Positions 1 through 64,000 of a stretch of 64,000 bases of DNA are shown piece after piece. The first letter of the stretch is position 1. Each line of letters opens with the position of its first letter. The DNA comes from a bacterium. Its GTDB lineage: Bacteria > Electryoneota > Electryoneia > Electryoneales > Electryoneaceae. The position numbers and the translations under genes were made by a program. Location of the stretch: NCBI GenBank assembly GCA_963669175.1, contig OY769902.1, positions 2,464,001 to 2,528,000 of the forward strand, read 5' to 3'. The notes below the pieces were generated by a model, which saw only the letters and a list, made by a program, of their open reading frames with translations, was not told where the DNA came from and ran no database searches.

Positions 1-957
1 ATTGTTTTAACCGGCCCGGCAGTACGTGGCCTGCGACATCGTTTCCCTGATGCTGAGCTGGTTTATATCACAACCAAACCGTTTGAACCACTGGCGAAGA
101 TGTTACCCGGCGTTGACCGGGTGGAAGCAATAGAACGGCGTGGGCAGGGATTTGAGGAAGGTGTTACAAGGTTAGCCGCCTACGACTGGGATCGTATTGC
201 TGACTTGCAGGGGTCGGACCGTGGGCAGCGTATCCGGGCTGCCTGCAAACCGTTTGAAGCAGTCATTGACAAACCGCCACGTTTTCGTCGCAGTATCCTC
301 ATTGCGACCAAAATTCCCCTGGGAAGATTCTGGCCGGTGCCGATGCGGCAGATTCGGGTGATGTCACCCTGGGGAGTTCAAGATGACACCCTTGGACTGG
401 AACTGAATTCAGACCCGGATGTACAGGCGGCATTGGTTGAGAAGTACCCTTTCCTCGAGCAGAAGCCTTTCGTTATAGCCCCGGGGGCCGCGCACCCAAC
501 CAAACGCTGGCGTAGAAAACACTGGGTTGCTGCTACACGCGCCCTGTTGGAACGTGGTCCGGTAGTCGTTATCGGGGGAGGAGATGCGACTCCTGATGAG
601 CTGAAGGAAGTGGCTGCCGGCGCGAAGAACATGTATCTCCTTGACGGAAGAACCACAATCCCCGAGACCTACGAACTGCTGAGGCTTTCTCGTGGTGTCC
701 TGGCAGTGGATACGGGGCCGATGCATATGGCGGTCGCGGCGGGAACGCCACTGGTTGCGATGTATGGACCCACGGTAAAAGAATTCGGATTCTTCCCGTT
801 CCGGGCGAAACGGACAGTTGTCATTCAAAAGCGCATGTGGTGCCGTCCCTGTACGGCACATGGCGGGAAATCCTGTCCGCTGCTGCATCACAGGTGCATG
901 CGCACGATTGAACCGGCCCATGTTATCGAAGCGATGGACCGTGTGATTGGATCATAG
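1..957 (+). CDS. Glycosyltransferase family 9 (LPS heptosyltransferase-like), 5'-truncated by the window edge
   Basis: The frame is open from base 1 (IVLTGPAVRGLRHRFPDAEL). It has GT9 motifs PGAAHPTKRW and DTGPMHMAVA..P...YGPT, plus a C-terminal CRPC..C..CM motif, and lies next to waaA. Confidence 0.88.
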   Translation: MVLTGPAVRGLRHRFPDAELVYITTKPFEPLAKMLPGVDRVEAIERRGQGFEEGVTRLAAYDWDRIADLQGSDRGQRIRAACKPFEAVIDKPPRFRRSILIATKIPLGRFWPVPMRQIRVMSPWGVQDDTLGLELNSDPDVQAALVEKYPFLEQKPFVIAPGAAHPTKRWRRKHWVAATRALLERGPVVVIGGGDATPDELKEVAAGAKNMYLLDGRTTIPETYELLRLSRGVLAVDTGPMHMAVAAGTPLVAMYGPTVKEFGFFPFRAKRTVVIQKRMWCRPCTAHGGKSCPLLHHRCMRTIEPAHVIEAMDRVIGS

Positions 958-959
958 TC

Positions 960-2240
960 ATGTGGCGTTTTTTATACAATACTGCAGGTGTACATACAGC
1001 AGGGTTTGCACTACGGCTGGCATCTCTGTGGAAACCGAAAATCCGTGAGGGGATTGAAGATCGTCACGGTGAGAAAAAACGGCTCAGCAAAATCCGATCT
1101 CAATGCAGACCGGATAAACACAGGGTGCTGGTTCACTGTTCCTCGGCCGGGGAACTGGAAAGCGCTATTCCGCTGATGCAGGCATTAACAGCGGCGTCCG
1201 ATCCTGATATCATTCTCAGCATCTTTTCGCCCTCTGCCAAGAGTCGAGCCGTCTCTGTAAAAGGAGTTGCCGGTAAGCTTTACCTGCCTTTCGACACGTC
1301 CTTCAGGATGAACAGGATGCTGAACATCCTAGAACCCACCCTGGTGGTTATCGTCAAACATGATGTATGGCCGAATCTGGTCTGGCTCTGTCGCGAACGT
1401 GGTATTAAAACAGCGTTGGTCAATGGCAATTTTCGCCCTGATTCCAGCCGTCTATGCCCGGTGCTGAAAAACGCAAGCCGTGCAGTATTCCGTGATCTGG
1501 ATGCGATTTATGCCGTGGCTGAAGATGACGCCGAACGCTTTCGCAGGGTATCCGGTGAAGGACCAATGATTGAAGTCGCCGGGGATACACGCTTTGACCG
1601 GGTTCAGCAGCGTGCGCTTGAGAGTCGCGATGATCAGGGCAAGCTGGCTGAGATGCTGAAGGGACGCAAGGTGGCGATGGCCGGAAGCTCATGGCCGGAA
1701 GGGGAGCAAAGAATCCTGGAAGCCTGGGCCGGATTACATGCGGATCACCCGGATGCCGTACTGATCCTGGTGCCCCATGAACCCAGACCTGAACGTATCA
1801 GTCAGATCACAACAGATGTGACTGGCAAGGGACTGCAATGCGCTACCCTGACCGAAGCTGAGCAGAGTGTTTCCATTCCGCACGTTTTGATCGTAGACCG
1901 TGTGGGCGTTCTGGCCGGTCTCTACGGCCTTGCTGATATTGCCTATGTGGGCGGTGGATTCGGCGATGGAGTCCATTCAGTGATCGAACCTGCCGTATTC
2001 GGGATTCCCGTTCTGTTCGGACCGAAACACCTGATGAGCCATGAAGCACGTGACCTCCTGGATAAGGGAGCTGCTGTGGTCATTCGCACGGCTGCGGATA
2101 TCGAGCATGTTTTCCGGGATGCGCTTTCAGCAGGGATTGACAGCCGGTTGCGTGGTGAGGCGGCTCGGGCGTATGTGGATGAGAAGGCGGGAGTATCCGG
2201 TCCGCTGGCGGCAAAGCTGACAAAGCTTGCAGGCTTGTGA
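960..2240 (+). CDS. waaA: 3-deoxy-D-manno-octulosonic acid (Kdo) transferase
   Basis: Motifs HCSSAGE, YLPFD, GDTRFD, AGSSW, LVPHEP and AYVGGGF..HSVIEPAVFGIPVLFGP. Confidence 0.9.
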   Translation: MWRFLYNTAGVHTAGFALRLASLWKPKIREGIEDRHGEKKRLSKIRSQCRPDKHRVLVHCSSAGELESAIPLMQALTAASDPDIILSIFSPSAKSRAVSVKGVAGKLYLPFDTSFRMNRMLNILEPTLVVIVKHDVWPNLVWLCRERGIKTALVNGNFRPDSSRLCPVLKNASRAVFRDLDAIYAVAEDDAERFRRVSGEGPMIEVAGDTRFDRVQQRALESRDDQGKLAEMLKGRKVAMAGSSWPEGEQRILEAWAGLHADHPDAVLILVPHEPRPERISQITTDVTGKGLQCATLTEAEQSVSIPHVLIVDRVGVLAGLYGLADIAYVGGGFGDGVHSVIEPAVFGIPVLFGPKHLMSHEARDLLDKGAAVVIRTAADIEHVFRDALSAGIDSRLRGEAARAYVDEKAGVSGPLAAKLTKLAGL

Positions 2241-2241
2241 T

Positions 2242-3699
2242 ATGCTTTCCGCGAGGAAGCTTGGCTATCGTTATCCTGAATCCCGCGACCAGGCGCTCGC
2301 AGGTATTGATCTCGACCTGAAAGCAGGTGACAGGATACTACTCCAGGGAAGAAACGGAAGCGGTAAAACGACACTGCTCCGTATTCTGAGCGGTTTGATT
2401 GATCCCACCGACGGTACGTTATCCTTCCAATACTCCGATGATCAACCGGCAGTGGGATTTGTGCCCCAGAATCCTGAAGCCTGGATGCTGGCCTCAACAG
2501 TGGAAGAAGAGATTGCCTTTGCGCTTGAAAACCAGGGACTGCTCTCTGCCATGATTGCGGAACGTGTGGAGATAGCCCTCGAAGCGGTAGGTATACAACA
2601 TCTGCGGAAGCGGAATCCAGCGCATTTATCCGGCGGAGAGATGCAACGGACGCTGATTGCCTGCCTCCATGCGCTACAGCCCTCGGTCTGGTTGCTGGAT
2701 GAGCCAACCGCCTTTCTTGATCCTTATGCAAAACAGCAGGTTATGGAGCTGTTGACTGGTATTCCCCGTGAGGCGGCAGTCGTAATGGCGGCCTCTTCAT
2801 CGGATCAACTGCCCGGTCAGACCGAGTGCTACGGGATAGTGAACGGTTGCCTGGAGCGCAGTAGTGAGATAGATGTATTTGAGAAATCACCTCTCGAAGA
2901 GGCTCCCCCCGAGTCAATTTCAGGCATAGCCGGTATGAAAGCTTTATATTCCGGGCTGTTTGAAACGCAAGTCCGTATGCAGGCGGAAGTTTCGCATGCT
3001 ACCGCATTACGTAAAGAGTTGTTCGGTGAATCACGCAAAGTTATTGATCAATTGGACCTTACCCTGGAGGGGGGAGAGATCACTGCGCTGCTGGGAAGAA
3101 GTGGCGCCGGGAAGTCTACTCTCCTGGAGACACTTGCAGGGACACTGAAACCGGAGTCCGGAAAGGTTGCCTGGAACGGGAATACGCCAGGTACCATGCG
3201 AGGTAAGCTGGGTTTTGCTTTCCAGTTTCCGGAACGGACATTTTTTTCGGAAACCGTGCTTGAAGAGGTGGCATGGGGGCCAATAAACCTTGGTTTAAGC
3301 AAGCCAGATGCGTATAATCAGGCGCGGAAGGCTCTTCGTGTTGTGGGACTCGATCCCGACGTATTTGAATCACGGAGTCCATTCGCTTTAAGTCGCGGTG
3401 AAGCACGCCGTGTCGCGCTGGCGGCGGTGTGGTCATTGCGTCCCGTTGCATGGCTTGTCGATGAACCGACTTCCGGGCTGGACCCGGAAGGCTGTGTACA
3501 GATAGGTGCGATGCTCAGGGCCGAAGCAGACCGTGGGTGTGTTGTGCTTATTGCGGGTCATGATACAGAACATTTAGCGGTCTGGGCGGACCGTTTACTG
3601 CTGCTGGATAACGGTAGAGTGACGGCAGACGGTACATCGCAATCGTGGTGGGGTGATCAGGGTAATGATCCCTGGCCCAGGCCCGGAACGTGCAAATAG
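2242..3699 (+). CDS. Tandem two-domain ABC ATPase, ECF A-A' (CbiO-like) type
   Basis: Two Walker A motifs (GRNGSGKT, GRSGAGKS). ECF-like Q-loops (QNPE..TVEEEIAF; FQFPE..TVLEEVAWGP), signatures LSGGE and LSRGE, and DEPT twice. ATG at 2242 chosen because it follows the waaA stop. Confidence 0.85.
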   Translation: MLSARKLGYRYPESRDQALAGIDLDLKAGDRILLQGRNGSGKTTLLRILSGLIDPTDGTLSFQYSDDQPAVGFVPQNPEAWMLASTVEEEIAFALENQGLLSAMIAERVEIALEAVGIQHLRKRNPAHLSGGEMQRTLIACLHALQPSVWLLDEPTAFLDPYAKQQVMELLTGIPREAAVVMAASSSDQLPGQTECYGIVNGCLERSSEIDVFEKSPLEEAPPESISGIAGMKALYSGLFETQVRMQAEVSHATALRKELFGESRKVIDQLDLTLEGGEITALLGRSGAGKSTLLETLAGTLKPESGKVAWNGNTPGTMRGKLGFAFQFPERTFFSETVLEEVAWGPINLGLSKPDAYNQARKALRVVGLDPDVFESRSPFALSRGEARRVALAAVWSLRPVAWLVDEPTSGLDPEGCVQIGAMLRAEADRGCVVLIAGHDTEHLAVWADRLLLLDNGRVTADGTSQSWWGDQGNDPWPRPGTCK

Positions 3700-3755
3700 A
3701 CTGGCATTCAGAACGATCCAACCACCCGATGGGTGAGAACATTTGGGGTAGTAGC

Positions 3756-4961
3756 ATGAAAATTCTGGTCTTGAACAGCGGAAGCTCATCGATCAAGTAT
3801 CAGTTGATCGATACCGATGCCGATCCTCAGCTTCGTGCCAAAGGGCTTGTTGAGCGAATCGGGATGCGCGGCGCTATTTTGAACCATAACCGCGCCGATG
3901 GCGACAAGGTGAAGATTGCCGGTGAAATCGTTGATCACCAGGCTGCCATTGAATACATCGTAGCGATTCTGTTGTCCAAGAATCATGGTGTATTAACGGA
4001 TCGTGGTGAAATCGACGCAGTCGGACACCGTGTTGTCCACGGTGGTGAAGCATTCACCGGCAGTGTCAAGGTTACCCCGGAAGTCATGGAAGGGTTGCAG
4101 GAGTGCATTGACTTGGCGCCGCTGCATAACCCCGCCAATATCAAAGGTATCACCGCCTGCCAGCGTCTGCTGAAGGACGTGCCCATGGTGGGTGTGTTTG
4201 ATACGGCTTTCCATCACAAGATTCCGGATTACGCGTATATCTACGGTATTCCTTATCTGCTGTACAAGCGTCATGGCGTTCGCCGTTATGGTTTCCATGG
4301 CACCAGCCACTATTACGTGTCACAGCGTGCGGCTGAAATGACTGGAAAGCCGCTTGAAGAATTGAAGATGATCACCACGCACCTGGGCAACGGTTGCAGC
4401 ATGGCGGCAGTGGATGGTGGTATTTCCGTCGATACGACAATGGGCTTCACGCCGTTGGAAGGTTTGCTGATGGGAACACGTTCCGGTGATATCGATGCCG
4501 GCGCCGTGTTGCACATCATGGGACGAGAAGAGTTGTCGCTGGGCGAGATCAACACCCTGCTGAACAAGCATTCCGGACTCATCGGAATCTCCGGCGCCTC
4601 CAGCGATATGCGTGAGATCGTGGAAGAGATGAAGGGTGGCAATGATCGCGCACGTCTCGCTTTTCAGGTATTCGCGTACCGTGTTCGCAAGTACATCGGT
4701 TCCTATGCGGCAGCGATGGGCGGTCTGAATACAATCGTCTTCACCGGCGGTATTGGCGAGAATTCAACCGATATCCGCAAAGAGACTTTGAAGAACCTGG
4801 AGTTCCTCGGTGTGGAGCTGGATGAGAATGCGAACGAGTCCGGCAAGGGCGAGCGCAAGATCAGCAAGGATTCCTCGCCAGTCGATGTTTTTGTAATCCC
4901 GACCAACGAAGAGTTGGTGATTGCGCTTGAAACAAAGCGCATTGTTGAAGAGGGTGAATAG
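3756..4961 (+). CDS. ackA: Acetate kinase
   Basis: Motifs MKILVLNSGSSSIKY, GHRVVHGG, APLHNP, FDTAFH, RRYGFHGTSH, HLGNG and PTNEE. Confidence 0.97.
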   Translation: MKILVLNSGSSSIKYQLIDTDADPQLRAKGLVERIGMRGAILNHNRADGDKVKIAGEIVDHQAAIEYIVAILLSKNHGVLTDRGEIDAVGHRVVHGGEAFTGSVKVTPEVMEGLQECIDLAPLHNPANIKGITACQRLLKDVPMVGVFDTAFHHKIPDYAYIYGIPYLLYKRHGVRRYGFHGTSHYYVSQRAAEMTGKPLEELKMITTHLGNGCSMAAVDGGISVDTTMGFTPLEGLLMGTRSGDIDAGAVLHIMGREELSLGEINTLLNKHSGLIGISGASSDMREIVEEMKGGNDRARLAFQVFAYRVRKYIGSYAAAMGGLNTIVFTGGIGENSTDIRKETLKNLEFLGVELDENANESGKGERKISKDSSPVDVFVIPTNEELVIALETKRIVEEGE

Positions 4962-5025
4962 CGCTCGCGGATTTAATCCCAGTTATAAGGGGGATTTATT
5001 CGGGGGAGCTAAAAAGGATTGGGCC

Positions 5026-5054
5026 TTGAAGCCCAAGAAATAGGTTTCTATATT
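5026..5054 (+). promoter_or_regulatory. Putative sigma70 promoter for yceD-rpmF-fab
   Basis: TTGAAG(5026-31)-17 bp-TATATT(5049-54), 9 nt before the yceD ATG at 5064. Confidence 0.5.
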
Positions 5055-5063
5055 CTTGTTTCT

Positions 5064-5531
5064 ATGCTGATTCGACTAGCATCTTTACATGATGGTGAAA
5101 ATCCGGTAGCGGAAGAGCTGGATGCCGAGTCCCTGGGGCTTGATCCGGCGATGTATTCTGCGCCGGTCAAAGTCACCGGTCAGATTGACAACCTCGGCTC
5201 CATGCTGAATGTTGATGTACACATTTCAGCGGTAGCGAAGGCTGTATGTGATCGGTGTGCGATAGAGTTTGAACGTCCCTGTGAAACCGAAATGCGTGTT
5301 CACATCCTGTTCCGAAAAGCAGAGGATGAAGAAGAGGCAGAGGCGGAGGGGCTGGTATTTGCCGGAAAAAATCCGGCTGAAGTTGATCTCAGCCAGGAAG
5401 TGCTGGATGCAATCCTCCTTGAATGGCCCATGCTGGTCTATTGCAAGGAAGATTGCAAAGGGCTTTGTTTCCGTTGCGGGGCGGACCTGAACGAAGGTCC
5501 GTGTACCTGCAATACGGAAGAAGTTCACTAA
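5064..5531 (+). CDS. yceD: YceD/DUF177 family protein
   Basis: CDRC and LVYCKEDCKGLCFRCGADLNEGPCTC motifs; canonical position upstream of rpmF. Confidence 0.92.
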   Translation: MLIRLASLHDGENPVAEELDAESLGLDPAMYSAPVKVTGQIDNLGSMLNVDVHISAVAKAVCDRCAIEFERPCETEMRVHILFRKAEDEEEAEAEGLVFAGKNPAEVDLSQEVLDAILLEWPMLVYCKEDCKGLCFRCGADLNEGPCTCNTEEVH

Positions 5532-5596
5532 AGATTGACGAGAACGCATTAACAGAATAACAACCGTCCGCAAGGACGGTCGGAAGGACGGGTAAC

Positions 5597-5779
5597 GTGG
5601 CAGTACCGAAGAAACGCACCAGCTCGACACGGCGTGACAAGCGGCGTAGTCATCACGCTCTTACACCGAGCCAGTTGATTGCATGTGAAAACTGTGGTGC
5701 AATGCGCAAGCCTCATCGTGTATGTCCGGAATGCGGATATTACAAGGGGCGCGAAGTAAACCCAGTCAAGAGCAAGTAG
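5597..5779 (+). CDS. rpmF: 50S ribosomal protein L32 (Zn-ribbon form)
   Basis: MAVPKKRTS..RRDKRRSH, CENCG..PHRVCPECGYYKGR. Confidence 0.98.
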   Translation: MAVPKKRTSSTRRDKRRSHHALTPSQLIACENCGAMRKPHRVCPECGYYKGREVNPVKSK

Positions 5780-5812
5780 TAGCTTGACCCGGCCAGGCCA
5801 GAGGAAAGCGCC

Positions 5813-6835
5813 ATGAGGATAGCGATAGACGCCGCGGGACCGGAACCGGACGCGGGCGTTGTCGTTGATGGCGCTTTGGCGGCACTCCATCGTGCCCAAC
5901 AGCACGGTAGATCGCTGGAAATGGTCCTCTATGGACTGGCCGAACAGCTCCGTGAACGCATCCCGCAGGATGTGACTGATCGAATCACGATTGTTGATGC
6001 TCCGGATATAATCACTCAGGAAGACAAACCGAGCGATATCCTGTTTTCCAAAACTGCCAGCTCCATCATCATGGGGGTGAAGGATATGGCGGCGGAAAAT
6101 GTGGATGCGTTTGTCAGCATGGGACATACCGGGGCTGTCGTCGCTGCCTGCCGTACATATGCAGGCAGGATTCGCTGGATCAGTAAACCCGCCATGGGAA
6201 TTCCATTTCCAAACGAAAACGGGATGGGATTCATGCTGGACGTTGGCGCTTCCATGGATACCAAGGCGAACCACCTGGTTCAATTTGCGGCCATGGGCTC
6301 TACCTTCGTTCAGCGGGTGTACAGGGTTAAAAATCCGCGGGTTGGACTCCTCAATATCGGCACGGAAAGCACCAAGGGCGATGAATTGGCGAAAGATGCC
6401 TATCGCCTGTTTGGCCGTAGCCTGCTGAACTTCGTAGGCAATATTGAGGGTAGTGATATTCCGCTTGGGAAAGCGGATGTGATCGTGACCAGTGGGTTTG
6501 TCGGCAACATCCTGTTGAAGTTTGCTGAGATGTTCCCGACAGTTCTGGTTCGTCGGATCGATGATAAAACGATGCGTCGGGCTCTGCTGGAAAAGATCCG
6601 CGAGTTCGATGCCAGCCGTTATGGTGGCGCGACTCTCCTGGGGGTGAATGGGACAGTCGTAGTGGGGCATGGCCGCAGCGATTCAAAGGCAGTGGCCAAA
6701 GCAATCCAGTGGGCGGGCGTAATGGTTCAGAACAAGCTGACTTCTGCACTAAAGGAATCAGTATTTCGGACCAGGCGCGCACTGTGGCTATCTAATCCAT
6801 TTTCCAAGGGCGATTCAAGTGAAGTTGAAAGCTGA
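5813..6835 (+). CDS. plsX: Phosphate acyltransferase PlsX
   Basis: MRIAIDA, LDVGA, PRVGLLNIGTE..KG, NFVGNIEG, GFVGNILLK and GGATLLGV..GHG; lies between rpmF and fabH. Confidence 0.93.
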   Translation: MRIAIDAAGPEPDAGVVVDGALAALHRAQQHGRSLEMVLYGLAEQLRERIPQDVTDRITIVDAPDIITQEDKPSDILFSKTASSIIMGVKDMAAENVDAFVSMGHTGAVVAACRTYAGRIRWISKPAMGIPFPNENGMGFMLDVGASMDTKANHLVQFAAMGSTFVQRVYRVKNPRVGLLNIGTESTKGDELAKDAYRLFGRSLLNFVGNIEGSDIPLGKADVIVTSGFVGNILLKFAEMFPTVLVRRIDDKTMRRALLEKIREFDASRYGGATLLGVNGTVVVGHGRSDSKAVAKAIQWAGVMVQNKLTSALKESVFRTRRALWLSNPFSKGDSSEVES

Positions 6836-7826
6836 TGGAAGGCCGGCGTCCAGAATCGTCGGTATGGGCAGTTCAGTTCCGGAACAGATACTTACCAATG
6901 CCGACCTTGAAAAGATGGTCGATACGTCCGACGAGTGGATCACTGCTCGAACCGGCATAAAAGAACGACATGTTTCACCTGTTGGTGTGCCAAGTTCGGA
7001 TTACTCTGCCAAGGCCGCGCAACAGGCGCTCGACGAGGCAGGTGTTACTGCTGATAAGCTAGACTTGTTGCTGGTCGGGACGGTTACCGGTGATTCGCTT
7101 TTCCCGGCAAGCGCTGTCAACGTGCAATCAAAGATAGGTGCGAAAAACGCTACCTGTCTTGATCTTAGCGCAGCTTGCAGCGGTTTCCTGTATTCGTTGC
7201 ATTTTGCCGACATGGCTATCCGGACCGGTCAGGCAAAATACGTTCTTGCCATTGGTGTGGAAATTCTAACCTGCATGACAGACTGGTCAGATCGCGCCAC
7301 ATGCGTTCTGTTCGGTGATGGCGCTGGCGCAGCGCTGGTAACTGCTACGGATGAACAATCGGGTGACCGTGGTATACTGTCCAGCTATATTGGTACCAAC
7401 GGCGACCTGATGGAACTGTTGTATTGTCCTGGCGGTGGCTCGATTATTCCACCCAAACAGCGTAACCCGGTGCAGGATTACACAGTAAAAATGGCCGGAA
7501 ACGAAGTATTTAAGCATGCAGTGAAGACCATGCACAGGGCTTCGAATACAGCGCTGGAATTGGCCGGAATGCAATCGTCTGAGCTGGATATGGTTGTGCC
7601 GCATCAGGCTAATATCAGAATTATTGATGGTCTTGCTAAAAAACTGCAAATGCCGAAAGAAAAGGTGTTTGTCAATATCCATAAGTACGGTAACACTTCA
7701 GCGGCATCTATTCCGATTGCCCTGGTGGAAGCACGACAGGAAGGCAAAATCCGCGAAGGGTCAAATGTACTTTGTGTTGCATTTGGCGGCGGGTTCACCT
7801 GGGGATCGGCGATTGTCCGTTTCTGA
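6819..7826 (+). CDS. fabH: Beta-ketoacyl-ACP synthase III
   Basis: DTSDEWI..RTGI, AACSGF (Cys), PHQAN (His) and GNTSAASIP (Asn). Confidence 0.97.
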   Translation: MKLKADGRPASRIVGMGSSVPEQILTNADLEKMVDTSDEWITARTGIKERHVSPVGVPSSDYSAKAAQQALDEAGVTADKLDLLLVGTVTGDSLFPASAVNVQSKIGAKNATCLDLSAACSGFLYSLHFADMAIRTGQAKYVLAIGVEILTCMTDWSDRATCVLFGDGAGAALVTATDEQSGDRGILSSYIGTNGDLMELLYCPGGGSIIPPKQRNPVQDYTVKMAGNEVFKHAVKTMHRASNTALELAGMQSSELDMVVPHQANIRIIDGLAKKLQMPKEKVFVNIHKYGNTSAASIPIALVEARQEGKIREGSNVLCVAFGGGFTWGSAIVRF

Positions 7827-7892
7827 TAACTGCGGCGTTGTTGATTCATTCTGATTGTAACTTTTTTCAGGTTGACCGGTAACGAGGTTGAC

Positions 7893-8816
7893 ATGCATAC
7901 GGCATTTCTTTTTCCCGGACAGGGATCACAATATGTAGGGATGGGCAAGGATCTGTATGATGCGGACCCGATGGCGAAAGCATTGTACGACCTGGCCGAT
8001 TCCAAACTTCCGTTCGATTTCAAGGCGATTTGCTTCGAAGGCCCGGAAGAGGAGCTGAAGCAGACTCGTGTCACTCAGCCTGCGTTGTTCGTGCATTCTG
8101 TGGTTATCGCGCAGTTGCTTCAACGCAAGGGAATTCGTGGCGACACCTTTGCCGGTCACAGCCTGGGGGAATATTCGGCCCTGGCCGCTGCCGGCGTTCT
8201 GGACTTCACAACCGGGTTGGATTTAGTTGCGCTGCGTGGGCAACTGATGCAGAATGCTGGCGATGATCGTCCCGGGACCATGGCCGCGATTCTCGGCATG
8301 AGCCTGGAACAGGTTGAGAATGTCTGCCTGTTTTCTTCCATTGACGATGATGTTGTGGTGCCTGCCAATATGAACGCCCCGGAACAGATTGTAGTCTCCG
8401 GCGATGTGATTGCTGTTGAACGTGCGATGGAAATGGCGAAAGAGCAGGGCGCGAAGCGAGTGATTCAGCTTGTCGTTTCTGGCGCTTTCCATTCACCGTT
8501 GATGGAACCAGCCGCGCGTAAACTGGGTGAAAAGCTGCAACAAAGCAATATCAAACCGGCAAACATGCCCGTCTATTTGAATGTTACCGGGGACGCGGAA
8601 ACGCAACCGGAAGAAATCAGGAAACGTCTTGTGCAGCAATTGACTAATCCTGTACAATGGGAAAAAATTATGCGGAACATGTTCTCGAAACAGGTTACGC
8701 GCATTGTTGAGATTGGCGCCGGGAAAGTGCTCCAGGGATTGGCCAAACGTGTGGAGCGCCGGATAGAAGCGCATGGCGTGGACACGTGGGAGCAGTTGGA
8801 GTCTTTTTCACTGTAG
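7893..8816 (+). CDS. fabD: Malonyl-CoA:ACP transacylase
   Basis: FLFPGQGSQ, GHSLGEY and VSGAFHSPLM. Confidence 0.97.
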   Translation: MHTAFLFPGQGSQYVGMGKDLYDADPMAKALYDLADSKLPFDFKAICFEGPEEELKQTRVTQPALFVHSVVIAQLLQRKGIRGDTFAGHSLGEYSALAAAGVLDFTTGLDLVALRGQLMQNAGDDRPGTMAAILGMSLEQVENVCLFSSIDDDVVVPANMNAPEQIVVSGDVIAVERAMEMAKEQGAKRVIQLVVSGAFHSPLMEPAARKLGEKLQQSNIKPANMPVYLNVTGDAETQPEEIRKRLVQQLTNPVQWEKIMRNMFSKQVTRIVEIGAGKVLQGLAKRVERRIEAHGVDTWEQLESFSL

Positions 8817-8837
8817 ACAGATGGGGAGAGGTTGGAA

Positions 8838-9581
8838 ATGGGACAACTGGACGGTAAAATTGTCTGGATAACCGGGAGTGCCCGGGGTATCGGCAAGTCG
8901 ATTGCCGAGGTGCTGGGAAGCGAAGGCGCAAAGCTCGTCATTCAGGATATTGACGAAGCCAGCACCTTGCAAACCGCACAGGAACTTGCAGCGAAGGGGA
9001 TGGACACCTTTGCCCAGGTATGTGATGTTTCCGATTCAGAAGCGGTAGAAAATACGGTTCAGGCTATTGTGGACCACTATGGTCGTATCGATATTCTGGT
9101 CAATAATGCGGGGATAACCCGTGATGGTCTTCTGATTCGCATGAAGGACAAGGATTGGGAAGATATTCTTCGTGTGAACCTGACGGGCGCGTTTATCTGC
9201 ACCCGGGGCGTTGCCAAGCGAATGATGAAACAGCGCAGCGGCGCAATTGTAAACATGTCCAGTGTGGTTGGGGTAATGGGCAATTCTGGACAGGCAAACT
9301 ACGCGGCATCCAAAGCAGGTTTGATTGGTTTGACGAAATCCACAGCCAAGGAACTGGCTTCCCGTGGGATTACCGTCAACGCTATAGCACCGGGTTACAT
9401 TGAAACAGAGATGACCAAAGTGTTGCCGGAAGCAGCGCGTGAGATGTTCCTGACGAACACACCGCTGGGCCGTCCGGGTACACCGGATGATGTTGCACGA
9501 GCAGTACAGTTTCTTGTGTCGGATCAAGCCGCATTCATCACGGGGCAGGTGCTCCATGTGGATGGCGGCATGGTGATGTAG
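8838..9581 (+). CDS. fabG: 3-oxoacyl-ACP reductase
   Basis: TGSARGIG, NNAGITRD and YAASKAG; fab operon context. Confidence 0.96.
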   Translation: MGQLDGKIVWITGSARGIGKSIAEVLGSEGAKLVIQDIDEASTLQTAQELAAKGMDTFAQVCDVSDSEAVENTVQAIVDHYGRIDILVNNAGITRDGLLIRMKDKDWEDILRVNLTGAFICTRGVAKRMMKQRSGAIVNMSSVVGVMGNSGQANYAASKAGLIGLTKSTAKELASRGITVNAIAPGYIETEMTKVLPEAAREMFLTNTPLGRPGTPDDVARAVQFLVSDQAAFITGQVLHVDGGMVM

Positions 9582-9638
9582 AGAAACGTTACAGATACAA
9601 CAGTTAAAAGACAAACCAAGGATCGGAGGAAAACTCCC

Positions 9639-9884
9639 ATGGCGTCTGAAGAGCAAGTGCAGAAAGTAAAAGAAATCATCGTCGAGCAGCTCGGCGTTGA
9701 CATGAACGAAGTAACCCTGGAAGCTTCATTTATTGATGATCTCGGCGCAGACTCGCTGGATACAGTAGAGTTGGTGATGGCGTTTGAAGATGCGTTTGGT
9801 GTGGAAATTCCGGATGAGGATGCTGATCAGCTCGCGACTGTTGGCGCAGCGATTGACTATCTTGAAAAGAAACTGAACGGGTGA
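9639..9884 (+). CDS. acpP: Acyl carrier protein
   Basis: [17 protein letters not shown] phosphopantetheine motif; strong RBS GGAGGA. Confidence 0.98.
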
Positions 9885-9907
9885 CATCCCGTCAGTACGG
9901 GAGGTTT

Positions 9908-11152
9908 ATGTCGAGACCCAAGATTGTTATCACGGGAATGGGTGTTGTTTGCCCTGTCGGTATCGGTCGGGATGCAGCTTGGGAAGGCATGGTGTCAGGG
10001 AAAAGCGGCGCCGTACCTATTTCCCGTTTCGATACAGAAGGGTATAAAACCACCTTTGCGTGTGAAGTAACGGATTTTGATCCCGGTACCTATATTGACC
10101 GGAAGCTTGTCAAGCGCATGGACCTGTTCTGCCAGCTTGGTTTTGCTGCGGCAGCACAGGCGATTGAGCAGAGCAAGCTGATGGAGGAATCACTGGACCG
10201 GAACCGGATTGGAGTAGTCTCCGGCAGCGGTATCGGCGGTATGTACTCCTACGAATCCCAGATGATGCGGCTGGTGGAGATGGGGCCGGGTAAAGTCAGT
10301 CCGTTCTTTATTCCGATGATGATCGGGGATATTCTGGCTGGACACATCTCCATCGAGCACAAGCTGAAAGGCCCGAACTACGGTGTCGTGTCCGCTTGTG
10401 CCACAGCATCCCATGCAATTGGCGTTGCCATGATGCACCTTCTCGCCGGCGATGCGGATGTTATGGTATGCGGAGGCGCAGAAGCGCCATTGACCCAGAT
10501 GGGTGTGGCCGGATTCAATTCGCTGAATGCAATTTCTACACGCAACGACGCCCCGGAAAAGGCGTCACGTCCCTTCGACAAGGATCGTGATGGCTTTGTA
10601 ATGGCTGAGGGTGGCGGTTTCTTCGTGATAGAGACCGAAGCACACGCCAGGAAACGTGGTGTTGAAATCCTGGCGGAGCTGGGTGGATACGGTTTTTCTG
10701 CGGATGCTTATCATTTGACTGCGCCGGAACCCTCGGGTGACGGCACTATCAGGGCGATGAAAGCAGCCTTGGAAAGCGCCGGATGCGAGCCCGAAGAAGT
10801 TGATTATATCAACGCGCATGGAACGTCGACTCCCTACAATGATCCCATCGAAACTCTTGCTATCAAGAGCGCTTTGGGGGATCATGCGAAGAAGATACCG
10901 GTGAGTTCAACGAAATCCATGACCGGGCACATGCTGGGCGCAACAGGAGCGGTTGAGTTGTTCGCTTCTGTCCAGGCGATTCGCACAGGAATTGTGCCGC
11001 CAACGATTAATTTGGATAACCAGGATCCTGAGTGTGATCTGTACTATGTTCCGAACAAGGCTGAGAAGCATGATGTTCGGATTGCCATGTCGAACACACT
11101 TGGTTTTGGTGGTCATAATGCCACTTTGCTGGTAAAGAAGTGGCAAGAGTAA
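9908..11152 (+). CDS. fabF: Beta-ketoacyl-ACP synthase II
   Basis: SACAT (Cys), INAHGTST, KSMTGHMLGA and GFGGHN. Confidence 0.97.
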   Translation: MSRPKIVITGMGVVCPVGIGRDAAWEGMVSGKSGAVPISRFDTEGYKTTFACEVTDFDPGTYIDRKLVKRMDLFCQLGFAAAAQAIEQSKLMEESLDRNRIGVVSGSGIGGMYSYESQMMRLVEMGPGKVSPFFIPMMIGDILAGHISIEHKLKGPNYGVVSACATASHAIGVAMMHLLAGDADVMVCGGAEAPLTQMGVAGFNSLNAISTRNDAPEKASRPFDKDRDGFVMAEGGGFFVIETEAHARKRGVEILAELGGYGFSADAYHLTAPEPSGDGTIRAMKAALESAGCEPEEVDYINAHGTSTPYNDPIETLAIKSALGDHAKKIPVSSTKSMTGHMLGATGAVELFASVQAIRTGIVPPTINLDNQDPECDLYYVPNKAEKHDVRIAMSNTLGFGGHNATLLVKKWQE

Positions 11153-11168
11153 GGTGAGGTAATTGCCG

Positions 11169-11939
11169 ATGGGCGGCCTTTTGCGACGGTATCGTCTATG
11201 GCGCCATCGTCGCTTGAGGAATCAGCAGCGACCCGGTGCAGAGCAGACACTGCACGATTTCGAAAAACTGATCGGGTATCAGTTTGAAAATCCGCGGTTG
11301 TTGCTCAATGCATTGCGACATCGCAGCATTCTGGCTGAAATTCATGCACCACGCAGCGAGGTGAATGAACGCTTGGAGTTTCTTGGAGATGCGGCGCTTG
11401 ATCTGATTGTCAGCGAGCATTTGTTCAAGAAATATCCGAATGCAAGGGAAGGCTACCTGGCGAGGATGAAAAGCCTTGCGGTCAGTGGTCGTCAGCTTGC
11501 ATCCAAGGCAAAAAAGCTGGAACTCGGTCAATATCTTCAGCTCTCGATCAGTGAGCAGAAGACAGGTGGACGAAGCAGACGAAGTATTCTGGAAGATGCA
11601 CTGGAAGCAGTGATCGGCGCTTTGTACCTTGATGGAGGGTTAAAGGTGGCAAAGCGTTTCATCCGGAAGTTCGTCATTTACGATCTTGACGGGCGCCTGG
11701 TGCGCGAGAAGGAGGGTAACTATAAGAGCCTTCTCCTTGAATATGCCCAGGGCAATGCCATGGGGCATCCTCACTATCGTGTGATCGGTGAGGATGGACC
11801 GGATCACGCCAAGGTTTTCAGTGTTGAAGTGGCCATTGGTGGCGATGCGGTAGGGAAAGGCATCGGCAAGAGTAAAAAACAAGCTGAACAGGAAGCGGCG
11901 CGTGCCGCAGCAGAAATGTTCGATCTTCACATCGAATAG
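11169..11939 (+). CDS. rnc: Ribonuclease III
   Basis: NERLEFLGDA and EDALEAVIGALYLD, with a C-terminal dsRBD (NYKSLLLEY..GPDH..SKKQAEQ). Confidence 0.97.
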   Translation: MGGLLRRYRLWRHRRLRNQQRPGAEQTLHDFEKLIGYQFENPRLLLNALRHRSILAEIHAPRSEVNERLEFLGDAALDLIVSEHLFKKYPNAREGYLARMKSLAVSGRQLASKAKKLELGQYLQLSISEQKTGGRSRRSILEDALEAVIGALYLDGGLKVAKRFIRKFVIYDLDGRLVREKEGNYKSLLLEYAQGNAMGHPHYRVIGEDGPDHAKVFSVEVAIGGDAVGKGIGKSKKQAEQEAARAAAEMFDLHIE

Positions 11940-11954
11940 GAAAGCGAGGGAGAG

Positions 11955-13109
11955 ATGGATTACCTGCTGGATGATTTTCAGAAAGAGTTGGTAGCACAAG
12001 CCCGGCGGATTGGTAAAGAGAAGATTTGGCCGGTAGCAGCCAAATACGATCGTGAAGGCACGTTCCCGCACGATATCGTGAAAATCATGGCCGATTCCGG
12101 TTTCTACCAGGTGTTTGTACCTGAAGAATACGGCGGCATTGGACGCGGTGTAATGGACCTCGTTCTGGTCGTTGAAGAATTGAGCAGGTTCTGCGGTGGG
12201 ATCAGCCTGTCTCTTGCAGCGTCTGCGCTTGGTACTTTCCCGATCGTTCTGGATGGTACCGAAGAGCAGAAGCAGAAGTACCTTCCGAAGCTGGCCAATG
12301 GTGAAATGCTGGCAGCTTTCGGTTTGACCGAAGCCTCCGCCGGCAGCGACGCCGGCAGCATCAAGACCCGTGCCGAGAAGAAGGGTGACAAGTACGTCCT
12401 GAACGGTTCCAAGGTGTTTATCACCAACGGTGGCGTTGCGGGCGTGTACACCATCATTGCTTCCACGGACCCGGAAAAGGGAACCCGTGGCGCAACCGCA
12501 TTCATCGTCGATGCGGACACCCCCGGCTTCAAGATCGGCAAGCACGAAGACAAGATGGGTATTCGTGCATCGACCACAACCGAGTTGATTTTCGAAGATT
12601 GCGAAATTCCGGAAGCCAACCGGATTGGCAAGGAAGGCGAAGGCTTCAAGGTTGCGATGAAGACTCTCGACCGCAGCCGTCCTGGTGTTGCCGCACAGGC
12701 GTTGGGTATTGCCCAGGGCGCGTTGGACCTGGCTGTTGACTATGCCAAAACCCGTGAACAGTTCGGTCAAAGCATCATCAAGTTCCAGTCGATCCAGTTC
12801 CAGCTTGCGGATATGGCAATCCAGGTTGAAGCTGCGCGTGCCATCGTTTACGCTACAGCCCGCATGATTGATGCCGGTGTTGGCAATGTTGCCAAGGATT
12901 CCGCCATTTCCAAGGTTTTTGCTTCTGATGTTGCGATGAAAGTTGCCACGGAAGCGGTGCAGGTCTTTGGTGGCTATGGTTACATGCGTGACTATCCGAT
13001 TGAGAAGTTCATGCGTGATGCCAAGATCACCCAGATCTATGAAGGCACCAACCAGATTCAACGTGTTGTTATCTCACGTGCTTTGATTCGTGAGAGCTCA
13101 AAGCGCTAA
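11955..13109 (+). CDS. Acyl-CoA dehydrogenase (short-chain/butyryl-CoA type)
   Basis: FGLTEASAGSD, NGSKVFITN, KMGIR, REQFG and GGYGYMRDYP..RDAKITQIYEGTNQIQR. Confidence 0.95.
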   Translation: MDYLLDDFQKELVAQARRIGKEKIWPVAAKYDREGTFPHDIVKIMADSGFYQVFVPEEYGGIGRGVMDLVLVVEELSRFCGGISLSLAASALGTFPIVLDGTEEQKQKYLPKLANGEMLAAFGLTEASAGSDAGSIKTRAEKKGDKYVLNGSKVFITNGGVAGVYTIIASTDPEKGTRGATAFIVDADTPGFKIGKHEDKMGIRASTTTELIFEDCEIPEANRIGKEGEGFKVAMKTLDRSRPGVAAQALGIAQGALDLAVDYAKTREQFGQSIIKFQSIQFQLADMAIQVEAARAIVYATARMIDAGVGNVAKDSAISKVFASDVAMKVATEAVQVFGGYGYMRDYPIEKFMRDAKITQIYEGTNQIQRVVISRALIRESSKR

Positions 13110-13134
13110 CGAGAGGCATTTTGCTTGAAACTTC

Positions 13135-13164
13135 AACGGGGCTTTGCAAAGAGCCCCGTTTTTT
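13135..13164 (+). terminator. Rho-independent terminator after the acyl-CoA dehydrogenase
   Basis: AACGGGGCTT-TGCAAA-GAGCCCCGTT followed by a T run. Confidence 0.8.
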
Positions 13165-13212
13165 CGTATAAAGGGTCGAGCTTTTCTTTACGTATTCCTG
13201 AGGTTCTACGAT

Positions 13213-15900
13213 ATGTTGATACCGGAGCAGCGTTCGACGACCCTGGGGCAAGCCCGTATAATGTATCGCTATGTCTGGTTTGTGGGAATTATTTGGGTAT
13301 TCATTCTGATCGCTGGACCATGGAGAATCGACAAAGCCTCGCATAAAGCTGTGCGACAACTGGCGACCAACCAGGCAAGGGCATCCATAGCAAAAGATGT
13401 GTTGTATCGTACCTGGATGGGACACATGGGTGGCTTATATTCACCTGTCACGGAATATATCAAACCTAATAGCTATTTTCCTGAAGAGAACCGCGATTTA
13501 CTTACTTCCCAGGGTGATTCCCTCACCATTATCAATCCTACCTACATGTCTCGAATGGTGTACAAACTGTCTGTTGACAGCGGTTATGTGCAGGGCGGGC
13601 ATGTTGCAAGCTTGAAACCGGTTCATCCCGGCAATGTTGCCACAGACTGGGAGAAACGCGCTCTAGCCAAACTTTCTGATGGAAGAAATGAGTACTCTGA
13701 GATTGTTGAAGACGAAAATGGCGCAGTGCTGCGCTTTATGCGTCCGATCAGTTTTATTAATCCAGGTTGTTTGGATTGTCATCAAGGGTACGAGTTAGGG
13801 GACGTGGAGGGGGGAATCAGCGTAGCTGTTGATCTTGTTCCGATCAATGAGACTGCGCGAATCCACAGAAACGGTGAATTAACGGTCTTTTTCATCATTT
13901 GGTTTGTCGGACTGGGGCTGCTCTGTTTCGGAGCGTTCCAGCTACGTAAAAATATCAAGCAGATAGAAACAAGCCAGCAAGAACTCCACGAACAGCGCAC
14001 TTTCCTTCAAAATATTATTGACCAGAGTCCGGTTCTTCTATTTATCAAGGATCTTGAGGGCAGAATTGTCATGTGCAACAAGGCATTTGCTGCTGCATAT
14101 GGCGCCGATCCTGTCGATTTGTACGGGAAAACAGATTCAGAACTGCTAAATGATTCTGCATCCGTTGAACGCTACCAGAATGAAGATTGGGAGGTTATCC
14201 AGAGCCGAAAGGAAAAGCTGATTCCGGAAGGCCCCTTCATGCCGGGAGATGAACCGCAACGGTTTGTGCAGACAATCAAGAGTCCACTTTTTGATGCTGA
14301 TGGCAATGTGTGTAACCTGTTGTGTGTGTCCATGGAGATCACAGAACGGAAGCAGGCGGAAACAGCGCTGCGGAGAAGTGAAAACCATTTGCGTGTTATT
14401 ATTGAATCGACCAATGACGGCATTCTTGTCATGACGATCAATGATTTCAAAAAGGTATTTGCCAATCCTCGTTTCAGGGAGATGTTCCAGTATACGGAAG
14501 AAGAGCTGGATGATCCGGAATTCAATTACTGCCAGCTCATTGACGAAGATGACCAGGGCAAGCAGAAACCGAAATGTGAAGCCTTCCTGGGTAGTGATCG
14601 TGAACGCATGACGATCAAGTTAGGTGCGTGGCGAAAGAACAAGACTCGCCTTCACGTTGAAATAACTCTATCCAAAATCGTATGGGAAGGTCAACCGGCT
14701 TTGCTGGCAGTACACAGGGATATTACCGAGAAAGAGACCCTGGAAGCCGAATTGCGCCGTCAGCAGAAAATTGATGCCATTGGCGCCCTTGCTGGAGGCA
14801 TTGCACACGATTTTAACAATATCATCACCGGGATTATTGCACATGCTGAAATCGCTTCACTCAGGTATCAACCGGACGATAACATTCAGAAAGAGCTGGA
14901 TGGTATCCTGCGATCCGCAGACCGGGCGGCCGAACTGACACGCAAGCTTCTTGCCTTCAGTAGAAAACAGTTCCTCCAGTTTGAATCCATATCTTTGAAC
15001 AGTATGATACTGGAGATATCCCAGTTGCTGCGAAGGATTATCCGTGAAAACATCCAGTTAGACACGCAGCTCGATGAGAATCACTGGCCGGTATACGCGG
15101 ACAAAAGCCAGATGGAACAGGTGGTGCTGAACCTTGTCGTAAATGCTCGTGATGCGATTCAGGAATCCGGGATGCTCACCATTCGTACCATGAATACCAC
15201 CTTATCTGAAGAGGAATGTCAACGGTTCACAGAACTTCAACCGGGTGACTATGCCGTGCTGGAAGTGGAGGACTCTGGGCATGGGATGAGTGAAGAGGTT
15301 ATTGAGCATATTTTCGAACCCTTCTTCACAACGAAAGAGACCGGTAAGGGATCAGGATTGGGATTGTCTACTGTTTACGGTATAGTAAAACAGTGTAAGG
15401 GCGATATCGTTGTTACCAGCAAACCGGGAAAAGGAACCTGTTTCAGGCTGCATTTCCCACGTGCTGAAACAGAACCGGTAAATCACCAGGCAAAAATGAA
15501 AAAGGGCGATTTTCATGGGAAGGGTGAACTGATCCTTGTCGTTGAAGATGAGGAAAGCGTACGTTTGCATCTTGTTCGCACACTACAGGCGCTGAATTAT
15601 GTGGTGGTGGAAGCCGAGAACGGATTGGCTGCACTGGAACTCGTTAAATCACTGGACCAGGCGCCGGAGCTTGTCGTGGCTGATGTAGTCATGCCCGGGA
15701 TGGGTGGGATTCAGATGGTACAAATTCTTAGCGGGATGTATCCTTCCCTGAAAGTGCTGTTTATATCCGGATATGCTGGCGATAATCTGATCTCTTCACG
15801 CGAAATGGAAACTCCGTTTGTATATTTGCAGAAACCATTTCATGCCAGTGAACTGGCGCGGCAAGTATTCTTACTGATAACAGGTGAGCAGAATGGCTGA
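13213..15900 (+). CDS. Hybrid sensor histidine kinase/response regulator with a periplasmic c-type heme (DUF3365-like) domain and two PAS domains
   Basis: TM segment, then SLKPVHPGN..WEKRAL..LRFMRP..CLDCH..GGISV, a second TM, two PAS/PAC domains, H-box GGIAHDFNN, G-boxes DSGHG and GSGLGL, and a C-terminal receiver (VEDE..DVVMPG..KPF). Start placed after the upstream terminator. Confidence 0.92.
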   Translation: MLIPEQRSTTLGQARIMYRYVWFVGIIWVFILIAGPWRIDKASHKAVRQLATNQARASIAKDVLYRTWMGHMGGLYSPVTEYIKPNSYFPEENRDLLTSQGDSLTIINPTYMSRMVYKLSVDSGYVQGGHVASLKPVHPGNVATDWEKRALAKLSDGRNEYSEIVEDENGAVLRFMRPISFINPGCLDCHQGYELGDVEGGISVAVDLVPINETARIHRNGELTVFFIIWFVGLGLLCFGAFQLRKNIKQIETSQQELHEQRTFLQNIIDQSPVLLFIKDLEGRIVMCNKAFAAAYGADPVDLYGKTDSELLNDSASVERYQNEDWEVIQSRKEKLIPEGPFMPGDEPQRFVQTIKSPLFDADGNVCNLLCVSMEITERKQAETALRRSENHLRVIIESTNDGILVMTINDFKKVFANPRFREMFQYTEEELDDPEFNYCQLIDEDDQGKQKPKCEAFLGSDRERMTIKLGAWRKNKTRLHVEITLSKIVWEGQPALLAVHRDITEKETLEAELRRQQKIDAIGALAGGIAHDFNNIITGIIAHAEIASLRYQPDDNIQKELDGILRSADRAAELTRKLLAFSRKQFLQFESISLNSMILEISQLLRRIIRENIQLDTQLDENHWPVYADKSQMEQVVLNLVVNARDAIQESGMLTIRTMNTTLSEEECQRFTELQPGDYAVLEVEDSGHGMSEEVIEHIFEPFFTTKETGKGSGLGLSTVYGIVKQCKGDIVVTSKPGKGTCFRLHFPRAETEPVNHQAKMKKGDFHGKGELILVVEDEESVRLHLVRTLQALNYVVVEAENGLAALELVKSLDQAPELVVADVVMPGMGGIQMVQILSGMYPSLKVLFISGYAGDNLISSREMETPFVYLQKPFHASELARQVFLLITGEQNG

Positions 15901-16885
15901 AAAGCTACGCATTGCCCTGGTTGGAGCCACGGGACTGGTAGGGCTGACAGCGCTGAAAGTACTGGATGAACAGCAACTTCCTCCTTTCGAGCTGTTTCCC
16001 TTTGCATCAGAGCAACGGGCGGGATCAGAAGTCACCTGTAATGGGAAGTCATGGACTGTCCAGGCTGTCCCGCATACGCCACCTGAAGTAGACTATGCGC
16101 TTTTCACTGCGCCTGGAAATCTCGCCCGGAATCTTGTCCCGGATTGGTTGAAAGCCGGAATTCGCATTATCGATAACGCTTCTGTGTTCAGGATGGCCTA
16201 TGGTGTGCCGCTCATCGTTCCGGAGGTAAATGCTTTCAGGATCCAGGATGCAAATGGGTTAATCGCAAATCCAAATTGCAGCACCATTCAGCTTGCAGTA
16301 GCGCTAGCGCCCCTGCACCGGAAGTGGGGCTTGCGGCGGGTCTCTGTGGCGACATACCAGGCGGTGGCCGGTGCGGGACGTGATGCTGTGGAGGACTGGA
16401 AGGCCGAAGTGGAAGGAAAATCCCCGGTACATGGTAAATTCCCTGCCCACATTCATGCGAATGTGCTGCCCCAGATCGGTGAAATGGATGAAAATGGTTA
16501 CAATGTGGAAGAGGTAAAACTTTCCCAGGAAATGACCAAGATTCTCGAGTTGACGAATGTTCCCATTGCCGCCACGTGTGTGCGTGTCCCGGTTGAGATC
16601 GGGCATGCGGAGGCGGTGGAAGTGCAACTTGCTGACGCACCTGCTATTGAGGATGTGTTGGGAACGCTCGAAAGAGGCAGCGGAATAATACTGCATCGTA
16701 AGAATGAGAGTTTTCCCATGCCGATTGACATTGCCGGACAGGATCCGGTACATGTCGGACGTGTCAGGCGCCATCCCATGCTGGATGATACTTATCTGCT
16801 ATGGGTTGTAGCGGATAATCTGCGCAAGGGAGCAGCTACAAATGCGGTGCAGATTCTCCAGCGCTGGATAACCCAGACAATATAG
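15893..16885 (+). CDS. asd: Aspartate-semialdehyde dehydrogenase
   Basis: VGATGLVG, IANPNCSTIQ, YQAVAGAG, CVRVPV..GH and DNLRKGAATNAVQI. Confidence 0.96.
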   Translation: MAEKLRIALVGATGLVGLTALKVLDEQQLPPFELFPFASEQRAGSEVTCNGKSWTVQAVPHTPPEVDYALFTAPGNLARNLVPDWLKAGIRIIDNASVFRMAYGVPLIVPEVNAFRIQDANGLIANPNCSTIQLAVALAPLHRKWGLRRVSVATYQAVAGAGRDAVEDWKAEVEGKSPVHGKFPAHIHANVLPQIGEMDENGYNVEEVKLSQEMTKILELTNVPIAATCVRVPVEIGHAEAVEVQLADAPAIEDVLGTLERGSGIILHRKNESFPMPIDIAGQDPVHVGRVRRHPMLDDTYLLWVVADNLRKGAATNAVQILQRWITQTI

Positions 16886-16965
16886 ATTAAGTGTATTTTT
16901 CTCTTGAGCGAATGTTAATTATAAGCTACTTTGTATTGACGCTAAGAACAGCTTCGGGTGCAGCC

Positions 16966-18672
16966 ATGAGAAATCCAGATTTTAACACCTTGGCACGATT
17001 GTATTCTCGTCATTCGCTTTCCTCGATTCTTCGTTACGTTTCATCGCCGCTGAAACTCTGTCTACTACTCTTGTTGCTTGTTCCGGCTGTCGTTCTGGCC
17101 GGCGCATGGGGCAATAGTGGTATTCTGTTGCGTGGCACCGGCGAGTCCGATCCTGATGGCCAGGTTCAGTGCGCCAAACTGGTTCCGGCAAATGAATCCT
17201 TATGGGTCGCATGGCTGGACAACCGGGATGATCCCAACAGGTATGGTGGCCGAATCTATGTGCAGGCGGTGTCTGAGGAAGGGATCGTAGCGAACCCGGA
17301 TGGTGGAATTCTGCTGGAAGGATTGGGGTGGTGTCCCGATGAACAGGCTTTTGATGTGATTCCCGATGGGGATGGCGGCCTGATGGTATGTACCACGGAC
17401 GAAGATACGCCCGGTGAGCCGAAACTGATCCAGCGGTACAACGTCAACAGTCAGCCGGTCTGGGATGAGCCGGTCTGCATTCCGGAAGTACTGTGGACCC
17501 AGCGAGTGCTATCCCTTGGCACTAATGGTATGCTGATGGCTGTTGGAATGGCGACTGAGCCGTCCATGCTGCTGGCGGCAATTTCCACGGAAGGTGAGGT
17601 TTCCTCGTGGACCATATTCTCCGAACCTTCTGCACGTTCCACACTTCCCATTGGCCTGTTTCCACGAACCGGAGGGTATCTGGCGCTTGGCCGGATTATT
17701 CGAACTGCCAATACCAGCGATTGCCGGCGTTTGCTCCTAAGTTACGGTGGTGAGCCCAACGGTTCCACGGCTGGCGTGGTTTTCTACTGGGGGCGTGTTT
17801 ATGATCTGGACGCCTATCCGTTAGAATCGAACCAGGCCGTGTTCCTCGTCTCCGGTCTGGAATATAATCTCCTGGCCCAGTATTTCTCATCGACGGGATA
17901 TGCCCACTACGATTACCTGGGACGCCAGGTTTTTCCCGGCGAAGCAACCTCTTTCAGTGCATGCGCGGCTGAAAACGGGTTCTGGGCGCTGGTGAACCAG
18001 TACAGCGACGGAATTCGCAGTATATACCTGAATCGTTTTAATAACGGCCCTAATCCACAACTGACCAATATTGCCGTTTCAAACCATGCCGCTTCGGACC
18101 CGGTCGCACCGATTATCCCGGATGGTGCGGGAGGTGTTTTTGGTGTGTTCAGGCACGATTCGGAGACGACTCCCTATGTAAGCCTGTGGGATTCCGATGG
18201 GGAACGCAGGGAAGGGTACGAGGCAAATATCAGGCTGGACCCACTTTCTCTCGAAGCAGAAATCGAAGATATAAAGTCCGTGTGGCGTTCTTTCATTGTG
18301 ACCTACCGTCAGGATCGAAGCGAAAATAACCGTAAGGGGCTGATCGTACAATCCTTCCCGAATACGGCGCCGGATGATGTTCCCGAAGCTGGCATCAGCG
18401 GTTTGCCCGAGACATTCAGCATCAACACGGTCTATCCCAATCCTTTCAACAGCCAGACGAGGGTCAGTCTGACCGTGCCTCTACGTGAGCAAGTACAGCT
18501 TACCTTGTACGATGTGCTGGGACGTTCTGTTCAGCAGTGGAGCCTGATACCTGAAGCAAACGGTATTCTTGAGCAGACCATTGATCTCAAAGCGCAAGCC
18601 GGTGGGGTCTACTTCCTGCGAGCCATGCAAGGGGATCAAACCGCTACTGCAAGATTATTATTGGTGAAGTGA
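16966..18672 (+). CDS. Secreted protein with a T9SS type A-like C-terminal sorting domain
   Basis: Hydrophobic signal (LCLLLLLLVPAVVLA), repeated DGDGG/DGAGG motifs, and C-terminal YPNPFN..YDVLGR..GVYFLR..LLVK. Start codon uncertain. Confidence 0.8.
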   Translation: MRNPDFNTLARLYSRHSLSSILRYVSSPLKLCLLLLLLVPAVVLAGAWGNSGILLRGTGESDPDGQVQCAKLVPANESLWVAWLDNRDDPNRYGGRIYVQAVSEEGIVANPDGGILLEGLGWCPDEQAFDVIPDGDGGLMVCTTDEDTPGEPKLIQRYNVNSQPVWDEPVCIPEVLWTQRVLSLGTNGMLMAVGMATEPSMLLAAISTEGEVSSWTIFSEPSARSTLPIGLFPRTGGYLALGRIIRTANTSDCRRLLLSYGGEPNGSTAGVVFYWGRVYDLDAYPLESNQAVFLVSGLEYNLLAQYFSSTGYAHYDYLGRQVFPGEATSFSACAAENGFWALVNQYSDGIRSIYLNRFNNGPNPQLTNIAVSNHAASDPVAPIIPDGAGGVFGVFRHDSETTPYVSLWDSDGERREGYEANIRLDPLSLEAEIEDIKSVWRSFIVTYRQDRSENNRKGLIVQSFPNTAPDDVPEAGISGLPETFSINTVYPNPFNSQTRVSLTVPLREQVQLTLYDVLGRSVQQWSLIPEANGILEQTIDLKAQAGGVYFLRAMQGDQTATARLLLVK

Positions 18673-18678
18673 GGAAAC

Positions 18679-19062
18679 ATGCCTTTTTCCATACGCATCA
18701 TGGTGGACAGCCTGATCCTGGATGCAGAACTGAACGATAGTCCCACTTCGAAAAGTATCATCAAGAAGCTTCCCTTGAAATTTGGCGGAGATTATTGGGG
18801 CGACGAACTGTATGGCAGCATCGGCGTCTCGGATGATGAGGCAGAGGATGCGGTTGAGGTCATCGAACAACCGGGCACATTGGGTTACTGGCCGGTAGGG
18901 GATGCGTTCTGCATTTTCTGGGGACCGACTCCCCTTTCCCAAGGGGATGAAATCCGGCCGGCCAGCGCAATCAATGTAATCGGGCTGGTAACCCGAGGCT
19001 TGGAAGACCTGATCGAACAGCGCCCCAATCCTTTGCACATCCTGATCGAAGCTGCGAAATAA
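18679..19062 (+). CDS. Cyclophilin-like fold protein (TM1367/DUF369-like)
   Basis: LP..WGDELY..G..YWP.G.AFCIFWGPTP.S..EIRPASAINVIG; RBS GAGGA. Confidence 0.8.
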   Translation: MPFSIRIMVDSLILDAELNDSPTSKSIIKKLPLKFGGDYWGDELYGSIGVSDDEAEDAVEVIEQPGTLGYWPVGDAFCIFWGPTPLSQGDEIRPASAINVIGLVTRGLEDLIEQRPNPLHILIEAAK

Positions 19063-19179
19063 ATCCTACTGGATACTTGTTGTCCGACTGCAAGCAGTTG
19101 TCGTATCCTGTCATCCCCAGCGAAGAGCCTGCTCCGAATGGTGTTGTCGAGGATGAACACACCTGATGTGAAGGGTAGC

Positions 19180-19424
19180 GGCGAAAAATGGGACTGTTAC
19201 CTTTTCTTGTTTCTAATGCAGGATACTATAGACCATGTTGATGAAAAGGTAACTGTACCAAATTTTTCGCCAGTTTGTTGTTCCAGATCAGTCGAAAATC
19301 CTGGGACAGCTACCTTTTCTGTTATTAGATTGCGTATAAAGGCCAGTATTCATTTATACAACCTATCAGTAACCTTGTGCTCAGGTAATGTCTCTTGCAG
19401 AAAAGAGTAGCAGTCCCGATTTTC
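19180..19424. repeat. Composite inverted-repeat element, copy 1 (unit A 19180-19271 + unit B 19294-19424)
   Basis: A = GGCGAAAAATGGGACTGTTACCTTTTC...GAAAAGGTAACTGTACCAAATTTTTCGCC. B = GAAAATCCTGGGACAGCTACCTTTTCTG...CAGAAAAGAGTAGCAGTCCCGATTTTC. Related copies at 37054-37299 and 43446-43765. Confidence 0.85.
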
Positions 19425-19656
19425 CATCAGATTCCATCACGTATTGTTGTGCGATCACTTCGAAAGCGTCGAAGAGACGTTGTTAATAGTCTGGCGCCCC
19501 CTCGGCTTGGCTGAACAGCGAAGAAGCGAGAAAGAAGTAGCAGCAAGCAGAAGGGGCACACTCTCCCGGTCAAACCTTTACACTCAGTCCCACCTTGTAA
19601 TCCCCTCGTGAAAAACCTATGTTTCCCGCAGTAACAAACCAGGAAGGATAGATGCA

Positions 19657-20319
19657 ATGAGTAAATCCGCTTTTCGCTGGTATATTTTTGATATGGATGG
19701 AACCCTGATGGATTCCAGCTACGCCATTGGTATGGGCGTAATTCATTCGCTGGCGTCTATCGGTATTGATGGAATCGAGGTGGATGATATTCGTCGCTGG
19801 ATCGGACGTCCCCTGCTTGAGATTTACGACTGGTATATCAAGGATCGAGATTCGGACTTTCAGCTTACCGAACAAAGCCTGTCTGATCTGGTAGAAGTGT
19901 ACCGTGAAGGCCATGATGCACATTTCCCTTCCGGAGTGAAAATCTATCCTGGTTCACTGGAAAAGCTTGCTGCTTTACGTGCGGCCGGGTGTGGTCTGGC
20001 TATCGCTACAACGAAATATGAAGAAGCTGCGAAATTTGTGATCGAAGGTATGGGTATGGGGGATGCTCTCGATTCAATCTGTGGGACTGATCCCGGGAAA
20101 CCGGTCAAACCAGATCCATTTGTCATCAACCTGGCGCTGGAACGGTTGGGGGCTGATCCTGCGGAGACGCTGGTGGTAGGAGATACGCAGGCGGATATTC
20201 TTGCCGGGCGTGCGGCTGGATGCAAGGTTGCCGGAGTTACCTATGGATTCGGGAAGCGGGAAGATCTGCTTCAACTGAAGCCCGACTTTCTGTTGGATTC
20301 TGTGACACAAGTGCCATAA
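19657..20319 (+). CDS. HAD-family hydrolase (phosphoglycolate phosphatase/5'-nucleotidase-like)
   Basis: FDMDGTL, ATTK, KPDP and VGDT..DILAG..YGFG. Confidence 0.9.
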   Translation: MSKSAFRWYIFDMDGTLMDSSYAIGMGVIHSLASIGIDGIEVDDIRRWIGRPLLEIYDWYIKDRDSDFQLTEQSLSDLVEVYREGHDAHFPSGVKIYPGSLEKLAALRAAGCGLAIATTKYEEAAKFVIEGMGMGDALDSICGTDPGKPVKPDPFVINLALERLGADPAETLVVGDTQADILAGRAAGCKVAGVTYGFGKREDLLQLKPDFLLDSVTQVP

Positions 20320-20614
20320 ACATCTAGATTTACTTGCGAGTTGGGCGACAATCTTCAAGCCTGCTCTCTAACAGTACTGTAGCATGAGTATCTCTACTAT
20401 ACTCAACGGTCTACTTTCGATAAATTCTCTGTCACACTTGCGATACAGGTGATTAGCCTCTACTTTCGGACCGGGGGATCAGACCGTAGTAATCTCGCAC
20501 TTGCCTTTCTAATTTCCGGTTTCTTGTTTTCATTCCCCTCATCATCGTGAAACATGCGATGAGTATTCCTTTTGAAACCTTGTCAGTGCGCTGATTTTAC
20601 AAGGATGCTGTCAC

Positions 20615-23071
20615 ATGAGAATCCGTCTTGGTTCAGTCCTGTTCCTGCTATTCCTGGCTGGAAATGTTCTTGCGCAACAGGTTGGTTCCCTTCGGATAGG
20701 AATCGTCACGGATGGTCCGCATCCGTTTTCTGATCTGGCTCGCAGGTATATTCAGGAAGAAATTACATCCCTGCTGGATGGAGAATACGAGGTCGAGTTT
20801 CCGGCACGCATGCAGGTGACCTGTGACTGGTCAGCAAATGGGGTGCGAAAAGCGATCATGACGCAGATGGTAGATCCCGAATGTGATATCGTGATTGCTT
20901 CCGGGCCGGTTGCATCGTATATCGGCGCAACTCTCGAAATGTATCCCAAACTGCTTATCGCTCCCTTTGTTTTTAATCCAAACCTGCCTGCCATTCCTTA
21001 TTCAGAAGGAACTTCCGGCAAAGAAAACCTGACCTATATGACCGTTCCCGGCCTGTGGCAGGAAGACTTGCAGGTATTCCACGGTATCACACCATTCACA
21101 AAACTGGCGGTATTGGCGCCCGAAACCATGACGGAAGAGATTCCGCAATGTGGCGAAAATTTTCGTGCGGTTGCGCTTCAGCATGGTATTGAGTTGACAG
21201 CAATCCCGGTTGGTTCGGACCCAAACAGTGTCCTGGAGCAGATCGGCCCGGATATTGAAGCGGTTTATATCGGCTCCCTGTTACCCCTGGATGATGAAGA
21301 CACCCGGTGGTTGATACAGAAACTGATCGAACGTGATCTGCCGACATTTTCGTTGCTTGGCTGGTTTGATGTGCAGCGTGGAGTGCTTGCCGGACGAACC
21401 ACGGATGAATTCCTGGTGCAACGTGCTCGTCGGGTGGCGCTGGATATCATGCGTGTAATGAATGGAGAGAAAGCAGAAGATTTGCCGGTTATTACCAGCA
21501 GTAGCAGTAAACTGGTTATCAACAAAACGACGATGCGAAAGCTGGGTGTTTCACCGGCCTGGGATATTATCGCCGCCGCTGAAATGATCGTGACGGAAAA
21601 GGAAAGCATCGAAAGAAAGTTGTCACTGGCCGATGCCATGCGTGAGGCAGTGGAAGTCAATCCTGATCTCCTGGCGGAACGGCTTGCGGTTGAGAGTGGC
21701 AAGCAGGATGTACGCTTGGCGTGGTCCAACTGGTTGCCGTCGGTAGATCTGTCTGCAACAGGCGCATTTATCGATGAGGATCGAGCTGAGGCCAGCATGG
21801 GACAGGCTGCCGAACGGACATTCAGCGGGGAAGGGCAGGTGAACCAGTTGCTTTTCTCTGAACCGGCCATGGCGAATGTATCCATCCAGAAAAAATTGCA
21901 GGCACAACGGGAATACCATCTGAAACAAGTGAAGCTTGATATCGCCCTGGATGCTGCGGAAGCGTATTTAACACTGCTCCAGACTAAGGCGATGGAACGA
22001 ATCAGCCGTGAGAATCTGCGGGTAAGTCGTGAAAACCTCGAATTGGCGCGTGTGCGTGAAGCCATCGGTTCAGCCAGCGCATCGGAGGTCTATCGTTGGG
22101 AAGCGGAGATCGCCAGCAATACCATTGACGCCATCAATGCCAACAGCCGTAGAAACCTGGCCGAAATGCAACTGAATCGTGTGTTGCGCAGACCGACAGA
22201 AGAAGCCTTTGAAACACTGGAAAAGGACATCAACGACACCATGCTGATCGAAGCAAACAGTCGAGTCCTGAAATATTTTGATGATCCGCTCAGCTTCAAA
22301 TTGCTGAGATCCTACCTCGTGGAAGCCGGGTTGGCGAACTCGCCGGAAATAGCCCAGCTTGACCAGGCCATAGCAGCCCAGAAGAGGCAGCTTAGGTCCA
22401 CAAAGTTCTCGCATTTTGCACCGACGGTCGGCGTGATGCTTTCCGTGGAAAACGTATTTGATCGTTCAGGCGCCGGGACCGGTTCTTCCGCTTCGGGGGA
22501 ATCGTTTGGCAGCATTATGTACGGTCTGAATGAAGTACGAGTGGTAAATGGATTGACACCGGTGATGATGTCCAGCTTCCCGGAAGCGGACGATGTCAAC
22601 ATGACCATCGGCATCAATGTATCCTTGCCCCTGTTTGAGGGTGGGGCCAAGTTCGCTCGCAGGCAGCAGGCTTCTGTGGAAGTGAGCAAACTGGAAATGC
22701 AGCGTCGTTCACTGGCTGACAAGCTGGAGCAGAATATCCGGTCAACACTTCATACTGTTGGCGCTTCCTACGCCAGTATCCGACTCAGCCGTCAGGCTGC
22801 CGAAGCAGCGGATAAATCCTATGCAGTCGTAAGTGATTATTACGCGCAGGGAATGGTTGGGATCATAGAGTTGCTGGATGCGCAGAACATGGCGCTGCAA
22901 GCGGATCTGGCCGCAGCGAACGCTCTTTACCAGTTCCTGCTGGATTTTATGAATATGCAGCGCGCTCTTGGGCAGTTTGAAATCTTCGAAGAACCGGATG
23001 ACATAGATGCCGCATATAATGACATGGATGCCTTTATCGAGAACACCAAGGCCAGCCTTGGCGTACACTAA
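20615..23071 (+). CDS. TolC-family outer membrane protein with an N-terminal ABC substrate-binding-like domain
   Basis: Signal peptide, then a ~300 aa alpha/beta domain ending KLVINKTTMRKLGV (resembling ABC_sub_bind). The TolC-type region follows (LSLADAMREAVEVNPDL, SLPLFEGG, YAQGMVGIIELLDAQ). First gene of the RND operon. Confidence 0.82.
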   Translation: MRIRLGSVLFLLFLAGNVLAQQVGSLRIGIVTDGPHPFSDLARRYIQEEITSLLDGEYEVEFPARMQVTCDWSANGVRKAIMTQMVDPECDIVIASGPVASYIGATLEMYPKLLIAPFVFNPNLPAIPYSEGTSGKENLTYMTVPGLWQEDLQVFHGITPFTKLAVLAPETMTEEIPQCGENFRAVALQHGIELTAIPVGSDPNSVLEQIGPDIEAVYIGSLLPLDDEDTRWLIQKLIERDLPTFSLLGWFDVQRGVLAGRTTDEFLVQRARRVALDIMRVMNGEKAEDLPVITSSSSKLVINKTTMRKLGVSPAWDIIAAAEMIVTEKESIERKLSLADAMREAVEVNPDLLAERLAVESGKQDVRLAWSNWLPSVDLSATGAFIDEDRAEASMGQAAERTFSGEGQVNQLLFSEPAMANVSIQKKLQAQREYHLKQVKLDIALDAAEAYLTLLQTKAMERISRENLRVSRENLELARVREAIGSASASEVYRWEAEIASNTIDAINANSRRNLAEMQLNRVLRRPTEEAFETLEKDINDTMLIEANSRVLKYFDDPLSFKLLRSYLVEAGLANSPEIAQLDQAIAAQKRQLRSTKFSHFAPTVGVMLSVENVFDRSGAGTGSSASGESFGSIMYGLNEVRVVNGLTPVMMSSFPEADDVNMTIGINVSLPLFEGGAKFARRQQASVEVSKLEMQRRSLADKLEQNIRSTLHTVGASYASIRLSRQAAEAADKSYAVVSDYYAQGMVGIIELLDAQNMALQADLAAANALYQFLLDFMNMQRALGQFEIFEEPDDIDAAYNDMDAFIENTKASLGVH

Positions 23072-24207
23072 TGATTGATTTTCAAACACCAACGATTCGG
23101 GGGAGAATAGCCGTGAAACGGATATCGTCAGCTTGGATAGCAGGTGCATTGGCAGGAGTGATATTCTTTTCCTCTTGCTCGAAGGAAGAGGTTGAGACTG
23201 AGCCGTTAATCCGTCCCGTTCGCTATACGGAAGTGATGGTGACCGGCGGCTCACGGCTTCGCACGTTTTCCGGAGTGGCGCATGCCGGTGTTGAGTCGCA
23301 ATTGAGTTTCAAGGTAGCGGGACAAGTCGCCAGGGTAAACGCGCGGGTTGGCGACCAGGTCAAGCGTGGGCAAACCCTGGTCACTCTCGACACCAAGGAC
23401 TACCGTTTGCAGGTACAGGAAGCGGAAGCGGCGCTGGCCCAGGCGCAGGCGCAGTTGCGCAACGCGAAATCGGCTTTCGACCGTACCATGAGCCTGTATG
23501 AAGTGAATAATGCGTCCAAATCGCAGCTTGACCAGGCGCGTGCCGGGTATGAATCGGCCCTGCACCAGGTGGAAAGCATTGAGAAAAGGCTCGAGCTGGC
23601 ACGATTGCAGGTAAACTACTGTACCCTGGAAGCGCCCTCGGATGGTTCGATCAAGGCTGTCAATGTAGAAGCGGACGAGAATCTCAGCCCGGGACAGCCC
23701 GTGGTGATTCTTACTTCCAGTGGACGGCCTGAAGTGAAGGTGACTGTTCCGGAAATGCTGATCAGCCAGGTAAAGCGTGGTAGCTCAGCAAAAGTGAAGT
23801 TTGATGCTGTATCCGGAACAGAGTTTGACGCGACAGTGACCGAAGTCGGCGCGGCCTCAACCGGGTTCGCATCTACATTTCCGGTGACGGTACGTTTAAA
23901 CGCCAACTCAGACAAAATCCGTCCCGGTATGGCCGCGGAAGTATCCTTCCGGTTTGAAACTGCCGGGACACAGGAACGCTTGCTTGTACCGGCTGTGTCG
24001 GTGGGTGAAGATCAGAATGGCCGCTTTGTATACGTACTGGTTCCGGCAGAAGAGGACGGATTCGGCATTTGCAAACGTACAGCGGTGAGTGTCGGGGAGC
24101 TGACGTCTGAAGGGTTGGAAATCACCAGTGGCCTGAAGGAAAATGACCTGGTGGTGACTGCCGGAGTTTCTAAAATCGACGATGGACAAAAGGTCAAGCT
24201 ACTATAA
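23071..24207 (+). CDS. RND efflux periplasmic adaptor (membrane fusion protein)
   Basis: Lipobox FFSSC, LSFKVAGQV..VGDQVKRGQ.L, coiled hairpin, APSDG and RPGM. Confidence 0.93.
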   Translation: MIDFQTPTIRGRIAVKRISSAWIAGALAGVIFFSSCSKEEVETEPLIRPVRYTEVMVTGGSRLRTFSGVAHAGVESQLSFKVAGQVARVNARVGDQVKRGQTLVTLDTKDYRLQVQEAEAALAQAQAQLRNAKSAFDRTMSLYEVNNASKSQLDQARAGYESALHQVESIEKRLELARLQVNYCTLEAPSDGSIKAVNVEADENLSPGQPVVILTSSGRPEVKVTVPEMLISQVKRGSSAKVKFDAVSGTEFDATVTEVGAASTGFASTFPVTVRLNANSDKIRPGMAAEVSFRFETAGTQERLLVPAVSVGEDQNGRFVYVLVPAEEDGFGICKRTAVSVGELTSEGLEITSGLKENDLVVTAGVSKIDDGQKVKLL

Positions 24208-24220
24208 GGAGGGCAGGACC

Positions 24221-27200
24221 ATGTCCATCACACGTGCTGCTATAGAAAAAAGCAGGGTAAGTATCGTAGCGCTGCTGATTGTCCTGTTCGGTGGTGTGAT
24301 CTCTTATATTAGAATGCCACAACGTGAAGACCCCGGCTTTACGATCCGAGTTGCCGTGGTAACCACACGCCTTCCCGGCGCCAGCCCGGAACGAATGGAA
24401 GAATTAGTTACCGATCCCATCGAAGCGGTAGTGCAACAGATCCCCGAGTTGGATTTTGTCTCTTCCACTTCCATGACCGGCATTTCATTCGTCTATGTCA
24501 ACATTAAGGAAAGCTATTCCAACATGCGTCCCATCTGGGACAATCTCCGCCGCAAAATTGATGGCATGAGGGAGGAACTACCTTCCGGGGTAATCGGGCC
24601 GGATGTGGACGATGAATTCGGGGATGTTTTTGGCATCCAGATCGCCATGACCGGGGAAGGGTATTCCTATAGCGAACTGGATGAAGTGGCCAAAGATGTT
24701 CGCGATGAACTGCTGAAGTTGCGAGATGTTGCCAAGGTCGATATTTATGGAGTTCAGGCGGAAAGAGTTTTCATCGAGTATAACAATGCTCGCCTGGCCC
24801 AACTGGGAATCTCGCCCGGACAACTTCAGAACATGCTGGCCAGCCAGAATATCATCAGCCCGGGTGGCAAGGTTACTACTGGTCGCGAACGTATCATCCT
24901 GGAACCAACCGGTAACTTCGAGACCATTGAAGAAATTCAGCGGATGGTGATTGCGTTACCGCAAACCGGGGATATGGTCTACCTGGGTGATATTGCCAAT
25001 GTATATCGTGGCTATATCGATCCTCCTGAATCAAAAATGCGCGCCGGTGGGCATCAGTGTCTTGGACTGGGCGTTTGCCTTCGTGACGGTGGCAGTATCA
25101 TTCGGCTCGGTGAAGAAGTCAAGGCGACATTGCGATTCCTGGAAACTCAATATCCTATCGGGATCGAGTTTGATATTTTCTATTTTGAGCCGAAGGAAGT
25201 AGAAAACAGTGTAAACGATTTTCTCAGCAACCTGATCCAGGCCATTGTACTGGTGATCCTGGTGATGCTGCTGTTCCTTGGGTGGCGGACCGGGCTGGTT
25301 GTCGCTTCGTTGATCCCCATGGCCATGTTGCTTTCCTTTATGATTATGAACATGGTTGGGATCACACTGAACATGATCTCCCTGGCGGCCTTGATCATCG
25401 CCCTGGGATTGCTGGTCGATAACGCCATCGTGGTCAGTGAATCCATTATGGTCAAGATGGAGCAGGGGATACCGGCTGTTGAAGCGGCTGTGGATAGCGC
25501 CAAAGAGTTACGTATACCCTTGCTGACATCATCCCTGACAACGGCAGTAGCCTTCTTGCCGATTTATCTCGCAGATTCACAGGTCGGTGAATACACTGCC
25601 GACTTGTTCAAGGTTGTCACCATTGCCCTGCTGTCTTCGTGGATCCTGGCCATGACCATGATTCCGTTATTTGCAGTGGCCATGATCCGTGTAAACAAGA
25701 AGAAGAAAGACAGGTCACAGGAAGATGTTTTTGATACTCGATTCTATCGTGGGTATCGTGGCATGATCATGTTCATGCTGAAGCACCGTGCGCTTAGTCT
25801 TATTGGAATTATCATCATCTTCTTCGCTTCAACGCAGTTGACTCGCGTTATCCCGGCCATGTTTTTTCCTTCGACGGACAAGGGCTTTATTCGAGCTACG
25901 CTGGAGATGCCGGTTGGGACTCCCATTGAGATCACCGAGCAGATTGCAACAGATCTGGAACAGTACATGGTCGACAGCCTGTTAGTCAACGACGATCGTG
26001 AAGAAGGATTAATCAACTGGGCCTGCTGGATCGGTGATAAGGGGCCACGCTATACCCTGGGTGCAGATGCCGGTGGCAGGATGGAGCATGTTGCCAAGTT
26101 TATCATCAACACGACCACTCGTGAGTCTGCGGACAATGCGATAGAGCGAATGGAAGCTTATTTATGGGACAGGTATCCCGATCTGAAAGCAAAGGTCAAG
26201 CCGCTAGATTATGGGCCGCCAGTTGATTCACCCATTGAGATTCGCTTGTACGGAAAGGACTATGATGATCTTTTCCAGATCGTAGCCCGGATCAAGCATC
26301 ATTTGAAGGGCATGTCCGGAACCCGTAATGTTGAGGATAACTGGGGACCGCAGGTAAAGAAACTCATGGTTCATATTGACCAGCCTCGGGCCAAACGCGC
26401 CGGTGTATCCAGCCAGGATATCGCGCTTAGCCTGAACACATATCTCAGTGGTTTCCAGGTCAGTGAATTTCGTGAGGATGAAGACGCTCTGCCGGTAATC
26501 ATGCGTGCGGAACAGACAGATCGTGAAGATATCAGCAAACTGGAAACGCTGGATGTATTCGCGCAGGCATCCGGCAGGACAGTACCGCTTAAACAGGTGG
26601 CTGATATACAAGTGACCTGGCAACCTTCACAGATTTTACGGCGTGATCGCAACCTGGCAGTAAGTGTTACCTCGGATGTATTGCCCGGTGTTTCGGAAAT
26701 GGACCTGGTGACAACGGAGATTCTGCCCTGGCTTGAAGAAGAGTCGAAAAATTGGCCTTTGGGGTACACGTATGAACTGGGTGGCGCGAACGAGGCCAGT
26801 GATGAAGCGAATGCGTCTATCGCGGCTCAATTGCCCTTGGCATTTGGACTCATGGTGTTATTGCTGGTGGCGCAGTTTAACAGTTTCCGGAAACCGTTGA
26901 TCATCCTGCTAACCATACCGCTTGCCCTGATCGGTGTTTTTATCGGCTTGGCGATCATGCGTGGTATCCTGGGGTTCATGACCTTCCTTGGGATCATTTC
27001 GCTGGCTGGAATTGTTATTAATAACGCTATTGTGCTGATTGACCGGATAGATATTGAGCGGGATGAGAACAAGCTGGAAGCGGCACGGGCTGTGATTGAG
27101 GCGGCGCAGCAACGGTTGCGTCCGATTCTGCTGACAACTGCGACAACAATCTGCGGTTTGATACCCCTGTATCTGTTTGGCGGGCCGATGTGGGAATCCA

Positions 27201-27313
27201 TGGCTATCGCGATCATGTGGGGATTGATCTTCGCCACATTCCTGACGCTGGGCGTTGTGCCGATCCTGTATTCGCTGTTCTATAAAGTCAGCTTCAAGAA
27301 GTTCCAGTATTGA
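24221..27313 (+). CDS. RND efflux permease (AcrB/AcrD/AcrF family)
   Basis: About 1030 aa; PGASPE, GLLVDNAIVV, GIVINNAIVL and RLRPILLT; RBS AGGAGG. Confidence 0.95.
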   Translation: MSITRAAIEKSRVSIVALLIVLFGGVISYIRMPQREDPGFTIRVAVVTTRLPGASPERMEELVTDPIEAVVQQIPELDFVSSTSMTGISFVYVNIKESYSNMRPIWDNLRRKIDGMREELPSGVIGPDVDDEFGDVFGIQIAMTGEGYSYSELDEVAKDVRDELLKLRDVAKVDIYGVQAERVFIEYNNARLAQLGISPGQLQNMLASQNIISPGGKVTTGRERIILEPTGNFETIEEIQRMVIALPQTGDMVYLGDIANVYRGYIDPPESKMRAGGHQCLGLGVCLRDGGSIIRLGEEVKATLRFLETQYPIGIEFDIFYFEPKEVENSVNDFLSNLIQAIVLVILVMLLFLGWRTGLVVASLIPMAMLLSFMIMNMVGITLNMISLAALIIALGLLVDNAIVVSESIMVKMEQGIPAVEAAVDSAKELRIPLLTSSLTTAVAFLPIYLADSQVGEYTADLFKVVTIALLSSWILAMTMIPLFAVAMIRVNKKKKDRSQEDVFDTRFYRGYRGMIMFMLKHRALSLIGIIIIFFASTQLTRVIPAMFFPSTDKGFIRATLEMPVGTPIEITEQIATDLEQYMVDSLLVNDDREEGLINWACWIGDKGPRYTLGADAGGRMEHVAKFIINTTTRESADNAIERMEAYLWDRYPDLKAKVKPLDYGPPVDSPIEIRLYGKDYDDLFQIVARIKHHLKGMSGTRNVEDNWGPQVKKLMVHIDQPRAKRAGVSSQDIALSLNTYLSGFQVSEFREDEDALPVIMRAEQTDREDISKLETLDVFAQASGRTVPLKQVADIQVTWQPSQILRRDRNLAVSVTSDVLPGVSEMDLVTTEILPWLEEESKNWPLGYTYELGGANEASDEANASIAAQLPLAFGLMVLLLVAQFNSFRKPLIILLTIPLALIGVFIGLAIMRGILGFMTFLGIISLAGIVINNAIVLIDRIDIERDENKLEAARAVIEAAQQRLRPILLTTATTICGLIPLYLFGGPMWESMAIAIMWGLIFATFLTLGVVPILYSLFYKVSFKKFQY

Positions 27314-27360
27314 GCACCATGGAAGGTTTAGTATAAACCCTGTTTGGCAAGCAAACAGGG

Positions 27361-27508
27361 GCAAATTGCATACAGGGATAAACTGCAAATTGCATACAGG
27401 GATAAATTGCTCTCATCCCAGCGAAGCAAGGTGTCGCAGAATCACTGATGATCTCATCCCAGCGAAGCAAGGTGTCGCAGAATCACTGATGATCTCATCC
27501 CAGCGAAG
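27361..27508. repeat. Tandem duplications: 24-bp unit x2 (27361-27408) and 41-bp unit x2 plus a partial third (27411-27508)
   Basis: GCAAATTGCATACAGGGATAAA(C/T)T twice; TCTCATCCCAGCGAAGCAAGGTGTCGCAGAATCACTGATGA twice. Confidence 0.9.
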
Positions 27509-27644
27509 GCTGGGATCCAGTCATATTGCGACATTACAAGAGGTTAAGTTTTCTCAAGAGGCGCGGCACATTGAGAACCGTCAAAGCGTCCAACTTGTTA
27601 TCTTGTCGATACTTGCCTGGATCCCAGCCTTCGCTGGGATGAGA
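27493..27644. repeat. REP-like doublet with perfect 28-bp terminal inverted repeats
   Basis: TCTCATCCCAGCGAAGGCTGGGATCCAG (27493-27520) and its exact reverse complement (27617-27644). Each arm is itself a hairpin. Confidence 0.9.
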
Positions 27645-27833
27645 GTGTTGTCAATGAGAGTGTTGTCAATGAGAGTGTTGTCAATGAGAGTGTTGTCAAT
27701 GAGAGTGTTGTCAATGAGAGTGTTGTCAATGAGAGTGTTGTCAATGAGAGTGTTGTCAATGAGAGTGTTGTCTATGAGAGTGTTGTCTATGAGAGTGTTG
27801 TCTATGAGAGTGTTGTCTATGAGAGTGTTGTCT
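27639..27833. repeat. 15-bp minisatellite, 13 copies
   Basis: ATGAGAGTGTTGTCA x8 followed by ATGAGAGTGTTGTCT x5. Confidence 0.95.
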
Positions 27834-27917
27834 ATTCTGATACAGACTGCTGTGCTGGGGATGACAGAATAGGACATTATTTTCGAAACTCACCATATCT
27901 TGCATAAGTACATAAAA

Positions 27918-27947
27918 ACGGGGACTGGCCATCAGGCTAGTCCCCGT
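27918..27947 (-). terminator. Probable terminator of the ferritin-like gene
   Basis: ACGGGGACTGGCC-ATCA-GGCTAGTCCCCGT hairpin, preceded on the + strand by an A run (U tail on the - strand). Confidence 0.65.
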
Positions 27948-27979
27948 TCGCTTGTCTACAACTATCGTATCACGAAGGA

Positions 27980-28462
27980 TCAATACTCAACGATGTGACG
28001 CCATTCGGCATCTTCGACCCAGCGATCCGGGTGCTCAATCAGTTCAACCATATTTTCGAGAATCTGGAAATGCTTGTGCTCTTCCGCGGCAATACGCAGC
28101 ATCACTTCCTGTTGCTGCTTGCCCTTCACCTGCTCAGCGCTTTCACGATAGAACTTTTCGCTTTCTTCTTCCAGTTTCATGGCTTTCTTGTACTGGTCAA
28201 CGGTCTGTTCACCAAAATCAACCTTGCCGCCTTCGTCACGGAATTTCTCGAACACATTCTTCATGTCTTTCAGGAAAAGGGTGTCCGGAAGTTCAGCCCG
28301 GCCTTCTTTCATGCCTTCAAAGGTTTTGTAATGCTTTACTTCTTCATCCGCCATCGCGTTAAAAATGGTTTTCACGCCGGAATCGGAAGTCTTTTCGGCC
28401 AATTCACGATAAAAAGCTTCCCCGTCCTTTTCCATCTTCATGGCAAAATCAAAAACATTCAT
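27980..28462 (-). CDS. Ferritin-like/rubrerythrin family protein
   Basis: Duplicated diiron motif (AMKMEKDGEAFY..DEEVKH and AMKLEEESEKFY..EEHKH); RBS GAGGAG. Confidence 0.9.
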   Translation of the reverse strand: MNVFDFAMKMEKDGEAFYRELAEKTSDSGVKTIFNAMADEEVKHYKTFEGMKEGRAELPDTLFLKDMKNVFEKFRDEGGKVDFGEQTVDQYKKAMKLEEESEKFYRESAEQVKGKQQQEVMLRIAAEEHKHFQILENMVELIEHPDRWVEDAEWRHIVEY

Positions 28463-28512
28463 CAGTTTTTCTCCTCGAATTGTCGGGTTAAAAGTATACT
28501 GTTCGATGATCG

Positions 28513-28541
28513 AATGTAGGCGAGGGGAAAAAAGGAGTCAA
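28513..28541 (-). promoter_or_regulatory. Putative sigma70 promoter of the ferritin-like gene
   Basis: Minus strand TTGACT-17 bp-TACATT; palindrome TTCGATGATCGAA (28502-28514) adjoins the -10 element. Confidence 0.55.
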
Positions 28542-28714
28542 GTGAAGCTTTTTACTGTGTGGCTAAAACGAAGTCTCCTCCATTGTTGACGCGGGTCACG
28601 ATGCAGTTGTTATCATCTGGGCATATTCAGCTTACATTTAGTCGTTTTTGGTTACCTGTTCCAGTACGGTTTCTCTTTGACCTGCTTCGTCAACTAAAGA
28701 GGGATACTGGTAAA

Positions 28715-28984
28715 ATGCACGATCGCAGGATATCTACGGCAATTACTTCAGGTGTAGTACTTCTGTTCATTGTGCTTTCTGGTGGCGCCCTTTCATTGTG
28801 CTACCTGCGACATTTCCGAACGACAGGTCTGATAATCGGTTCAATTGTGATCCTGATTGTTGGATTGGCATTTTTTGTAAGGGTAGCTAACTTTTTCCGC
28901 AGAGACTATGAACCTCCTCTTCTCGATGATGAAGAAGAGGAGGAGCGTATAATGCGAGCGCTTCGTGATGAAGAAGAGTGGTAA
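28715..28984 (+). CDS. Small hypothetical membrane protein (2 TM, acidic C-terminal tail)
   Basis: RBS-like GAGGG before the ATG at 28715; two hydrophobic segments followed by DDEEEEE. Confidence 0.6.
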   Translation: MHDRRISTAITSGVVLLFIVLSGGALSLCYLRHFRTTGLIIGSIVILIVGLAFFVRVANFFRRDYEPPLLDDEEEEERIMRALRDEEEW

Positions 28985-29014
28985 AAGCACCTCTGTCATT
29001 CAGAAAGACTTCAC

Positions 29015-30193
29015 TTATAAACCTTCGATAAACGCCAACCTAGAGTATCGATCCGAAGCAAAGTCCATCAGGAAGGGTCTTTCCAGCCGTTTCAGGTTTT
29101 TGTCGTACAGCAACAGGATTTCCGGACGATGCAGGTTCTCCGGGTTTACACGCGCAACAACTCCCCGATACCCTACAATATCCATGTTAGTCGCCTGTTC
29201 GACCATGACATTGGTGCCCACAGGGAACACGTTAATGATCGAAATAGCTTCCTTCACAACTGCGGGATGGAACCAGGTTCCGCTCAGCTTTATTAAGCGT
29301 CCCACGGCTTCGATAGGTGAAACCGGTTCCCGTTCAATACGGGCATTCACGAGATTATCGAAGTAGTTGGCTACAGCAATGATATCCGCATAGCGGAAGA
29401 TTGTACCGTGACTTTTTCTATTCTCATGAGGCGCTTCCGGGTCACCCACAAGCCCATCGGGAAAGCCGCTGCCATCATAGCGTTCATGATGCTGCTGAAT
29501 ACCGACGATGGTTGCGGGATCGATCTGACGGTCGTCCATGAGAATGTCGCCGCCAAGAATAGGATGCTGGCGATACTCTTTCTCCTGCTCCTCGGTCCGG
29601 TCGGCAGGATGGATCTTGTCGATATCATCTTCAAGAAGGCTTTTTCCGATGTCGTGAAGCATTGCAGCCTGGGATAATTTATTCAGTTCTGAAACACTGT
29701 AATAAAGACGCTGGCCGATCATGGAACTGAGCATGGCGACATCAAACGAGTGGTTAAACCCCGAACCAGTCGTCTGCATGGAAGTCGGATAGTAAAATCG
29801 CACACTATTGTTGGTCAGGCTGGATAATAACTTCTCCGAAGCTCTGCGCATCAGCATGGTCTGGCCACTGCTTTTGCGAAGCGAACGCATCATGGTGCTG
29901 GATTTCTGCTTGCCATGTGCACCTTTATCGCGTGCAACCGCCTCTGCAGTGTACTCATCGAACGCTTCGTATACTGATTTCTTATCCTTAATATCGACGA
30001 TTTCTTCAGGGACAATGTTTTCTGTCCCGTTTTCATTGATATAAACATACTTGTAATCCATAGCCTTGAGTTTTTCGATAAAGGCTACGGAGAGTTCAAC
30101 ACTTTGCCCAAGAAGCAGTCTGAAATGGCGATCATAAACGGGGCGGGCGAGAACCATACCTGGTCGTAACATGTGAATAGCACACTGACGCAC
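29015..30193 (-). CDS. HD-GYP domain protein (putative c-di-GMP phosphodiesterase)
   Basis: LRPGMVLARPVYD N-terminus, HS..V, LHDIGK, HHERYDGSGFP and IIAVANYFDNL. Confidence 0.88.
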   Translation of the reverse strand: MRQCAIHMLRPGMVLARPVYDRHFRLLLGQSVELSVAFIEKLKAMDYKYVYINENGTENIVPEEIVDIKDKKSVYEAFDEYTAEAVARDKGAHGKQKSSTMMRSLRKSSGQTMLMRRASEKLLSSLTNNSVRFYYPTSMQTTGSGFNHSFDVAMLSSMIGQRLYYSVSELNKLSQAAMLHDIGKSLLEDDIDKIHPADRTEEQEKEYRQHPILGGDILMDDRQIDPATIVGIQQHHERYDGSGFPDGLVGDPEAPHENRKSHGTIFRYADIIAVANYFDNLVNARIEREPVSPIEAVGRLIKLSGTWFHPAVVKEAISIINVFPVGTNVMVEQATNMDIVGYRGVVARVNPENLHRPEILLLYDKNLKRLERPFLMDFASDRYSRLAFIEGL

Positions 30194-30334
30194 GTACAGA
30201 CTCCACTGTTTTGGGTGGTTTTTTTGTTTTTTGGCTTTTTGGAATTTTAACGATACGAAGTTCTTTCAGATTTTCAAAACAAAAATTCTCGGAGAGTACT
30301 GCTTAGTCTGAAATAATAAAGAAATCCTTGTGAA

Positions 30335-31222
30335 CTAATCAACGTCTGTTGCAGTTGAATCCAGTCTCTCTGCATTACCGGTCTCTACAGATGTATCGGC
30401 TGACTGTTCAATAGCGTCAATCTCCTCGTACTTCAATTCGGAACCACGCATGCTGTGGGGAATCAAGTACACTGCAAACATAATAATACCGGCAAAAAGT
30501 AACCACCAGCGTGCTCGTTTTTTTCCGTTTTCTTTGTGCATAAACCACAATGCGGGCAACCAAACCAGGAAAGCAACCAGGGTTTTGTTGTCAGTCAAAT
30601 CCTCCCCGAATGGCCAGCCGGTCCAATAGGCGCCGAACGCGTATTTCTGAACAATCGGTCCAAGGATCAGACCGCCAACGAAAAGGAATGCCACCGTCAG
30701 GTACACTTTCCATTTCATTGGTTCAGCAATGACAGCTCCCAGCATCACCCTGCTGGCCATGAACATGGCGATAAACATGAAAAGGATGTGTGGGAGCAGG
30801 ACGCCTCCCGGAACGGCGCCTTTGTAACGCATGACAGCGGGTTCGTCCGGTATGATCACATGCTCTTCTCCGTACTCCAGGAGTACCTGGTACTCCAGTT
30901 TCCCAGCCGGTGGTTGTGTCGGGAGAACGGCATAGAGCTGGTCATTCTTGTATTCCATCGGCGTAGCTGTTACCGGATCATTGGTTTTATAACGTTTCCA
31001 TAACACCTTGCCCTCGATTTGTTCCGAGGGTACTTTAATGCTGATCGGCATGTTTTCGCCGGAGTTGTAGGATCTTAGTAATGAATAGCTTATACTGTTT
31101 TCATGCAGACTAATTTGTCCTGAGGCCGGGTGAGTAGGACCAGTGGCCCGCTGATAGACTACAGAAGACAGCGTAATGACTGCCGTTACTACCCAGAGAA
31201 GGATGGTTTTCCATCGATTCAT
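30335..31222 (-). CDS. Conserved hypothetical membrane protein
   Basis: N-terminal TM, a soluble domain, then about 4 TM segments with GPIVQKYAFGAYWTGWPFG.DLTDNK; RBS GAGG. Confidence 0.75.
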   Translation of the reverse strand: MNRWKTILLWVVTAVITLSSVVYQRATGPTHPASGQISLHENSISYSLLRSYNSGENMPISIKVPSEQIEGKVLWKRYKTNDPVTATPMEYKNDQLYAVLPTQPPAGKLEYQVLLEYGEEHVIIPDEPAVMRYKGAVPGGVLLPHILFMFIAMFMASRVMLGAVIAEPMKWKVYLTVAFLFVGGLILGPIVQKYAFGAYWTGWPFGEDLTDNKTLVAFLVWLPALWFMHKENGKKRARWWLLFAGIIMFAVYLIPHSMRGSELKYEEIDAIEQSADTSVETGNAERLDSTATDVD

Positions 31223-31410
31223 GTATTACCTCTTGTTTTGCGGTATAGGATAGTTCAGAAACCCTTTCCGGGCAATATTTAGAATCGAAATGTTGGTCAA
31301 TTCTGAGAACATTTACAACTGAGTCATTCTGATCGAAAAACTTCACGGCGAGTGTAAAAAGTATAACAGGTTAGGACGATAGTTTAAGGCTCAAAATTTC
31401 GCTGCGCCTA

Positions 31411-31439
31411 TTGCAACGGGAGGCAGTGAGTTCTATATT
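31411..31439 (+). promoter_or_regulatory. Putative sigma70 promoter of the SurA/PpiD gene
   Basis: TTGCAA-17 bp-TATATT. Confidence 0.5.
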
Positions 31440-31503
31440 CTCTGCTTACTCAAAGTAAGTTTAGAACAGCAAAACACACGTACGACACGAGGGTATCCCA
31501 GTC

Positions 31504-33321
31504 ATGGCCGTCATGGCAGAAATGCGCAGAAGAATGACCATTATCATGATCATTCTGGTCGTCGCGTTCTTGATTACGATTGTATTCAGTTGGGGCATGG
31601 GCGGGTTCAAAGGAAAGTTTGAGCCCGGCGTGATTGGCAAGGTTAACGGTGTCAAGATTACCCAGGAAGAATATCAGAACGCTCGTGAAAACCGGATGGC
31701 TTATGAGCAGCAGCAGGCCGGTGAGAAAGAGCTGACTCCGAACCAGATTACCCAGATTTATAATGAAGTCTGGGATGGTCTGGTGAACAATATCCTGTTT
31801 GAACAGTACCGGAAAAACGCCGGCATTGAAATGTCGCCTGGCGAATTGAGCTACGCGGTGATTCATTATCCGCTTCCGCAAATCCGTAACATGTTCATCA
31901 ATGAAGATACCGGCCAGTTCGACTCGACACGCTACCGTGCGTTCCTGTCTGATCCGATGTATGAACAGCAGGTCATCTATATCGAGAGTGAAATGCGCAA
32001 CCAGCTTCTCCAGCAGAAGATGCTCCAGCGCATTTCTTCCGGTGTACATGTTTCTGAGCAGGAAGCCAAGGAAAAGTATATTCGCAATAATACCCTTGCT
32101 GAAGCGTCCTACATCCTGGTTGATTATCGTGATCTGGAAGTGGACAGCAATGCGGTTACGAATGCCATGATCCAGGCGGAATACCAGAAGCGTAAAGAGG
32201 AATTCCTTCAGGTCGAACGTCGCAACGTGCAGTTTGTCCTGTTCGAGGACAAGCCCTCCACTGAAGATACCCTGTACGCGCGCCAGGATATTGAGCGCGT
32301 TAAGGAACGGCTTGTCAACGGTGAATCCTTCGATGAACTGGCTGCTGATTTCAGCATGGATGCCGGTAATGCGGATAATGGCGGTGACCTTGGCTGGTTC
32401 GGTGATGGCCGCATGGTGCAGGAATTCTGGGATGCGTCACGCACAGCCGAAATCGGCGAGATCGTTGGTCCGGTGCAGACTCGTTTTGGCTATCACCTGA
32501 TCCGTGTCGATTCAACACGCGGCAAGGATGAATCTTACGAAGTTAAAGCACGTCATATCCTGATCAAGATCGAGCGCAGCCAGCAGACGCTTGGCGATTT
32601 GCGTCGTGAAGCGGACGGTTTCCGTGACGAAGCTGAAGAATCCAATTTTGAAAAGGCCGCCCAGGTCTACGAAGTGAATGTAGACACACTGGAAGGTCTG
32701 ACGCACGATGGCTTCATCCCTCAGTTCGGGCGCAACCAGGCAGCGACAGAATTCCTGTTTAACCGGCCCAAGGGTGATGTGTCCCCGGTGTACTACTTCC
32801 GTCGTCAGGGCTTTGTTGTGATGCGTGTGATCGAAGTGGATCCTGAACATTACCGTCCGGTCGACGAAGTGCGTGAAACCCTGGTAAAAGACCTTGAGAA
32901 GGAAAAGGCGCTGGAACTGGCTGGCGAAAAGGCGAAGGAAGTCTATGCCAAGGTGAAGTCTGCCGGATCCCTTGAAGCAGGCGCAGAAGCCAGTGGTGAG
33001 GAAGTCAAGAAGACAAAGCGCGCATTCAAGATTGACGATTTCGTTTCCGGTGTCGGACGTGATTATGCCTTCACAGCGACAGCTTTTTCGCTTGAACCCG
33101 ATGAGATTTCTGAACCGGTAGAAGGCAGCAAGGGCTGGTATATCATTCGATTGGATTCGAAGACGCCTGCGAACATCTCCCTGTGGGATCGCCAGAAGGA
33201 TTCCAAGATGGGCGAAATGTCTCGCGAATTGCAGCAACAGGTATTCCAGTCCTGGATTGATGCAGCTCGTGAACGAGCGAAGATAGAAGACTTCAGGTAT
33301 TTTTACTATACTGAGTTTTAG
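31504..33321 (+). CDS. PpiD/SurA-like membrane-anchored peptidyl-prolyl isomerase
   Basis: N-terminal TM plus SurA-N region (GKVNGVKI), parvulin domain (FDELAADFS.D..GGDLGWF..MV.EF..PVQTRFGYHLI), and a second degenerate rotamase domain. Confidence 0.9.
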   Translation: MAVMAEMRRRMTIIMIILVVAFLITIVFSWGMGGFKGKFEPGVIGKVNGVKITQEEYQNARENRMAYEQQQAGEKELTPNQITQIYNEVWDGLVNNILFEQYRKNAGIEMSPGELSYAVIHYPLPQIRNMFINEDTGQFDSTRYRAFLSDPMYEQQVIYIESEMRNQLLQQKMLQRISSGVHVSEQEAKEKYIRNNTLAEASYILVDYRDLEVDSNAVTNAMIQAEYQKRKEEFLQVERRNVQFVLFEDKPSTEDTLYARQDIERVKERLVNGESFDELAADFSMDAGNADNGGDLGWFGDGRMVQEFWDASRTAEIGEIVGPVQTRFGYHLIRVDSTRGKDESYEVKARHILIKIERSQQTLGDLRREADGFRDEAEESNFEKAAQVYEVNVDTLEGLTHDGFIPQFGRNQAATEFLFNRPKGDVSPVYYFRRQGFVVMRVIEVDPEHYRPVDEVRETLVKDLEKEKALELAGEKAKEVYAKVKSAGSLEAGAEASGEEVKKTKRAFKIDDFVSGVGRDYAFTATAFSLEPDEISEPVEGSKGWYIIRLDSKTPANISLWDRQKDSKMGEMSRELQQQVFQSWIDAARERAKIEDFRYFYYTEF

Positions 33322-33329
33322 GTGTTCCG

Positions 33330-33365
33330 GAACAACGACCTCATGATTTCATGAGGTCGTTGTTC
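33330..33365. terminator. Long hairpin downstream of the PpiD-like gene
   Basis: GAACAACGACCTCATGA-TT-TCATGAGGTCGTTGTTC; no clear U tract. Confidence 0.55.
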
Positions 33366-33478
33366 ATGGTTCCTTCCACAAACCCGAGAGTGACCTGGTA
33401 TTGTGTCGCCAGGTGTAGTGAGAGTCAGCACTTCCGACGCGCTGCGAGACCTTTTGCCACGCAGAACAGAGGAGTAGC

Positions 33479-34378
33479 ATGCGTCCCATCGTTATTACCG
33501 GTGTCAGTGGTTTTTTAGGCGGACATGTCTGGCAAAGACTGGCTGTGCTGGAAAATGTCGTCGGGTTGGTGGGGTCACGTGGGAAAGTGCCTTTCTGTAC
33601 AAGCCAGCAGTATCACATCGATTTGACAGATCCCGACAGTATCGAAACCTGCTTCTCCGAACTAAAACCCCGATGCATCATTCATTTCGCAGCCATTGGC
33701 AGTGTCAGCATGTGTAGCCAGCAACCGCTCATGGCCTGGCGGATCAATCATGCAGCGACACGCCTGATCTCAAAACTGGCGCAGGATTTCGGGACAAGGC
33801 TGATATTTATATCAACTGACCAGGTTTTCGATGGAAGAAAGGGACTATACACTGAGCTGGATACGCCATCACCATTGCATACGTATGGTGAGAGCAAACG
33901 TGCGGCTGAACGGGTTGTCCTGAACCAGGTTGAAGACAGCGTTGTCGTGCGCATTAATAATAGTTTCGGGCCACCCGCTTTCTTTGGAACATCCTTCAGC
34001 GAATGGGTGCTGGGAAAGGAACGAGCGGGCGAGCCTATCACGCTGTTTTATGACCAGTATAGAAGTTTCCTGGATATGTCCACGCTGGCCGATGTGATGA
34101 TCGAATTGATCAATCATCAGTTCATGGGCACACTGCATCTTGGTGGCGCAAGTCGTTTGAACAGGGTCGAGTTCGGCCGACTTTTACTCCAGCATTGTGG
34201 CGTGGAACAGACCGGCATTCTGGAAATGTCACAAATGAAAATGGATCCGGAAGGGAAGTTGCCGCTGGACACATCATTTGATGTTTCCCTGGCGACTCAG
34301 ATCCTGGATACACACATTCCCACAATAGATGAAGGTTTGTATTTGGCGTACGGGCCGAGCAAAAAGAAGAAAGTTTGA
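33479..34378 (+). CDS. RmlD-like extended SDR (dTDP-4-dehydrorhamnose reductase family)
   Basis: TGVSGFLG, ISTDQVFDG..Y.E.D.P.P..YGESK and LFYDQYRS. Confidence 0.88.
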   Translation: MRPIVITGVSGFLGGHVWQRLAVLENVVGLVGSRGKVPFCTSQQYHIDLTDPDSIETCFSELKPRCIIHFAAIGSVSMCSQQPLMAWRINHAATRLISKLAQDFGTRLIFISTDQVFDGRKGLYTELDTPSPLHTYGESKRAAERVVLNQVEDSVVVRINNSFGPPAFFGTSFSEWVLGKERAGEPITLFYDQYRSFLDMSTLADVMIELINHQFMGTLHLGGASRLNRVEFGRLLLQHCGVEQTGILEMSQMKMDPEGKLPLDTSFDVSLATQILDTHIPTIDEGLYLAYGPSKKKKV

Positions 34379-34450
34379 CGTCCATCACTACGAAGCAGGG
34401 TGAACGTATACACATTTGCGCAAAACCGGATTTTACTGTTTGGAGGGGAA

Positions 34451-34687
34451 GTGTTACGTGTGTTGACCAGCCGTCTGGCGCCACAATGCCCGTTATGTAA
34501 ATCACGGCGTATCCGTAGAAAGCCCAGGCGTGGCTTCATGCAGAAGCATATCTATCCCTTGTTTCTCGGGTATCCCTATCACTGCGGAAGTTGTCAGTCC
34601 AACTTCATTTTATTCATTGGTCGCGCATTGAAGAAGCCCAATGCTGAAAAGCATGCCCGCAAGAGAAGAACCAGCGAGATTTACTAG
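34451..34687 (+). CDS. Small Zn-ribbon protein 1 (CPLC..CGSC)
   Basis: RBS GGAGGGG before the GTG at 34451; two CxxC pairs; clear paralog at 35318-35560. Confidence 0.72.
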   Translation: MLRVLTSRLAPQCPLCKSRRIRRKPRRGFMQKHIYPLFLGYPYHCGSCQSNFILFIGRALKKPNAEKHARKRRTSEIY

Positions 34688-34720
34688 TCGCTGTACAGCA
34701 AGTGTTTTTTCGGAGTTTCG

Positions 34721-35272
34721 ATGATGAACAGAATTGTCCTGGAGAAAACAACTGAACAGGGTTGCCGGGTACAATTGGTTCAGGGTGATCTTACTGAAGA
34801 AGCTGTTGATGCCATCGTAAATGCAGCCAATTCACAGTTGGCGCATGGTGGTGGGGTTGCTGGCGCAATTGTCCGAAAAGGTGGACAAGTTATCCAGGAG
34901 GAATCCTGGAGAGTAGCGCCGGTCCCAGTTGGTCACGCAGTTATAACATCCGCTGGTTCTCTCAAAGCGCGCTATGTGATTCATACTGTTGGGCCTCGTG
35001 GGGGCGAGCCGCAACGAGAAGACAAACTCTCTTCTGCCGTGCAATCCTCACTCGAGTTGGCTGATAGCAAAGGGTTGACCACAATTAGTTTGCCTGCGAT
35101 TTCTACAGGAATTTTCGGTTACCCGATGGATGAAGCAGCCGAGGTCATTTTGCGGACAATCAGTAACTTTTTAGCTTATGAGCAAAACCGGTCAATAGAA
35201 GCAGTTCGTATTTGTATATTTGATGAGAATGCAGTTGATGTTTTCAGCCGGATCTGGGATTCAGCCTTTTAG
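34721..35272 (+). CDS. Macro domain protein (MacroD/YmdB-like ADP-ribose hydrolase)
   Basis: GDLT..DAIVNAAN..GGGVAGAI, VIHTVGP and LPAISTGIFGYP. Confidence 0.94.
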   Translation: MMNRIVLEKTTEQGCRVQLVQGDLTEEAVDAIVNAANSQLAHGGGVAGAIVRKGGQVIQEESWRVAPVPVGHAVITSAGSLKARYVIHTVGPRGGEPQREDKLSSAVQSSLELADSKGLTTISLPAISTGIFGYPMDEAAEVILRTISNFLAYEQNRSIEAVRICIFDENAVDVFSRIWDSAF

Positions 35273-35317
35273 CGGATTCAACCATTGTTTTAAAAGTAAA
35301 CTGACGATAGTTGTACC

Positions 35318-35560
35318 ATGGCAAAAAAACATTACAGCAGATCAGAGCGTCAGTGCCCCAAGTGTGGTTCCAAGACGATCAGACGTGATCATCGCAAAGG
35401 GTGGATGCAGAAATATGTTTTCCCGATTTTCGATGGTTATCCCTGGCACTGCAGGAAGTGTAAGGCCACATTCATCCTGTTCGTAGGGGAAGAGCTGCCG
35501 CCACCCCCGGCGCCACCCTTGATTCACATGCCTGATTTTCCAAAGGACAAGAAACAATAG
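35318..35560 (+). CDS. Small Zn-ribbon protein 2 (CPKC..CRKC) with a Pro-rich tail
   Basis: Paralog of 34451-34687 with the same motif spacing. Confidence 0.75.
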   Translation: MAKKHYSRSERQCPKCGSKTIRRDHRKGWMQKYVFPIFDGYPWHCRKCKATFILFVGEELPPPPAPPLIHMPDFPKDKKQ

Positions 35561-35584
35561 CTGCCCGGGAAGTCCCTGCGCACT

Positions 35585-36907
35585 TTATCCGCGTACGGTT
35601 CCACGCAGGGTGAATCCACGCAGCTCATTGATTCTTACTGGTACAATTTGTCCTGGTGAAACCGGTCCGGGAACTACGACAACATGTCCCGCTGGGGTGC
35701 GCCCCATGTATTCGGACGGGTCTTTGGCGCTGGGGGTCTCGATCAAGACTTCCAGTTCACGGCCTATTTGCGCTTCCCTTTTCTTTCGTCCGCTTTCCCG
35801 CACAATCTTGCCCAATTTGGTCAAGCGTTCTATTTTGACCTGGTTGGGGACGTCATCCTCCAGCTTTGATGCTGCCGTACCGGGACGTTCTGAATAGCGA
35901 TAGACAAACGCATCATCATAGTCCGCCCAGCGTACCAGCGCTTCCGTAGCCTGGTAATCCTCATCCGTCTCTCCGGGGAATCCTACGATGATATCCGTAC
36001 TGAGGTAGAGGTCCGGAATTTTGCGGGCGGCTTCGACGAGGCAACGATAATGCGCATTGGTATACCCACGCCCCATTCGTTTGAGAATACGGTCGCTTCC
36101 GGCTTGCATCGGAAGATGAAGCTCCGGACATACCGGAGAACCGGAACCGAGAACATCCAGCAGTTTGGACGACAGGTCTTTGGGGTGGGACGTGATAAAA
36201 CGCAGTCGTTTTACTCCGTCTACACGAGCGGCCTGTTCCAGCAGCCAGCCGAAATCCTGACCGTCATCATGCCAGGAATTAACATTCTGGCCCAACAGGG
36301 TGACCTGTGGAAATCCCTGCGCAACGGCGTCTTCGATTTCGCGCAGGATCGCTTCAGCTTTCCGGTATCGTTCACGTCCTCGAGCATACGGCACCACGCA
36401 ATACGTGCAGAAGTTGTTGCAGCCCCGAGTAATCACGACCCAGGCATTAACACCGTCACGCCTCGCCGGGGCCAGCTCCTCATACAATTCATCCGATGGG
36501 CCTTCGGTCAGAACGACCGGGCCTTTGCGGTCAGACAGCGTGTTTAACAGTCCGGGCATGCTGCGGTAGGTATCAGGACCAAGCACCCAGTCCAGGAAAG
36601 GCAGACGTTCCGCGACCATGTCGCCGGTGTGTGAGGCCATGCAGCCAATTACACCGATGCGTACATCCGGGTTGGCATCTTTGTACTTCTGGAACTGGGA
36701 TATGTTGGTGATAGCACGTTCCTGCGCGTGTTCACGTACGATACAGGTGTTCACCAGGATGATTCCCGCTTCATCGGGATTCTCAGTACGTTGATACCCG
36801 TTTTCCTCGAGCATGGTGAGTACCAGCTCGCTATCGGCGAGGTTCATCTGGCATCCGTAGGTCTTGATGAAGACCTTACCGCTGTCTTGCTGTTGTATGC
36901 TGTTCAT
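35585..36907 (-). CDS. miaB: tRNA-2-methylthio-N6-isopentenyladenosine synthase
   Basis: TYGCQMN, NTC.VRE.A, radical SAM motif CNNFCTYC, LLGQNVNS and a TRAM domain. Confidence 0.96.
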   Translation of the reverse strand: MNSIQQQDSGKVFIKTYGCQMNLADSELVLTMLEENGYQRTENPDEAGIILVNTCIVREHAQERAITNISQFQKYKDANPDVRIGVIGCMASHTGDMVAERLPFLDWVLGPDTYRSMPGLLNTLSDRKGPVVLTEGPSDELYEELAPARRDGVNAWVVITRGCNNFCTYCVVPYARGRERYRKAEAILREIEDAVAQGFPQVTLLGQNVNSWHDDGQDFGWLLEQAARVDGVKRLRFITSHPKDLSSKLLDVLGSGSPVCPELHLPMQAGSDRILKRMGRGYTNAHYRCLVEAARKIPDLYLSTDIIVGFPGETDEDYQATEALVRWADYDDAFVYRYSERPGTAASKLEDDVPNQVKIERLTKLGKIVRESGRKKREAQIGRELEVLIETPSAKDPSEYMGRTPAGHVVVVPGPVSPGQIVPVRINELRGFTLRGTVRG

Positions 36908-36989
36908 GGGGGCAAGGTAAGAAAACAGGACAAGAGAATGAGACGGAGAGAGCTGAACAGGGGAGGCCGGGAGCGCTCCACTTTTTCAC

Positions 36990-37341
36990 TGAATTTACAG
37001 GATGCACAGGATATCAAGGATGGACTGAATATTTCTCATTGTATAACAATCTGGGAAAATGGGGACTGCCACACTTTTCGCTTACGAATTGCGAGGAACA
37101 TTAACAGTATATCATTTTTCTGCATAGTCATTGCCTGCTGGAATTTTTTGCGAAAAGGTGGCTGTCCCAACATTTTCCTGTCCGGGATCATTCTGTAGCT
37201 GCAGGCGAAAAATCTGGTACAGTTACCTTTTCATTAATAATGGTTTGACTGTCCTGTATCCGAAGACATGAAAAGGTAACAGTCCCAATTTTCACCTGCT
37301 TTTCTACGCCTTCTTCCTTGTCCTGTTCATCCTGTATATTC
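36990..37341. repeat. CAGGAT-family inverted-repeat element enclosing the B+A composite
   Basis: GAATTTACAGGATGCACAGGATATCAAGGA (from 36991) pairs with TCCTTGTCCTGTTCATCCTGTATATTC (37315-37341). Confidence 0.75.
37054..37299. repeat. Composite inverted-repeat element, copy 2, reversed (B 37054-37178 + A 37201-37299)
   Basis: The reverse complement of unit A matches 43446-43536 at about 87/91 positions by hand alignment, spacer included. Confidence 0.88.
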
Positions 37342-37367
37342 TGCTATCAGGTGTGTACACTCGAGAG

Positions 37368-37397
37368 TTGAAATCGACAGCGAGAAGTGAGTATACT
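37368..37397 (+). promoter_or_regulatory. Putative sigma70 promoter of the ABC-F gene
   Basis: TTGAAA(37368-73)-18 bp-TATACT(37392-97). Confidence 0.6.
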
Positions 37398-37409
37398 ATC
37401 CATACCACA

Positions 37410-37511
37410 AGGAGGAGAGCGATGATAAACTGACAGTCCATTCAGTAAAAGGTAAACAGGATAGCCGGATTTGATCCGGTTATGTGGTGTTGTTTCCCGG
37501 AGGACTGTCGT
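37410..37511 (+). promoter_or_regulatory. Leader with uORF Met-Ile-Asn (37422-37433) and an RBS-sequestering stem; putative translational attenuator
   Basis: AGGAGG-AGAGCG-ATG ATA AAC TGA. GACAGTCC (37432-39) is complementary to GGACTGTC (37502-09), which overlaps the ABC-F RBS. Inner hairpin at 37461-37483. Confidence 0.75.
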
Positions 37512-39014
37512 ATGTCTGCTCAACTTATTCTTACCGATTTGCATTTTTCCTATACCAGCGCTGTGGATGTCCTGGCAGATGTGTCCGTATGTCTGTCAAC
37601 CGGATGGACCGGTGTGATTGGACCCAACGGTAGCGGCAAGAGTACGTTGTTACGTATCCTGGCTGACGAGTTATCCGTTGCCCCCGGCATGCTGCAGAGA
37701 GTCCCGTCCGATATGGTAATCCGTTACTGCCCGCAACGAGTCAGCGAACTTGATGATGAGATTCGCACATTCTCGGAAAGCTGGGATGGACTGGCGCTAC
37801 GGATGATGGCCCAACTGGAGCTGGAACCTGATGACCTGGAGCGATGGGATACGCTTTCGCCGGGGGAACGCAAACGCTGGCAAATCGCTGCGGCGTTGCA
37901 TGTCCAACCGGAACTTCTTCTTCTGGATGAGCCGACCAACCATCTCGATACAGAGGCACGTAAACTCCTGTACAACACGCTGTCCGGGTACCGAGGTGTC
38001 GGTTTGCTGGTGTCGCATGACCGTGAATTTCTGGACAACTTGACGTATTCGACTATTCGTGTGCAACCCGGCGGGAAAGTGCAGCACTATTCCGGCTGCT
38101 ACAGCGATGCTCGCGAACAATGGCTGGCGGATGAGGCACATATTCGAAGTACACGTGAGCAATTGCAGTCCGAACGTCGCAAGCTGCGTAGACGTCTGGA
38201 AACGGCAAGCCGTTCGCGCGAGAAAGCGGAATCCAGCGTGAGTACCGGAAAGCGCATGAAGGGTAAACATGACACCGATGCCCGAAGCGTGATGGCAAAG
38301 GGAAGGGTGAAAAACGCCGAACAGAAACTGGCGCGTGGCATGTCCGTCGTGCGAGGGAAACTTGAACGTACTGAACGTGAAGTTGAGCAGTATCGTGTTG
38401 AAAAACAGATCGGACGTTCCGTGTTCGTGCTGGAAGAATCTGCCCCGAAACAGGACTTATTGACTCTGAGGCAGGACTTTGTATCGGTGGGTGATACTAT
38501 CCTGCTGCATAATGTGGATGTCCAGATTCAGCGCGACAGCCGTATTCACCTTCGTGGACCCAACGGATGCGGCAAAACGACCCTGATCAAAGAGTTGATA
38601 CAGGCGTCACAACTGCCGGAAAACCGGATACTCTTTCTCCCGCAGGAGCTTTCTGAAGATCAGATTGATGAAATGCTTCATGATGTCGCCCATATACCCG
38701 GGCAGGAAAAGGGACGCCTGATGCAGATTGTTGCGGCGTTGGGTGTGCCGCCGGAACGGTTGATGCTGTCGGGACGTCCTTCGCCGGGAGAAGCAAGGAA
38801 ATTGCATCTGGCGGTAGGGTTATCACGTCAGGCGTGGTTGCTGATTCTGGATGAACCGACCAATCACCTGGATCTGCCCAGCATAGAACGACTGGAAGAA
38901 GCGCTGGTGGACTACGCCGGCGCTATCCTGCTGGTGAGTCATGACGAGCGGTTTGCCCGGGGCATCACGGATTCAAACTGGAGTATCTATGGCAGGGCGC
39001 TGCACTTGGGGTAA
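37512..39014 (+). CDS. ABC-F family ATPase (antibiotic-resistance ARE-like, long interdomain linker)
   Basis: Two NBDs (GPNGSGKS, GPNGCGKT), LLDEPTNHLD twice, VSHD twice, no TM segments, and a long basic helical linker. Confidence 0.9.
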   Translation: MSAQLILTDLHFSYTSAVDVLADVSVCLSTGWTGVIGPNGSGKSTLLRILADELSVAPGMLQRVPSDMVIRYCPQRVSELDDEIRTFSESWDGLALRMMAQLELEPDDLERWDTLSPGERKRWQIAAALHVQPELLLLDEPTNHLDTEARKLLYNTLSGYRGVGLLVSHDREFLDNLTYSTIRVQPGGKVQHYSGCYSDAREQWLADEAHIRSTREQLQSERRKLRRRLETASRSREKAESSVSTGKRMKGKHDTDARSVMAKGRVKNAEQKLARGMSVVRGKLERTEREVEQYRVEKQIGRSVFVLEESAPKQDLLTLRQDFVSVGDTILLHNVDVQIQRDSRIHLRGPNGCGKTTLIKELIQASQLPENRILFLPQELSEDQIDEMLHDVAHIPGQEKGRLMQIVAALGVPPERLMLSGRPSPGEARKLHLAVGLSRQAWLLILDEPTNHLDLPSIERLEEALVDYAGAILLVSHDERFARGITDSNWSIYGRALHLG

Positions 39015-39021
39015 GATCTCT

Positions 39022-39175
39022 GGTTGAATTTACAGGATGATAAGGATGAAAAGGATAGCAAGGATAACAGAATAATTTTTACGATTATACATTACGAAAA
39101 TGAAAGGATGTTATCCTTAGAATTTGTTTTATCCTGTTTAATCCTTCCTATCCTGTTCATCCTGTGAATTCAACC
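39022..39175. repeat. CAGGAT-family inverted-repeat element
   Basis: GGTTGAATTTACAGGATGA...TCATCCTGTGAATTCAACC, with internal 9-bp AGGAT/ATCCT sub-repeats. Confidence 0.8.
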
Positions 39176-39186
39176 TGTTGCGAGCA

Positions 39187-40401
39187 TCACGTTCTGAACA
39201 GGACATTTTCCTTCTTGAAAGTCCGCACGGTCAGCATGATTCCCACTGCTGCCCAGACCGTAGACGACAGAAGTGTATTCAGGATCATGGTCATGTCCGG
39301 GTTGCTCTCGATGATGTTCTTCATCGCCAGTGAAACATTCAGCACCGGAATCCAGGCTTCCTGGGCAGACATCTCCTTGCCGGGCGCCATGGACATCATG
39401 GCTGGGATGAAGATCAGCATCATCAGGGGGGAGAGGTAGGATTGCGCCTCACGCATGGACTTGGCGTAAATCGAGATTGTCATGAGCAGGGAAGAGAGGA
39501 ATGCCGTCAATGGAATCATCAGCAACAGGATCAGCAGGATACTGGTCATATCCAGCGAGAACGTGATGCCTTCCGGGATTTCCGAGGAAATGAGCATATC
39601 CATGCCGTAAGCCAGGGATATGGTCAGCGAGAAAATTGCGATCACAACGGTAATCAGGGAAACTGTCATGATGGTAAAGAACTTCCCGAGAACAATTTCC
39701 AGCCGTGATGCCGGGCTTACCAGCAATGTTTCCAGCGTGGACCGTTCCTTTTCACCCGCAGTAAGGTCCATGGCTGCATACATACCGCCGGTCAGAGTCA
39801 GCAGGATAATCATGTAGGGCATGAGTATTCCAAGCAGCCTGCCGGACATTTCTTTATCCGAAGCGGTGTTAATAATGGACCACTGGAAGGGCTCGAGTAT
39901 GGTTTGCGGCGCGCCGATGGCGTCCAGCTTCTGCTTGGACATCTCCTGCCGGATCAGCTCCAGAGCGTCTTCAACCCGTTCCCTGGCGATTAATGCCTGG
40001 TCATCACTTTTGTTTACGTAAAGTTTCAGACGGTCGCTGGTCGATTCAAGTATACCGACCGGACGTTCCGGCAGAATCAGCAATACCTGCAACGCGCCAT
40101 CTGCCAGCAGCATATGCGCGGCATCTTCCTGGGCCGGGTTAAAATCCTGGACCGTGGTATTGGGCGCAAGCATTTGCAGCTTCTGAACCAAAGCGGGTGA
40201 ATAGTTACCGTTGATGACACCGACTGTGTAGGTCCGCGATTCCAGGTCTTCCATGCTCTTGGTCATCACCAGACCCATGACCAGGTACACCAGTGGAATG
40301 GTAACCAGTGGCGCTACGATCATGGACAGCAGGGTGCGACGGTCACGCAGAATATCCAGAATCTCTTTTTTGTAGATTAAGACAAGGTTGGCAAACTTCA
40401 T
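39187..40401 (-). CDS. ABC-2 permease, NatB (Na+ export)-like
   Basis: KKEILDILRDRRTL, AMDLTAGEKERSTLETLLVSP.SR.EIVLGKF and AKSMREAQSY. Confidence 0.88.
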   Translation of the reverse strand: MKFANLVLIYKKEILDILRDRRTLLSMIVAPLVTIPLVYLVMGLVMTKSMEDLESRTYTVGVINGNYSPALVQKLQMLAPNTTVQDFNPAQEDAAHMLLADGALQVLLILPERPVGILESTSDRLKLYVNKSDDQALIARERVEDALELIRQEMSKQKLDAIGAPQTILEPFQWSIINTASDKEMSGRLLGILMPYMIILLTLTGGMYAAMDLTAGEKERSTLETLLVSPASRLEIVLGKFFTIMTVSLITVVIAIFSLTISLAYGMDMLISSEIPEGITFSLDMTSILLILLLMIPLTAFLSSLLMTISIYAKSMREAQSYLSPLMMLIFIPAMMSMAPGKEMSAQEAWIPVLNVSLAMKNIIESNPDMTMILNTLLSSTVWAAVGIMLTVRTFKKENVLFRT

Positions 40402-40406
40402 CAGGT

Positions 40407-41819
40407 CTATTTCCCGTTCTGTCCGTTTCCGTTGTAATGCTCTTCCAGCGCTTTTTCACGCTTTTTGGGATTGATCCGGCTTTCCAGTTCGTTGATTATA
40501 TCTTCCAGTGTTTCAATCCCGGCCGCACGACGTGAGGCTTCGCTACGTTTCCGCATCCATTTCTTCAGCCATATCCATGTCTTTTCACCCGGCCATTCCC
40601 ATTCAGTTCCCGACGCGCCGGCAAGGACATCGTCCACTTCCTGCAATGAGATAGTCGCCGGATCTCGCGACAAGAGAATCGTCATCTCATTATCGCCGGC
40701 CCTTTGGATCAAATGACCACAACGCAGTTTTTCCGCGATTTCTTCTGCAACTTTCGGAGGAACACTGAACCGTGCGCTCCATTCGCCCAGCATCACATCA
40801 CGCCTGATACCACGAAAAGCGGAGGTCGCTTCGGTCAGCATAAGATAAGCCAGCGCGTCATGCTGGTTCCGTGAGAAAGTATAGTTCTTTCTCTTGGTGA
40901 GCAGGAGGGAGTAATGCTGTGTAACGAAACTGATCTCGACACCAATGAGCAGCACTTGCCAGGCGAGATTGATCCAGATCAGGATCAGGGGAAGCACTGC
41001 CATGGAACCGTAGATGACGTCGTACTGAACCAGACGTCCGGTATAGGCAATGAACCCCTGCTTCACGGTTTCGTATAACACACCGGCTACAATAGCGCCG
41101 AGCAGAGCTGCCCGGTTTCGGACAGAGGTCTTCGGCAGAAACCGGTATAACAGGAAGAAGCTCAATGTGACCAGCAGAAACGGTACCAACTGGTTTAATA
41201 ATGACTGGGCAAAGGTTATTCGCTCTACTGCCTGGTGAACCATGGGTAAGGCGCGTATATAAGTTGAAACGGCAAAGGAACCGACGATAAAAATTGGAAT
41301 GATTGTAACCAGTCCCCAGTAAACCGGCAGACGTTTTAATCCACCAGTTTTGGCGTTGATGCCCCAAATGCTGTTAAAGGTGGATTCAATCCCGGAGAAG
41401 ATGGCATAGACAGCCACAACCAGCATGACCACACCAATCCCGCCGAGGGTAGCGCTGCCTGCGTTGTCGATGACCTGTTCAATCGTTTCAACAACCTTCG
41501 GGCCACTGCCCGGGGCGAGGGTCGCCAGAATGAACGGGCGAATTGATTCATCGAACCACTTGGACCCGCCAAAAAGTTTGAAAACACTGAAGGAAATGAC
41601 CAGCAGCGGGATTAACGATAACAGGGTAGCGTAAGTCAGCCCCATGCTGCGTAGCATCAGACGGTCGGCGATGAACTCGCGTGCCGTTATCACAATAAAA
41701 CGGACCACACGAATGAGTACTCGTGAGAACGGTGACGAAACATTATCGTGGGTTTCGTCAAAGATGTTGATCGAGCGTAACGCTCCAACTTTGTCTTTTA
41801 GCAGCATGGACACACTCAT
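40407..41819 (-). CDS. YihY/BrkB family membrane protein with a C-terminal HTH-like extension
   Basis: LTYATLLSLIP, IESTFNSIW, LLYRFLP and Y..IYGS.A.LP..L.WI...W..LL.G.EI, plus a ~150 aa cytoplasmic tail. Confidence 0.87.
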   Translation of the reverse strand: MSVSMLLKDKVGALRSINIFDETHDNVSSPFSRVLIRVVRFIVITAREFIADRLMLRSMGLTYATLLSLIPLLVISFSVFKLFGGSKWFDESIRPFILATLAPGSGPKVVETIEQVIDNAGSATLGGIGVVMLVVAVYAIFSGIESTFNSIWGINAKTGGLKRLPVYWGLVTIIPIFIVGSFAVSTYIRALPMVHQAVERITFAQSLLNQLVPFLLVTLSFFLLYRFLPKTSVRNRAALLGAIVAGVLYETVKQGFIAYTGRLVQYDVIYGSMAVLPLILIWINLAWQVLLIGVEISFVTQHYSLLLTKRKNYTFSRNQHDALAYLMLTEATSAFRGIRRDVMLGEWSARFSVPPKVAEEIAEKLRCGHLIQRAGDNEMTILLSRDPATISLQEVDDVLAGASGTEWEWPGEKTWIWLKKWMRKRSEASRRAAGIETLEDIINELESRINPKKREKALEEHYNGNGQNGK

Positions 41820-41858
41820 ACCGGAACATGCACTGTTAAGGCGTCTGATTGCAAGGGA

Positions 41859-43127
41859 TCAGGCCGATTTATCCACACGGTCGAACATGATCACCGCCGA
41901 CTCCCGAGCATGAGCGATAATCTCCTCTTCGCCTTCGATTTCGCGATGCCGCATAAGCAACGCGCCATCACAAACAACACTGTCCACCACAGAACCACCG
42001 GCAGCGTATACGAGCTGGCTGGTCAGGTTGTGAAGCGGCACCATCTCGGGACGGTTCTGGTCAATCAGGATGAAGTCCGCAGCAGCGCCAACCTTGATCT
42101 CATGGTTGTTCAAGCCGAAGAACTCGGACGATGCTTCAGTAGCCATGCGAATGGCTTCTGTTGCGGGCAGTGCGGTGGGATCGACATCAACCTGCTTTTG
42201 CAGTAGCGCCGCGACCTTCATGGTCTCGAACATGTCCAGGTTATTGTTTGAACCTGCCCCGTCCGTAGCCAATGCCATCCGGGCTCCGGCTTTTTGCAGT
42301 CGGGCATGGGGGAATGCGCCACCGACGGCCAGTTTCATGTTGCTGATCGGGTTGTGGGCGCAAAGGACACGGTTCGCCGCCAGTAACTCAACATCCTCAT
42401 CGGTCAGGTTTACCGTATGGGCCGCGACCATCCGTTCCGACAGGCAACCCAGGGTCTGGAGATATACGACCGGAGTCAGCCCATGTTTCGCCTGGCAGTC
42501 GCTGACTTCCTGTGTTGTTTCAGACAGGTGGATGTGCAGCGGAATGTTCTTATCTGCCGTAAACTCAGCCGCCCAGCGAAGTGAATCACCTGAAACCGTA
42601 TAAATGGCATGCGGCGCAACCGCAAACTGAATACGGTTTGAGTATTGCGAGGATTCCTCGTAAAGACGTTGGTTCAGTTCGCGTTGTTTTTTCGCCTGTT
42701 CCGGGTTGTCCATGTCGAGAAATACAGCAGACAGGCAGGCTTTCATGCCCATTTCGTCAACGGCCTTTGCCACTGCACGCAGATCCCAGTACATATCGTT
42801 AAAGAATACGGTACCTGAACGGATCATCTCGAGCATGGCCAGTTTTGTGCCCCAATAAATCTCTTCCGCCTGAATCCTGGTTTCGTAGGGCCAGACACGA
42901 TTCTGTAACCATTCCATAAGGGGAAGGTCATCTCCGTTGCCACGAAACAACGTCATGGCGGCGTGGGTGTGAGCGTTGTTCATGGGCGGGTGGGCGATCA
43001 TTCCATGACCGTCAAAAACCTCATCTGCGGCCAGCTCTTCACCAATCGCCGTAATTTTTCCGTCATGGCAGAAGATGCTAGTCTTCTTCCCATCTAACAG
43101 TATGTTATCAACACGTAATGTCGGCAT
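41859..43127 (-). CDS. Amidohydrolase, 5'-methylthioadenosine/S-adenosylhomocysteine deaminase-like
   Basis: NAHTH, LMEWL, PHAIYT, HIHLSET, HNPISNMKL and TDGAGSNNNLDMF. Confidence 0.88.
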   Translation of the reverse strand: MPTLRVDNILLDGKKTSIFCHDGKITAIGEELAADEVFDGHGMIAHPPMNNAHTHAAMTLFRGNGDDLPLMEWLQNRVWPYETRIQAEEIYWGTKLAMLEMIRSGTVFFNDMYWDLRAVAKAVDEMGMKACLSAVFLDMDNPEQAKKQRELNQRLYEESSQYSNRIQFAVAPHAIYTVSGDSLRWAAEFTADKNIPLHIHLSETTQEVSDCQAKHGLTPVVYLQTLGCLSERMVAAHTVNLTDEDVELLAANRVLCAHNPISNMKLAVGGAFPHARLQKAGARMALATDGAGSNNNLDMFETMKVAALLQKQVDVDPTALPATEAIRMATEASSEFFGLNNHEIKVGAAADFILIDQNRPEMVPLHNLTSQLVYAAGGSVVDSVVCDGALLMRHREIEGEEEIIAHARESAVIMFDRVDKSA

Positions 43128-43325
43128 GGTTGTTTTCCCGGTACGTATCGTTGGTTGTGTAAACTGGAGACGATTCAGGATAGCTGTTGTCTTTTGTTCA
43201 ATCGGACTGCTGCGCACCTTGAATGGTCAATTCCCAAATATCCCGAATATAGGCCGAAGAGAAGGATAGAAAAAGGAGTAGCTCCTGATCGGATAAGGTT
43301 ATGTTCGAAAGCGGTTTCAGTTTAT

Positions 43326-43409
43326 CGCTGAGATACTGCCTTTTACCTCTATGATACTGCCTTTTGCCGCTGAGGTTATTGCCCTATACTGCTGAACCAT
43401 TGCCTTTTG
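43326..43409. repeat. Degenerate 21-22 bp tandem repeat, about 4 copies
   Basis: CGCTGAGATACTGCCTTTTAC / CTCTATGATACTGCCTTTTGC / CGCTGAGGTTATTGCCCTATAC / TGCTGAACCATTGCCTTTTG. Confidence 0.65.
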
Positions 43410-43445
43410 ATGTCATCCCCGAGCATGACCGGGGATCGCACTGAC

Positions 43446-43765
43446 GCGAAAAATGGGACTGTTACCTTTTCATGTCTTCGAATACAGGACACTCAAACCA
43501 TTATTAATGAAAAGGTAACTGTACCAGATTTTTCGCATGTATTCCAATTGATGCCAAGACTGGGTGGCCCGAGCCGCAAGTGATTCAATTCCCACTTCAT
43601 CGTTGTCAGTGAGTATTCCACTGATCCCAAGTTGGAAAATGTCGGTACAGCTACCTTTTCCGCTTATTCCTGAGGCCGCGGTTATGTATTACTCACAGAC
43701 AGCATGCGTAATTCACAATTGTCTACTTCTATACAAGCGGAAAAGAGTAGCAGTCCCCATTTTCC
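43446..43765. repeat. Composite inverted-repeat element, copy 3 (A 43446-43536 + B 43634-43765)
   Basis: Same arms as copies 1 and 2; preceded by the TGTCATCCCCG..CGGGGATC hairpin at 43411-43437. Confidence 0.88.
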
Positions 43766-43781
43766 GCCAGGAAGCGCGTCT

Positions 43782-46700
43782 TTACTTCAAATACACCATC
43801 CGTTGCGTGTATATCCCGTGTCCTTCCACCCTCATCTGGATGAAATAGATGCCGCTGGCGATGTTGCTTTCCGTTGTGAACAGCACATCGTGATAGCCGG
43901 ATGTCACCTGCCGGTTGATCAGCGTGGTGACCTCACGTCCCAGGATATCATAGACAACCATGCGTACATCCGCTGTCTCGGGCAGATAATAGGGGATACG
44001 AGTGACCGAGTTGAACGGATTCGGCCAGGGAGTATTCAGGATACAGGTTTGAGGAAGTGATGTTGTATTCTTTATCTCTTCAACCGGAGTATGGTGTCTG
44101 ACATGAAGCGAGATTTCAGTTTCCATTTCCAGGGTGTTGTGTTCCAACAGTACTTTGCCCCAGGAGTTGCGTAAATCAAAGCAGTAGAAGGTGATCGGAA
44201 CAGTAGCGGATTCATCCGGTGCAAGGCTTAGGTGACTGGTTCCCAGGCTTGCCCAGGGAAACCACACACCCAGGTTCCAGTATTGCAAACGACACGGTAT
44301 GGAATCCGTTTCGCTTTGAAGCAAACCTGCAAGGATGAATTGCATTGGAAAGTCATCATGGCGTTGTTCAATCACAGTCAGGTCAATAACATTGAATTCA
44401 TCATCCACTTCCGGTAGGAGTCCCAAATCGATGATGTCATGTGTAAACGGACTGTACTTGTAAAGTCTGTTACTGACACTATCCGTTGTGGAACCCACCA
44501 TATAAAGCGGGTACCCGTCAGGATCGCCCCAAAGCCAGGCAAGGCCGTCTATGTACAGATCGAGATCATGCTGCGTCAGGATTGTTCCAGTATCATCAAA
44601 TCGAACAAGTATGCCGTTCTCCTGAATTCCCCAGAACAAGTCTCGACCGCCCCTGTAGCCGGGAGAATCAATTTCGCAGACTGCGCGAAGTGGTGTCTCC
44701 AGGTTTATTTCGGTTGTACGGCTATAATCATACAAGTACACACCGAACAATCCAAAGGAGGTCAATGCATACGAATAGCATCCATTGTTTGTCATATCCT
44801 TTCCGCCCAGCGGCCAGGTTTGATAGTCGGGAAGCTCAAACATGCGACCTGCTATATTGATGTAATCCGGTCCATTTTCATATCCCATGGCAAAATTAGA
44901 GATATAGGATCGGCTGCAATCGATACCGCGAATAACCGCTGAATCAAGTACAACGTCTTCCTGGTACAATACTTCCAGAAAATCAAACGTGTCATTTGCG
45001 ACTGAGGAGATTGAAAGTGCTACTTCAAGTTGTGAAGAACCCGGATTTGAGATTTCCAGATTCTCGATTGTCTCCTCAGGATAGTAGTCATAGAAATGAG
45101 CTTCAAGACTTTCCGGTTCAACTTCAATCAAAGCCCCTGCGATTTCCGCATTGGCATTGGCTGTCTGCCCTTCAGAAATATTGATATTATTGACAATTAC
45201 TTCCGGCAGGGGGGGGATTATAAAACGGACAGAATAGCCGCCGGTTTGCGCTTCGAAAGAGTAGTGTCCATCGGCATCGGTATAGGCATGACGTCTGGGG
45301 CGCTGAACCATCTCCACCCGTACACCTTCCATACCTTCGCCCGTGTTCACGTCAATAACGGTACCACTCAGGGTTCCCATGGGAACCGGGATCGCGTCCA
45401 GCGCAGCGATGACATCAATCAACCCCGCGCCGAACGTGTTGTCTTTGCCCTCGTCGCCAAGGTCAACCGCGTAGGTTTCAAGCAGAGAATCCAGCTCAAC
45501 CGGGGTAAGGTCCGGGTTCTTGGACAACAACAGGGCGCAGGCTCCAGCGCCATGCGGGCAGGCCATGGAGGTCATGCCGAAAGTGGTATATCCCTGGTCA
45601 TTGTTTCGCGCAATGGTTCTGCCGCTGGATGCCGGCGCTCCGAGGTCAGGTTTGATCAGGCCGTCATGTACATCGTCCAGCAGATAATCAAAAAACGGAT
45701 CAACTGTCTGCCAGGTAACGGGACCACGGCTTGAAGCTGCCAGAACCTCGTTGCTTTGCGTGGTGCCGCCTATGGTAATCAGGCCGCTTCGCGTACCCTG
45801 TTCAGTCTCTGAGGGATGACGCCAGGGTGACGGTACATCACCGGGAACCGAGATGGAACCCGGCGGATCAATGTCACTCCTGTTGCCGGCTGATTTCACG
45901 CTGATAATCCCGCCTGCGAGAAGTGTGTTGTAATTATTTCGCCAGACAGGACGATCCTCCGGGTTAGGATTCCCCCAGCCAAGTGACATACTGGAAACAT
46001 CAACGCCGTGCTGAAGCTCAAAATCCTGCGCCAGCCATGTATCTGTCACGACACCGGAACCGAGATTGCTGCGAACACGCAGGACCATCAATGTCGCTCC
46101 CGGGGCAACGCCTGTCGTATCGCCCGCGCTGCCATCACCACAAAGAATCCCTGCCGCTGAGCTTCCATGACCATCGGTGTCGGTAGGGTCATTGTCGTCA
46201 TCGAAAAAATCCCAGCCGTGGCACGGGTATTCTTCGCCGCCGTCCCAAAGATGGTTAATCATATCATCGTGATCCCAGTTGACACCGGTATCGATGATCG
46301 CAACCAGGATTCTTGCACCGGTATAGCCGTCACGCCGCGCTTCAACCGCGCCAATACGTTCAAGGTTCCAGCTTGGTTCATCCAGTTCATCCAGATCGTC
46401 GCAGACAACCGGTTCCTCAACCGGGTAAGTGCGCAGAGCGTTGTCGTTGACCTGGTACACATCTTCACGTTGTGCGATCTGTTGAAGGACTTCAGGATCG
46501 GCACGAAGTGCAATCCCATTGCAGATGCGGATACTCTCAATCTCCGCGACACGCCCCGCTGCTTCCATGTCTCCCAGGTAAAAAAGCAGGTCCGCCTGGC
46601 TCCGCCTGGCCAGCTTATCAAGCTCATGCCAGACAATAGCGGAACGGTCGTTGCGGGTGAGGTGGTTCACGAGAGATGACAGGTATTCCGGATCAGGACG

Positions 46701-46853
46701 TTCACGCATCAGGATATAGGCAGGGACCAGCTCTTCAGGTTGCGCTGTTTGAAGCGCCCGTTGCAGAGCAGGGCTGATACTTCCTGCGCAAGCCGAAGAT
46801 ACTGTAATGAAGATGAGTATCAGCGTAATAAAGGTTGTCGAAAGACGTGCCAT
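43782..46853 (-). CDS. S8 subtilisin-like serine protease with a carboxypeptidase-regulatory-like domain and a T9SS-type C-terminal domain
   Basis: Signal peptide; triad IIDTG, GHGS..AG and GMTSMACPH; KPDL; GTLSGTV..TDADGHY; C-terminal PNPFN..YDILGREV..SGIYF..YLK. Confidence 0.92.
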   Translation of the reverse strand: MARLSTTFITLILIFITVSSACAGSISPALQRALQTAQPEELVPAYILMRERPDPEYLSSLVNHLTRNDRSAIVWHELDKLARRSQADLLFYLGDMEAAGRVAEIESIRICNGIALRADPEVLQQIAQREDVYQVNDNALRTYPVEEPVVCDDLDELDEPSWNLERIGAVEARRDGYTGARILVAIIDTGVNWDHDDMINHLWDGGEEYPCHGWDFFDDDNDPTDTDGHGSSAAGILCGDGSAGDTTGVAPGATLMVLRVRSNLGSGVVTDTWLAQDFELQHGVDVSSMSLGWGNPNPEDRPVWRNNYNTLLAGGIISVKSAGNRSDIDPPGSISVPGDVPSPWRHPSETEQGTRSGLITIGGTTQSNEVLAASSRGPVTWQTVDPFFDYLLDDVHDGLIKPDLGAPASSGRTIARNNDQGYTTFGMTSMACPHGAGACALLLSKNPDLTPVELDSLLETYAVDLGDEGKDNTFGAGLIDVIAALDAIPVPMGTLSGTVIDVNTGEGMEGVRVEMVQRPRRHAYTDADGHYSFEAQTGGYSVRFIIPPLPEVIVNNINISEGQTANANAEIAGALIEVEPESLEAHFYDYYPEETIENLEISNPGSSQLEVALSISSVANDTFDFLEVLYQEDVVLDSAVIRGIDCSRSYISNFAMGYENGPDYINIAGRMFELPDYQTWPLGGKDMTNNGCYSYALTSFGLFGVYLYDYSRTTEINLETPLRAVCEIDSPGYRGGRDLFWGIQENGILVRFDDTGTILTQHDLDLYIDGLAWLWGDPDGYPLYMVGSTTDSVSNRLYKYSPFTHDIIDLGLLPEVDDEFNVIDLTVIEQRHDDFPMQFILAGLLQSETDSIPCRLQYWNLGVWFPWASLGTSHLSLAPDESATVPITFYCFDLRNSWGKVLLEHNTLEMETEISLHVRHHTPVEEIKNTTSLPQTCILNTPWPNPFNSVTRIPYYLPETADVRMVVYDILGREVTTLINRQVTSGYHDVLFTTESNIASGIYFIQMRVEGHGIYTQRMVYLK

Positions 46854-47026
46854 GAGTCCCTCCACTCCTGAACAGTCAGACAAAGCATGTGACCCTGATT
46901 TTCGGCAGTCAAGGAAAGCGCGTATAGAAAGTAGCGCCTGGATCAGGCATTTGACGGCAGAGATAACCTGTTACCAGTAAAATAGCATAAAGGAAAGGGG
47001 GAGGGGCAAGTCGGACAGGGAGCGAA

Positions 47027-47572
47027 TTACAATCCGACAATCTTCATGAGGTGCGGAAAGACACGCACGATTTCCAAATCAATGATATCGGCAATTTCAC
47101 GGAAAGTACGATCACTCCCGATGGTCGGGTCCGGAATATCGCCGAGCGGGTTGGGATCACCATTGCGTTTAAAGTCGGTCAGACGGAAAACACGTCCGCG
47201 GGTTCTTGGAAAACGCTCCATGACCCTTTCAGTGTGTCGGTTTTCCATGGTAAGGATGAGATCAGCCTGACGTTCCATCTTGATGTTGAATGGCACGGCA
47301 ACGAATCCCCGGATATCCAACGCTCGTTCCCAGGCGACCCTGTTGATCTCAGGCAGCGGAGTAGACCCTTTCATGGTATGAATGCCTGCGCCAAGAATCT
47401 GGAAGGGGATGGTATCTTTCCGGGGTGAATTTCCGTTAAAAAACCACTCGTCCAGTAGCAGCGACTCGAGCCGGGAAACAGCATAGGGACTGCGTGCACG
47501 GTTGGCCGTACAAACGATGACAATCCTGAAGGGGCGATGGCGACGAACTACTTTTGAAAAGAAATTGACCAT
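47027..47572 (-). CDS. Low-molecular-weight protein tyrosine/arginine phosphatase family
   Basis: P-loop VCTANRARSP, ADLILTME..H and DIPDP. Confidence 0.88.
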   Translation of the reverse strand: MVNFFSKVVRRHRPFRIVIVCTANRARSPYAVSRLESLLLDEWFFNGNSPRKDTIPFQILGAGIHTMKGSTPLPEINRVAWERALDIRGFVAVPFNIKMERQADLILTMENRHTERVMERFPRTRGRVFRLTDFKRNGDPNPLGDIPDPTIGSDRTFREIADIIDLEIVRVFPHLMKIVGL

Positions 47573-47778
47573 TTATGTCTTGTATGTATCTTACGTAAGC
47601 GAAACCCATAATAAGGAAAAAGGACGAAGAATTCTAGATTTACAGTTGAGCGAGGCTCTTGAAGAACCTGCCATGAGCCACTATACTCTCTTGTATCCTA
47701 TTTGCTTGCATCCTATTTTGCCGTCTATCCTCAGTTGATTCCATGTGAAAAGATACCATACCGATCAACATACGCAAG

Positions 47779-49827
47779 ATGGAGGGAATTTTGGAACGAT
47801 CTAAAAAGCTGTGGCGGTCATTACTGTTGCTGGTGCTGCCGCTACTTCCCATCATTGCCCTGGCGCAAAACCTGCCTCCGGGCGAAACCCCACCGCTGAC
47901 TGCAATTGACCTGATTGAACAGGCAGGTTGTGCGGATGATTACGATGCGGATTACCTGATTGTAAAGGATGAAGCGATCAACCGGATGAAGGACACCGGT
48001 GTTACCTATGTTGACAGCTATATCCTTTATAAGGTATTAACACCGGAAGGCGCAAAGAATCTTTCCGTGCTGCGCTGGAATTACGATCCGCAATCCAGCT
48101 TTGTCCGGGTTGAGGAAGTGAACATCATCCGTAATGGCGAGAAGATTCCGGTTGATATCACTACCGTACATGACCTCCCTGCGCCACAACGCTCCATTTA
48201 CTGGTCGGACCGGATGCAGGCGCTGCAATTGCCGAGGTTGTACCCTGGCGACGGCATTGAGATCAAGGTCTTCAAGAAGGGGTATACGTACGCGTTGCTC
48301 GATAACAGCGCTCCAAGCGATGACAAGTACATCCCGCCAATGCGTGGCGAATACTTCGATATCGTGCTGTTCGAGGCAGATGTGCCGACCCTGGAAAAGA
48401 AGTACATGCTGGTGATGCCACGTAAGCGTGAAGGCAATGGCGAAGACCGCAGGCTACAGGCTGAAGTATACAACGGCACTGTCTACAGCAGTGTTCGTTA
48501 CACCGCTGACAGCACGTACTATGCATGGTGGGATTTTGATATTGCTCCCACGGTACATGAACCTCGCCAGCCTGATCAAGCGGATTACGGCACCAAGGTT
48601 GTCATGTCCACAGCCGAAAGCTGGGAAGCGAAAAGCCGCTGGTTCTTCGGCGTAAACCAGAACCAGTTCGACCCGGATCAAGCGATTATCGACAAGGTAA
48701 ATGAGATCTTCGCCGAAGCCGGGATTAGCAACGGCACAGAAGAACAGAAAGCATTTGCGCTGGTTCACTGGGTAGCGCAGAACATCCGCTACAGTGGGCA
48801 GACCATGGGCGCCGGTGAAGGTTTCACCCTTCATGCCGGGACAATGGTGTTTGAACAACGTCATGGTGTCTGCAAGGATATCGCATCCATGCTGATTACG
48901 ATGATGCGCGCTGCCAACATGGACAGCTACGCAGCCATGACCATGGCCGGAAGCCGTATCGAAGACCTCCCGGCCGACCAGTTCAACCACAGTGTCTGCG
49001 CCTTGCGAAAGGCAGATGGCAGTGGATTTGAGATGTACGATCCTACCTGGGTGCCTTACAACCATAATATCTGGTCACGTCTTGAGACCGAACAGAACTA
49101 CCTGATCGGCACGCCTGAAGGCGAGGACATGGACACCATCGCCTACAGTCCGCCGAACGAATCGCCGCTGCATGTCAAGCACACGGCGAAAATCCTTGAA
49201 GATGGCACCCTGGAAGGTTCTTTCCGCTTTGATGGGGAAGGGGCGCTGGATTCACGTCTGCACCGTCTTGTGAACCGTAAGCTTACTTCACTTCAGGATT
49301 ATCTGGGCAGTATACTTGCACCTATCAGTGACAAGATCGAAAATGTTTCCTGGAAGTATCACGGCTTGGAAGACTTCAGCCGTGGCATGTGGGTGGAGAT
49401 GAGCTACCGTGTGCCTCAGTTTGCGCTTCCGATTGAAGACGGTTTTGAGTTCAAGAGTCCGATGATGCAGGTTATCCCCGGTCATACCTATTTGTTCCGT
49501 GCGGCTGAAACGCATTGGGATGAAGAACGTACCACCGATGTATTCCTTTATTATACCCAGTATGTTGACGCGGAAGAAAACATCTCGCTGCCAAAGGGGT
49601 ACAGCCTGGCCGATACACCGATGGCGGAAGAGCTGGATGAGACCTTCGCGTCCTTCAAGGGATGGAGTGAAACCAGCCGTAAAAAAGGTATGACCGTGCA
49701 TATGCAGGCCAAGGTCAAACGACGTCAGATCCCACCGGATCAATTCCCCGGATTCTACAAGGTGATGGAGGCTATTGGAGACTGGTCCGATCAAGTATAC
49801 CGCATTGAGAAAGGAGGTGCGCGATGA
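47779..49827 (+). CDS. Secreted DUF3857 + transglutaminase-like domain protein
   Basis: Signal peptide; WVAQNIRY; putative triad GVCKD / FNHSV / YDPT. Confidence 0.85.
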   Translation: MEGILERSKKLWRSLLLLVLPLLPIIALAQNLPPGETPPLTAIDLIEQAGCADDYDADYLIVKDEAINRMKDTGVTYVDSYILYKVLTPEGAKNLSVLRWNYDPQSSFVRVEEVNIIRNGEKIPVDITTVHDLPAPQRSIYWSDRMQALQLPRLYPGDGIEIKVFKKGYTYALLDNSAPSDDKYIPPMRGEYFDIVLFEADVPTLEKKYMLVMPRKREGNGEDRRLQAEVYNGTVYSSVRYTADSTYYAWWDFDIAPTVHEPRQPDQADYGTKVVMSTAESWEAKSRWFFGVNQNQFDPDQAIIDKVNEIFAEAGISNGTEEQKAFALVHWVAQNIRYSGQTMGAGEGFTLHAGTMVFEQRHGVCKDIASMLITMMRAANMDSYAAMTMAGSRIEDLPADQFNHSVCALRKADGSGFEMYDPTWVPYNHNIWSRLETEQNYLIGTPEGEDMDTIAYSPPNESPLHVKHTAKILEDGTLEGSFRFDGEGALDSRLHRLVNRKLTSLQDYLGSILAPISDKIENVSWKYHGLEDFSRGMWVEMSYRVPQFALPIEDGFEFKSPMMQVIPGHTYLFRAAETHWDEERTTDVFLYYTQYVDAEENISLPKGYSLADTPMAEELDETFASFKGWSETSRKKGMTVHMQAKVKRRQIPPDQFPGFYKVMEAIGDWSDQVYRIEKGGAR

Positions 49828-51782
49828 GAAAACTTTCAACGCTTCTGTTCGCCGCAGTCCTGACACTCATGTGCGGTAACCTGGTACTGGCGCAGCCGGT
49901 ATCCTACGATGAGGCTTACGATATCGGCGAGCTGATGATAGTCGCCGAGAATACCTTCAAGTTTAACCCGGATCAACGTCATGCCGACCAGGACGCGGTC
50001 ATCCTGCTTGACAAGCAGTCCGTGGAATGGCTCGAAGATGGACGTTGCCGGACAACCATACACCAGATTGTCTGGATCAGTTCCGAGTACGCGATTGACG
50101 AATATGCTGATCTTCGTATTCCTTACGATGACTCACGCACAACCTTCGAAACCCTGTCGCTGCGTACCTGGCGTGAAAACAAGTGGTGGGAAGATCCCGG
50201 CACCAACACCGGTGGCGACACCATTCGCTATACCAGCCGTGTGGAAACCCTGCCGTTTGCGGTGGCGGAAGCTTACGACTACCAGGATATGCGTGAAATC
50301 ATGCTGCTGCACGACGGGATTGAGCTTCCCTGCATCATGGAAACAGCGTATGTCATCGAAGACAAGGAGCCTTTCCGTGGTGGCGCTGACGGGCTTCGTT
50401 TCTTAACGGCTAGCGATCCGGTGGTAAAGAGTGTATTCAGCTTCTCCGCACCACGCAGCACCAAGGCAAGGTTCGAGACATCTGATGATGTTGCCGATGC
50501 CGAAGAAGGCGTATCCGGAAATATCAAGACCTGGACCTGGACCCATGGGCCGGTAGCGGAAGGTCGCATGCCGAATATCGCGGATATGGCAACCTGCACA
50601 CCGTACGTTGCCTGGTCAACCTGGAGTTCCTGGCAGGCCTTCGGCGATCACCTGAACAAGGTGTGGACTGGCGCCATGACACTGGAACAGGATGTGAAGG
50701 ACAGTGTCGCCAACCTGGTAAAATATGCCTCCAACGATATCGCCAAAGCCAAAGCGATTGCAGCCTTCGTTGACCGGAACACTCGTCCGGTAACCTACGA
50801 CTGGCAGTTCTGGATGGAAAACCCACGCAGCGCGCAGCAAACGTGGGAAACCGCATACGGGCATGCGCTGGATCGTACCGTTCTGGCCGGGGCTTTGTTC
50901 ACAGAAGCCGGTCTTGAGGTTTTCCCGATGTTCCGCAGCAATACCTACACGGACGTAAACGGTGAAGCGCCGACAGTGGCACGTATGGATGCACCGGGCG
51001 TATGGGTAAGCGGCAAAGGCCTGGAAGCTTACTTCGACGCGGAACGCTGCAAACTGTCTAACGGTCTTTCACCGATATTCGGCCGTAGTGTCTGGCTGCC
51101 CAGCCGAGATGCGACACCGGTAGTCCGCTGGTCCGGCCAGGGTGAAGAAAACTCGCTGACAGTCACGCTGCCGCTTTCCTTCTGCCATGATTCCGATAAA
51201 TGGTATGGCGCCGGGTATTATGCCGCTGCTGGCGGGATGTGCGCCTATGATGCCATGGAAGGCTTCAAGGGCGAAGCTGAAAAGTATGTCGGCAAGGTCG
51301 TCGGCGGGGTTCTTTCCGGCAGTGACGTGGAGAACTTCAGCCCGTTGACATTTGACCGTTTCTCGGTAGAAGCCGGTTTCAAATTCAGCGCTTCTGTTGA
51401 AGATGCGGACGAGTTCGGACGTATTCCGGTGCATTTCGGTGAACCGAAGGGTGGCATTATTGACAGGCTTCCTTCAGACGTGCATCTTTACGATGAAAAA
51501 CGTGGTTCAACCGTATTCCTTCCGGGCGCCCTGACACAGACAGTACAGGTACGGCTGGAAGTTGGACATGGCGAAATCGTTTATAAGCCGGAAGATGTAA
51601 TTCTGGATAACCTGGCAGGTAAATTCACCATTAAATGTGAAATGGATGGTGATGTCCTTGTGATCACCAGGAAGCTGGAACTTCGCCAGAGTAACTATAT
51701 TGGTGAAGAATGGTCAGCATTACGGAACCTTCTGCTGGCGGAGACTGACCAGAGAAACAGCATGGTTCTGTTGAAATTCTAA
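49824..51782 (+). CDS. Secreted DUF3857 protein with a degenerate transglutaminase-like domain
   Basis: Signal peptide; ADQDAVIL; KAKAIAAFV; GHALDR where the partner has GVCKD; ATGA overlap with the upstream gene. Confidence 0.8.
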   Translation: MRKLSTLLFAAVLTLMCGNLVLAQPVSYDEAYDIGELMIVAENTFKFNPDQRHADQDAVILLDKQSVEWLEDGRCRTTIHQIVWISSEYAIDEYADLRIPYDDSRTTFETLSLRTWRENKWWEDPGTNTGGDTIRYTSRVETLPFAVAEAYDYQDMREIMLLHDGIELPCIMETAYVIEDKEPFRGGADGLRFLTASDPVVKSVFSFSAPRSTKARFETSDDVADAEEGVSGNIKTWTWTHGPVAEGRMPNIADMATCTPYVAWSTWSSWQAFGDHLNKVWTGAMTLEQDVKDSVANLVKYASNDIAKAKAIAAFVDRNTRPVTYDWQFWMENPRSAQQTWETAYGHALDRTVLAGALFTEAGLEVFPMFRSNTYTDVNGEAPTVARMDAPGVWVSGKGLEAYFDAERCKLSNGLSPIFGRSVWLPSRDATPVVRWSGQGEENSLTVTLPLSFCHDSDKWYGAGYYAAAGGMCAYDAMEGFKGEAEKYVGKVVGGVLSGSDVENFSPLTFDRFSVEAGFKFSASVEDADEFGRIPVHFGEPKGGIIDRLPSDVHLYDEKRGSTVFLPGALTQTVQVRLEVGHGEIVYKPEDVILDNLAGKFTIKCEMDGDVLVITRKLELRQSNYIGEEWSALRNLLLAETDQRNSMVLLKF

Positions 51783-51801
51783 GTTTAACTCAAACTAATC
51801 T

Positions 51802-51849
51802 GCGGTCACATTCACGAGAGATGTTCTCTCACGGATGTGGCCGCTTTTT
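51802..51849 (+). terminator. Terminator after the DUF3857 pair
   Basis: GCGGTCACAT...ATGTGGCCGC stem followed by TTTTT. Confidence 0.7.
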
Positions 51850-51915
51850 ATTTCTATACCTTGTTTGTGAATCCCTTTTGAAATATTTTGAAATGGGGGA
51901 AAACAGGAGTTATAG

Positions 51916-52551
51916 ATGATTCATGTACTTGTCGCAGATGACATGCTGGTCGTTCGCGAAGGATTGAAGACAATACTCAACAGAACGGGAGATATTCGAG
52001 TAGCAGGGACCAGCCGTACTTGCAAGGAAACCCTGGAAAAACTCAAAAGGGAATCCTTTGATATCTTGATTCTGGACCTTATCATGCCGGACAGGAGTGG
52101 GTTGGGACTGCTGATTGATATCAAACAGGCGGGCATTACTCTGCCTATTCTGGTCTATACCGGAAAAGAAGAATTCCAGTTTGGTATCGCTTGTTTTCAG
52201 GCTGGCGCCAAAGGGTATTTGACAAAAGAGGACGGCGATCTGACCAAGTTGCCCGATGCTATTCGTAACCTGCATACCGGAGGAACCTGGTGGAGTTCTG
52301 AACTCACTCATCGAATTCGATTAATGATCGAGAATCCTGATCTGCTGTCACCACATGAAAAACTGTCAGCAAGGGAATTCGAGGTTTTCTACATGATTGC
52401 AAGCGGCAAGGAAGTTAAAGAAATTGCTAACGCGCTTGATATTAAAAATGGTACTGTGCGAACGTATCGCGCGAGGATTGCCGAGAAAACAGGCCTGGAT
52501 TCTGACTACAAGATCATTCAATACTGCTTCCGAAGAGGCATCGTTGAATAG
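51916..52551 (+). CDS. NarL/FixJ-family response regulator
   Basis: VADD..ILDLIMPD..GYLTK receiver and a LuxR HTH (LSAREFEV..KEIANAL..TVRTYR). Confidence 0.94.
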   Translation: MIHVLVADDMLVVREGLKTILNRTGDIRVAGTSRTCKETLEKLKRESFDILILDLIMPDRSGLGLLIDIKQAGITLPILVYTGKEEFQFGIACFQAGAKGYLTKEDGDLTKLPDAIRNLHTGGTWWSSELTHRIRLMIENPDLLSPHEKLSAREFEVFYMIASGKEVKEIANALDIKNGTVRTYRARIAEKTGLDSDYKIIQYCFRRGIVE

Positions 52552-52595
52552 CTATATAAGCAACGCCACCGGATCCGGTGGCGTTGCTTATATAG
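52552..52595. terminator. Perfect 44-bp palindrome between convergent genes (likely bidirectional terminator)
   Basis: CTATATAAGCAACGCCACCGGA|TCCGGTGGCGTTGCTTATATAG. Confidence 0.75.
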
Positions 52596-52629
52596 ATAAA
52601 AGGTATTGAATCGGAGTCTTGCACTTCGG

Positions 52630-54321
52630 CTAAAAATGCGCTTTCCGGAAAGGTTTCTGTTCCATACTGAAATACTCTTCTTTCCATTTCTGAACCTTCT
52701 TGGCCAGGAAGAGCAGGGCGATCAGGTTTGGGATAGCCATGAAGGAAAGGGCAACATCCCCGAATCCCCACGCCGCTTCCAATTTCAGATTAGCGCCGAT
52801 AAACAGTACAACGACAAACACCAGCCGGTATACAATCAGGCCTTTTTCACCGAACAGGTATATGGTTGCGCGGTCCCCGTAATAACTCCAGGAAATCGCT
52901 GTAGAAACGGCGAACAGGAAAACCCCAAACGTGATGATGTACCCGCCCCATTTTCCCGGCAATGCAGTTTCAAATGCCATTGAGGTCAACAACGATCCGT
53001 TTAAGAGGGTGTTGCCTGTTACTCTGACATCTTCATCATGCCCGCTGGGAGTATATAATACCAGCCTTTGTTCTTTCGATGCTTCATCTTCCTTGAAAAC
53101 CAATTCACCTTCAGCAACAGGATGCCAGTCACCGTTTTCATCGCAGGTTTCGAAGACATGCCCCATCAGGAAACCCTGTCCATGAAGGATGTCGTGATTA
53201 ACCAGCTTTCCGTCATGGATCGAGATGTTATCCTGCGCAATTGCTTCCGTGGTGACCTGGATACCATCCATGCTGGGAGTGGGTTGGGTATTTCTCTGGA
53301 TGATCTGGATGTCACCCAGCTCCAGCTCTGTGGGGAAATGCTTTGTATACACACCCGAAGTAATGATGGTCAAACCGGTCAGGGTACAAATGACAAGTGT
53401 GTCGATGAACGGCCCGATCATGGCGACGGTACCTTCACGAACGGACTTGTCTGTCTTGGCTGCAGCATGGGCGATAGGGGCGCTGCCTTGCCCCGATTCG
53501 TTGGAGAAAAGGCCACGTTTCACGCCCCACAACAGGGCCATCATGAATGTGGAACCCAGGAAACCACCGGTTCCGGCCTGAGGAGTGAAAGCGGATTTTA
53601 CGATCACTGCAAATGCGGAGGGAATCGCAGCATAATTCGTGATCAAAACATAAAGGGAAGCGAGGATGTATACGGCCGCCATGAAGGGCACCAGCCGACT
53701 GGCTACAAGGCCGATACGTTTGATCCCACCAAGGATGACCATGCCGACCAGGAGAGCCAGGATAATCCCTGTGGCCACTTTCGGGATGCCGAAATCATGC
53801 AGGAATGAATCGCTGACTGTGAAAGCCTGCACTGTATTTCCGGAACCAAATGAACTGATAATGGTACAGAACGCAAAGAGAATAGCCAACGGCTTCCAGT
53901 TTTCACCCAGTCCACGCTGGATGTAATACATCGGGCCGCCGGAAGAACTGCCATCCTTATGAATAGTGCGATATTTGATGGCGAGGGTGGCCTCAGTGAA
54001 TTTTGTGGCCATACCCAGGAAAGCTGTTACCCACATCCAGAACAGGGCGCCCGGACCACCGAAGTAGATTGCCGTGGCGACACCGGCAATGTTCCCGATA
54101 CCGATTGTAGCGGACAAGGCAGCCGAAAGAGCCTGAAGGTGGTTGATATCGCCTTCATCATCCGGATTGTCATAGATCCCTGCAATAACTCGCCAGGAAT
54201 GCCCAAAATGAAGCATCTGAACCAGTTTCAGGCGAATCGTGAGGTAAATACCGGTTCCGATCAACGGGAGGATGATGACCATCCCCATAATACTCGAAGC
54301 TTTGTCGATGAGTGCTTGCAT
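52630..54321 (-). CDS. Sodium:alanine/glycine symporter (AlsT/AGCS family)
   Basis: ATIGIGNIAGVA..GGPGALFWMW, GGPMYY, RGLFSNESGQGSAPIAHA, FIDTLVIC and SWSYYG. Confidence 0.94.
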   Translation of the reverse strand: MQALIDKASSIMGMVIILPLIGTGIYLTIRLKLVQMLHFGHSWRVIAGIYDNPDDEGDINHLQALSAALSATIGIGNIAGVATAIYFGGPGALFWMWVTAFLGMATKFTEATLAIKYRTIHKDGSSSGGPMYYIQRGLGENWKPLAILFAFCTIISSFGSGNTVQAFTVSDSFLHDFGIPKVATGIILALLVGMVILGGIKRIGLVASRLVPFMAAVYILASLYVLITNYAAIPSAFAVIVKSAFTPQAGTGGFLGSTFMMALLWGVKRGLFSNESGQGSAPIAHAAAKTDKSVREGTVAMIGPFIDTLVICTLTGLTIITSGVYTKHFPTELELGDIQIIQRNTQPTPSMDGIQVTTEAIAQDNISIHDGKLVNHDILHGQGFLMGHVFETCDENGDWHPVAEGELVFKEDEASKEQRLVLYTPSGHDEDVRVTGNTLLNGSLLTSMAFETALPGKWGGYIITFGVFLFAVSTAISWSYYGDRATIYLFGEKGLIVYRLVFVVVLFIGANLKLEAAWGFGDVALSFMAIPNLIALLFLAKKVQKWKEEYFSMEQKPFRKAHF

Positions 54322-54555
54322 GACATCTCTTCTGTATGGTTCAATGTCTTAATGTGTTTTCAAAAAGCAATTGGAGATATACGAGTTGATTGAGCTGAAA
54401 GGTTTAAGAAGAAAATGAATAATCGAGTGTTAACAAGAGCTTCTATCTCGTCTTATGGCAAATTGGAGTGTGTGAAGTTGCTAACTTCTCCGTATAGCTC
54501 CTGTTGAGAGAATTGCTTCATCTATTGAGTGAGCCCTTTGAGCTAACTGCTCTTA

Positions 54556-55968
54556 CTATAACCATTTCGTGAGAAGGATGGTCAGGGTGGCAATCGGGGC
54601 TACAATCCGTACCATCCAGATCCAAATCGAGAACAGGCTGAGTTTTTCGTTGCCGTCCTTAATTTCTGCTTTAACCTTCTTCGCTCCCCAAGCCCATCCG
54701 ACAAACAGCGCGATCATGATTCCACCAACAGGAAGCAGCACATTGGCGCTGAGGAAATCGGCAAAGTCAAAGAAGTTCAGACCGAACAGTTTTTTATCAC
54801 CCCACGCTCCAAAACTCATGGCTGAGGGAATGCCCAACAGGAATGCTACAATGGCCATGATGATGGTGGAGCGTTTACGGTTCCAGTGCCATTCATCCGT
54901 GGCAAAACTAACCAGCACTTCCAACAGGCTGATGGCAGATGTTACAGCGGCAATGGTCAACAACAGGAAGAAAAGTGTTGCGAGGAATGAACCGAAAGGC
55001 AACTCACCAAATACTGCCGGCAACACGATATAGGTCAATCCCGGCCCGCTTGACGGGGCAAGCCCGACAGAAAACAGGGCGGGGAAGATGGCAATGCCGG
55101 CCATGACGGCGATAGATGCATCCAGTCCCGCTACCCATCCGGCGCTGATAAAAATGTCTGTGTTCCGGTCCAGGTAGGAACCATAGGTGATCATTACGCC
55201 CATGCCAAGGCTGAGACTGTAAAAGGCCTGTCCCATAGCCAGCAGGATCACTTCAAACGTAAGCTTTGAAAAATCAGGTTTGAACAGGAATGCCAACCCC
55301 TCAGCGCTACCCGGGAGGGTCACAGAACGGAAAATCAACAGAACAAGTAATCCCAGCAGGGTTGGCATCAGGATCTTGGAATACCTTTCAATGCCCTTTT
55401 CAACGCCCTGACCAACCACCAACAGGCACAAAAGCATGAATATGAGATGAAATAACACCACCAGGCCTGAGTTGCTGACAAAGCCGGTGAACAGGGAACC
55501 TGTCATATGCTGACCGAACTGAATATGTATTCCCTGCGAAACAAGTGTCACGGCTGAAATGATGTCACCGGCAATGGTGGGGAGCAGGATTTCGCCCGTT
55601 GCGGACTGCTTGAGATAGAACAGCGTCCACCCGGCAAGCACTGAGTAGTAAGACAGGATAATAAAACCGGTTAGAATGCCGATCGCGCCGACAATCCACC
55701 AGGCGCTTTTTGGCATCAGGGCCTTGAACGCTCCTACCGGATTACGCTTGCTGGCGCGCCCCAAAGCGATTTCTGCCCCCATGATGGGCAATCCGACAAC
55801 AACAACGCAGGCAAGGTAGGCAATGAGAAAGGCGAAACCACCGTTTTCGCCGACTACATAAGGAAATCGCCAGATGTTACCTAAACCGATGGCGCTCCCC
55901 GCAGCCGCCAGAACGAAACCGAATTTACTGCCCCAGGTCTCACGACTCGAGTCACCGGATTGCATCAT
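54556..55968 (-). CDS. Sodium-dependent transporter, neurotransmitter:sodium symporter (NSS) family
   Basis: RETWGSKFGFVLAAAGSAIGLGNIWRFPY, GQAFYSLSLG..ITYGSY and AAVTSAISLLE. Confidence 0.95.
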   Translation of the reverse strand: MMQSGDSSRETWGSKFGFVLAAAGSAIGLGNIWRFPYVVGENGGFAFLIAYLACVVVVGLPIMGAEIALGRASKRNPVGAFKALMPKSAWWIVGAIGILTGFIILSYYSVLAGWTLFYLKQSATGEILLPTIAGDIISAVTLVSQGIHIQFGQHMTGSLFTGFVSNSGLVVLFHLIFMLLCLLVVGQGVEKGIERYSKILMPTLLGLLVLLIFRSVTLPGSAEGLAFLFKPDFSKLTFEVILLAMGQAFYSLSLGMGVMITYGSYLDRNTDIFISAGWVAGLDASIAVMAGIAIFPALFSVGLAPSSGPGLTYIVLPAVFGELPFGSFLATLFFLLLTIAAVTSAISLLEVLVSFATDEWHWNRKRSTIIMAIVAFLLGIPSAMSFGAWGDKKLFGLNFFDFADFLSANVLLPVGGIMIALFVGWAWGAKKVKAEIKDGNEKLSLFSIWIWMVRIVAPIATLTILLTKWL

Positions 55969-56350
55969 ACGAAGCTTTCCTCCCTGGAAAGATGAGTGAA
56001 GCGTTACGGTAAAGGTCAAAAGTAGTCCGATAATGCTTTTCACGCAACCGGAAAGGCTCACTTGAGAAAAATCAAGACGTAAGCGGGTTCTTTGCTGAGA
56101 ATGTGTGTTCGCTGGTGGAACGAAAGGGAATGATGCAAAAAACCATTCAAGTGAAATGCGAGATAAAAAGCGCAACCCCGAGAAATCGCTCCATTTCCAA
56201 CCACCGTCTCTCCAGTCTCGCACAGAGAGACGTGATGATGAAAAATAGCCACAGAATAGCCTTTGCAAGCTATTGATTTTCTTTAAGGTGCAAACCTGTC
56301 TAAGTCTTTACTGAACAAATGTTTAATTTCATATATAAGGGTATTAGTAT

Positions 56351-56419
56351 TTGACAAACTGGGGTGAGAAGGTTACATTGTGGGCGAAAAGGGAGCGAAG
56401 TGGGGCAAAGTGGAGCGAA
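56351..56419 (+). promoter_or_regulatory. dcw (mraZ) promoter with MraZ-binding direct repeats
   Basis: TTGACA(56351)-17 bp-TACATT, followed by GTGGG/AGGGA/GTGGG/GTGGA at a 10-bp period (56380, 56390, 56400, 56410), as in known MraZ boxes. Confidence 0.8.
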
Positions 56420-56545
56420 CTTCGGAATGAGTGATCGAGGTGGAAGAAGACAGGTCGCCGGATTGGACAGGGCGATACTTTTCACGCTTCGCATGCTTCC
56501 ATCGACTCGCACGGGGAGTGCAATCGTGTTCACGATGGCGGGATT

Positions 56546-57025
56546 GTGAGTTACTTCTACGAAACCCATCAAAACACCCTTGACGATAAAGGCCGTCTGG
56601 TAATCCCGGCGGCATTCAGGCGTGATGCGCCCCCGGAGATCCTCGCGGCAGACATGATGGTCACCCCGCACAAGGAGGGGTACCTGGAAGTCCGCCCTGA
56701 TGAAGAATGGCAAAAATACATCGAGTTTGTCAAGCAACAACCTGTGAGTGCGAAAGTCAAGCGGGAATACCTGCGAGCTCTTTACAGCACTTCACAGCGT
56801 GTTCGTATAGACCGTCAGAATCGCCTCATGCTTTCGCCCCGTTTGCGCAAGGTGGTAACCGGCACAGAAGATCCGGGCAAAGCAGAGGTCATCCTGCTGG
56901 GCGCCGGAACCTATTTCGAGATTCGTCCGACTGATTCCTTTGAGGGCGAAGATGCGATGATCGAGAAGGTTACGGACTTGCGGGATCAGGTCGAGGAAGC
57001 GATCGGGGAAGGGTTTTTCGGATGA
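56546..57025 (+). CDS. mraZ: Division/cell wall cluster transcriptional repressor MraZ
   Basis: LDDKGRLVIPAAFR and IDRQNRL repeats; first gene of the dcw cluster. Confidence 0.92.
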   Translation: MSYFYETHQNTLDDKGRLVIPAAFRRDAPPEILAADMMVTPHKEGYLEVRPDEEWQKYIEFVKQQPVSAKVKREYLRALYSTSQRVRIDRQNRLMLSPRLRKVVTGTEDPGKAEVILLGAGTYFEIRPTDSFEGEDAMIEKVTDLRDQVEEAIGEGFFG

Positions 57026-57954
57026 GCGGGGTGGGGTGGAGTCCCCACGACCCGGTGTTGTGCGAACCGGTGATGGATCTACTGGTTCATGACTTGTCCG
57101 GCTCCTACCTGGATGCCACCGCCGGCGGCGGTGGCCACACCCAAGCACTGCTGAGACGATTGAACGAAAACGGACGGGTTATCGCTCTCGATCGTGACAG
57201 TGACGCCATCAGGCAGTTGAAACAGCGGTTTGAGTCAGATTCTCGGGTTACGGTTGTTCATTCCCCATTTGGCGAGTTGGATCAGGTTGGTGAAATCTTT
57301 GACCATTTACCGCTCGCCGGGGTTTTGTTCGATTACGGGGTATCCAGTCACATGTTGGATGTCGGCGAAAGAGGATTCAGTCATCGCGAAGAGGGTCCGT
57401 TGGATATGCGGATGGACCGTCGTAGCGGACTGACTGCGGCCGATGTCGTGAACGAATATGACCTGCACCGGCTGGTGAAGATTCTTTCGCAATATGGCGA
57501 AGAGCCGAGGTCGAAAAAGGTTGCTCGCAGCCTGGTGGAAGCGAGGCCGGTTCATACAACGACAGAGCTGGCAAATGTGCTCCGTCAGGCGGTTCCACAG
57601 CGTGACGAGGCGAAAACAGTCGCCCGTGTATTTCAGGCTATTCGTATCGAAGTGAACGGCGAGCTGGATGAAATCAAGGACGCGCTTCCACTGGCCGAGC
57701 AACGACTGGCGATTGGTGGCCGGATTGTTTGCATGGCCTATCACAGCCTGGAAGACAGGATTGTAAAACGCTATTTCGCGCAGCAGTCTCGTGATTGTTT
57801 CTGCGATCCGCATCAGCCGTTTTGTACCTGTGGTGGGGAAAACGCAACCCTGAAGCCGATCACACGCAAGGCCATCCAGGCGGATGATGCCGAAATCGCA
57901 AAGAATGTCCGGGCTCGCAGTGTCCGGGTACGTGCAGCGGAGAGGATACGATGA
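57022..57954 (+). CDS. rsmH: 16S rRNA m4C1402 methyltransferase
   Basis: HDPVL, DATAGGGGH, GVSS..RGFS..PLDMRM, FQAIRIEVN.EL and YHSLEDRIVK. Confidence 0.96.
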   Translation: MSGVGWSPHDPVLCEPVMDLLVHDLSGSYLDATAGGGGHTQALLRRLNENGRVIALDRDSDAIRQLKQRFESDSRVTVVHSPFGELDQVGEIFDHLPLAGVLFDYGVSSHMLDVGERGFSHREEGPLDMRMDRRSGLTAADVVNEYDLHRLVKILSQYGEEPRSKKVARSLVEARPVHTTTELANVLRQAVPQRDEAKTVARVFQAIRIEVNGELDEIKDALPLAEQRLAIGGRIVCMAYHSLEDRIVKRYFAQQSRDCFCDPHQPFCTCGGENATLKPITRKAIQADDAEIAKNVRARSVRVRAAERIR

Positions 57955-58421
57955 ACAAGCCGTCGACCTCAAAGACCATTATCCGGGATTATTACCGTGC
58001 GGCTGACCGTAAGCCCAGTCAACGTGTGCCGGTAAAGAAGTCGTCCCGTGGGTTCATGCTGATGCTGCTGATTCTTGGTTTCGTTCTTTCTGTGGCAAGT
58101 GTGTATATCGGCGTTGCACGGGTTTCCTATGGACGGAACATTCATCGCTTGCGTTCGGAAGTAAGCGAGCTGCGCAATGAAGTGCGTGACCTTGAAACTC
58201 AAAAAGCGCGTTTGTCTTCGTACTCGAATATTCAGGAAATAGCGGAATCGATGGGGATGAATTTTCCCCGTCAGGCTCCGAGAACTCTCCGGGTGAAGGT
58301 GCCGGGACATGCGGTTCCGCCGACCTGGAGCCGTGAATCGCTGGAAGCCAAATACGCCTATCGCAGTACAATCGCACCACCTCAAAACCTGTTGGCCCGG
58401 AAGGAGAAGGAAACGCCATGA
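57951..58421 (+). CDS. ftsL: Cell division protein FtsL-like
   Basis: Single TM plus a coiled coil (..LSS..IQEIA..MGM..P); position between rsmH and ftsI. Confidence 0.75.
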   Translation: MNKPSTSKTIIRDYYRAADRKPSQRVPVKKSSRGFMLMLLILGFVLSVASVYIGVARVSYGRNIHRLRSEVSELRNEVRDLETQKARLSSYSNIQEIAESMGMNFPRQAPRTLRVKVPGHAVPPTWSRESLEAKYAYRSTIAPPQNLLARKEKETP

Positions 58422-60673
58422 AGCTGGATCGCCGGTGGAACACAAGACCCACTTTACCTGTGCCGATGTCACGGGGGCGGGTGCTTACGGTTCTTTCCGG
58501 GCTGCTGATCCTTGCTGGCGCAATCCTTTTCCGGTTGGGCGATATCCAGTTGGTCAAGCATTCGCAGTTTACCGAACGGGCAGAAAAGCAGTACCGCAAC
58601 CGCAGGCCGATCGAACCGCTCCGGGGACGCATCCTGGATCGTTGCGGCAATGAGCTGGTTGCCAACCTGCCGAACTACTACTCGGTAGGAGTTCGTCCCT
58701 CGGATGTGCGTGATGTGAATGGCCTGTCCAGGAAGCTGGCAACGATTCTGGAAGAGCCGGTCACGGCCATACGTGCGCAGATCGAAGGCGGCCGTTCATT
58801 TGTCTGGATCGAACGCAAGGTTCGTTCGCACCTGGCGCAGCAGATTGCGGCGCTGGGCGATTCTTCACTGGTGATTCAGCGTGAGACCAAGCGTGAGTAC
58901 ACCTACGGTCCCGTTGGCGGTCAGGTACTCGGCTTTGTCGATGTAGACAACAAGGGCCGTAGTGGAATTGAACATCAGTTTGAAACCGTCCTTGCCGGTG
59001 AACCCGGTTGGGAAGTGCTTCAGAAATACGGCAGCTATCGCCAGTTGATCAACCCGGATTATCCTCGTCAGGAAGCGGTGGATGGCGGTACGGTTGTTCT
59101 TTCCATCGATGTGAACGCCCAGGCCATTGCCGAGGAAGAGCTGGAAGAAGCGGTCGAGAAATACCATGCCGCAAACGGGATGATCATTGTGACCCGTCCT
59201 TCGACCGGGGAGATCCTGGCGATGGCATCCACCCCCCGGTACGATCCGAACGATCCCGGCGACTTCAGCGCCCTGGCACGTAAGAACCGCGTAGTTACCG
59301 ACGGCTACGAGCCCGGCTCAACCTTCAAGATTGTCACCTTTGCCGCGTTGGTTGAGCAGGATCGCATGAAGATTGACGAAGTGATCAATTGCGAAAATGG
59401 GCGTTATCAGGTAGCTGACAGGGTCATTCGCGACAGTCACCCGTACGACAGGCTGACGGCGGAAGGTGTCCTGGCGAAGAGCAGTAACATCGGTACGGCA
59501 AAACTGGCCGCGCGTCTCGAGCCCAAGGAATTCTACACGGCGATCCGTGATTTCGGCTTCGGTTCAGAGACCGGGATTGAATTGACAGGTGAGACCAACG
59601 GTATTCTGCTTCCGCCGAACAAGTGGAGTGGGGTTTCCCAGGCCAATATGTCCATCGGGCAGGGGATAACTGTTACAGCGCTTCAGCTTGCCATGGCGTA
59701 CGGCGCAGTGGCCAATAACGGCATGCTGATGAAGCCACTCCTGGTTCTTTCGGTGACTCATCCTGACGGGACCACGGAATTGCGTGAGCCGCAGCCGATT
59801 CGCCGGGTGGTGCGGCCCTCGACTGCTCGCATGCTACGCCTGATGCTGGAAGAAGCGGTAATCAACGGAACCGGCGGTAATGCAAAGATCGAAGGGATTC
59901 GCGTATCGGGCAAAACCGGTACGGCGCAGAAAGTGGATCACAAGAACAGGATGTACTACCAGGACCGTTACGTGTCCTCTTTCATCGGCATGACACCGAC
60001 CGAACATCCCGAGTACCTGTGCCTGGTGGTGATCGATGATCCCCGGGGGAATATCTACTATGGCGGTTCTATTGCCGCCCCGGTTTTCAAAAGTGTTATG
60101 GAGCGCTTGCTGGTTATCCTGCCACGGCAGGATGCCATGATGGCTGACTTGCCGGATATGGATGAACACGAACCGGCTTACCAGGGAATAGAAGTTCCTC
60201 ACCTGGTAACCCTGACTCGTCGAGAAGCCAACAATAGTCTTGGCAAACTTGGCCTGAAGCCTGAATGGCTGGGTGAAGGCGACGTGGTAATCGGGCAGGG
60301 AATTCCGCCGGGAACGTCCCTGCTGGAAGGGGCTACGGTGCAGGTCGTGCTTGGTCCCTGTGCGGTTCAGGAAGGGCGTGTGATGATTCCGGATCTGTCC
60401 GGACTCGATCTTCGAGAAGCCATAGCCACGCTTTCACGAATCGGAATTCGTGCTGTAGTGGATGGGAGCGGCCCGGTGACATGGCAGAATCCGGCACAAG
60501 GCGAATTCCTGGCTGTCGGTTCGGATTGTCATCTCTATGCAGGCGAAACAGGCGAACGTAAAAAACAGCAGAACCATAAAGCGGCGGAACGTCGCAGGCT
60601 GGCACAAGCAACACCGGAAGTCCAGAAAGATGAACCGGAAACCACAACCGAACCGGGAGGGCAGGCGCAATGA
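58418..60673 (+). CDS. ftsI: Class B penicillin-binding protein FtsI with two PASTA domains
   Basis: RGRILDR, EPGSTFK (SxxK), SSN and KTGTAQK; C-terminal VPHL../IPDLSG.. PASTA repeats. Confidence 0.93.
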   Translation: MKLDRRWNTRPTLPVPMSRGRVLTVLSGLLILAGAILFRLGDIQLVKHSQFTERAEKQYRNRRPIEPLRGRILDRCGNELVANLPNYYSVGVRPSDVRDVNGLSRKLATILEEPVTAIRAQIEGGRSFVWIERKVRSHLAQQIAALGDSSLVIQRETKREYTYGPVGGQVLGFVDVDNKGRSGIEHQFETVLAGEPGWEVLQKYGSYRQLINPDYPRQEAVDGGTVVLSIDVNAQAIAEEELEEAVEKYHAANGMIIVTRPSTGEILAMASTPRYDPNDPGDFSALARKNRVVTDGYEPGSTFKIVTFAALVEQDRMKIDEVINCENGRYQVADRVIRDSHPYDRLTAEGVLAKSSNIGTAKLAARLEPKEFYTAIRDFGFGSETGIELTGETNGILLPPNKWSGVSQANMSIGQGITVTALQLAMAYGAVANNGMLMKPLLVLSVTHPDGTTELREPQPIRRVVRPSTARMLRLMLEEAVINGTGGNAKIEGIRVSGKTGTAQKVDHKNRMYYQDRYVSSFIGMTPTEHPEYLCLVVIDDPRGNIYYGGSIAAPVFKSVMERLLVILPRQDAMMADLPDMDEHEPAYQGIEVPHLVTLTRREANNSLGKLGLKPEWLGEGDVVIGQGIPPGTSLLEGATVQVVLGPCAVQEGRVMIPDLSGLDLREAIATLSRIGIRAVVDGSGPVTWQNPAQGEFLAVGSDCHLYAGETGERKKQQNHKAAERRRLAQATPEVQKDEPETTTEPGGQAQ

Positions 60674-62130
60674 TGCTGCGTGAGATAGTTTCCCGGATTG
60701 AGAACGCAACATTGACCGGGCAGGGAAACGCTGAAATCACCGGTGTGCAATATGACAGCCGGAAGGTAAAGCCGGGTGACCTGTTCTGTGCGGTTGTGGG
60801 TGGAAAGTCTGATGGAAACAAGTTCATTCCGACGGCAATAGAAAAGGGCGCTGCCGCTATCCTGACCTCTAAGCCAGATGCGGTTCCGGCTGGTGTGGAA
60901 GCAATCCTTGTGGACAATGACCGCCTGGGAATGGCGCTGGCGGCGCATGCGCTGCATTATAAATTGCTTGAAAAAGTAGATATAATCGGCATCACCGGGA
61001 CCAATGGGAAAACCACCTGCAGCATCCTGGTGCAGTCTATCCTGAAGCATGCCGGGGCGAAAGTCGGGCGAATCGGGACTCTCGGCTGGGAATTTGAAGA
61101 CGATATCGAAGATGGCAAGCTGACAACCCCGGAAGCGCCGGACCTGGTGGCACGGATCGCCGAATGGGCCGAGAAGGGCGCAACCCATATCGTGATGGAA
61201 GTGACTTCCATCGCCCTCGACATGCACCGTGTGGCCGGGTTCAACTTCGTTGGAGGACTTTTCACCAACCTGAGCCAGGATCATCTCGACCTGCACGGAA
61301 CCATGGAAGCCTATTTCCAGGCCAAGAAGCAGTTCTTTGACAACATGGACAGCGACAGCCGTGCGGTGACCAACAGCCTGGACGATTACGGGCTGCGCAT
61401 GGTGGAGGGGATCACAGTGCCAGCGGTTGGTTTCGGTTTCAATCCTTTCTGCGATATCTGGGGAGTGCTGGAAGAAGAAACCGCGCGTGGTATGAAGATT
61501 CATGTCGGCGGAGTTTACGGTGAGTTGACTGTCAACGCGCCGTTGATCGGTCGTTTCAACGCGGAAAATGTGCTGGGTAGTGTATCCCTTATGCTGGCGT
61601 TGGGAATTCCGAAGGATGCCATTGTCGCTGGGATGGCAAATGTTCCGCAGGTACGTGGACGCATGGAACGTCTGCCACTCGAAGGAAACGTGACAGCGGT
61701 AATCGATTACGCCCACACACCGGAAGCCCTGCGGAAAGCGCTGGAAGCGCTTCGTCCAGCGACGCAAGGACAGTTGATCGTTGTGTTCGGAGCCGGTGGG
61801 GATCGTGACCGTGACAAACGCCCCAAGATGGGACGCGCTGCGGTTGAGCTGGCGGATCGTGTGTTTGTTACCAGCGATAATCCTCGTACAGAAGAACCCG
61901 CCACCATCGTAGAAGAAGTACTTAAAGGCGCAACGGGTGACAAAGTGACTGCTGTGGTTGATCGTCTTGAGGCCATTCGTGCTGCGCTTGATGAGGCTAA
62001 GCCTGGCGATACAGTTCTGATAGCAGGTAAAGGGCACGAAACCTATCAGGAGGTCAATGGCGTTCGTCACCATTTCGATGATCGTGAAGAGGTGTTGAAC
62101 TATCGCAATGCAGTCGCGGAGGTGAAATAA
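60670..62130 (+). CDS. murE: UDP-MurNAc-dipeptide:meso-DAP ligase
   Basis: DSRKV, TGTNGKTT, DHLDLH, DYAHTP, DNPR (meso-DAP specificity motif) and AGKGHE. Confidence 0.96.
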   Translation: MMLREIVSRIENATLTGQGNAEITGVQYDSRKVKPGDLFCAVVGGKSDGNKFIPTAIEKGAAAILTSKPDAVPAGVEAILVDNDRLGMALAAHALHYKLLEKVDIIGITGTNGKTTCSILVQSILKHAGAKVGRIGTLGWEFEDDIEDGKLTTPEAPDLVARIAEWAEKGATHIVMEVTSIALDMHRVAGFNFVGGLFTNLSQDHLDLHGTMEAYFQAKKQFFDNMDSDSRAVTNSLDDYGLRMVEGITVPAVGFGFNPFCDIWGVLEEETARGMKIHVGGVYGELTVNAPLIGRFNAENVLGSVSLMLALGIPKDAIVAGMANVPQVRGRMERLPLEGNVTAVIDYAHTPEALRKALEALRPATQGQLIVVFGAGGDRDRDKRPKMGRAAVELADRVFVTSDNPRTEEPATIVEEVLKGATGDKVTAVVDRLEAIRAALDEAKPGDTVLIAGKGHETYQEVNGVRHHFDDREEVLNYRNAVAEVK

Positions 62131-63542
62131 TGAAGATCAGTAAAAAAGTCCTCCGTGATGCCAAGATTGAAGTCTTCGGGAACTGGGATAACAACCTGCC
62201 GAAGGTTACCCAGGATAGCCGTGAAGTAGTTGAGGGTGGCCTGTTCTGGGCGTTGGTTGGTGAGAACAGTGATGGTCATGCCTATGTCGAAGCCGCATTG
62301 AAGGACAAGAAGGCTGGGATTGTAGCTGTTAATTATAACTGGTACGATAAATCAAAAGACCTGCTCGAAGGCCATACTGTCTTTGTCATGGAAGACACGC
62401 TGGTTGGTTTGCAGAGCCTGGCAACGCAGGTCCGCAAGTCCCTTGGATCAATTGTTGTGGCTATAACCGGCTCGAATGGCAAGACAACCACACGTGAGAT
62501 GATTGCGACTGCCTTGAGCGCTGCAGGTAAGACCGGGAAAAATATCAAGAATTACAACAATCACATCGGTCTGCCGCTTTCTATCCTGAACCTGGATGGT
62601 GACGAGAAGTATGTGGTGCTGGAGCTGGGCGCGAATCATATCGGCGAAATTGAAGAATTGAGCGCAATCGCACAGCCTGGAATCGGGCTGATTACCAATA
62701 TCGGTTCGGCGCACCTGGGCGAGTTTGGCGGAATTGACGAAGTTCAGAAAGCCAAGGGTGAGTTGTTTGAGTATGTATCCACTCGTGGCATGGCAGTGGT
62801 CAATCTTGACGATGACCGCGTTGTGCAAGCTGCTTTCAGTTGTCCACAGAAGGTTGGCTTCACCCTGAGTGAAACGCCTGCCAGCTGGTCTTCATCCATC
62901 TATTCCGGGAAGATCATCAGCCAGGACAAGTGGGGACGGCCTACACTGGCAGTTGAGGGAATGACCCTGAAGCTGAAACTGCCGGGACGCCATTTCGCAT
63001 CCGGCGCATTGGCTGCGTATACGGTCGGCATAGAAGCTGGTGTAGATCCCGGAACACTCATCCAGGCGTTGGAAACAGTTGAACCGCTGGCCGGACGCGG
63101 GATGATCATCGGGCTGGATCGTGGCATTGAACTGATGGACGAGAGCTATAACGCAAACGCGTCCTCAATTGAAACAGCATTGAATAGCCTGGCCCGTCAT
63201 GACGGGTATACAATCGCAGTACTGGGGGATGTGTTCGAGCTTGGTGCGTACGAAGAGGAAGAGCATCGTAGAATCGGACGGTTTCTGAGCCTGGAAGATG
63301 TGGATCGTGTGTACTTCGTAGGATCGCGGATGGCATGGGCAGCCGAGGAGGCGGACCTGTCCGGTCATCCCTGGGTGGAACGGATGGAAGCGGAAGATGT
63401 CGCTGATGTAGCGGCGCAAATCGCTGAAGATTGCCCGGATAACACCGCGATCCTGGTGAAGGGTTCACGCGCCATGGGGCTTGAACGTGTGGTGCTCGGC
63501 CTGGCAAGGAAGTTCAAGCCAAAGGCGGAGGGCGGCGCATGA
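62130..63542 (+). CDS. murF: UDP-MurNAc-tripeptide:D-Ala-D-Ala ligase
   Basis: TGSNGKTT, NNHIGLP, ELGANH.GEI, DESYNAN and LVKGSR. Confidence 0.95.
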   Translation: MKISKKVLRDAKIEVFGNWDNNLPKVTQDSREVVEGGLFWALVGENSDGHAYVEAALKDKKAGIVAVNYNWYDKSKDLLEGHTVFVMEDTLVGLQSLATQVRKSLGSIVVAITGSNGKTTTREMIATALSAAGKTGKNIKNYNNHIGLPLSILNLDGDEKYVVLELGANHIGEIEELSAIAQPGIGLITNIGSAHLGEFGGIDEVQKAKGELFEYVSTRGMAVVNLDDDRVVQAAFSCPQKVGFTLSETPASWSSSIYSGKIISQDKWGRPTLAVEGMTLKLKLPGRHFASGALAAYTVGIEAGVDPGTLIQALETVEPLAGRGMIIGLDRGIELMDESYNANASSIETALNSLARHDGYTIAVLGDVFELGAYEEEEHRRIGRFLSLEDVDRVYFVGSRMAWAAEEADLSGHPWVERMEAEDVADVAAQIAEDCPDNTAILVKGSRAMGLERVVLGLARKFKPKAEGGA

Positions 63543-64000
63543 ACCCGGTTTATTCAAGTGGTGAACTGAAGGACAAGATGGCCTGGGTGATCGGTCTGGC
63601 GAGAAGCGGTTTTGCTGCAGCAAAGCTACTACGTTTGACCGGGGCTGAAGTTTTTGTGACTGAACGCAGTGATGCGTCCAATCTCGGCGACATGATCGCC
63701 GAACTCGAAGCGATGGGTGTGGAAGTTCAGGTCGGCGGGCATGACCTGAAGGGGAAAACGCCGCCGGATTTTGCGGTGGTAAGCCCTGGAATTCCGTTGA
63801 GTGCACCCGTTATCCAGTGGTTACGGGATCGTGGCCGTCCGGTGTACAGCGAAATCGAAGTGGCCTACTGGTTCTATTACGGGACAACCGTAGCGATCAC
63901 CGGAACCAACGGCAAGACCACCGTCACACGCTGGCTGACCCATATGCTGCGTGAAGCGGGGCTGGATGCTCGCGCGGCGGGGAACATCGGCTATCCTTTC
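63539..64000 (+). CDS. murD: UDP-MurNAc-L-Ala:D-Glu ligase, 3'-truncated by the window edge
   Basis: The ATG overlaps the murF stop (ATGA). Translation MNPVYSSGELKDKMAWVIGLARSG..VVSPGIP..SEIE..ITGTNGKTT..AGNIGYP is MurD-typical. Confidence 0.92.
   Translation, partial: MNPVYSSGELKDKMAWVIGLARSGFAAAKLLRLTGAEVFVTERSDASNLGDMIAELEAMGVEVQVGGHDLKGKTPPDFAVVSPGIPLSAPVIQWLRDRGRPVYSEIEVAYWFYYGTTVAITGTNGKTTVTRWLTHMLREAGLDARAAGNIGYPF

Follow-up and report, generated by a model that had tools for sequence, protein, structure and literature searches.

The question raised by this locus is whether a three-codon leader ORF allows antibiotics to switch on an ABC-F gene in a bacterium with an outer membrane. 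The window, meaning the whole 64-kb stretch of DNA analysed here, comes from an FCB-group diderm, as the original prediction had considered probable. That prediction had also described a promoter, a strong ribosome-binding site and the ORF ATG ATA AAC TGA upstream of the gene, and all of these were found at the positions given for them, the promoter as a weak consensus match. The features are as follows, in window positions:

37368..37397, + strand: promoter-like TTGAAA-18 nt-TATACT, with 10/12 consensus matches
37368-37373 and 37392-37397, + strand: its -35-like TTGAAA and -10-like TATACT
37409..37417, + strand: uORF Shine-Dalgarno AAGGAGGAG, containing AGGAGG (6/6)
37417..37443, + strand: 5' arm of the sequestering helix, overlapping the uORF and its stop codon, in both the MFE and centroid structures
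37422..37433, + strand: uORF ATG ATA AAC TGA (Met-Ile-Asn-stop), candidate ribosome-stalling sensor
37432-37439, + strand: perfect core GACAGTCC in the 5' arm, fully complementary to GGACTGTC
37461..37483, + strand: apical 10-bp hairpin atop the long helix, without a proper U-tract after it
37497..37521, + strand: 3' arm of the sequestering helix, holding GGAGGA, GGACTGTC and the ABC-F ATG
37499-37504, + strand: ABC-F Shine-Dalgarno GGAGGA, 7 nt 5' of the start codon at 37512
37502-37509, + strand: GGACTGTC, overlapping the ABC-F Shine-Dalgarno GGAGGA
37512..39014, + strand: ABC-F gene, 500 aa (protein P0001), its start set by the Shine-Dalgarno and the N-terminus
38109..38423, + strand: interdomain linker (residues 200-304), basic and extended, candidate antibiotic-resistance domain

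The promoter-like site is weak evidence because such sites are not enriched in 36900-39300 (four found versus 2.4 +/- 1.8 expected from shuffles); transcription probably starts near 37404. The last base of the uORF AGGAGG lies 6 nt 5' of the uORF ATG, and most of the uORF Shine-Dalgarno precedes the long helix, with which it shares the first pair at 37417. Shine-Dalgarno sequences are also present in front of many long ORFs within the window. The ORF listing opens the ABC-F frame at an ATG at 37482 (510 aa) that no Shine-Dalgarno precedes. Read from 37512, the N-terminus (MSAQLILTDLHFSY) fits the family consensus MSSQ..LS.LSFSY, and the gene is therefore 37512-39014, encoding 500 aa. On the best explanation of the locus, it would be a stand-alone monocistronic cassette composed of the promoter-like site, a leader of ~108 nt and the ABC-F gene. 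Its neighbours in the window are a MiaB-like gene on one side and an ABC-2 permease gene on the other, and the cassette is flanked by two MITE-like palindromic elements.

Complementarity between the segment at the uORF stop and the ribosome-binding site of the ABC-F gene had been predicted, and GACAGTCC does pair perfectly with GGACTGTC. The core of 8 bp belongs to a longer, interrupted helix between 37417-37443 and 37497-37521, in which the start codons of both the uORF and the ABC-F gene are included. Folding of the leader, proposed earlier as a check, recovered the long helix with the ribosome-binding site at an MFE of -43.3 kcal/mol (z = -2.89; 3/200 shuffles fold equally well), and the unpaired probability of the ABC-F Shine-Dalgarno in the free RNA was 0.02. 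As a chance control, the 92-nt leader was subjected to 5000 dinucleotide-preserving shuffles with the ABC-F ribosome-binding region kept fixed. A Shine-Dalgarno followed by a tiny ORF arose in 577 of these, and the same combination with a perfect complement of at least 8 nt to the ribosome-binding region in three.

The same arrangement was detected in a homologue from Sorangium cellulosum (locus L001), whose ABC-F protein is 49% identical to that of the window. The leader of this locus contains the following elements, in locus positions:

2846-2855: uORF Shine-Dalgarno
2863-2880: uORF GTG AAG ATC AGC TCC TGA, 5 codons (M-K-I-S-S) with a GTG start
2872-2883: 5' arm AGCTCCTGAATC, a perfect 12-nt complement of GATTCAGGAGCT
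2980-2991: 3' arm GATTCAGGAGCT, covering the Shine-Dalgarno ahead of the ABC-F ATG at 2995

The Sorangium leader folds with z = -3.25, its 12-nt complement appeared in 0/5000 shuffles, and the joint event of Shine-Dalgarno, tiny ORF and complement in 0-1/5000. At both loci the leader ORF is preceded by a ribosome-binding site of its own and contributes sequence to the stem sequestering the ribosome-binding site of the ABC-F gene; the layout is alike and the stem sequences differ, as in compensatory change. The original prediction had made its case dependent on homologues that retain the Met-Ile-Asn ORF and the stem. In Sorangium, the layout of a Shine-Dalgarno-preceded uORF with a stem stood, and the Met-Ile-Asn peptide did not. 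This comparison of leaders covers the single comparator L001, in a family that also has closer relatives of the window protein, at 56-64% identity. The related-locus search used the family alignment together with the patterns LLDEPTNH and PGERKRWQ, which are generic; at least 600 stretches matched and 80 loci were kept, and among those kept from the matches listed L001 was the only family member, the other 79 being unrelated ABC-F loci. There is no synteny between the window and Sorangium, where the genes on either side encode a DJ-1/PfpI protein and an S46 peptidase.

These two leaders bear on the possibility that the helix is functional and the uORF incidental, so that the helix would be opened by temperature, an RNA-binding protein or a small RNA, or would only stabilise the mRNA. 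The uORF alone is not rare in the shuffles, and no Rfam family links it to a function: at gathering thresholds no Rfam family was found across the window, and the leader gave noise only (E = 9.2). However, at both family loci a Shine-Dalgarno of at least 5/6 is present and the uORF ends exactly on the anti-Shine-Dalgarno arm, a joint event that was rare among the shuffles of either leader. No stronger Shine-Dalgarno than that of the window uORF (6/6) is possible, and it lies almost entirely off the helix, and a helix of -43 kcal/mol would be too stable for a thermometer. An incidental uORF is thus considered improbable. When the rule of uORF plus complementarity was applied across 91 ABC-F loci, four matched. 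These were the window, Sorangium L001, msr(E) and one TiaA-type locus; the Uup, EttA, YbiT and YheS clades contributed none.

The reading preferred here, and judged fairly probable, is that the leader acts as a ribosome-dependent translational attenuator that senses peptidyl-transferase-centre drugs and controls an ARE-like ABC-F in an FCB-group diderm; within it, the induction, the drug class and the resistance conferred by the window gene are inferred. That such drugs stall ribosomes as these begin to translate tiny uORFs of this kind is established in relatives. In the free mRNA, the long helix would hide the ABC-F Shine-Dalgarno and start codon, giving poor translation of the ABC-F, and ribosomes would load on the uORF through its strong and almost wholly exposed Shine-Dalgarno. 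Without drug, Met-Ile-Asn would be made, termination would occur at UGA, and the ribosome would depart and let the helix re-form. If the first peptide bonds were blocked by a drug of the lincosamide, streptogramin A or pleuromutilin type, translation of the uORF would stall, and the footprint of the arrested ribosome, reaching to about +16 nt from the AUG (~37438), would cover the 5' arm, open the helix and expose the ABC-F ribosome-binding site. The ABC-F protein could then act as a ribosome-protection factor, binding the stalled ribosome and dislodging the drug with its extended basic linker. Removal of the drug would also free the ribosomes on the uORF and shut the switch again.

The central step, the opening of the helix by a ribosome stalled on the uORF as originally proposed, was modelled by constraint folding with the footprint of the uORF ribosome forced single-stranded. 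In silico, this masking abolished the sequestering helix of the window leader: the MFE changed from -43.2 to -26.8 kcal/mol, and the mean unpaired probability of the stretch from Shine-Dalgarno to AUG rose from 0.11 to 0.57. The Shine-Dalgarno itself, however, was still only 0.19 unpaired with the footprint masked, which counts against the attenuator reading. In the Sorangium leader, the corresponding stretch changed from 0.32 to 0.53.

The apical hairpin (37461-37483) persisted unchanged under the mask, and this bears on a further alternative, in which the leader would work mainly by transcription attenuation as in vmlR, lmo0919 or tiaA, with the apical hairpin and a U-rich run ending transcription early unless a ribosome stalls on the uORF. 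Most of the studied ARE-ABCF leaders are described as terminator/antiterminator systems, and GUGGUGUUGUUU comes right after the apical hairpin of the window. Against this, the run of U residues is interrupted, a terminator scan of 36900-39300 returned 0 terminator-like sites, the hairpin forms equally with or without the uORF mask, leaving no antiterminator logic visible, and the Sorangium leader is without any U-tract. The terminator reading was rejected on the scan and on the insensitivity of the hairpin to the mask, and transcription attenuation as the main mechanism is regarded as very unlikely.

In comparison with the characterised leaders, the attenuator proposed for the window resembles parts of several. 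The vmlR gene of B. subtilis (ARE2; Takada et al. 2022, PMC9226507) has, as had been claimed, a uORF with the peptide found in the window, uORF(MIN), with a toeprint at +16, and like the window it has this Shine-Dalgarno-preceded Met-Ile-Asn uORF in a stem upstream of the ABC-F. In the description of PMC9226507, the signal is initiation-stage stalling by a drug bound to the PTC, and the vmlR Shine-Dalgarno can be sequestered in a hairpin; control is mainly exerted by an intrinsic terminator with an antiterminator and an anti-antiterminator, plus NusG pausing. An intrinsic terminator with an alternative antiterminator pairing was not found in the window leader, where the arm with the uORF is itself the pairing partner of the ribosome-binding site; since the terminator is absent, the leader does not represent the vmlR mechanism as a whole. 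The window protein is about 27% identical to VmlR, belongs to a different clade and comes from an FCB-group diderm. A Met-Ile-Asn uORF was also found at a VmlR-like Peribacillus locus (2849-2860 of L005), but the same leader claimed for vga(A) was not recovered at the one vga(A)-LC locus examined, which reads MKIL upstream. Other uORFs reported for PLSA-type ARE-ABCFs are MR[I/M] for CplR, MK[L/Q] for VmlR2 and MAGN for LsaA (PMC10201436). In cplR of C. difficile (uORF(MRI); Obana et al. 2023, PMC10201436), translational attenuation alone is described as enough for repression, and the window, with its tiny uORF and sequestered ABC-F Shine-Dalgarno, shows the translational half of that mechanism. 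Unlike the window, the cplR Shine-Dalgarno is reported to lie inside the terminator hairpin and not in a uORF helix, and the ABC-F subfamily and the phylum differ.

The protein itself has the features expected of an ABC-F ATPase. PF00005 (ABC_tran) matches it in two stretches, and both halves possess Walker A, Walker B and H-loop, with invariant columns at G37-K43, D139-E140, H169, G349-K355, D447-E448 and H477. All 500 aa are accounted for by NBD1, linker and NBD2, with no C-terminal extension, and both signature motifs read SPGE rather than SGGE. The distance from Walker A1 to Walker B1 is only 102 aa, compared with 140-148 in four E. coli paralogues, and therefore no arm insertion is present. 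The long basic linker that had been claimed was confirmed: residues 200-304 contain 29 K+R and 16 D+E, versus 36 and 56 in the rest of the protein, and the distance from Walker B1 to Walker A2 is 210 aa (207-218 in the family, n = 24 rows), the longest linker measured. The same distance is 169 in EttA, 171 in Uup and YheS, 172 in YbiT, 180 in PoxtA, 196 in a VmlR-like protein and 204 in MsrA, so that the protein has the extended linker of an ARE ABC-F. It also aligned colinearly, in a single alignment, to the VmlR, VmlR2, MsrE and LsaA chains, whereas the housekeeping chains matched domain by domain only. A second gene in the window with twin ATPase domains (2227-3699) was considered as another ABC-F and rejected, as it encodes a fused ECF-transporter ATPase.

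The best profile match of P0001 was NF000355 (ribosomal protection-like ABC-F), in one full-length stretch at 325.4 bits, which does not reach the curated cut-off of 380 bits. All eight family members tested on this profile scored between 261 and 325 bits, below the cut-off, and the profile is not specific, as a 647-aa housekeeping-like ABC-F scores 407. The relatives listed for the protein number 119, at 46-64% identity and most of them ~500 aa long, and with it they form an uncharacterised ARE-like family present in Gemmatimonadota MAGs and Myxococcota, with a clade support of 100. A tblastn search of a plasmid collection matched 2151 records, none above 32.5% identity and so none a family member; these matches were used as reference ARE genes.

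Placement among the ABC-F subfamilies, on which the original prediction would stand or fall, put P0001 outside the Uup, EttA, YbiT and YheS clades (each with 99-100 support) in four tree analyses and next to the TiaA-type ARE5 factors. Neither of the two computational outcomes that the original prediction had named as refuting it was obtained. The family was recovered as sister to a Streptomyces trio (L002, L003 and L006), with SH-aLRT values of 97 and 86, a FastTree support of 0.938 and IQ-TREE values of 90.6/87, and the next nearest group was the ARE4-type clade. The trio carries the uORF M[A/V]GDDDI[S/C]G, the pattern of tiaAL (MVGDDDISG), which is the uORF of the ARE5 factor TiaA. In these trees, in which ARE5 is represented by the three TiaA-type sequences, P0001 is sister to them and not nested among them. 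The sister branches are long (0.75-1.37 and 0.96-1.86, the latter being the family stem), and because of this length the exact sister is uncertain; the trees thus suggest, with moderate support, that the family is sister to TiaA-type ARE5 resistance factors. TiaA of Streptomyces (mBio 2025, PMC12421871) therefore represents the nearest characterised clade, and it is described there with a short uORF ending in UGA. Unlike the window, tiaA has in that description a 9-codon uORF under terminator/antiterminator control (PMC12421871), and TiaA-type proteins have ~545-560 aa and an actinobacterial host, versus 500 aa and 31% identity for the window protein.

These results also weigh on an explanation in which the leader is a true uORF switch that reports general translation trouble rather than a specific antibiotic, the ABC-F being a stress-induced translation factor and not a resistance determinant; the signals could be slow termination at the UGA-C stop, a shortage of release factor or tRNA, or ribosome collisions. 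On an ORF of 3 codons, an initiating ribosome would cover the 5' arm just as a terminating one would, and masks placed at the start codon and at the last sense codon gave equal opening. In the window, in L001 and at the three TiaA-type loci alike, the uORF stops at UGA; the protein scores below the curated ARE cut-off, and the rescue of difficult translation is known for housekeeping ABC-Fs. However, the family lies outside the four housekeeping clades and beside experimentally shown ARE5 and ARE4-type factors, and it combines the longest linker with the lack of an arm, like Msr and VmlR. Moreover, a Shine-Dalgarno with a tiny uORF was found upstream of 8/16 ARE-type loci versus 3/68 other ABC-F loci, the classes being assigned by the authors' own reading of the tree and annotations. 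A sensor of general trouble is accordingly considered unlikely, although less so than the alternatives above.

Among ribosome-protection genes of FCB-group diderms, tetQ has a leader peptide that is also three residues long. The original prediction knew of no description of such a module in FCB-group bacteria, and in this respect tetQ of Bacteroides CTnDOT is an inducible ribosome-protection precedent, described as constitutively transcribed and translated only after drug exposure via translational attenuation (PMC5418344, PMC3809561). TetQ belongs to a different protein family, being a Tet(M)/Tet(O)-type GTPase, and tetQ also differs from the window in its tetracycline inducer and in its location on a conjugative transposon. 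The window also resembles ermC (PMC5418344), cat and cmlA, in which a leader ORF has its own ribosome-binding site and the stalled ribosome masks the stem arm that hides the downstream one. These systems differ in their longer leader peptides, which respond, by way of the nascent chain, to macrolides or chloramphenicol, and in their targets, which are methylases, acetyltransferases or exporters instead of an ABC-F.

ARE ABC-Fs and their uORF switches have been studied almost entirely in Firmicutes and Actinobacteria and are described as Gram-positive (PMC10201436). Murina et al. 2019 (PMC6723617) predicted some ABC-F groups of Gram-negative phyla as hidden resistance factors, and a literature search found no follow-up on such a predicted family. 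An antibiotic-sensing type of leader, with a design common to an FCB-group bacterium and Sorangium, provides independent evidence for that prediction, stemming from regulatory logic and not from the protein. A broader proposal, put forward with some doubt, is that a ~500-aa ABC-F family, sister to ARE5, provides native drug-inducible ribosome protection in environmental diderms (FCB group, Gemmatimonadota and Myxococcota), that every member has a uORF of 3-5 codons in direct pairing with the ribosome-binding site of the gene it precedes, as a minimal two-state switch, and that the Met-Ile-Asn sensor arose independently of Bacillus vmlR. If so, lincosamides, streptogramin A or pleuromutilin-like compounds would, in nature, reach the ribosomes of bacteria with an outer membrane and exert selection on them, and an unrecognised reservoir of ARE genes would exist beyond Gram-positive bacteria. 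The ~110-nt switch, with two arms and a 3-codon ORF, offers a portable test object; its confirmation would widen the known reservoir of ribosome protection and yield a minimal natural sensor for peptidyl-transferase-centre drugs. In Murina et al. 2019 (PMC6723617), the BAF2 group is reported from Gemmatimonadetes, Proteobacteria, Actinobacteria, Spirochaetes and others; an association with ARE5 is stated and the group is predicted as a novel ARE, while the treatment of subfamilies and taxa there mentions no leader. Compared by description, its taxon list and ARE5 association agree with the relatives and the tree position of the window family. The Protein Atlas taxon leads for the homologue P0007 fit the BAF2 taxon list as well.

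The ABC-F gene of the window, whose 500-aa product is P0001, forms a monocistronic cassette on the + strand that is flanked by genes of the opposite strand. The original prediction reported a promoter-like site, a ribosome-binding site (RBS), a tiny leader ORF (uORF) encoding MIN, complementarity to the RBS of the ABC-F gene and a basic linker in its product, and all of these were observed. The features are located as follows:

35585-36907, -, gene of a MiaB-like methylthiotransferase, upstream neighbour
36990-37341, left palindromic element, 352 nt
37368-37373 and 37392-37397, +, promoter-like site TTGAAA / 18 nt / TATACT, 10/12 consensus match
37409-37417, +, uORF Shine-Dalgarno AAGGAGGAG
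37422-37433, +, uORF ATG ATA AAC TGA (MIN)
37432-37439, +, uORF-side complementary segment GACAGTCC
37461-37483, +, apical hairpin
37499-37504, +, ABC-F Shine-Dalgarno GGAGGA, overlapping GGACTGTC (37502-37509)
37512 (ATG) to 39014 (stop), +, ABC-F gene
37854-37868 and 38778-38792, ABC signature motifs of P0001 (residues 115-119 and 423-427)
39022-39175, right palindromic element, 154 nt
39187-43217, -, genes of an ABC-2 permease, a BrkB-family protein and an amidohydrolase, downstream neighbours

The promoter, a consensus match, is plausible, since the same scan turned up 4 promoter-like sites over 2.4 kb where 2.4 would be expected. Shine-Dalgarno-like motifs precede many long ORFs of the window, which makes Shine-Dalgarno-dependent initiation credible in this host. 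An alternative in-frame ABC-F start (ATG 37482) was rejected, as it has no Shine-Dalgarno and the N-terminus from 37512 fits the consensus of the ~500-aa relatives (the P0001 family). The MiaB-like ORF measures 440 aa from its first ATG and the identical public protein 420 aa; its true start probably lies about 20 codons further downstream, near 36847, which would lengthen the intergenic region around the left palindromic element. Another short ORF, of 10 codons, following a strong Shine-Dalgarno (GGAGG) at a spacing of 8 nt, was seen at 28952 (+), in an intergenic position beside an HD-domain gene (29015-30193, -).

The leader (37395-37530) folds into one dominant design (MFE -43.3 kcal/mol, z = -2.89), with equally good folds in 3 of 200 shuffles. 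This is a long interrupted helix with a 10-bp hairpin at its apex, in which 37417-37443 pair with 37497-37521, joining the uORF segment to the ABC-F RBS as proposed. Its 5' arm comprises the final base of the uORF Shine-Dalgarno, the entire uORF and 10 nt past the stop, and its 3' arm holds the ABC-F Shine-Dalgarno and start codon; the uORF Shine-Dalgarno overlaps only the first pair of the helix and lies nearly all outside it. The partition function puts the unpaired probability of the ABC-F Shine-Dalgarno in the free leader at 0.02. When a ribosome footprint with the uORF AUG in the P site was imposed (-12 to +15 forced single-stranded), the long helix disappeared (MFE -26.8) and the Shine-Dalgarno-to-AUG stretch went from 0.11 to 0.57 unpaired, a purely thermodynamic result; a mask for a ribosome at the last sense codon gave an identical outcome. 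A ribosome sitting on the uORF would thus be predicted to open the sequestering helix and free the RBS, as originally suggested. We read the modelled switch as translational, not transcriptional, because no terminator-like site was found by the scan of 36900-39300 and the apical hairpin is unchanged under the uORF mask. A search of the window and leader against Rfam matched no family.

The closest relatives of P0001 are 56-64% identical, the three with organism names being Gemmatimonadota MAGs, and relatives of ~49% identity are widespread in Myxococcota. The genome-collection scan returned mostly generic ABC-Fs, and among the matches listed the single P0001-family member was that of Sorangium cellulosum So ce26 (L001; 49% identical), whose leader has the same architecture in a different sequence:

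2846-2855, uORF Shine-Dalgarno AAGAGGAGAG
2863-2880, uORF GTG AAG ATC AGC TCC TGA
2872-2883, 5' segment AGCTCCTGAATC, covering the last two codons and stop of the uORF
2980-2991, 3' segment GATTCAGGAGCT, perfect complement of AGCTCCTGAATC, containing the Shine-Dalgarno
2995, ABC-F ATG, with the Shine-Dalgarno 5 nt upstream

The 12-nt complementarity was reached in none of 5000 shuffles of the L001 leader, the fold includes the long-range helix (z = -3.25), and masking of the uORF, with the mask one base off, raised Shine-Dalgarno accessibility from 0.05 to 0.37. Both uORF and stem thus recur in the only family member compared, and the peptide differs (MKISS in L001 vs MIN in the window), so that the attenuator architecture of the original prediction is supported and its emphasis on MIN does not hold. 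Judged from sequence, the two phyla have kept the position and logic of the leader with both arms changed together (n = 2), and this joint change with a kept layout is, at two loci, the strongest argument for leader function.

Chance occurrence was assessed with 5000 dinucleotide-preserving shuffles of the window leader. A Shine-Dalgarno-preceded ORF of <=10 codons alone is not rare (577/5000); with the further requirement of a perfect complement of >=8 nt to the fixed ribosome-binding region (the attenuator rule), 3/5000 matched. Among 91 sources (the window, 79 genome ABC-F loci among the matches listed and 11 reference loci; L029, with a broken frame, excluded), the rule matched four, namely the window, L001, one TiaA-type Streptomyces locus and msr(E), and none in the clades of the housekeeping ABC-Fs Uup, EttA, YbiT or YheS. 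Without the complementarity criterion, a Shine-Dalgarno with a tiny ORF was found upstream of 8 of 16 antibiotic-resistance (ARE)-type loci vs 3 of 68 others, the classes being our own reading of tree and annotations and the count omitting seven loci (four with <280 nt upstream, L029, the EttA reference L091, and L018). The tiny-ORF scan picked up the msr(A) leader MTASMRLK, a positive control; it missed the MIN uORF of a VmlR-like Peribacillus locus (2849-2860), which has a weaker Shine-Dalgarno and was spotted by eye. The sole reference ARE locus satisfying the rule, msr(E) on an Acinetobacter plasmid, carries an upstream Shine-Dalgarno-preceded short ORF (MLAFVFT, 224-250), of which 8 nt are complementary to the ribosome-binding region of msr(E).

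P0001 contains two ABC_tran domains (Pfam), and its best NCBIfam match is NF000355 (ribosomal protection-like ABC-F), in one full-length stretch of 325 bits that does not reach the 380-bit cut-off. All eight family members tested score 261-325 bits, below 380, and this model was given little weight either way because a 647-aa housekeeping-like protein scores 407 bits. P0001 gives colinear single alignments with chains of VmlR, VmlR2, MsrE and LsaA, and structures of YheS, Uup, EttA and YbiT align domain by domain only. Trees were built from 25 family proteins and 79 genome loci along with seven reference ARE genes and the four paralogues of E. coli; in them, the P0001 family is a fully supported clade with a long stem outside all housekeeping clades. 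It adjoins three Streptomyces sequences (SH-aLRT 97 with LG+G4, 115 rows, and 86 with a C20 mixture, 52 rows; FastTree 0.938; IQ-TREE 90.6/87), followed by an ARE4-type clade; the exact sister is uncertain, since two long branches meet there. The uORF of the Streptomyces trio, M[A/V]GDDDI[S/C]G, corresponds to the tiaAL leader published for the ARE5 factor TiaA (PMC12421871, excerpts). P0001 lacks the NBD1 arm insertion (Walker A1-Walker B1 102 aa vs 140-148 in the E. coli paralogues) and a C-terminal extension, and its linker is the longest measured (Walker B1-Walker A2 210 aa vs 169-172) and basic (net +13 over 105 residues; remaining protein net -20). The ARE-like nature of P0001 is therefore supported by trees, linker and missing arm, as originally proposed, and we infer that it confers antibiotic resistance. 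Compared by description only, the family fits BAF2, a predicted unrecognised, ARE5-tied ARE from Gemmatimonadetes and Proteobacteria among others (Murina et al. 2019, PMC6723617, excerpts). Both signature motifs of P0001 read SPGE (LSPGE, PSPGE), not the usual SGGE/SGGQ; all 26 aligned family members share S116, P117, G118, E119, S424, P425 and G426, and nearly all share E427. SGG occupies both sites in 7/8 aligned reference ABC-Fs, and in the eighth, E. coli YbiT, the first site reads APG. A second twin-ATPase protein (2227-3699, 490 aa) was rejected as an ABC-F, being a fused ECF-transporter ATPase of EcfA-EcfA' type.

The window leader resembles those of cat and cmlA, with direct leader-to-RBS pairing, and the translational part of the cplR and vmlR mechanisms; without a terminator, it does not represent the whole vmlR mechanism. 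Lincomycin-dependent induction of vmlR requires translation of its MIN uORF, with a toeprint at +16 (PMC9226507), cplR is repressed by translational attenuation alone, and further PLSA-type ARE-ABCFs are controlled by tiny uORFs (MRI, MK[L/Q], MAGN; PMC10201436). The signal holding the ribosome on the window uORF would be a PTC-binding drug, as established for relatives such as vmlR and cplR, and by this analogy the ABC-F would be inducible. Macrolide-type sensing is unlikely because a three-codon peptide is too short for the exit tunnel, in line with the same vmlR source (PMC9226507). The supposed parallel with a MIN leader of vga(A) was not borne out, as the tiny ORF upstream of vga(A)-LC at a plasmid locus (64-78, ATG AAA ATT CTG TAG) encodes MKIL; it starts like the Sorangium uORF (MKI..). 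An FCB-group precedent with the same logic in another protein family is tetQ of Bacteroides CTnDOT (PMC5418344, PMC3809561, excerpts). The design, a ribosome-mediated translational attenuator before a ribosome-protection gene, is already known in kind; what appears new is its combination with an uncharacterised ARE5-sister ABC-F family of diderms. No description of this combination was found in the literature searched, with subscription journals mostly outside it, likewise the supplementary uORF/ARE5 tables (PMC12421871) and subfamily tables (PMC6723617).

The host is well supported as a diderm of the FCB group, in agreement with the original assignment. The best named relatives of the MiaB-like protein are from Candidatus Electryonea (63%), Calditrichota (60%) and KSB1, Electryoneota being placed in NCBI's FCB group. 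Genes for a Kdo transferase, an RND pump with a TolC-like outer-membrane factor, a T9SS sorting-domain protein and a SurA-like chaperone also lie in the window. Unlike these lineages, the three named closest relatives of the ABC-F are Gemmatimonadota, a mismatch that may reflect sampling or transfer. The RND efflux operon (20615-27313) comprises the outer-membrane factor, a HlyD-type adaptor and an AcrB-type pump; the outer-membrane factor ORF (818 aa) has two OEP domain stretches, the best covering only residues 568-786, and a long N-terminal part lies outside that best stretch.

The two palindromic elements, non-coding and MITE-like, flank the cassette and have the same orientation. Common to both are terminal inverted repeats of ~35 nt (consensus TGAATTTACAGGATGAACAGGATA..GAAGGAT, with AGGAT every 9 nt); across the 64-kb window the terminal motif matches 4 times, each time at one of the four element ends. 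Each element folds into a very long hairpin (z = -7.68 and -7.35; 0 shuffles as good). The right element, which begins 8 nt past the ABC-F stop, may terminate transcription in both directions.
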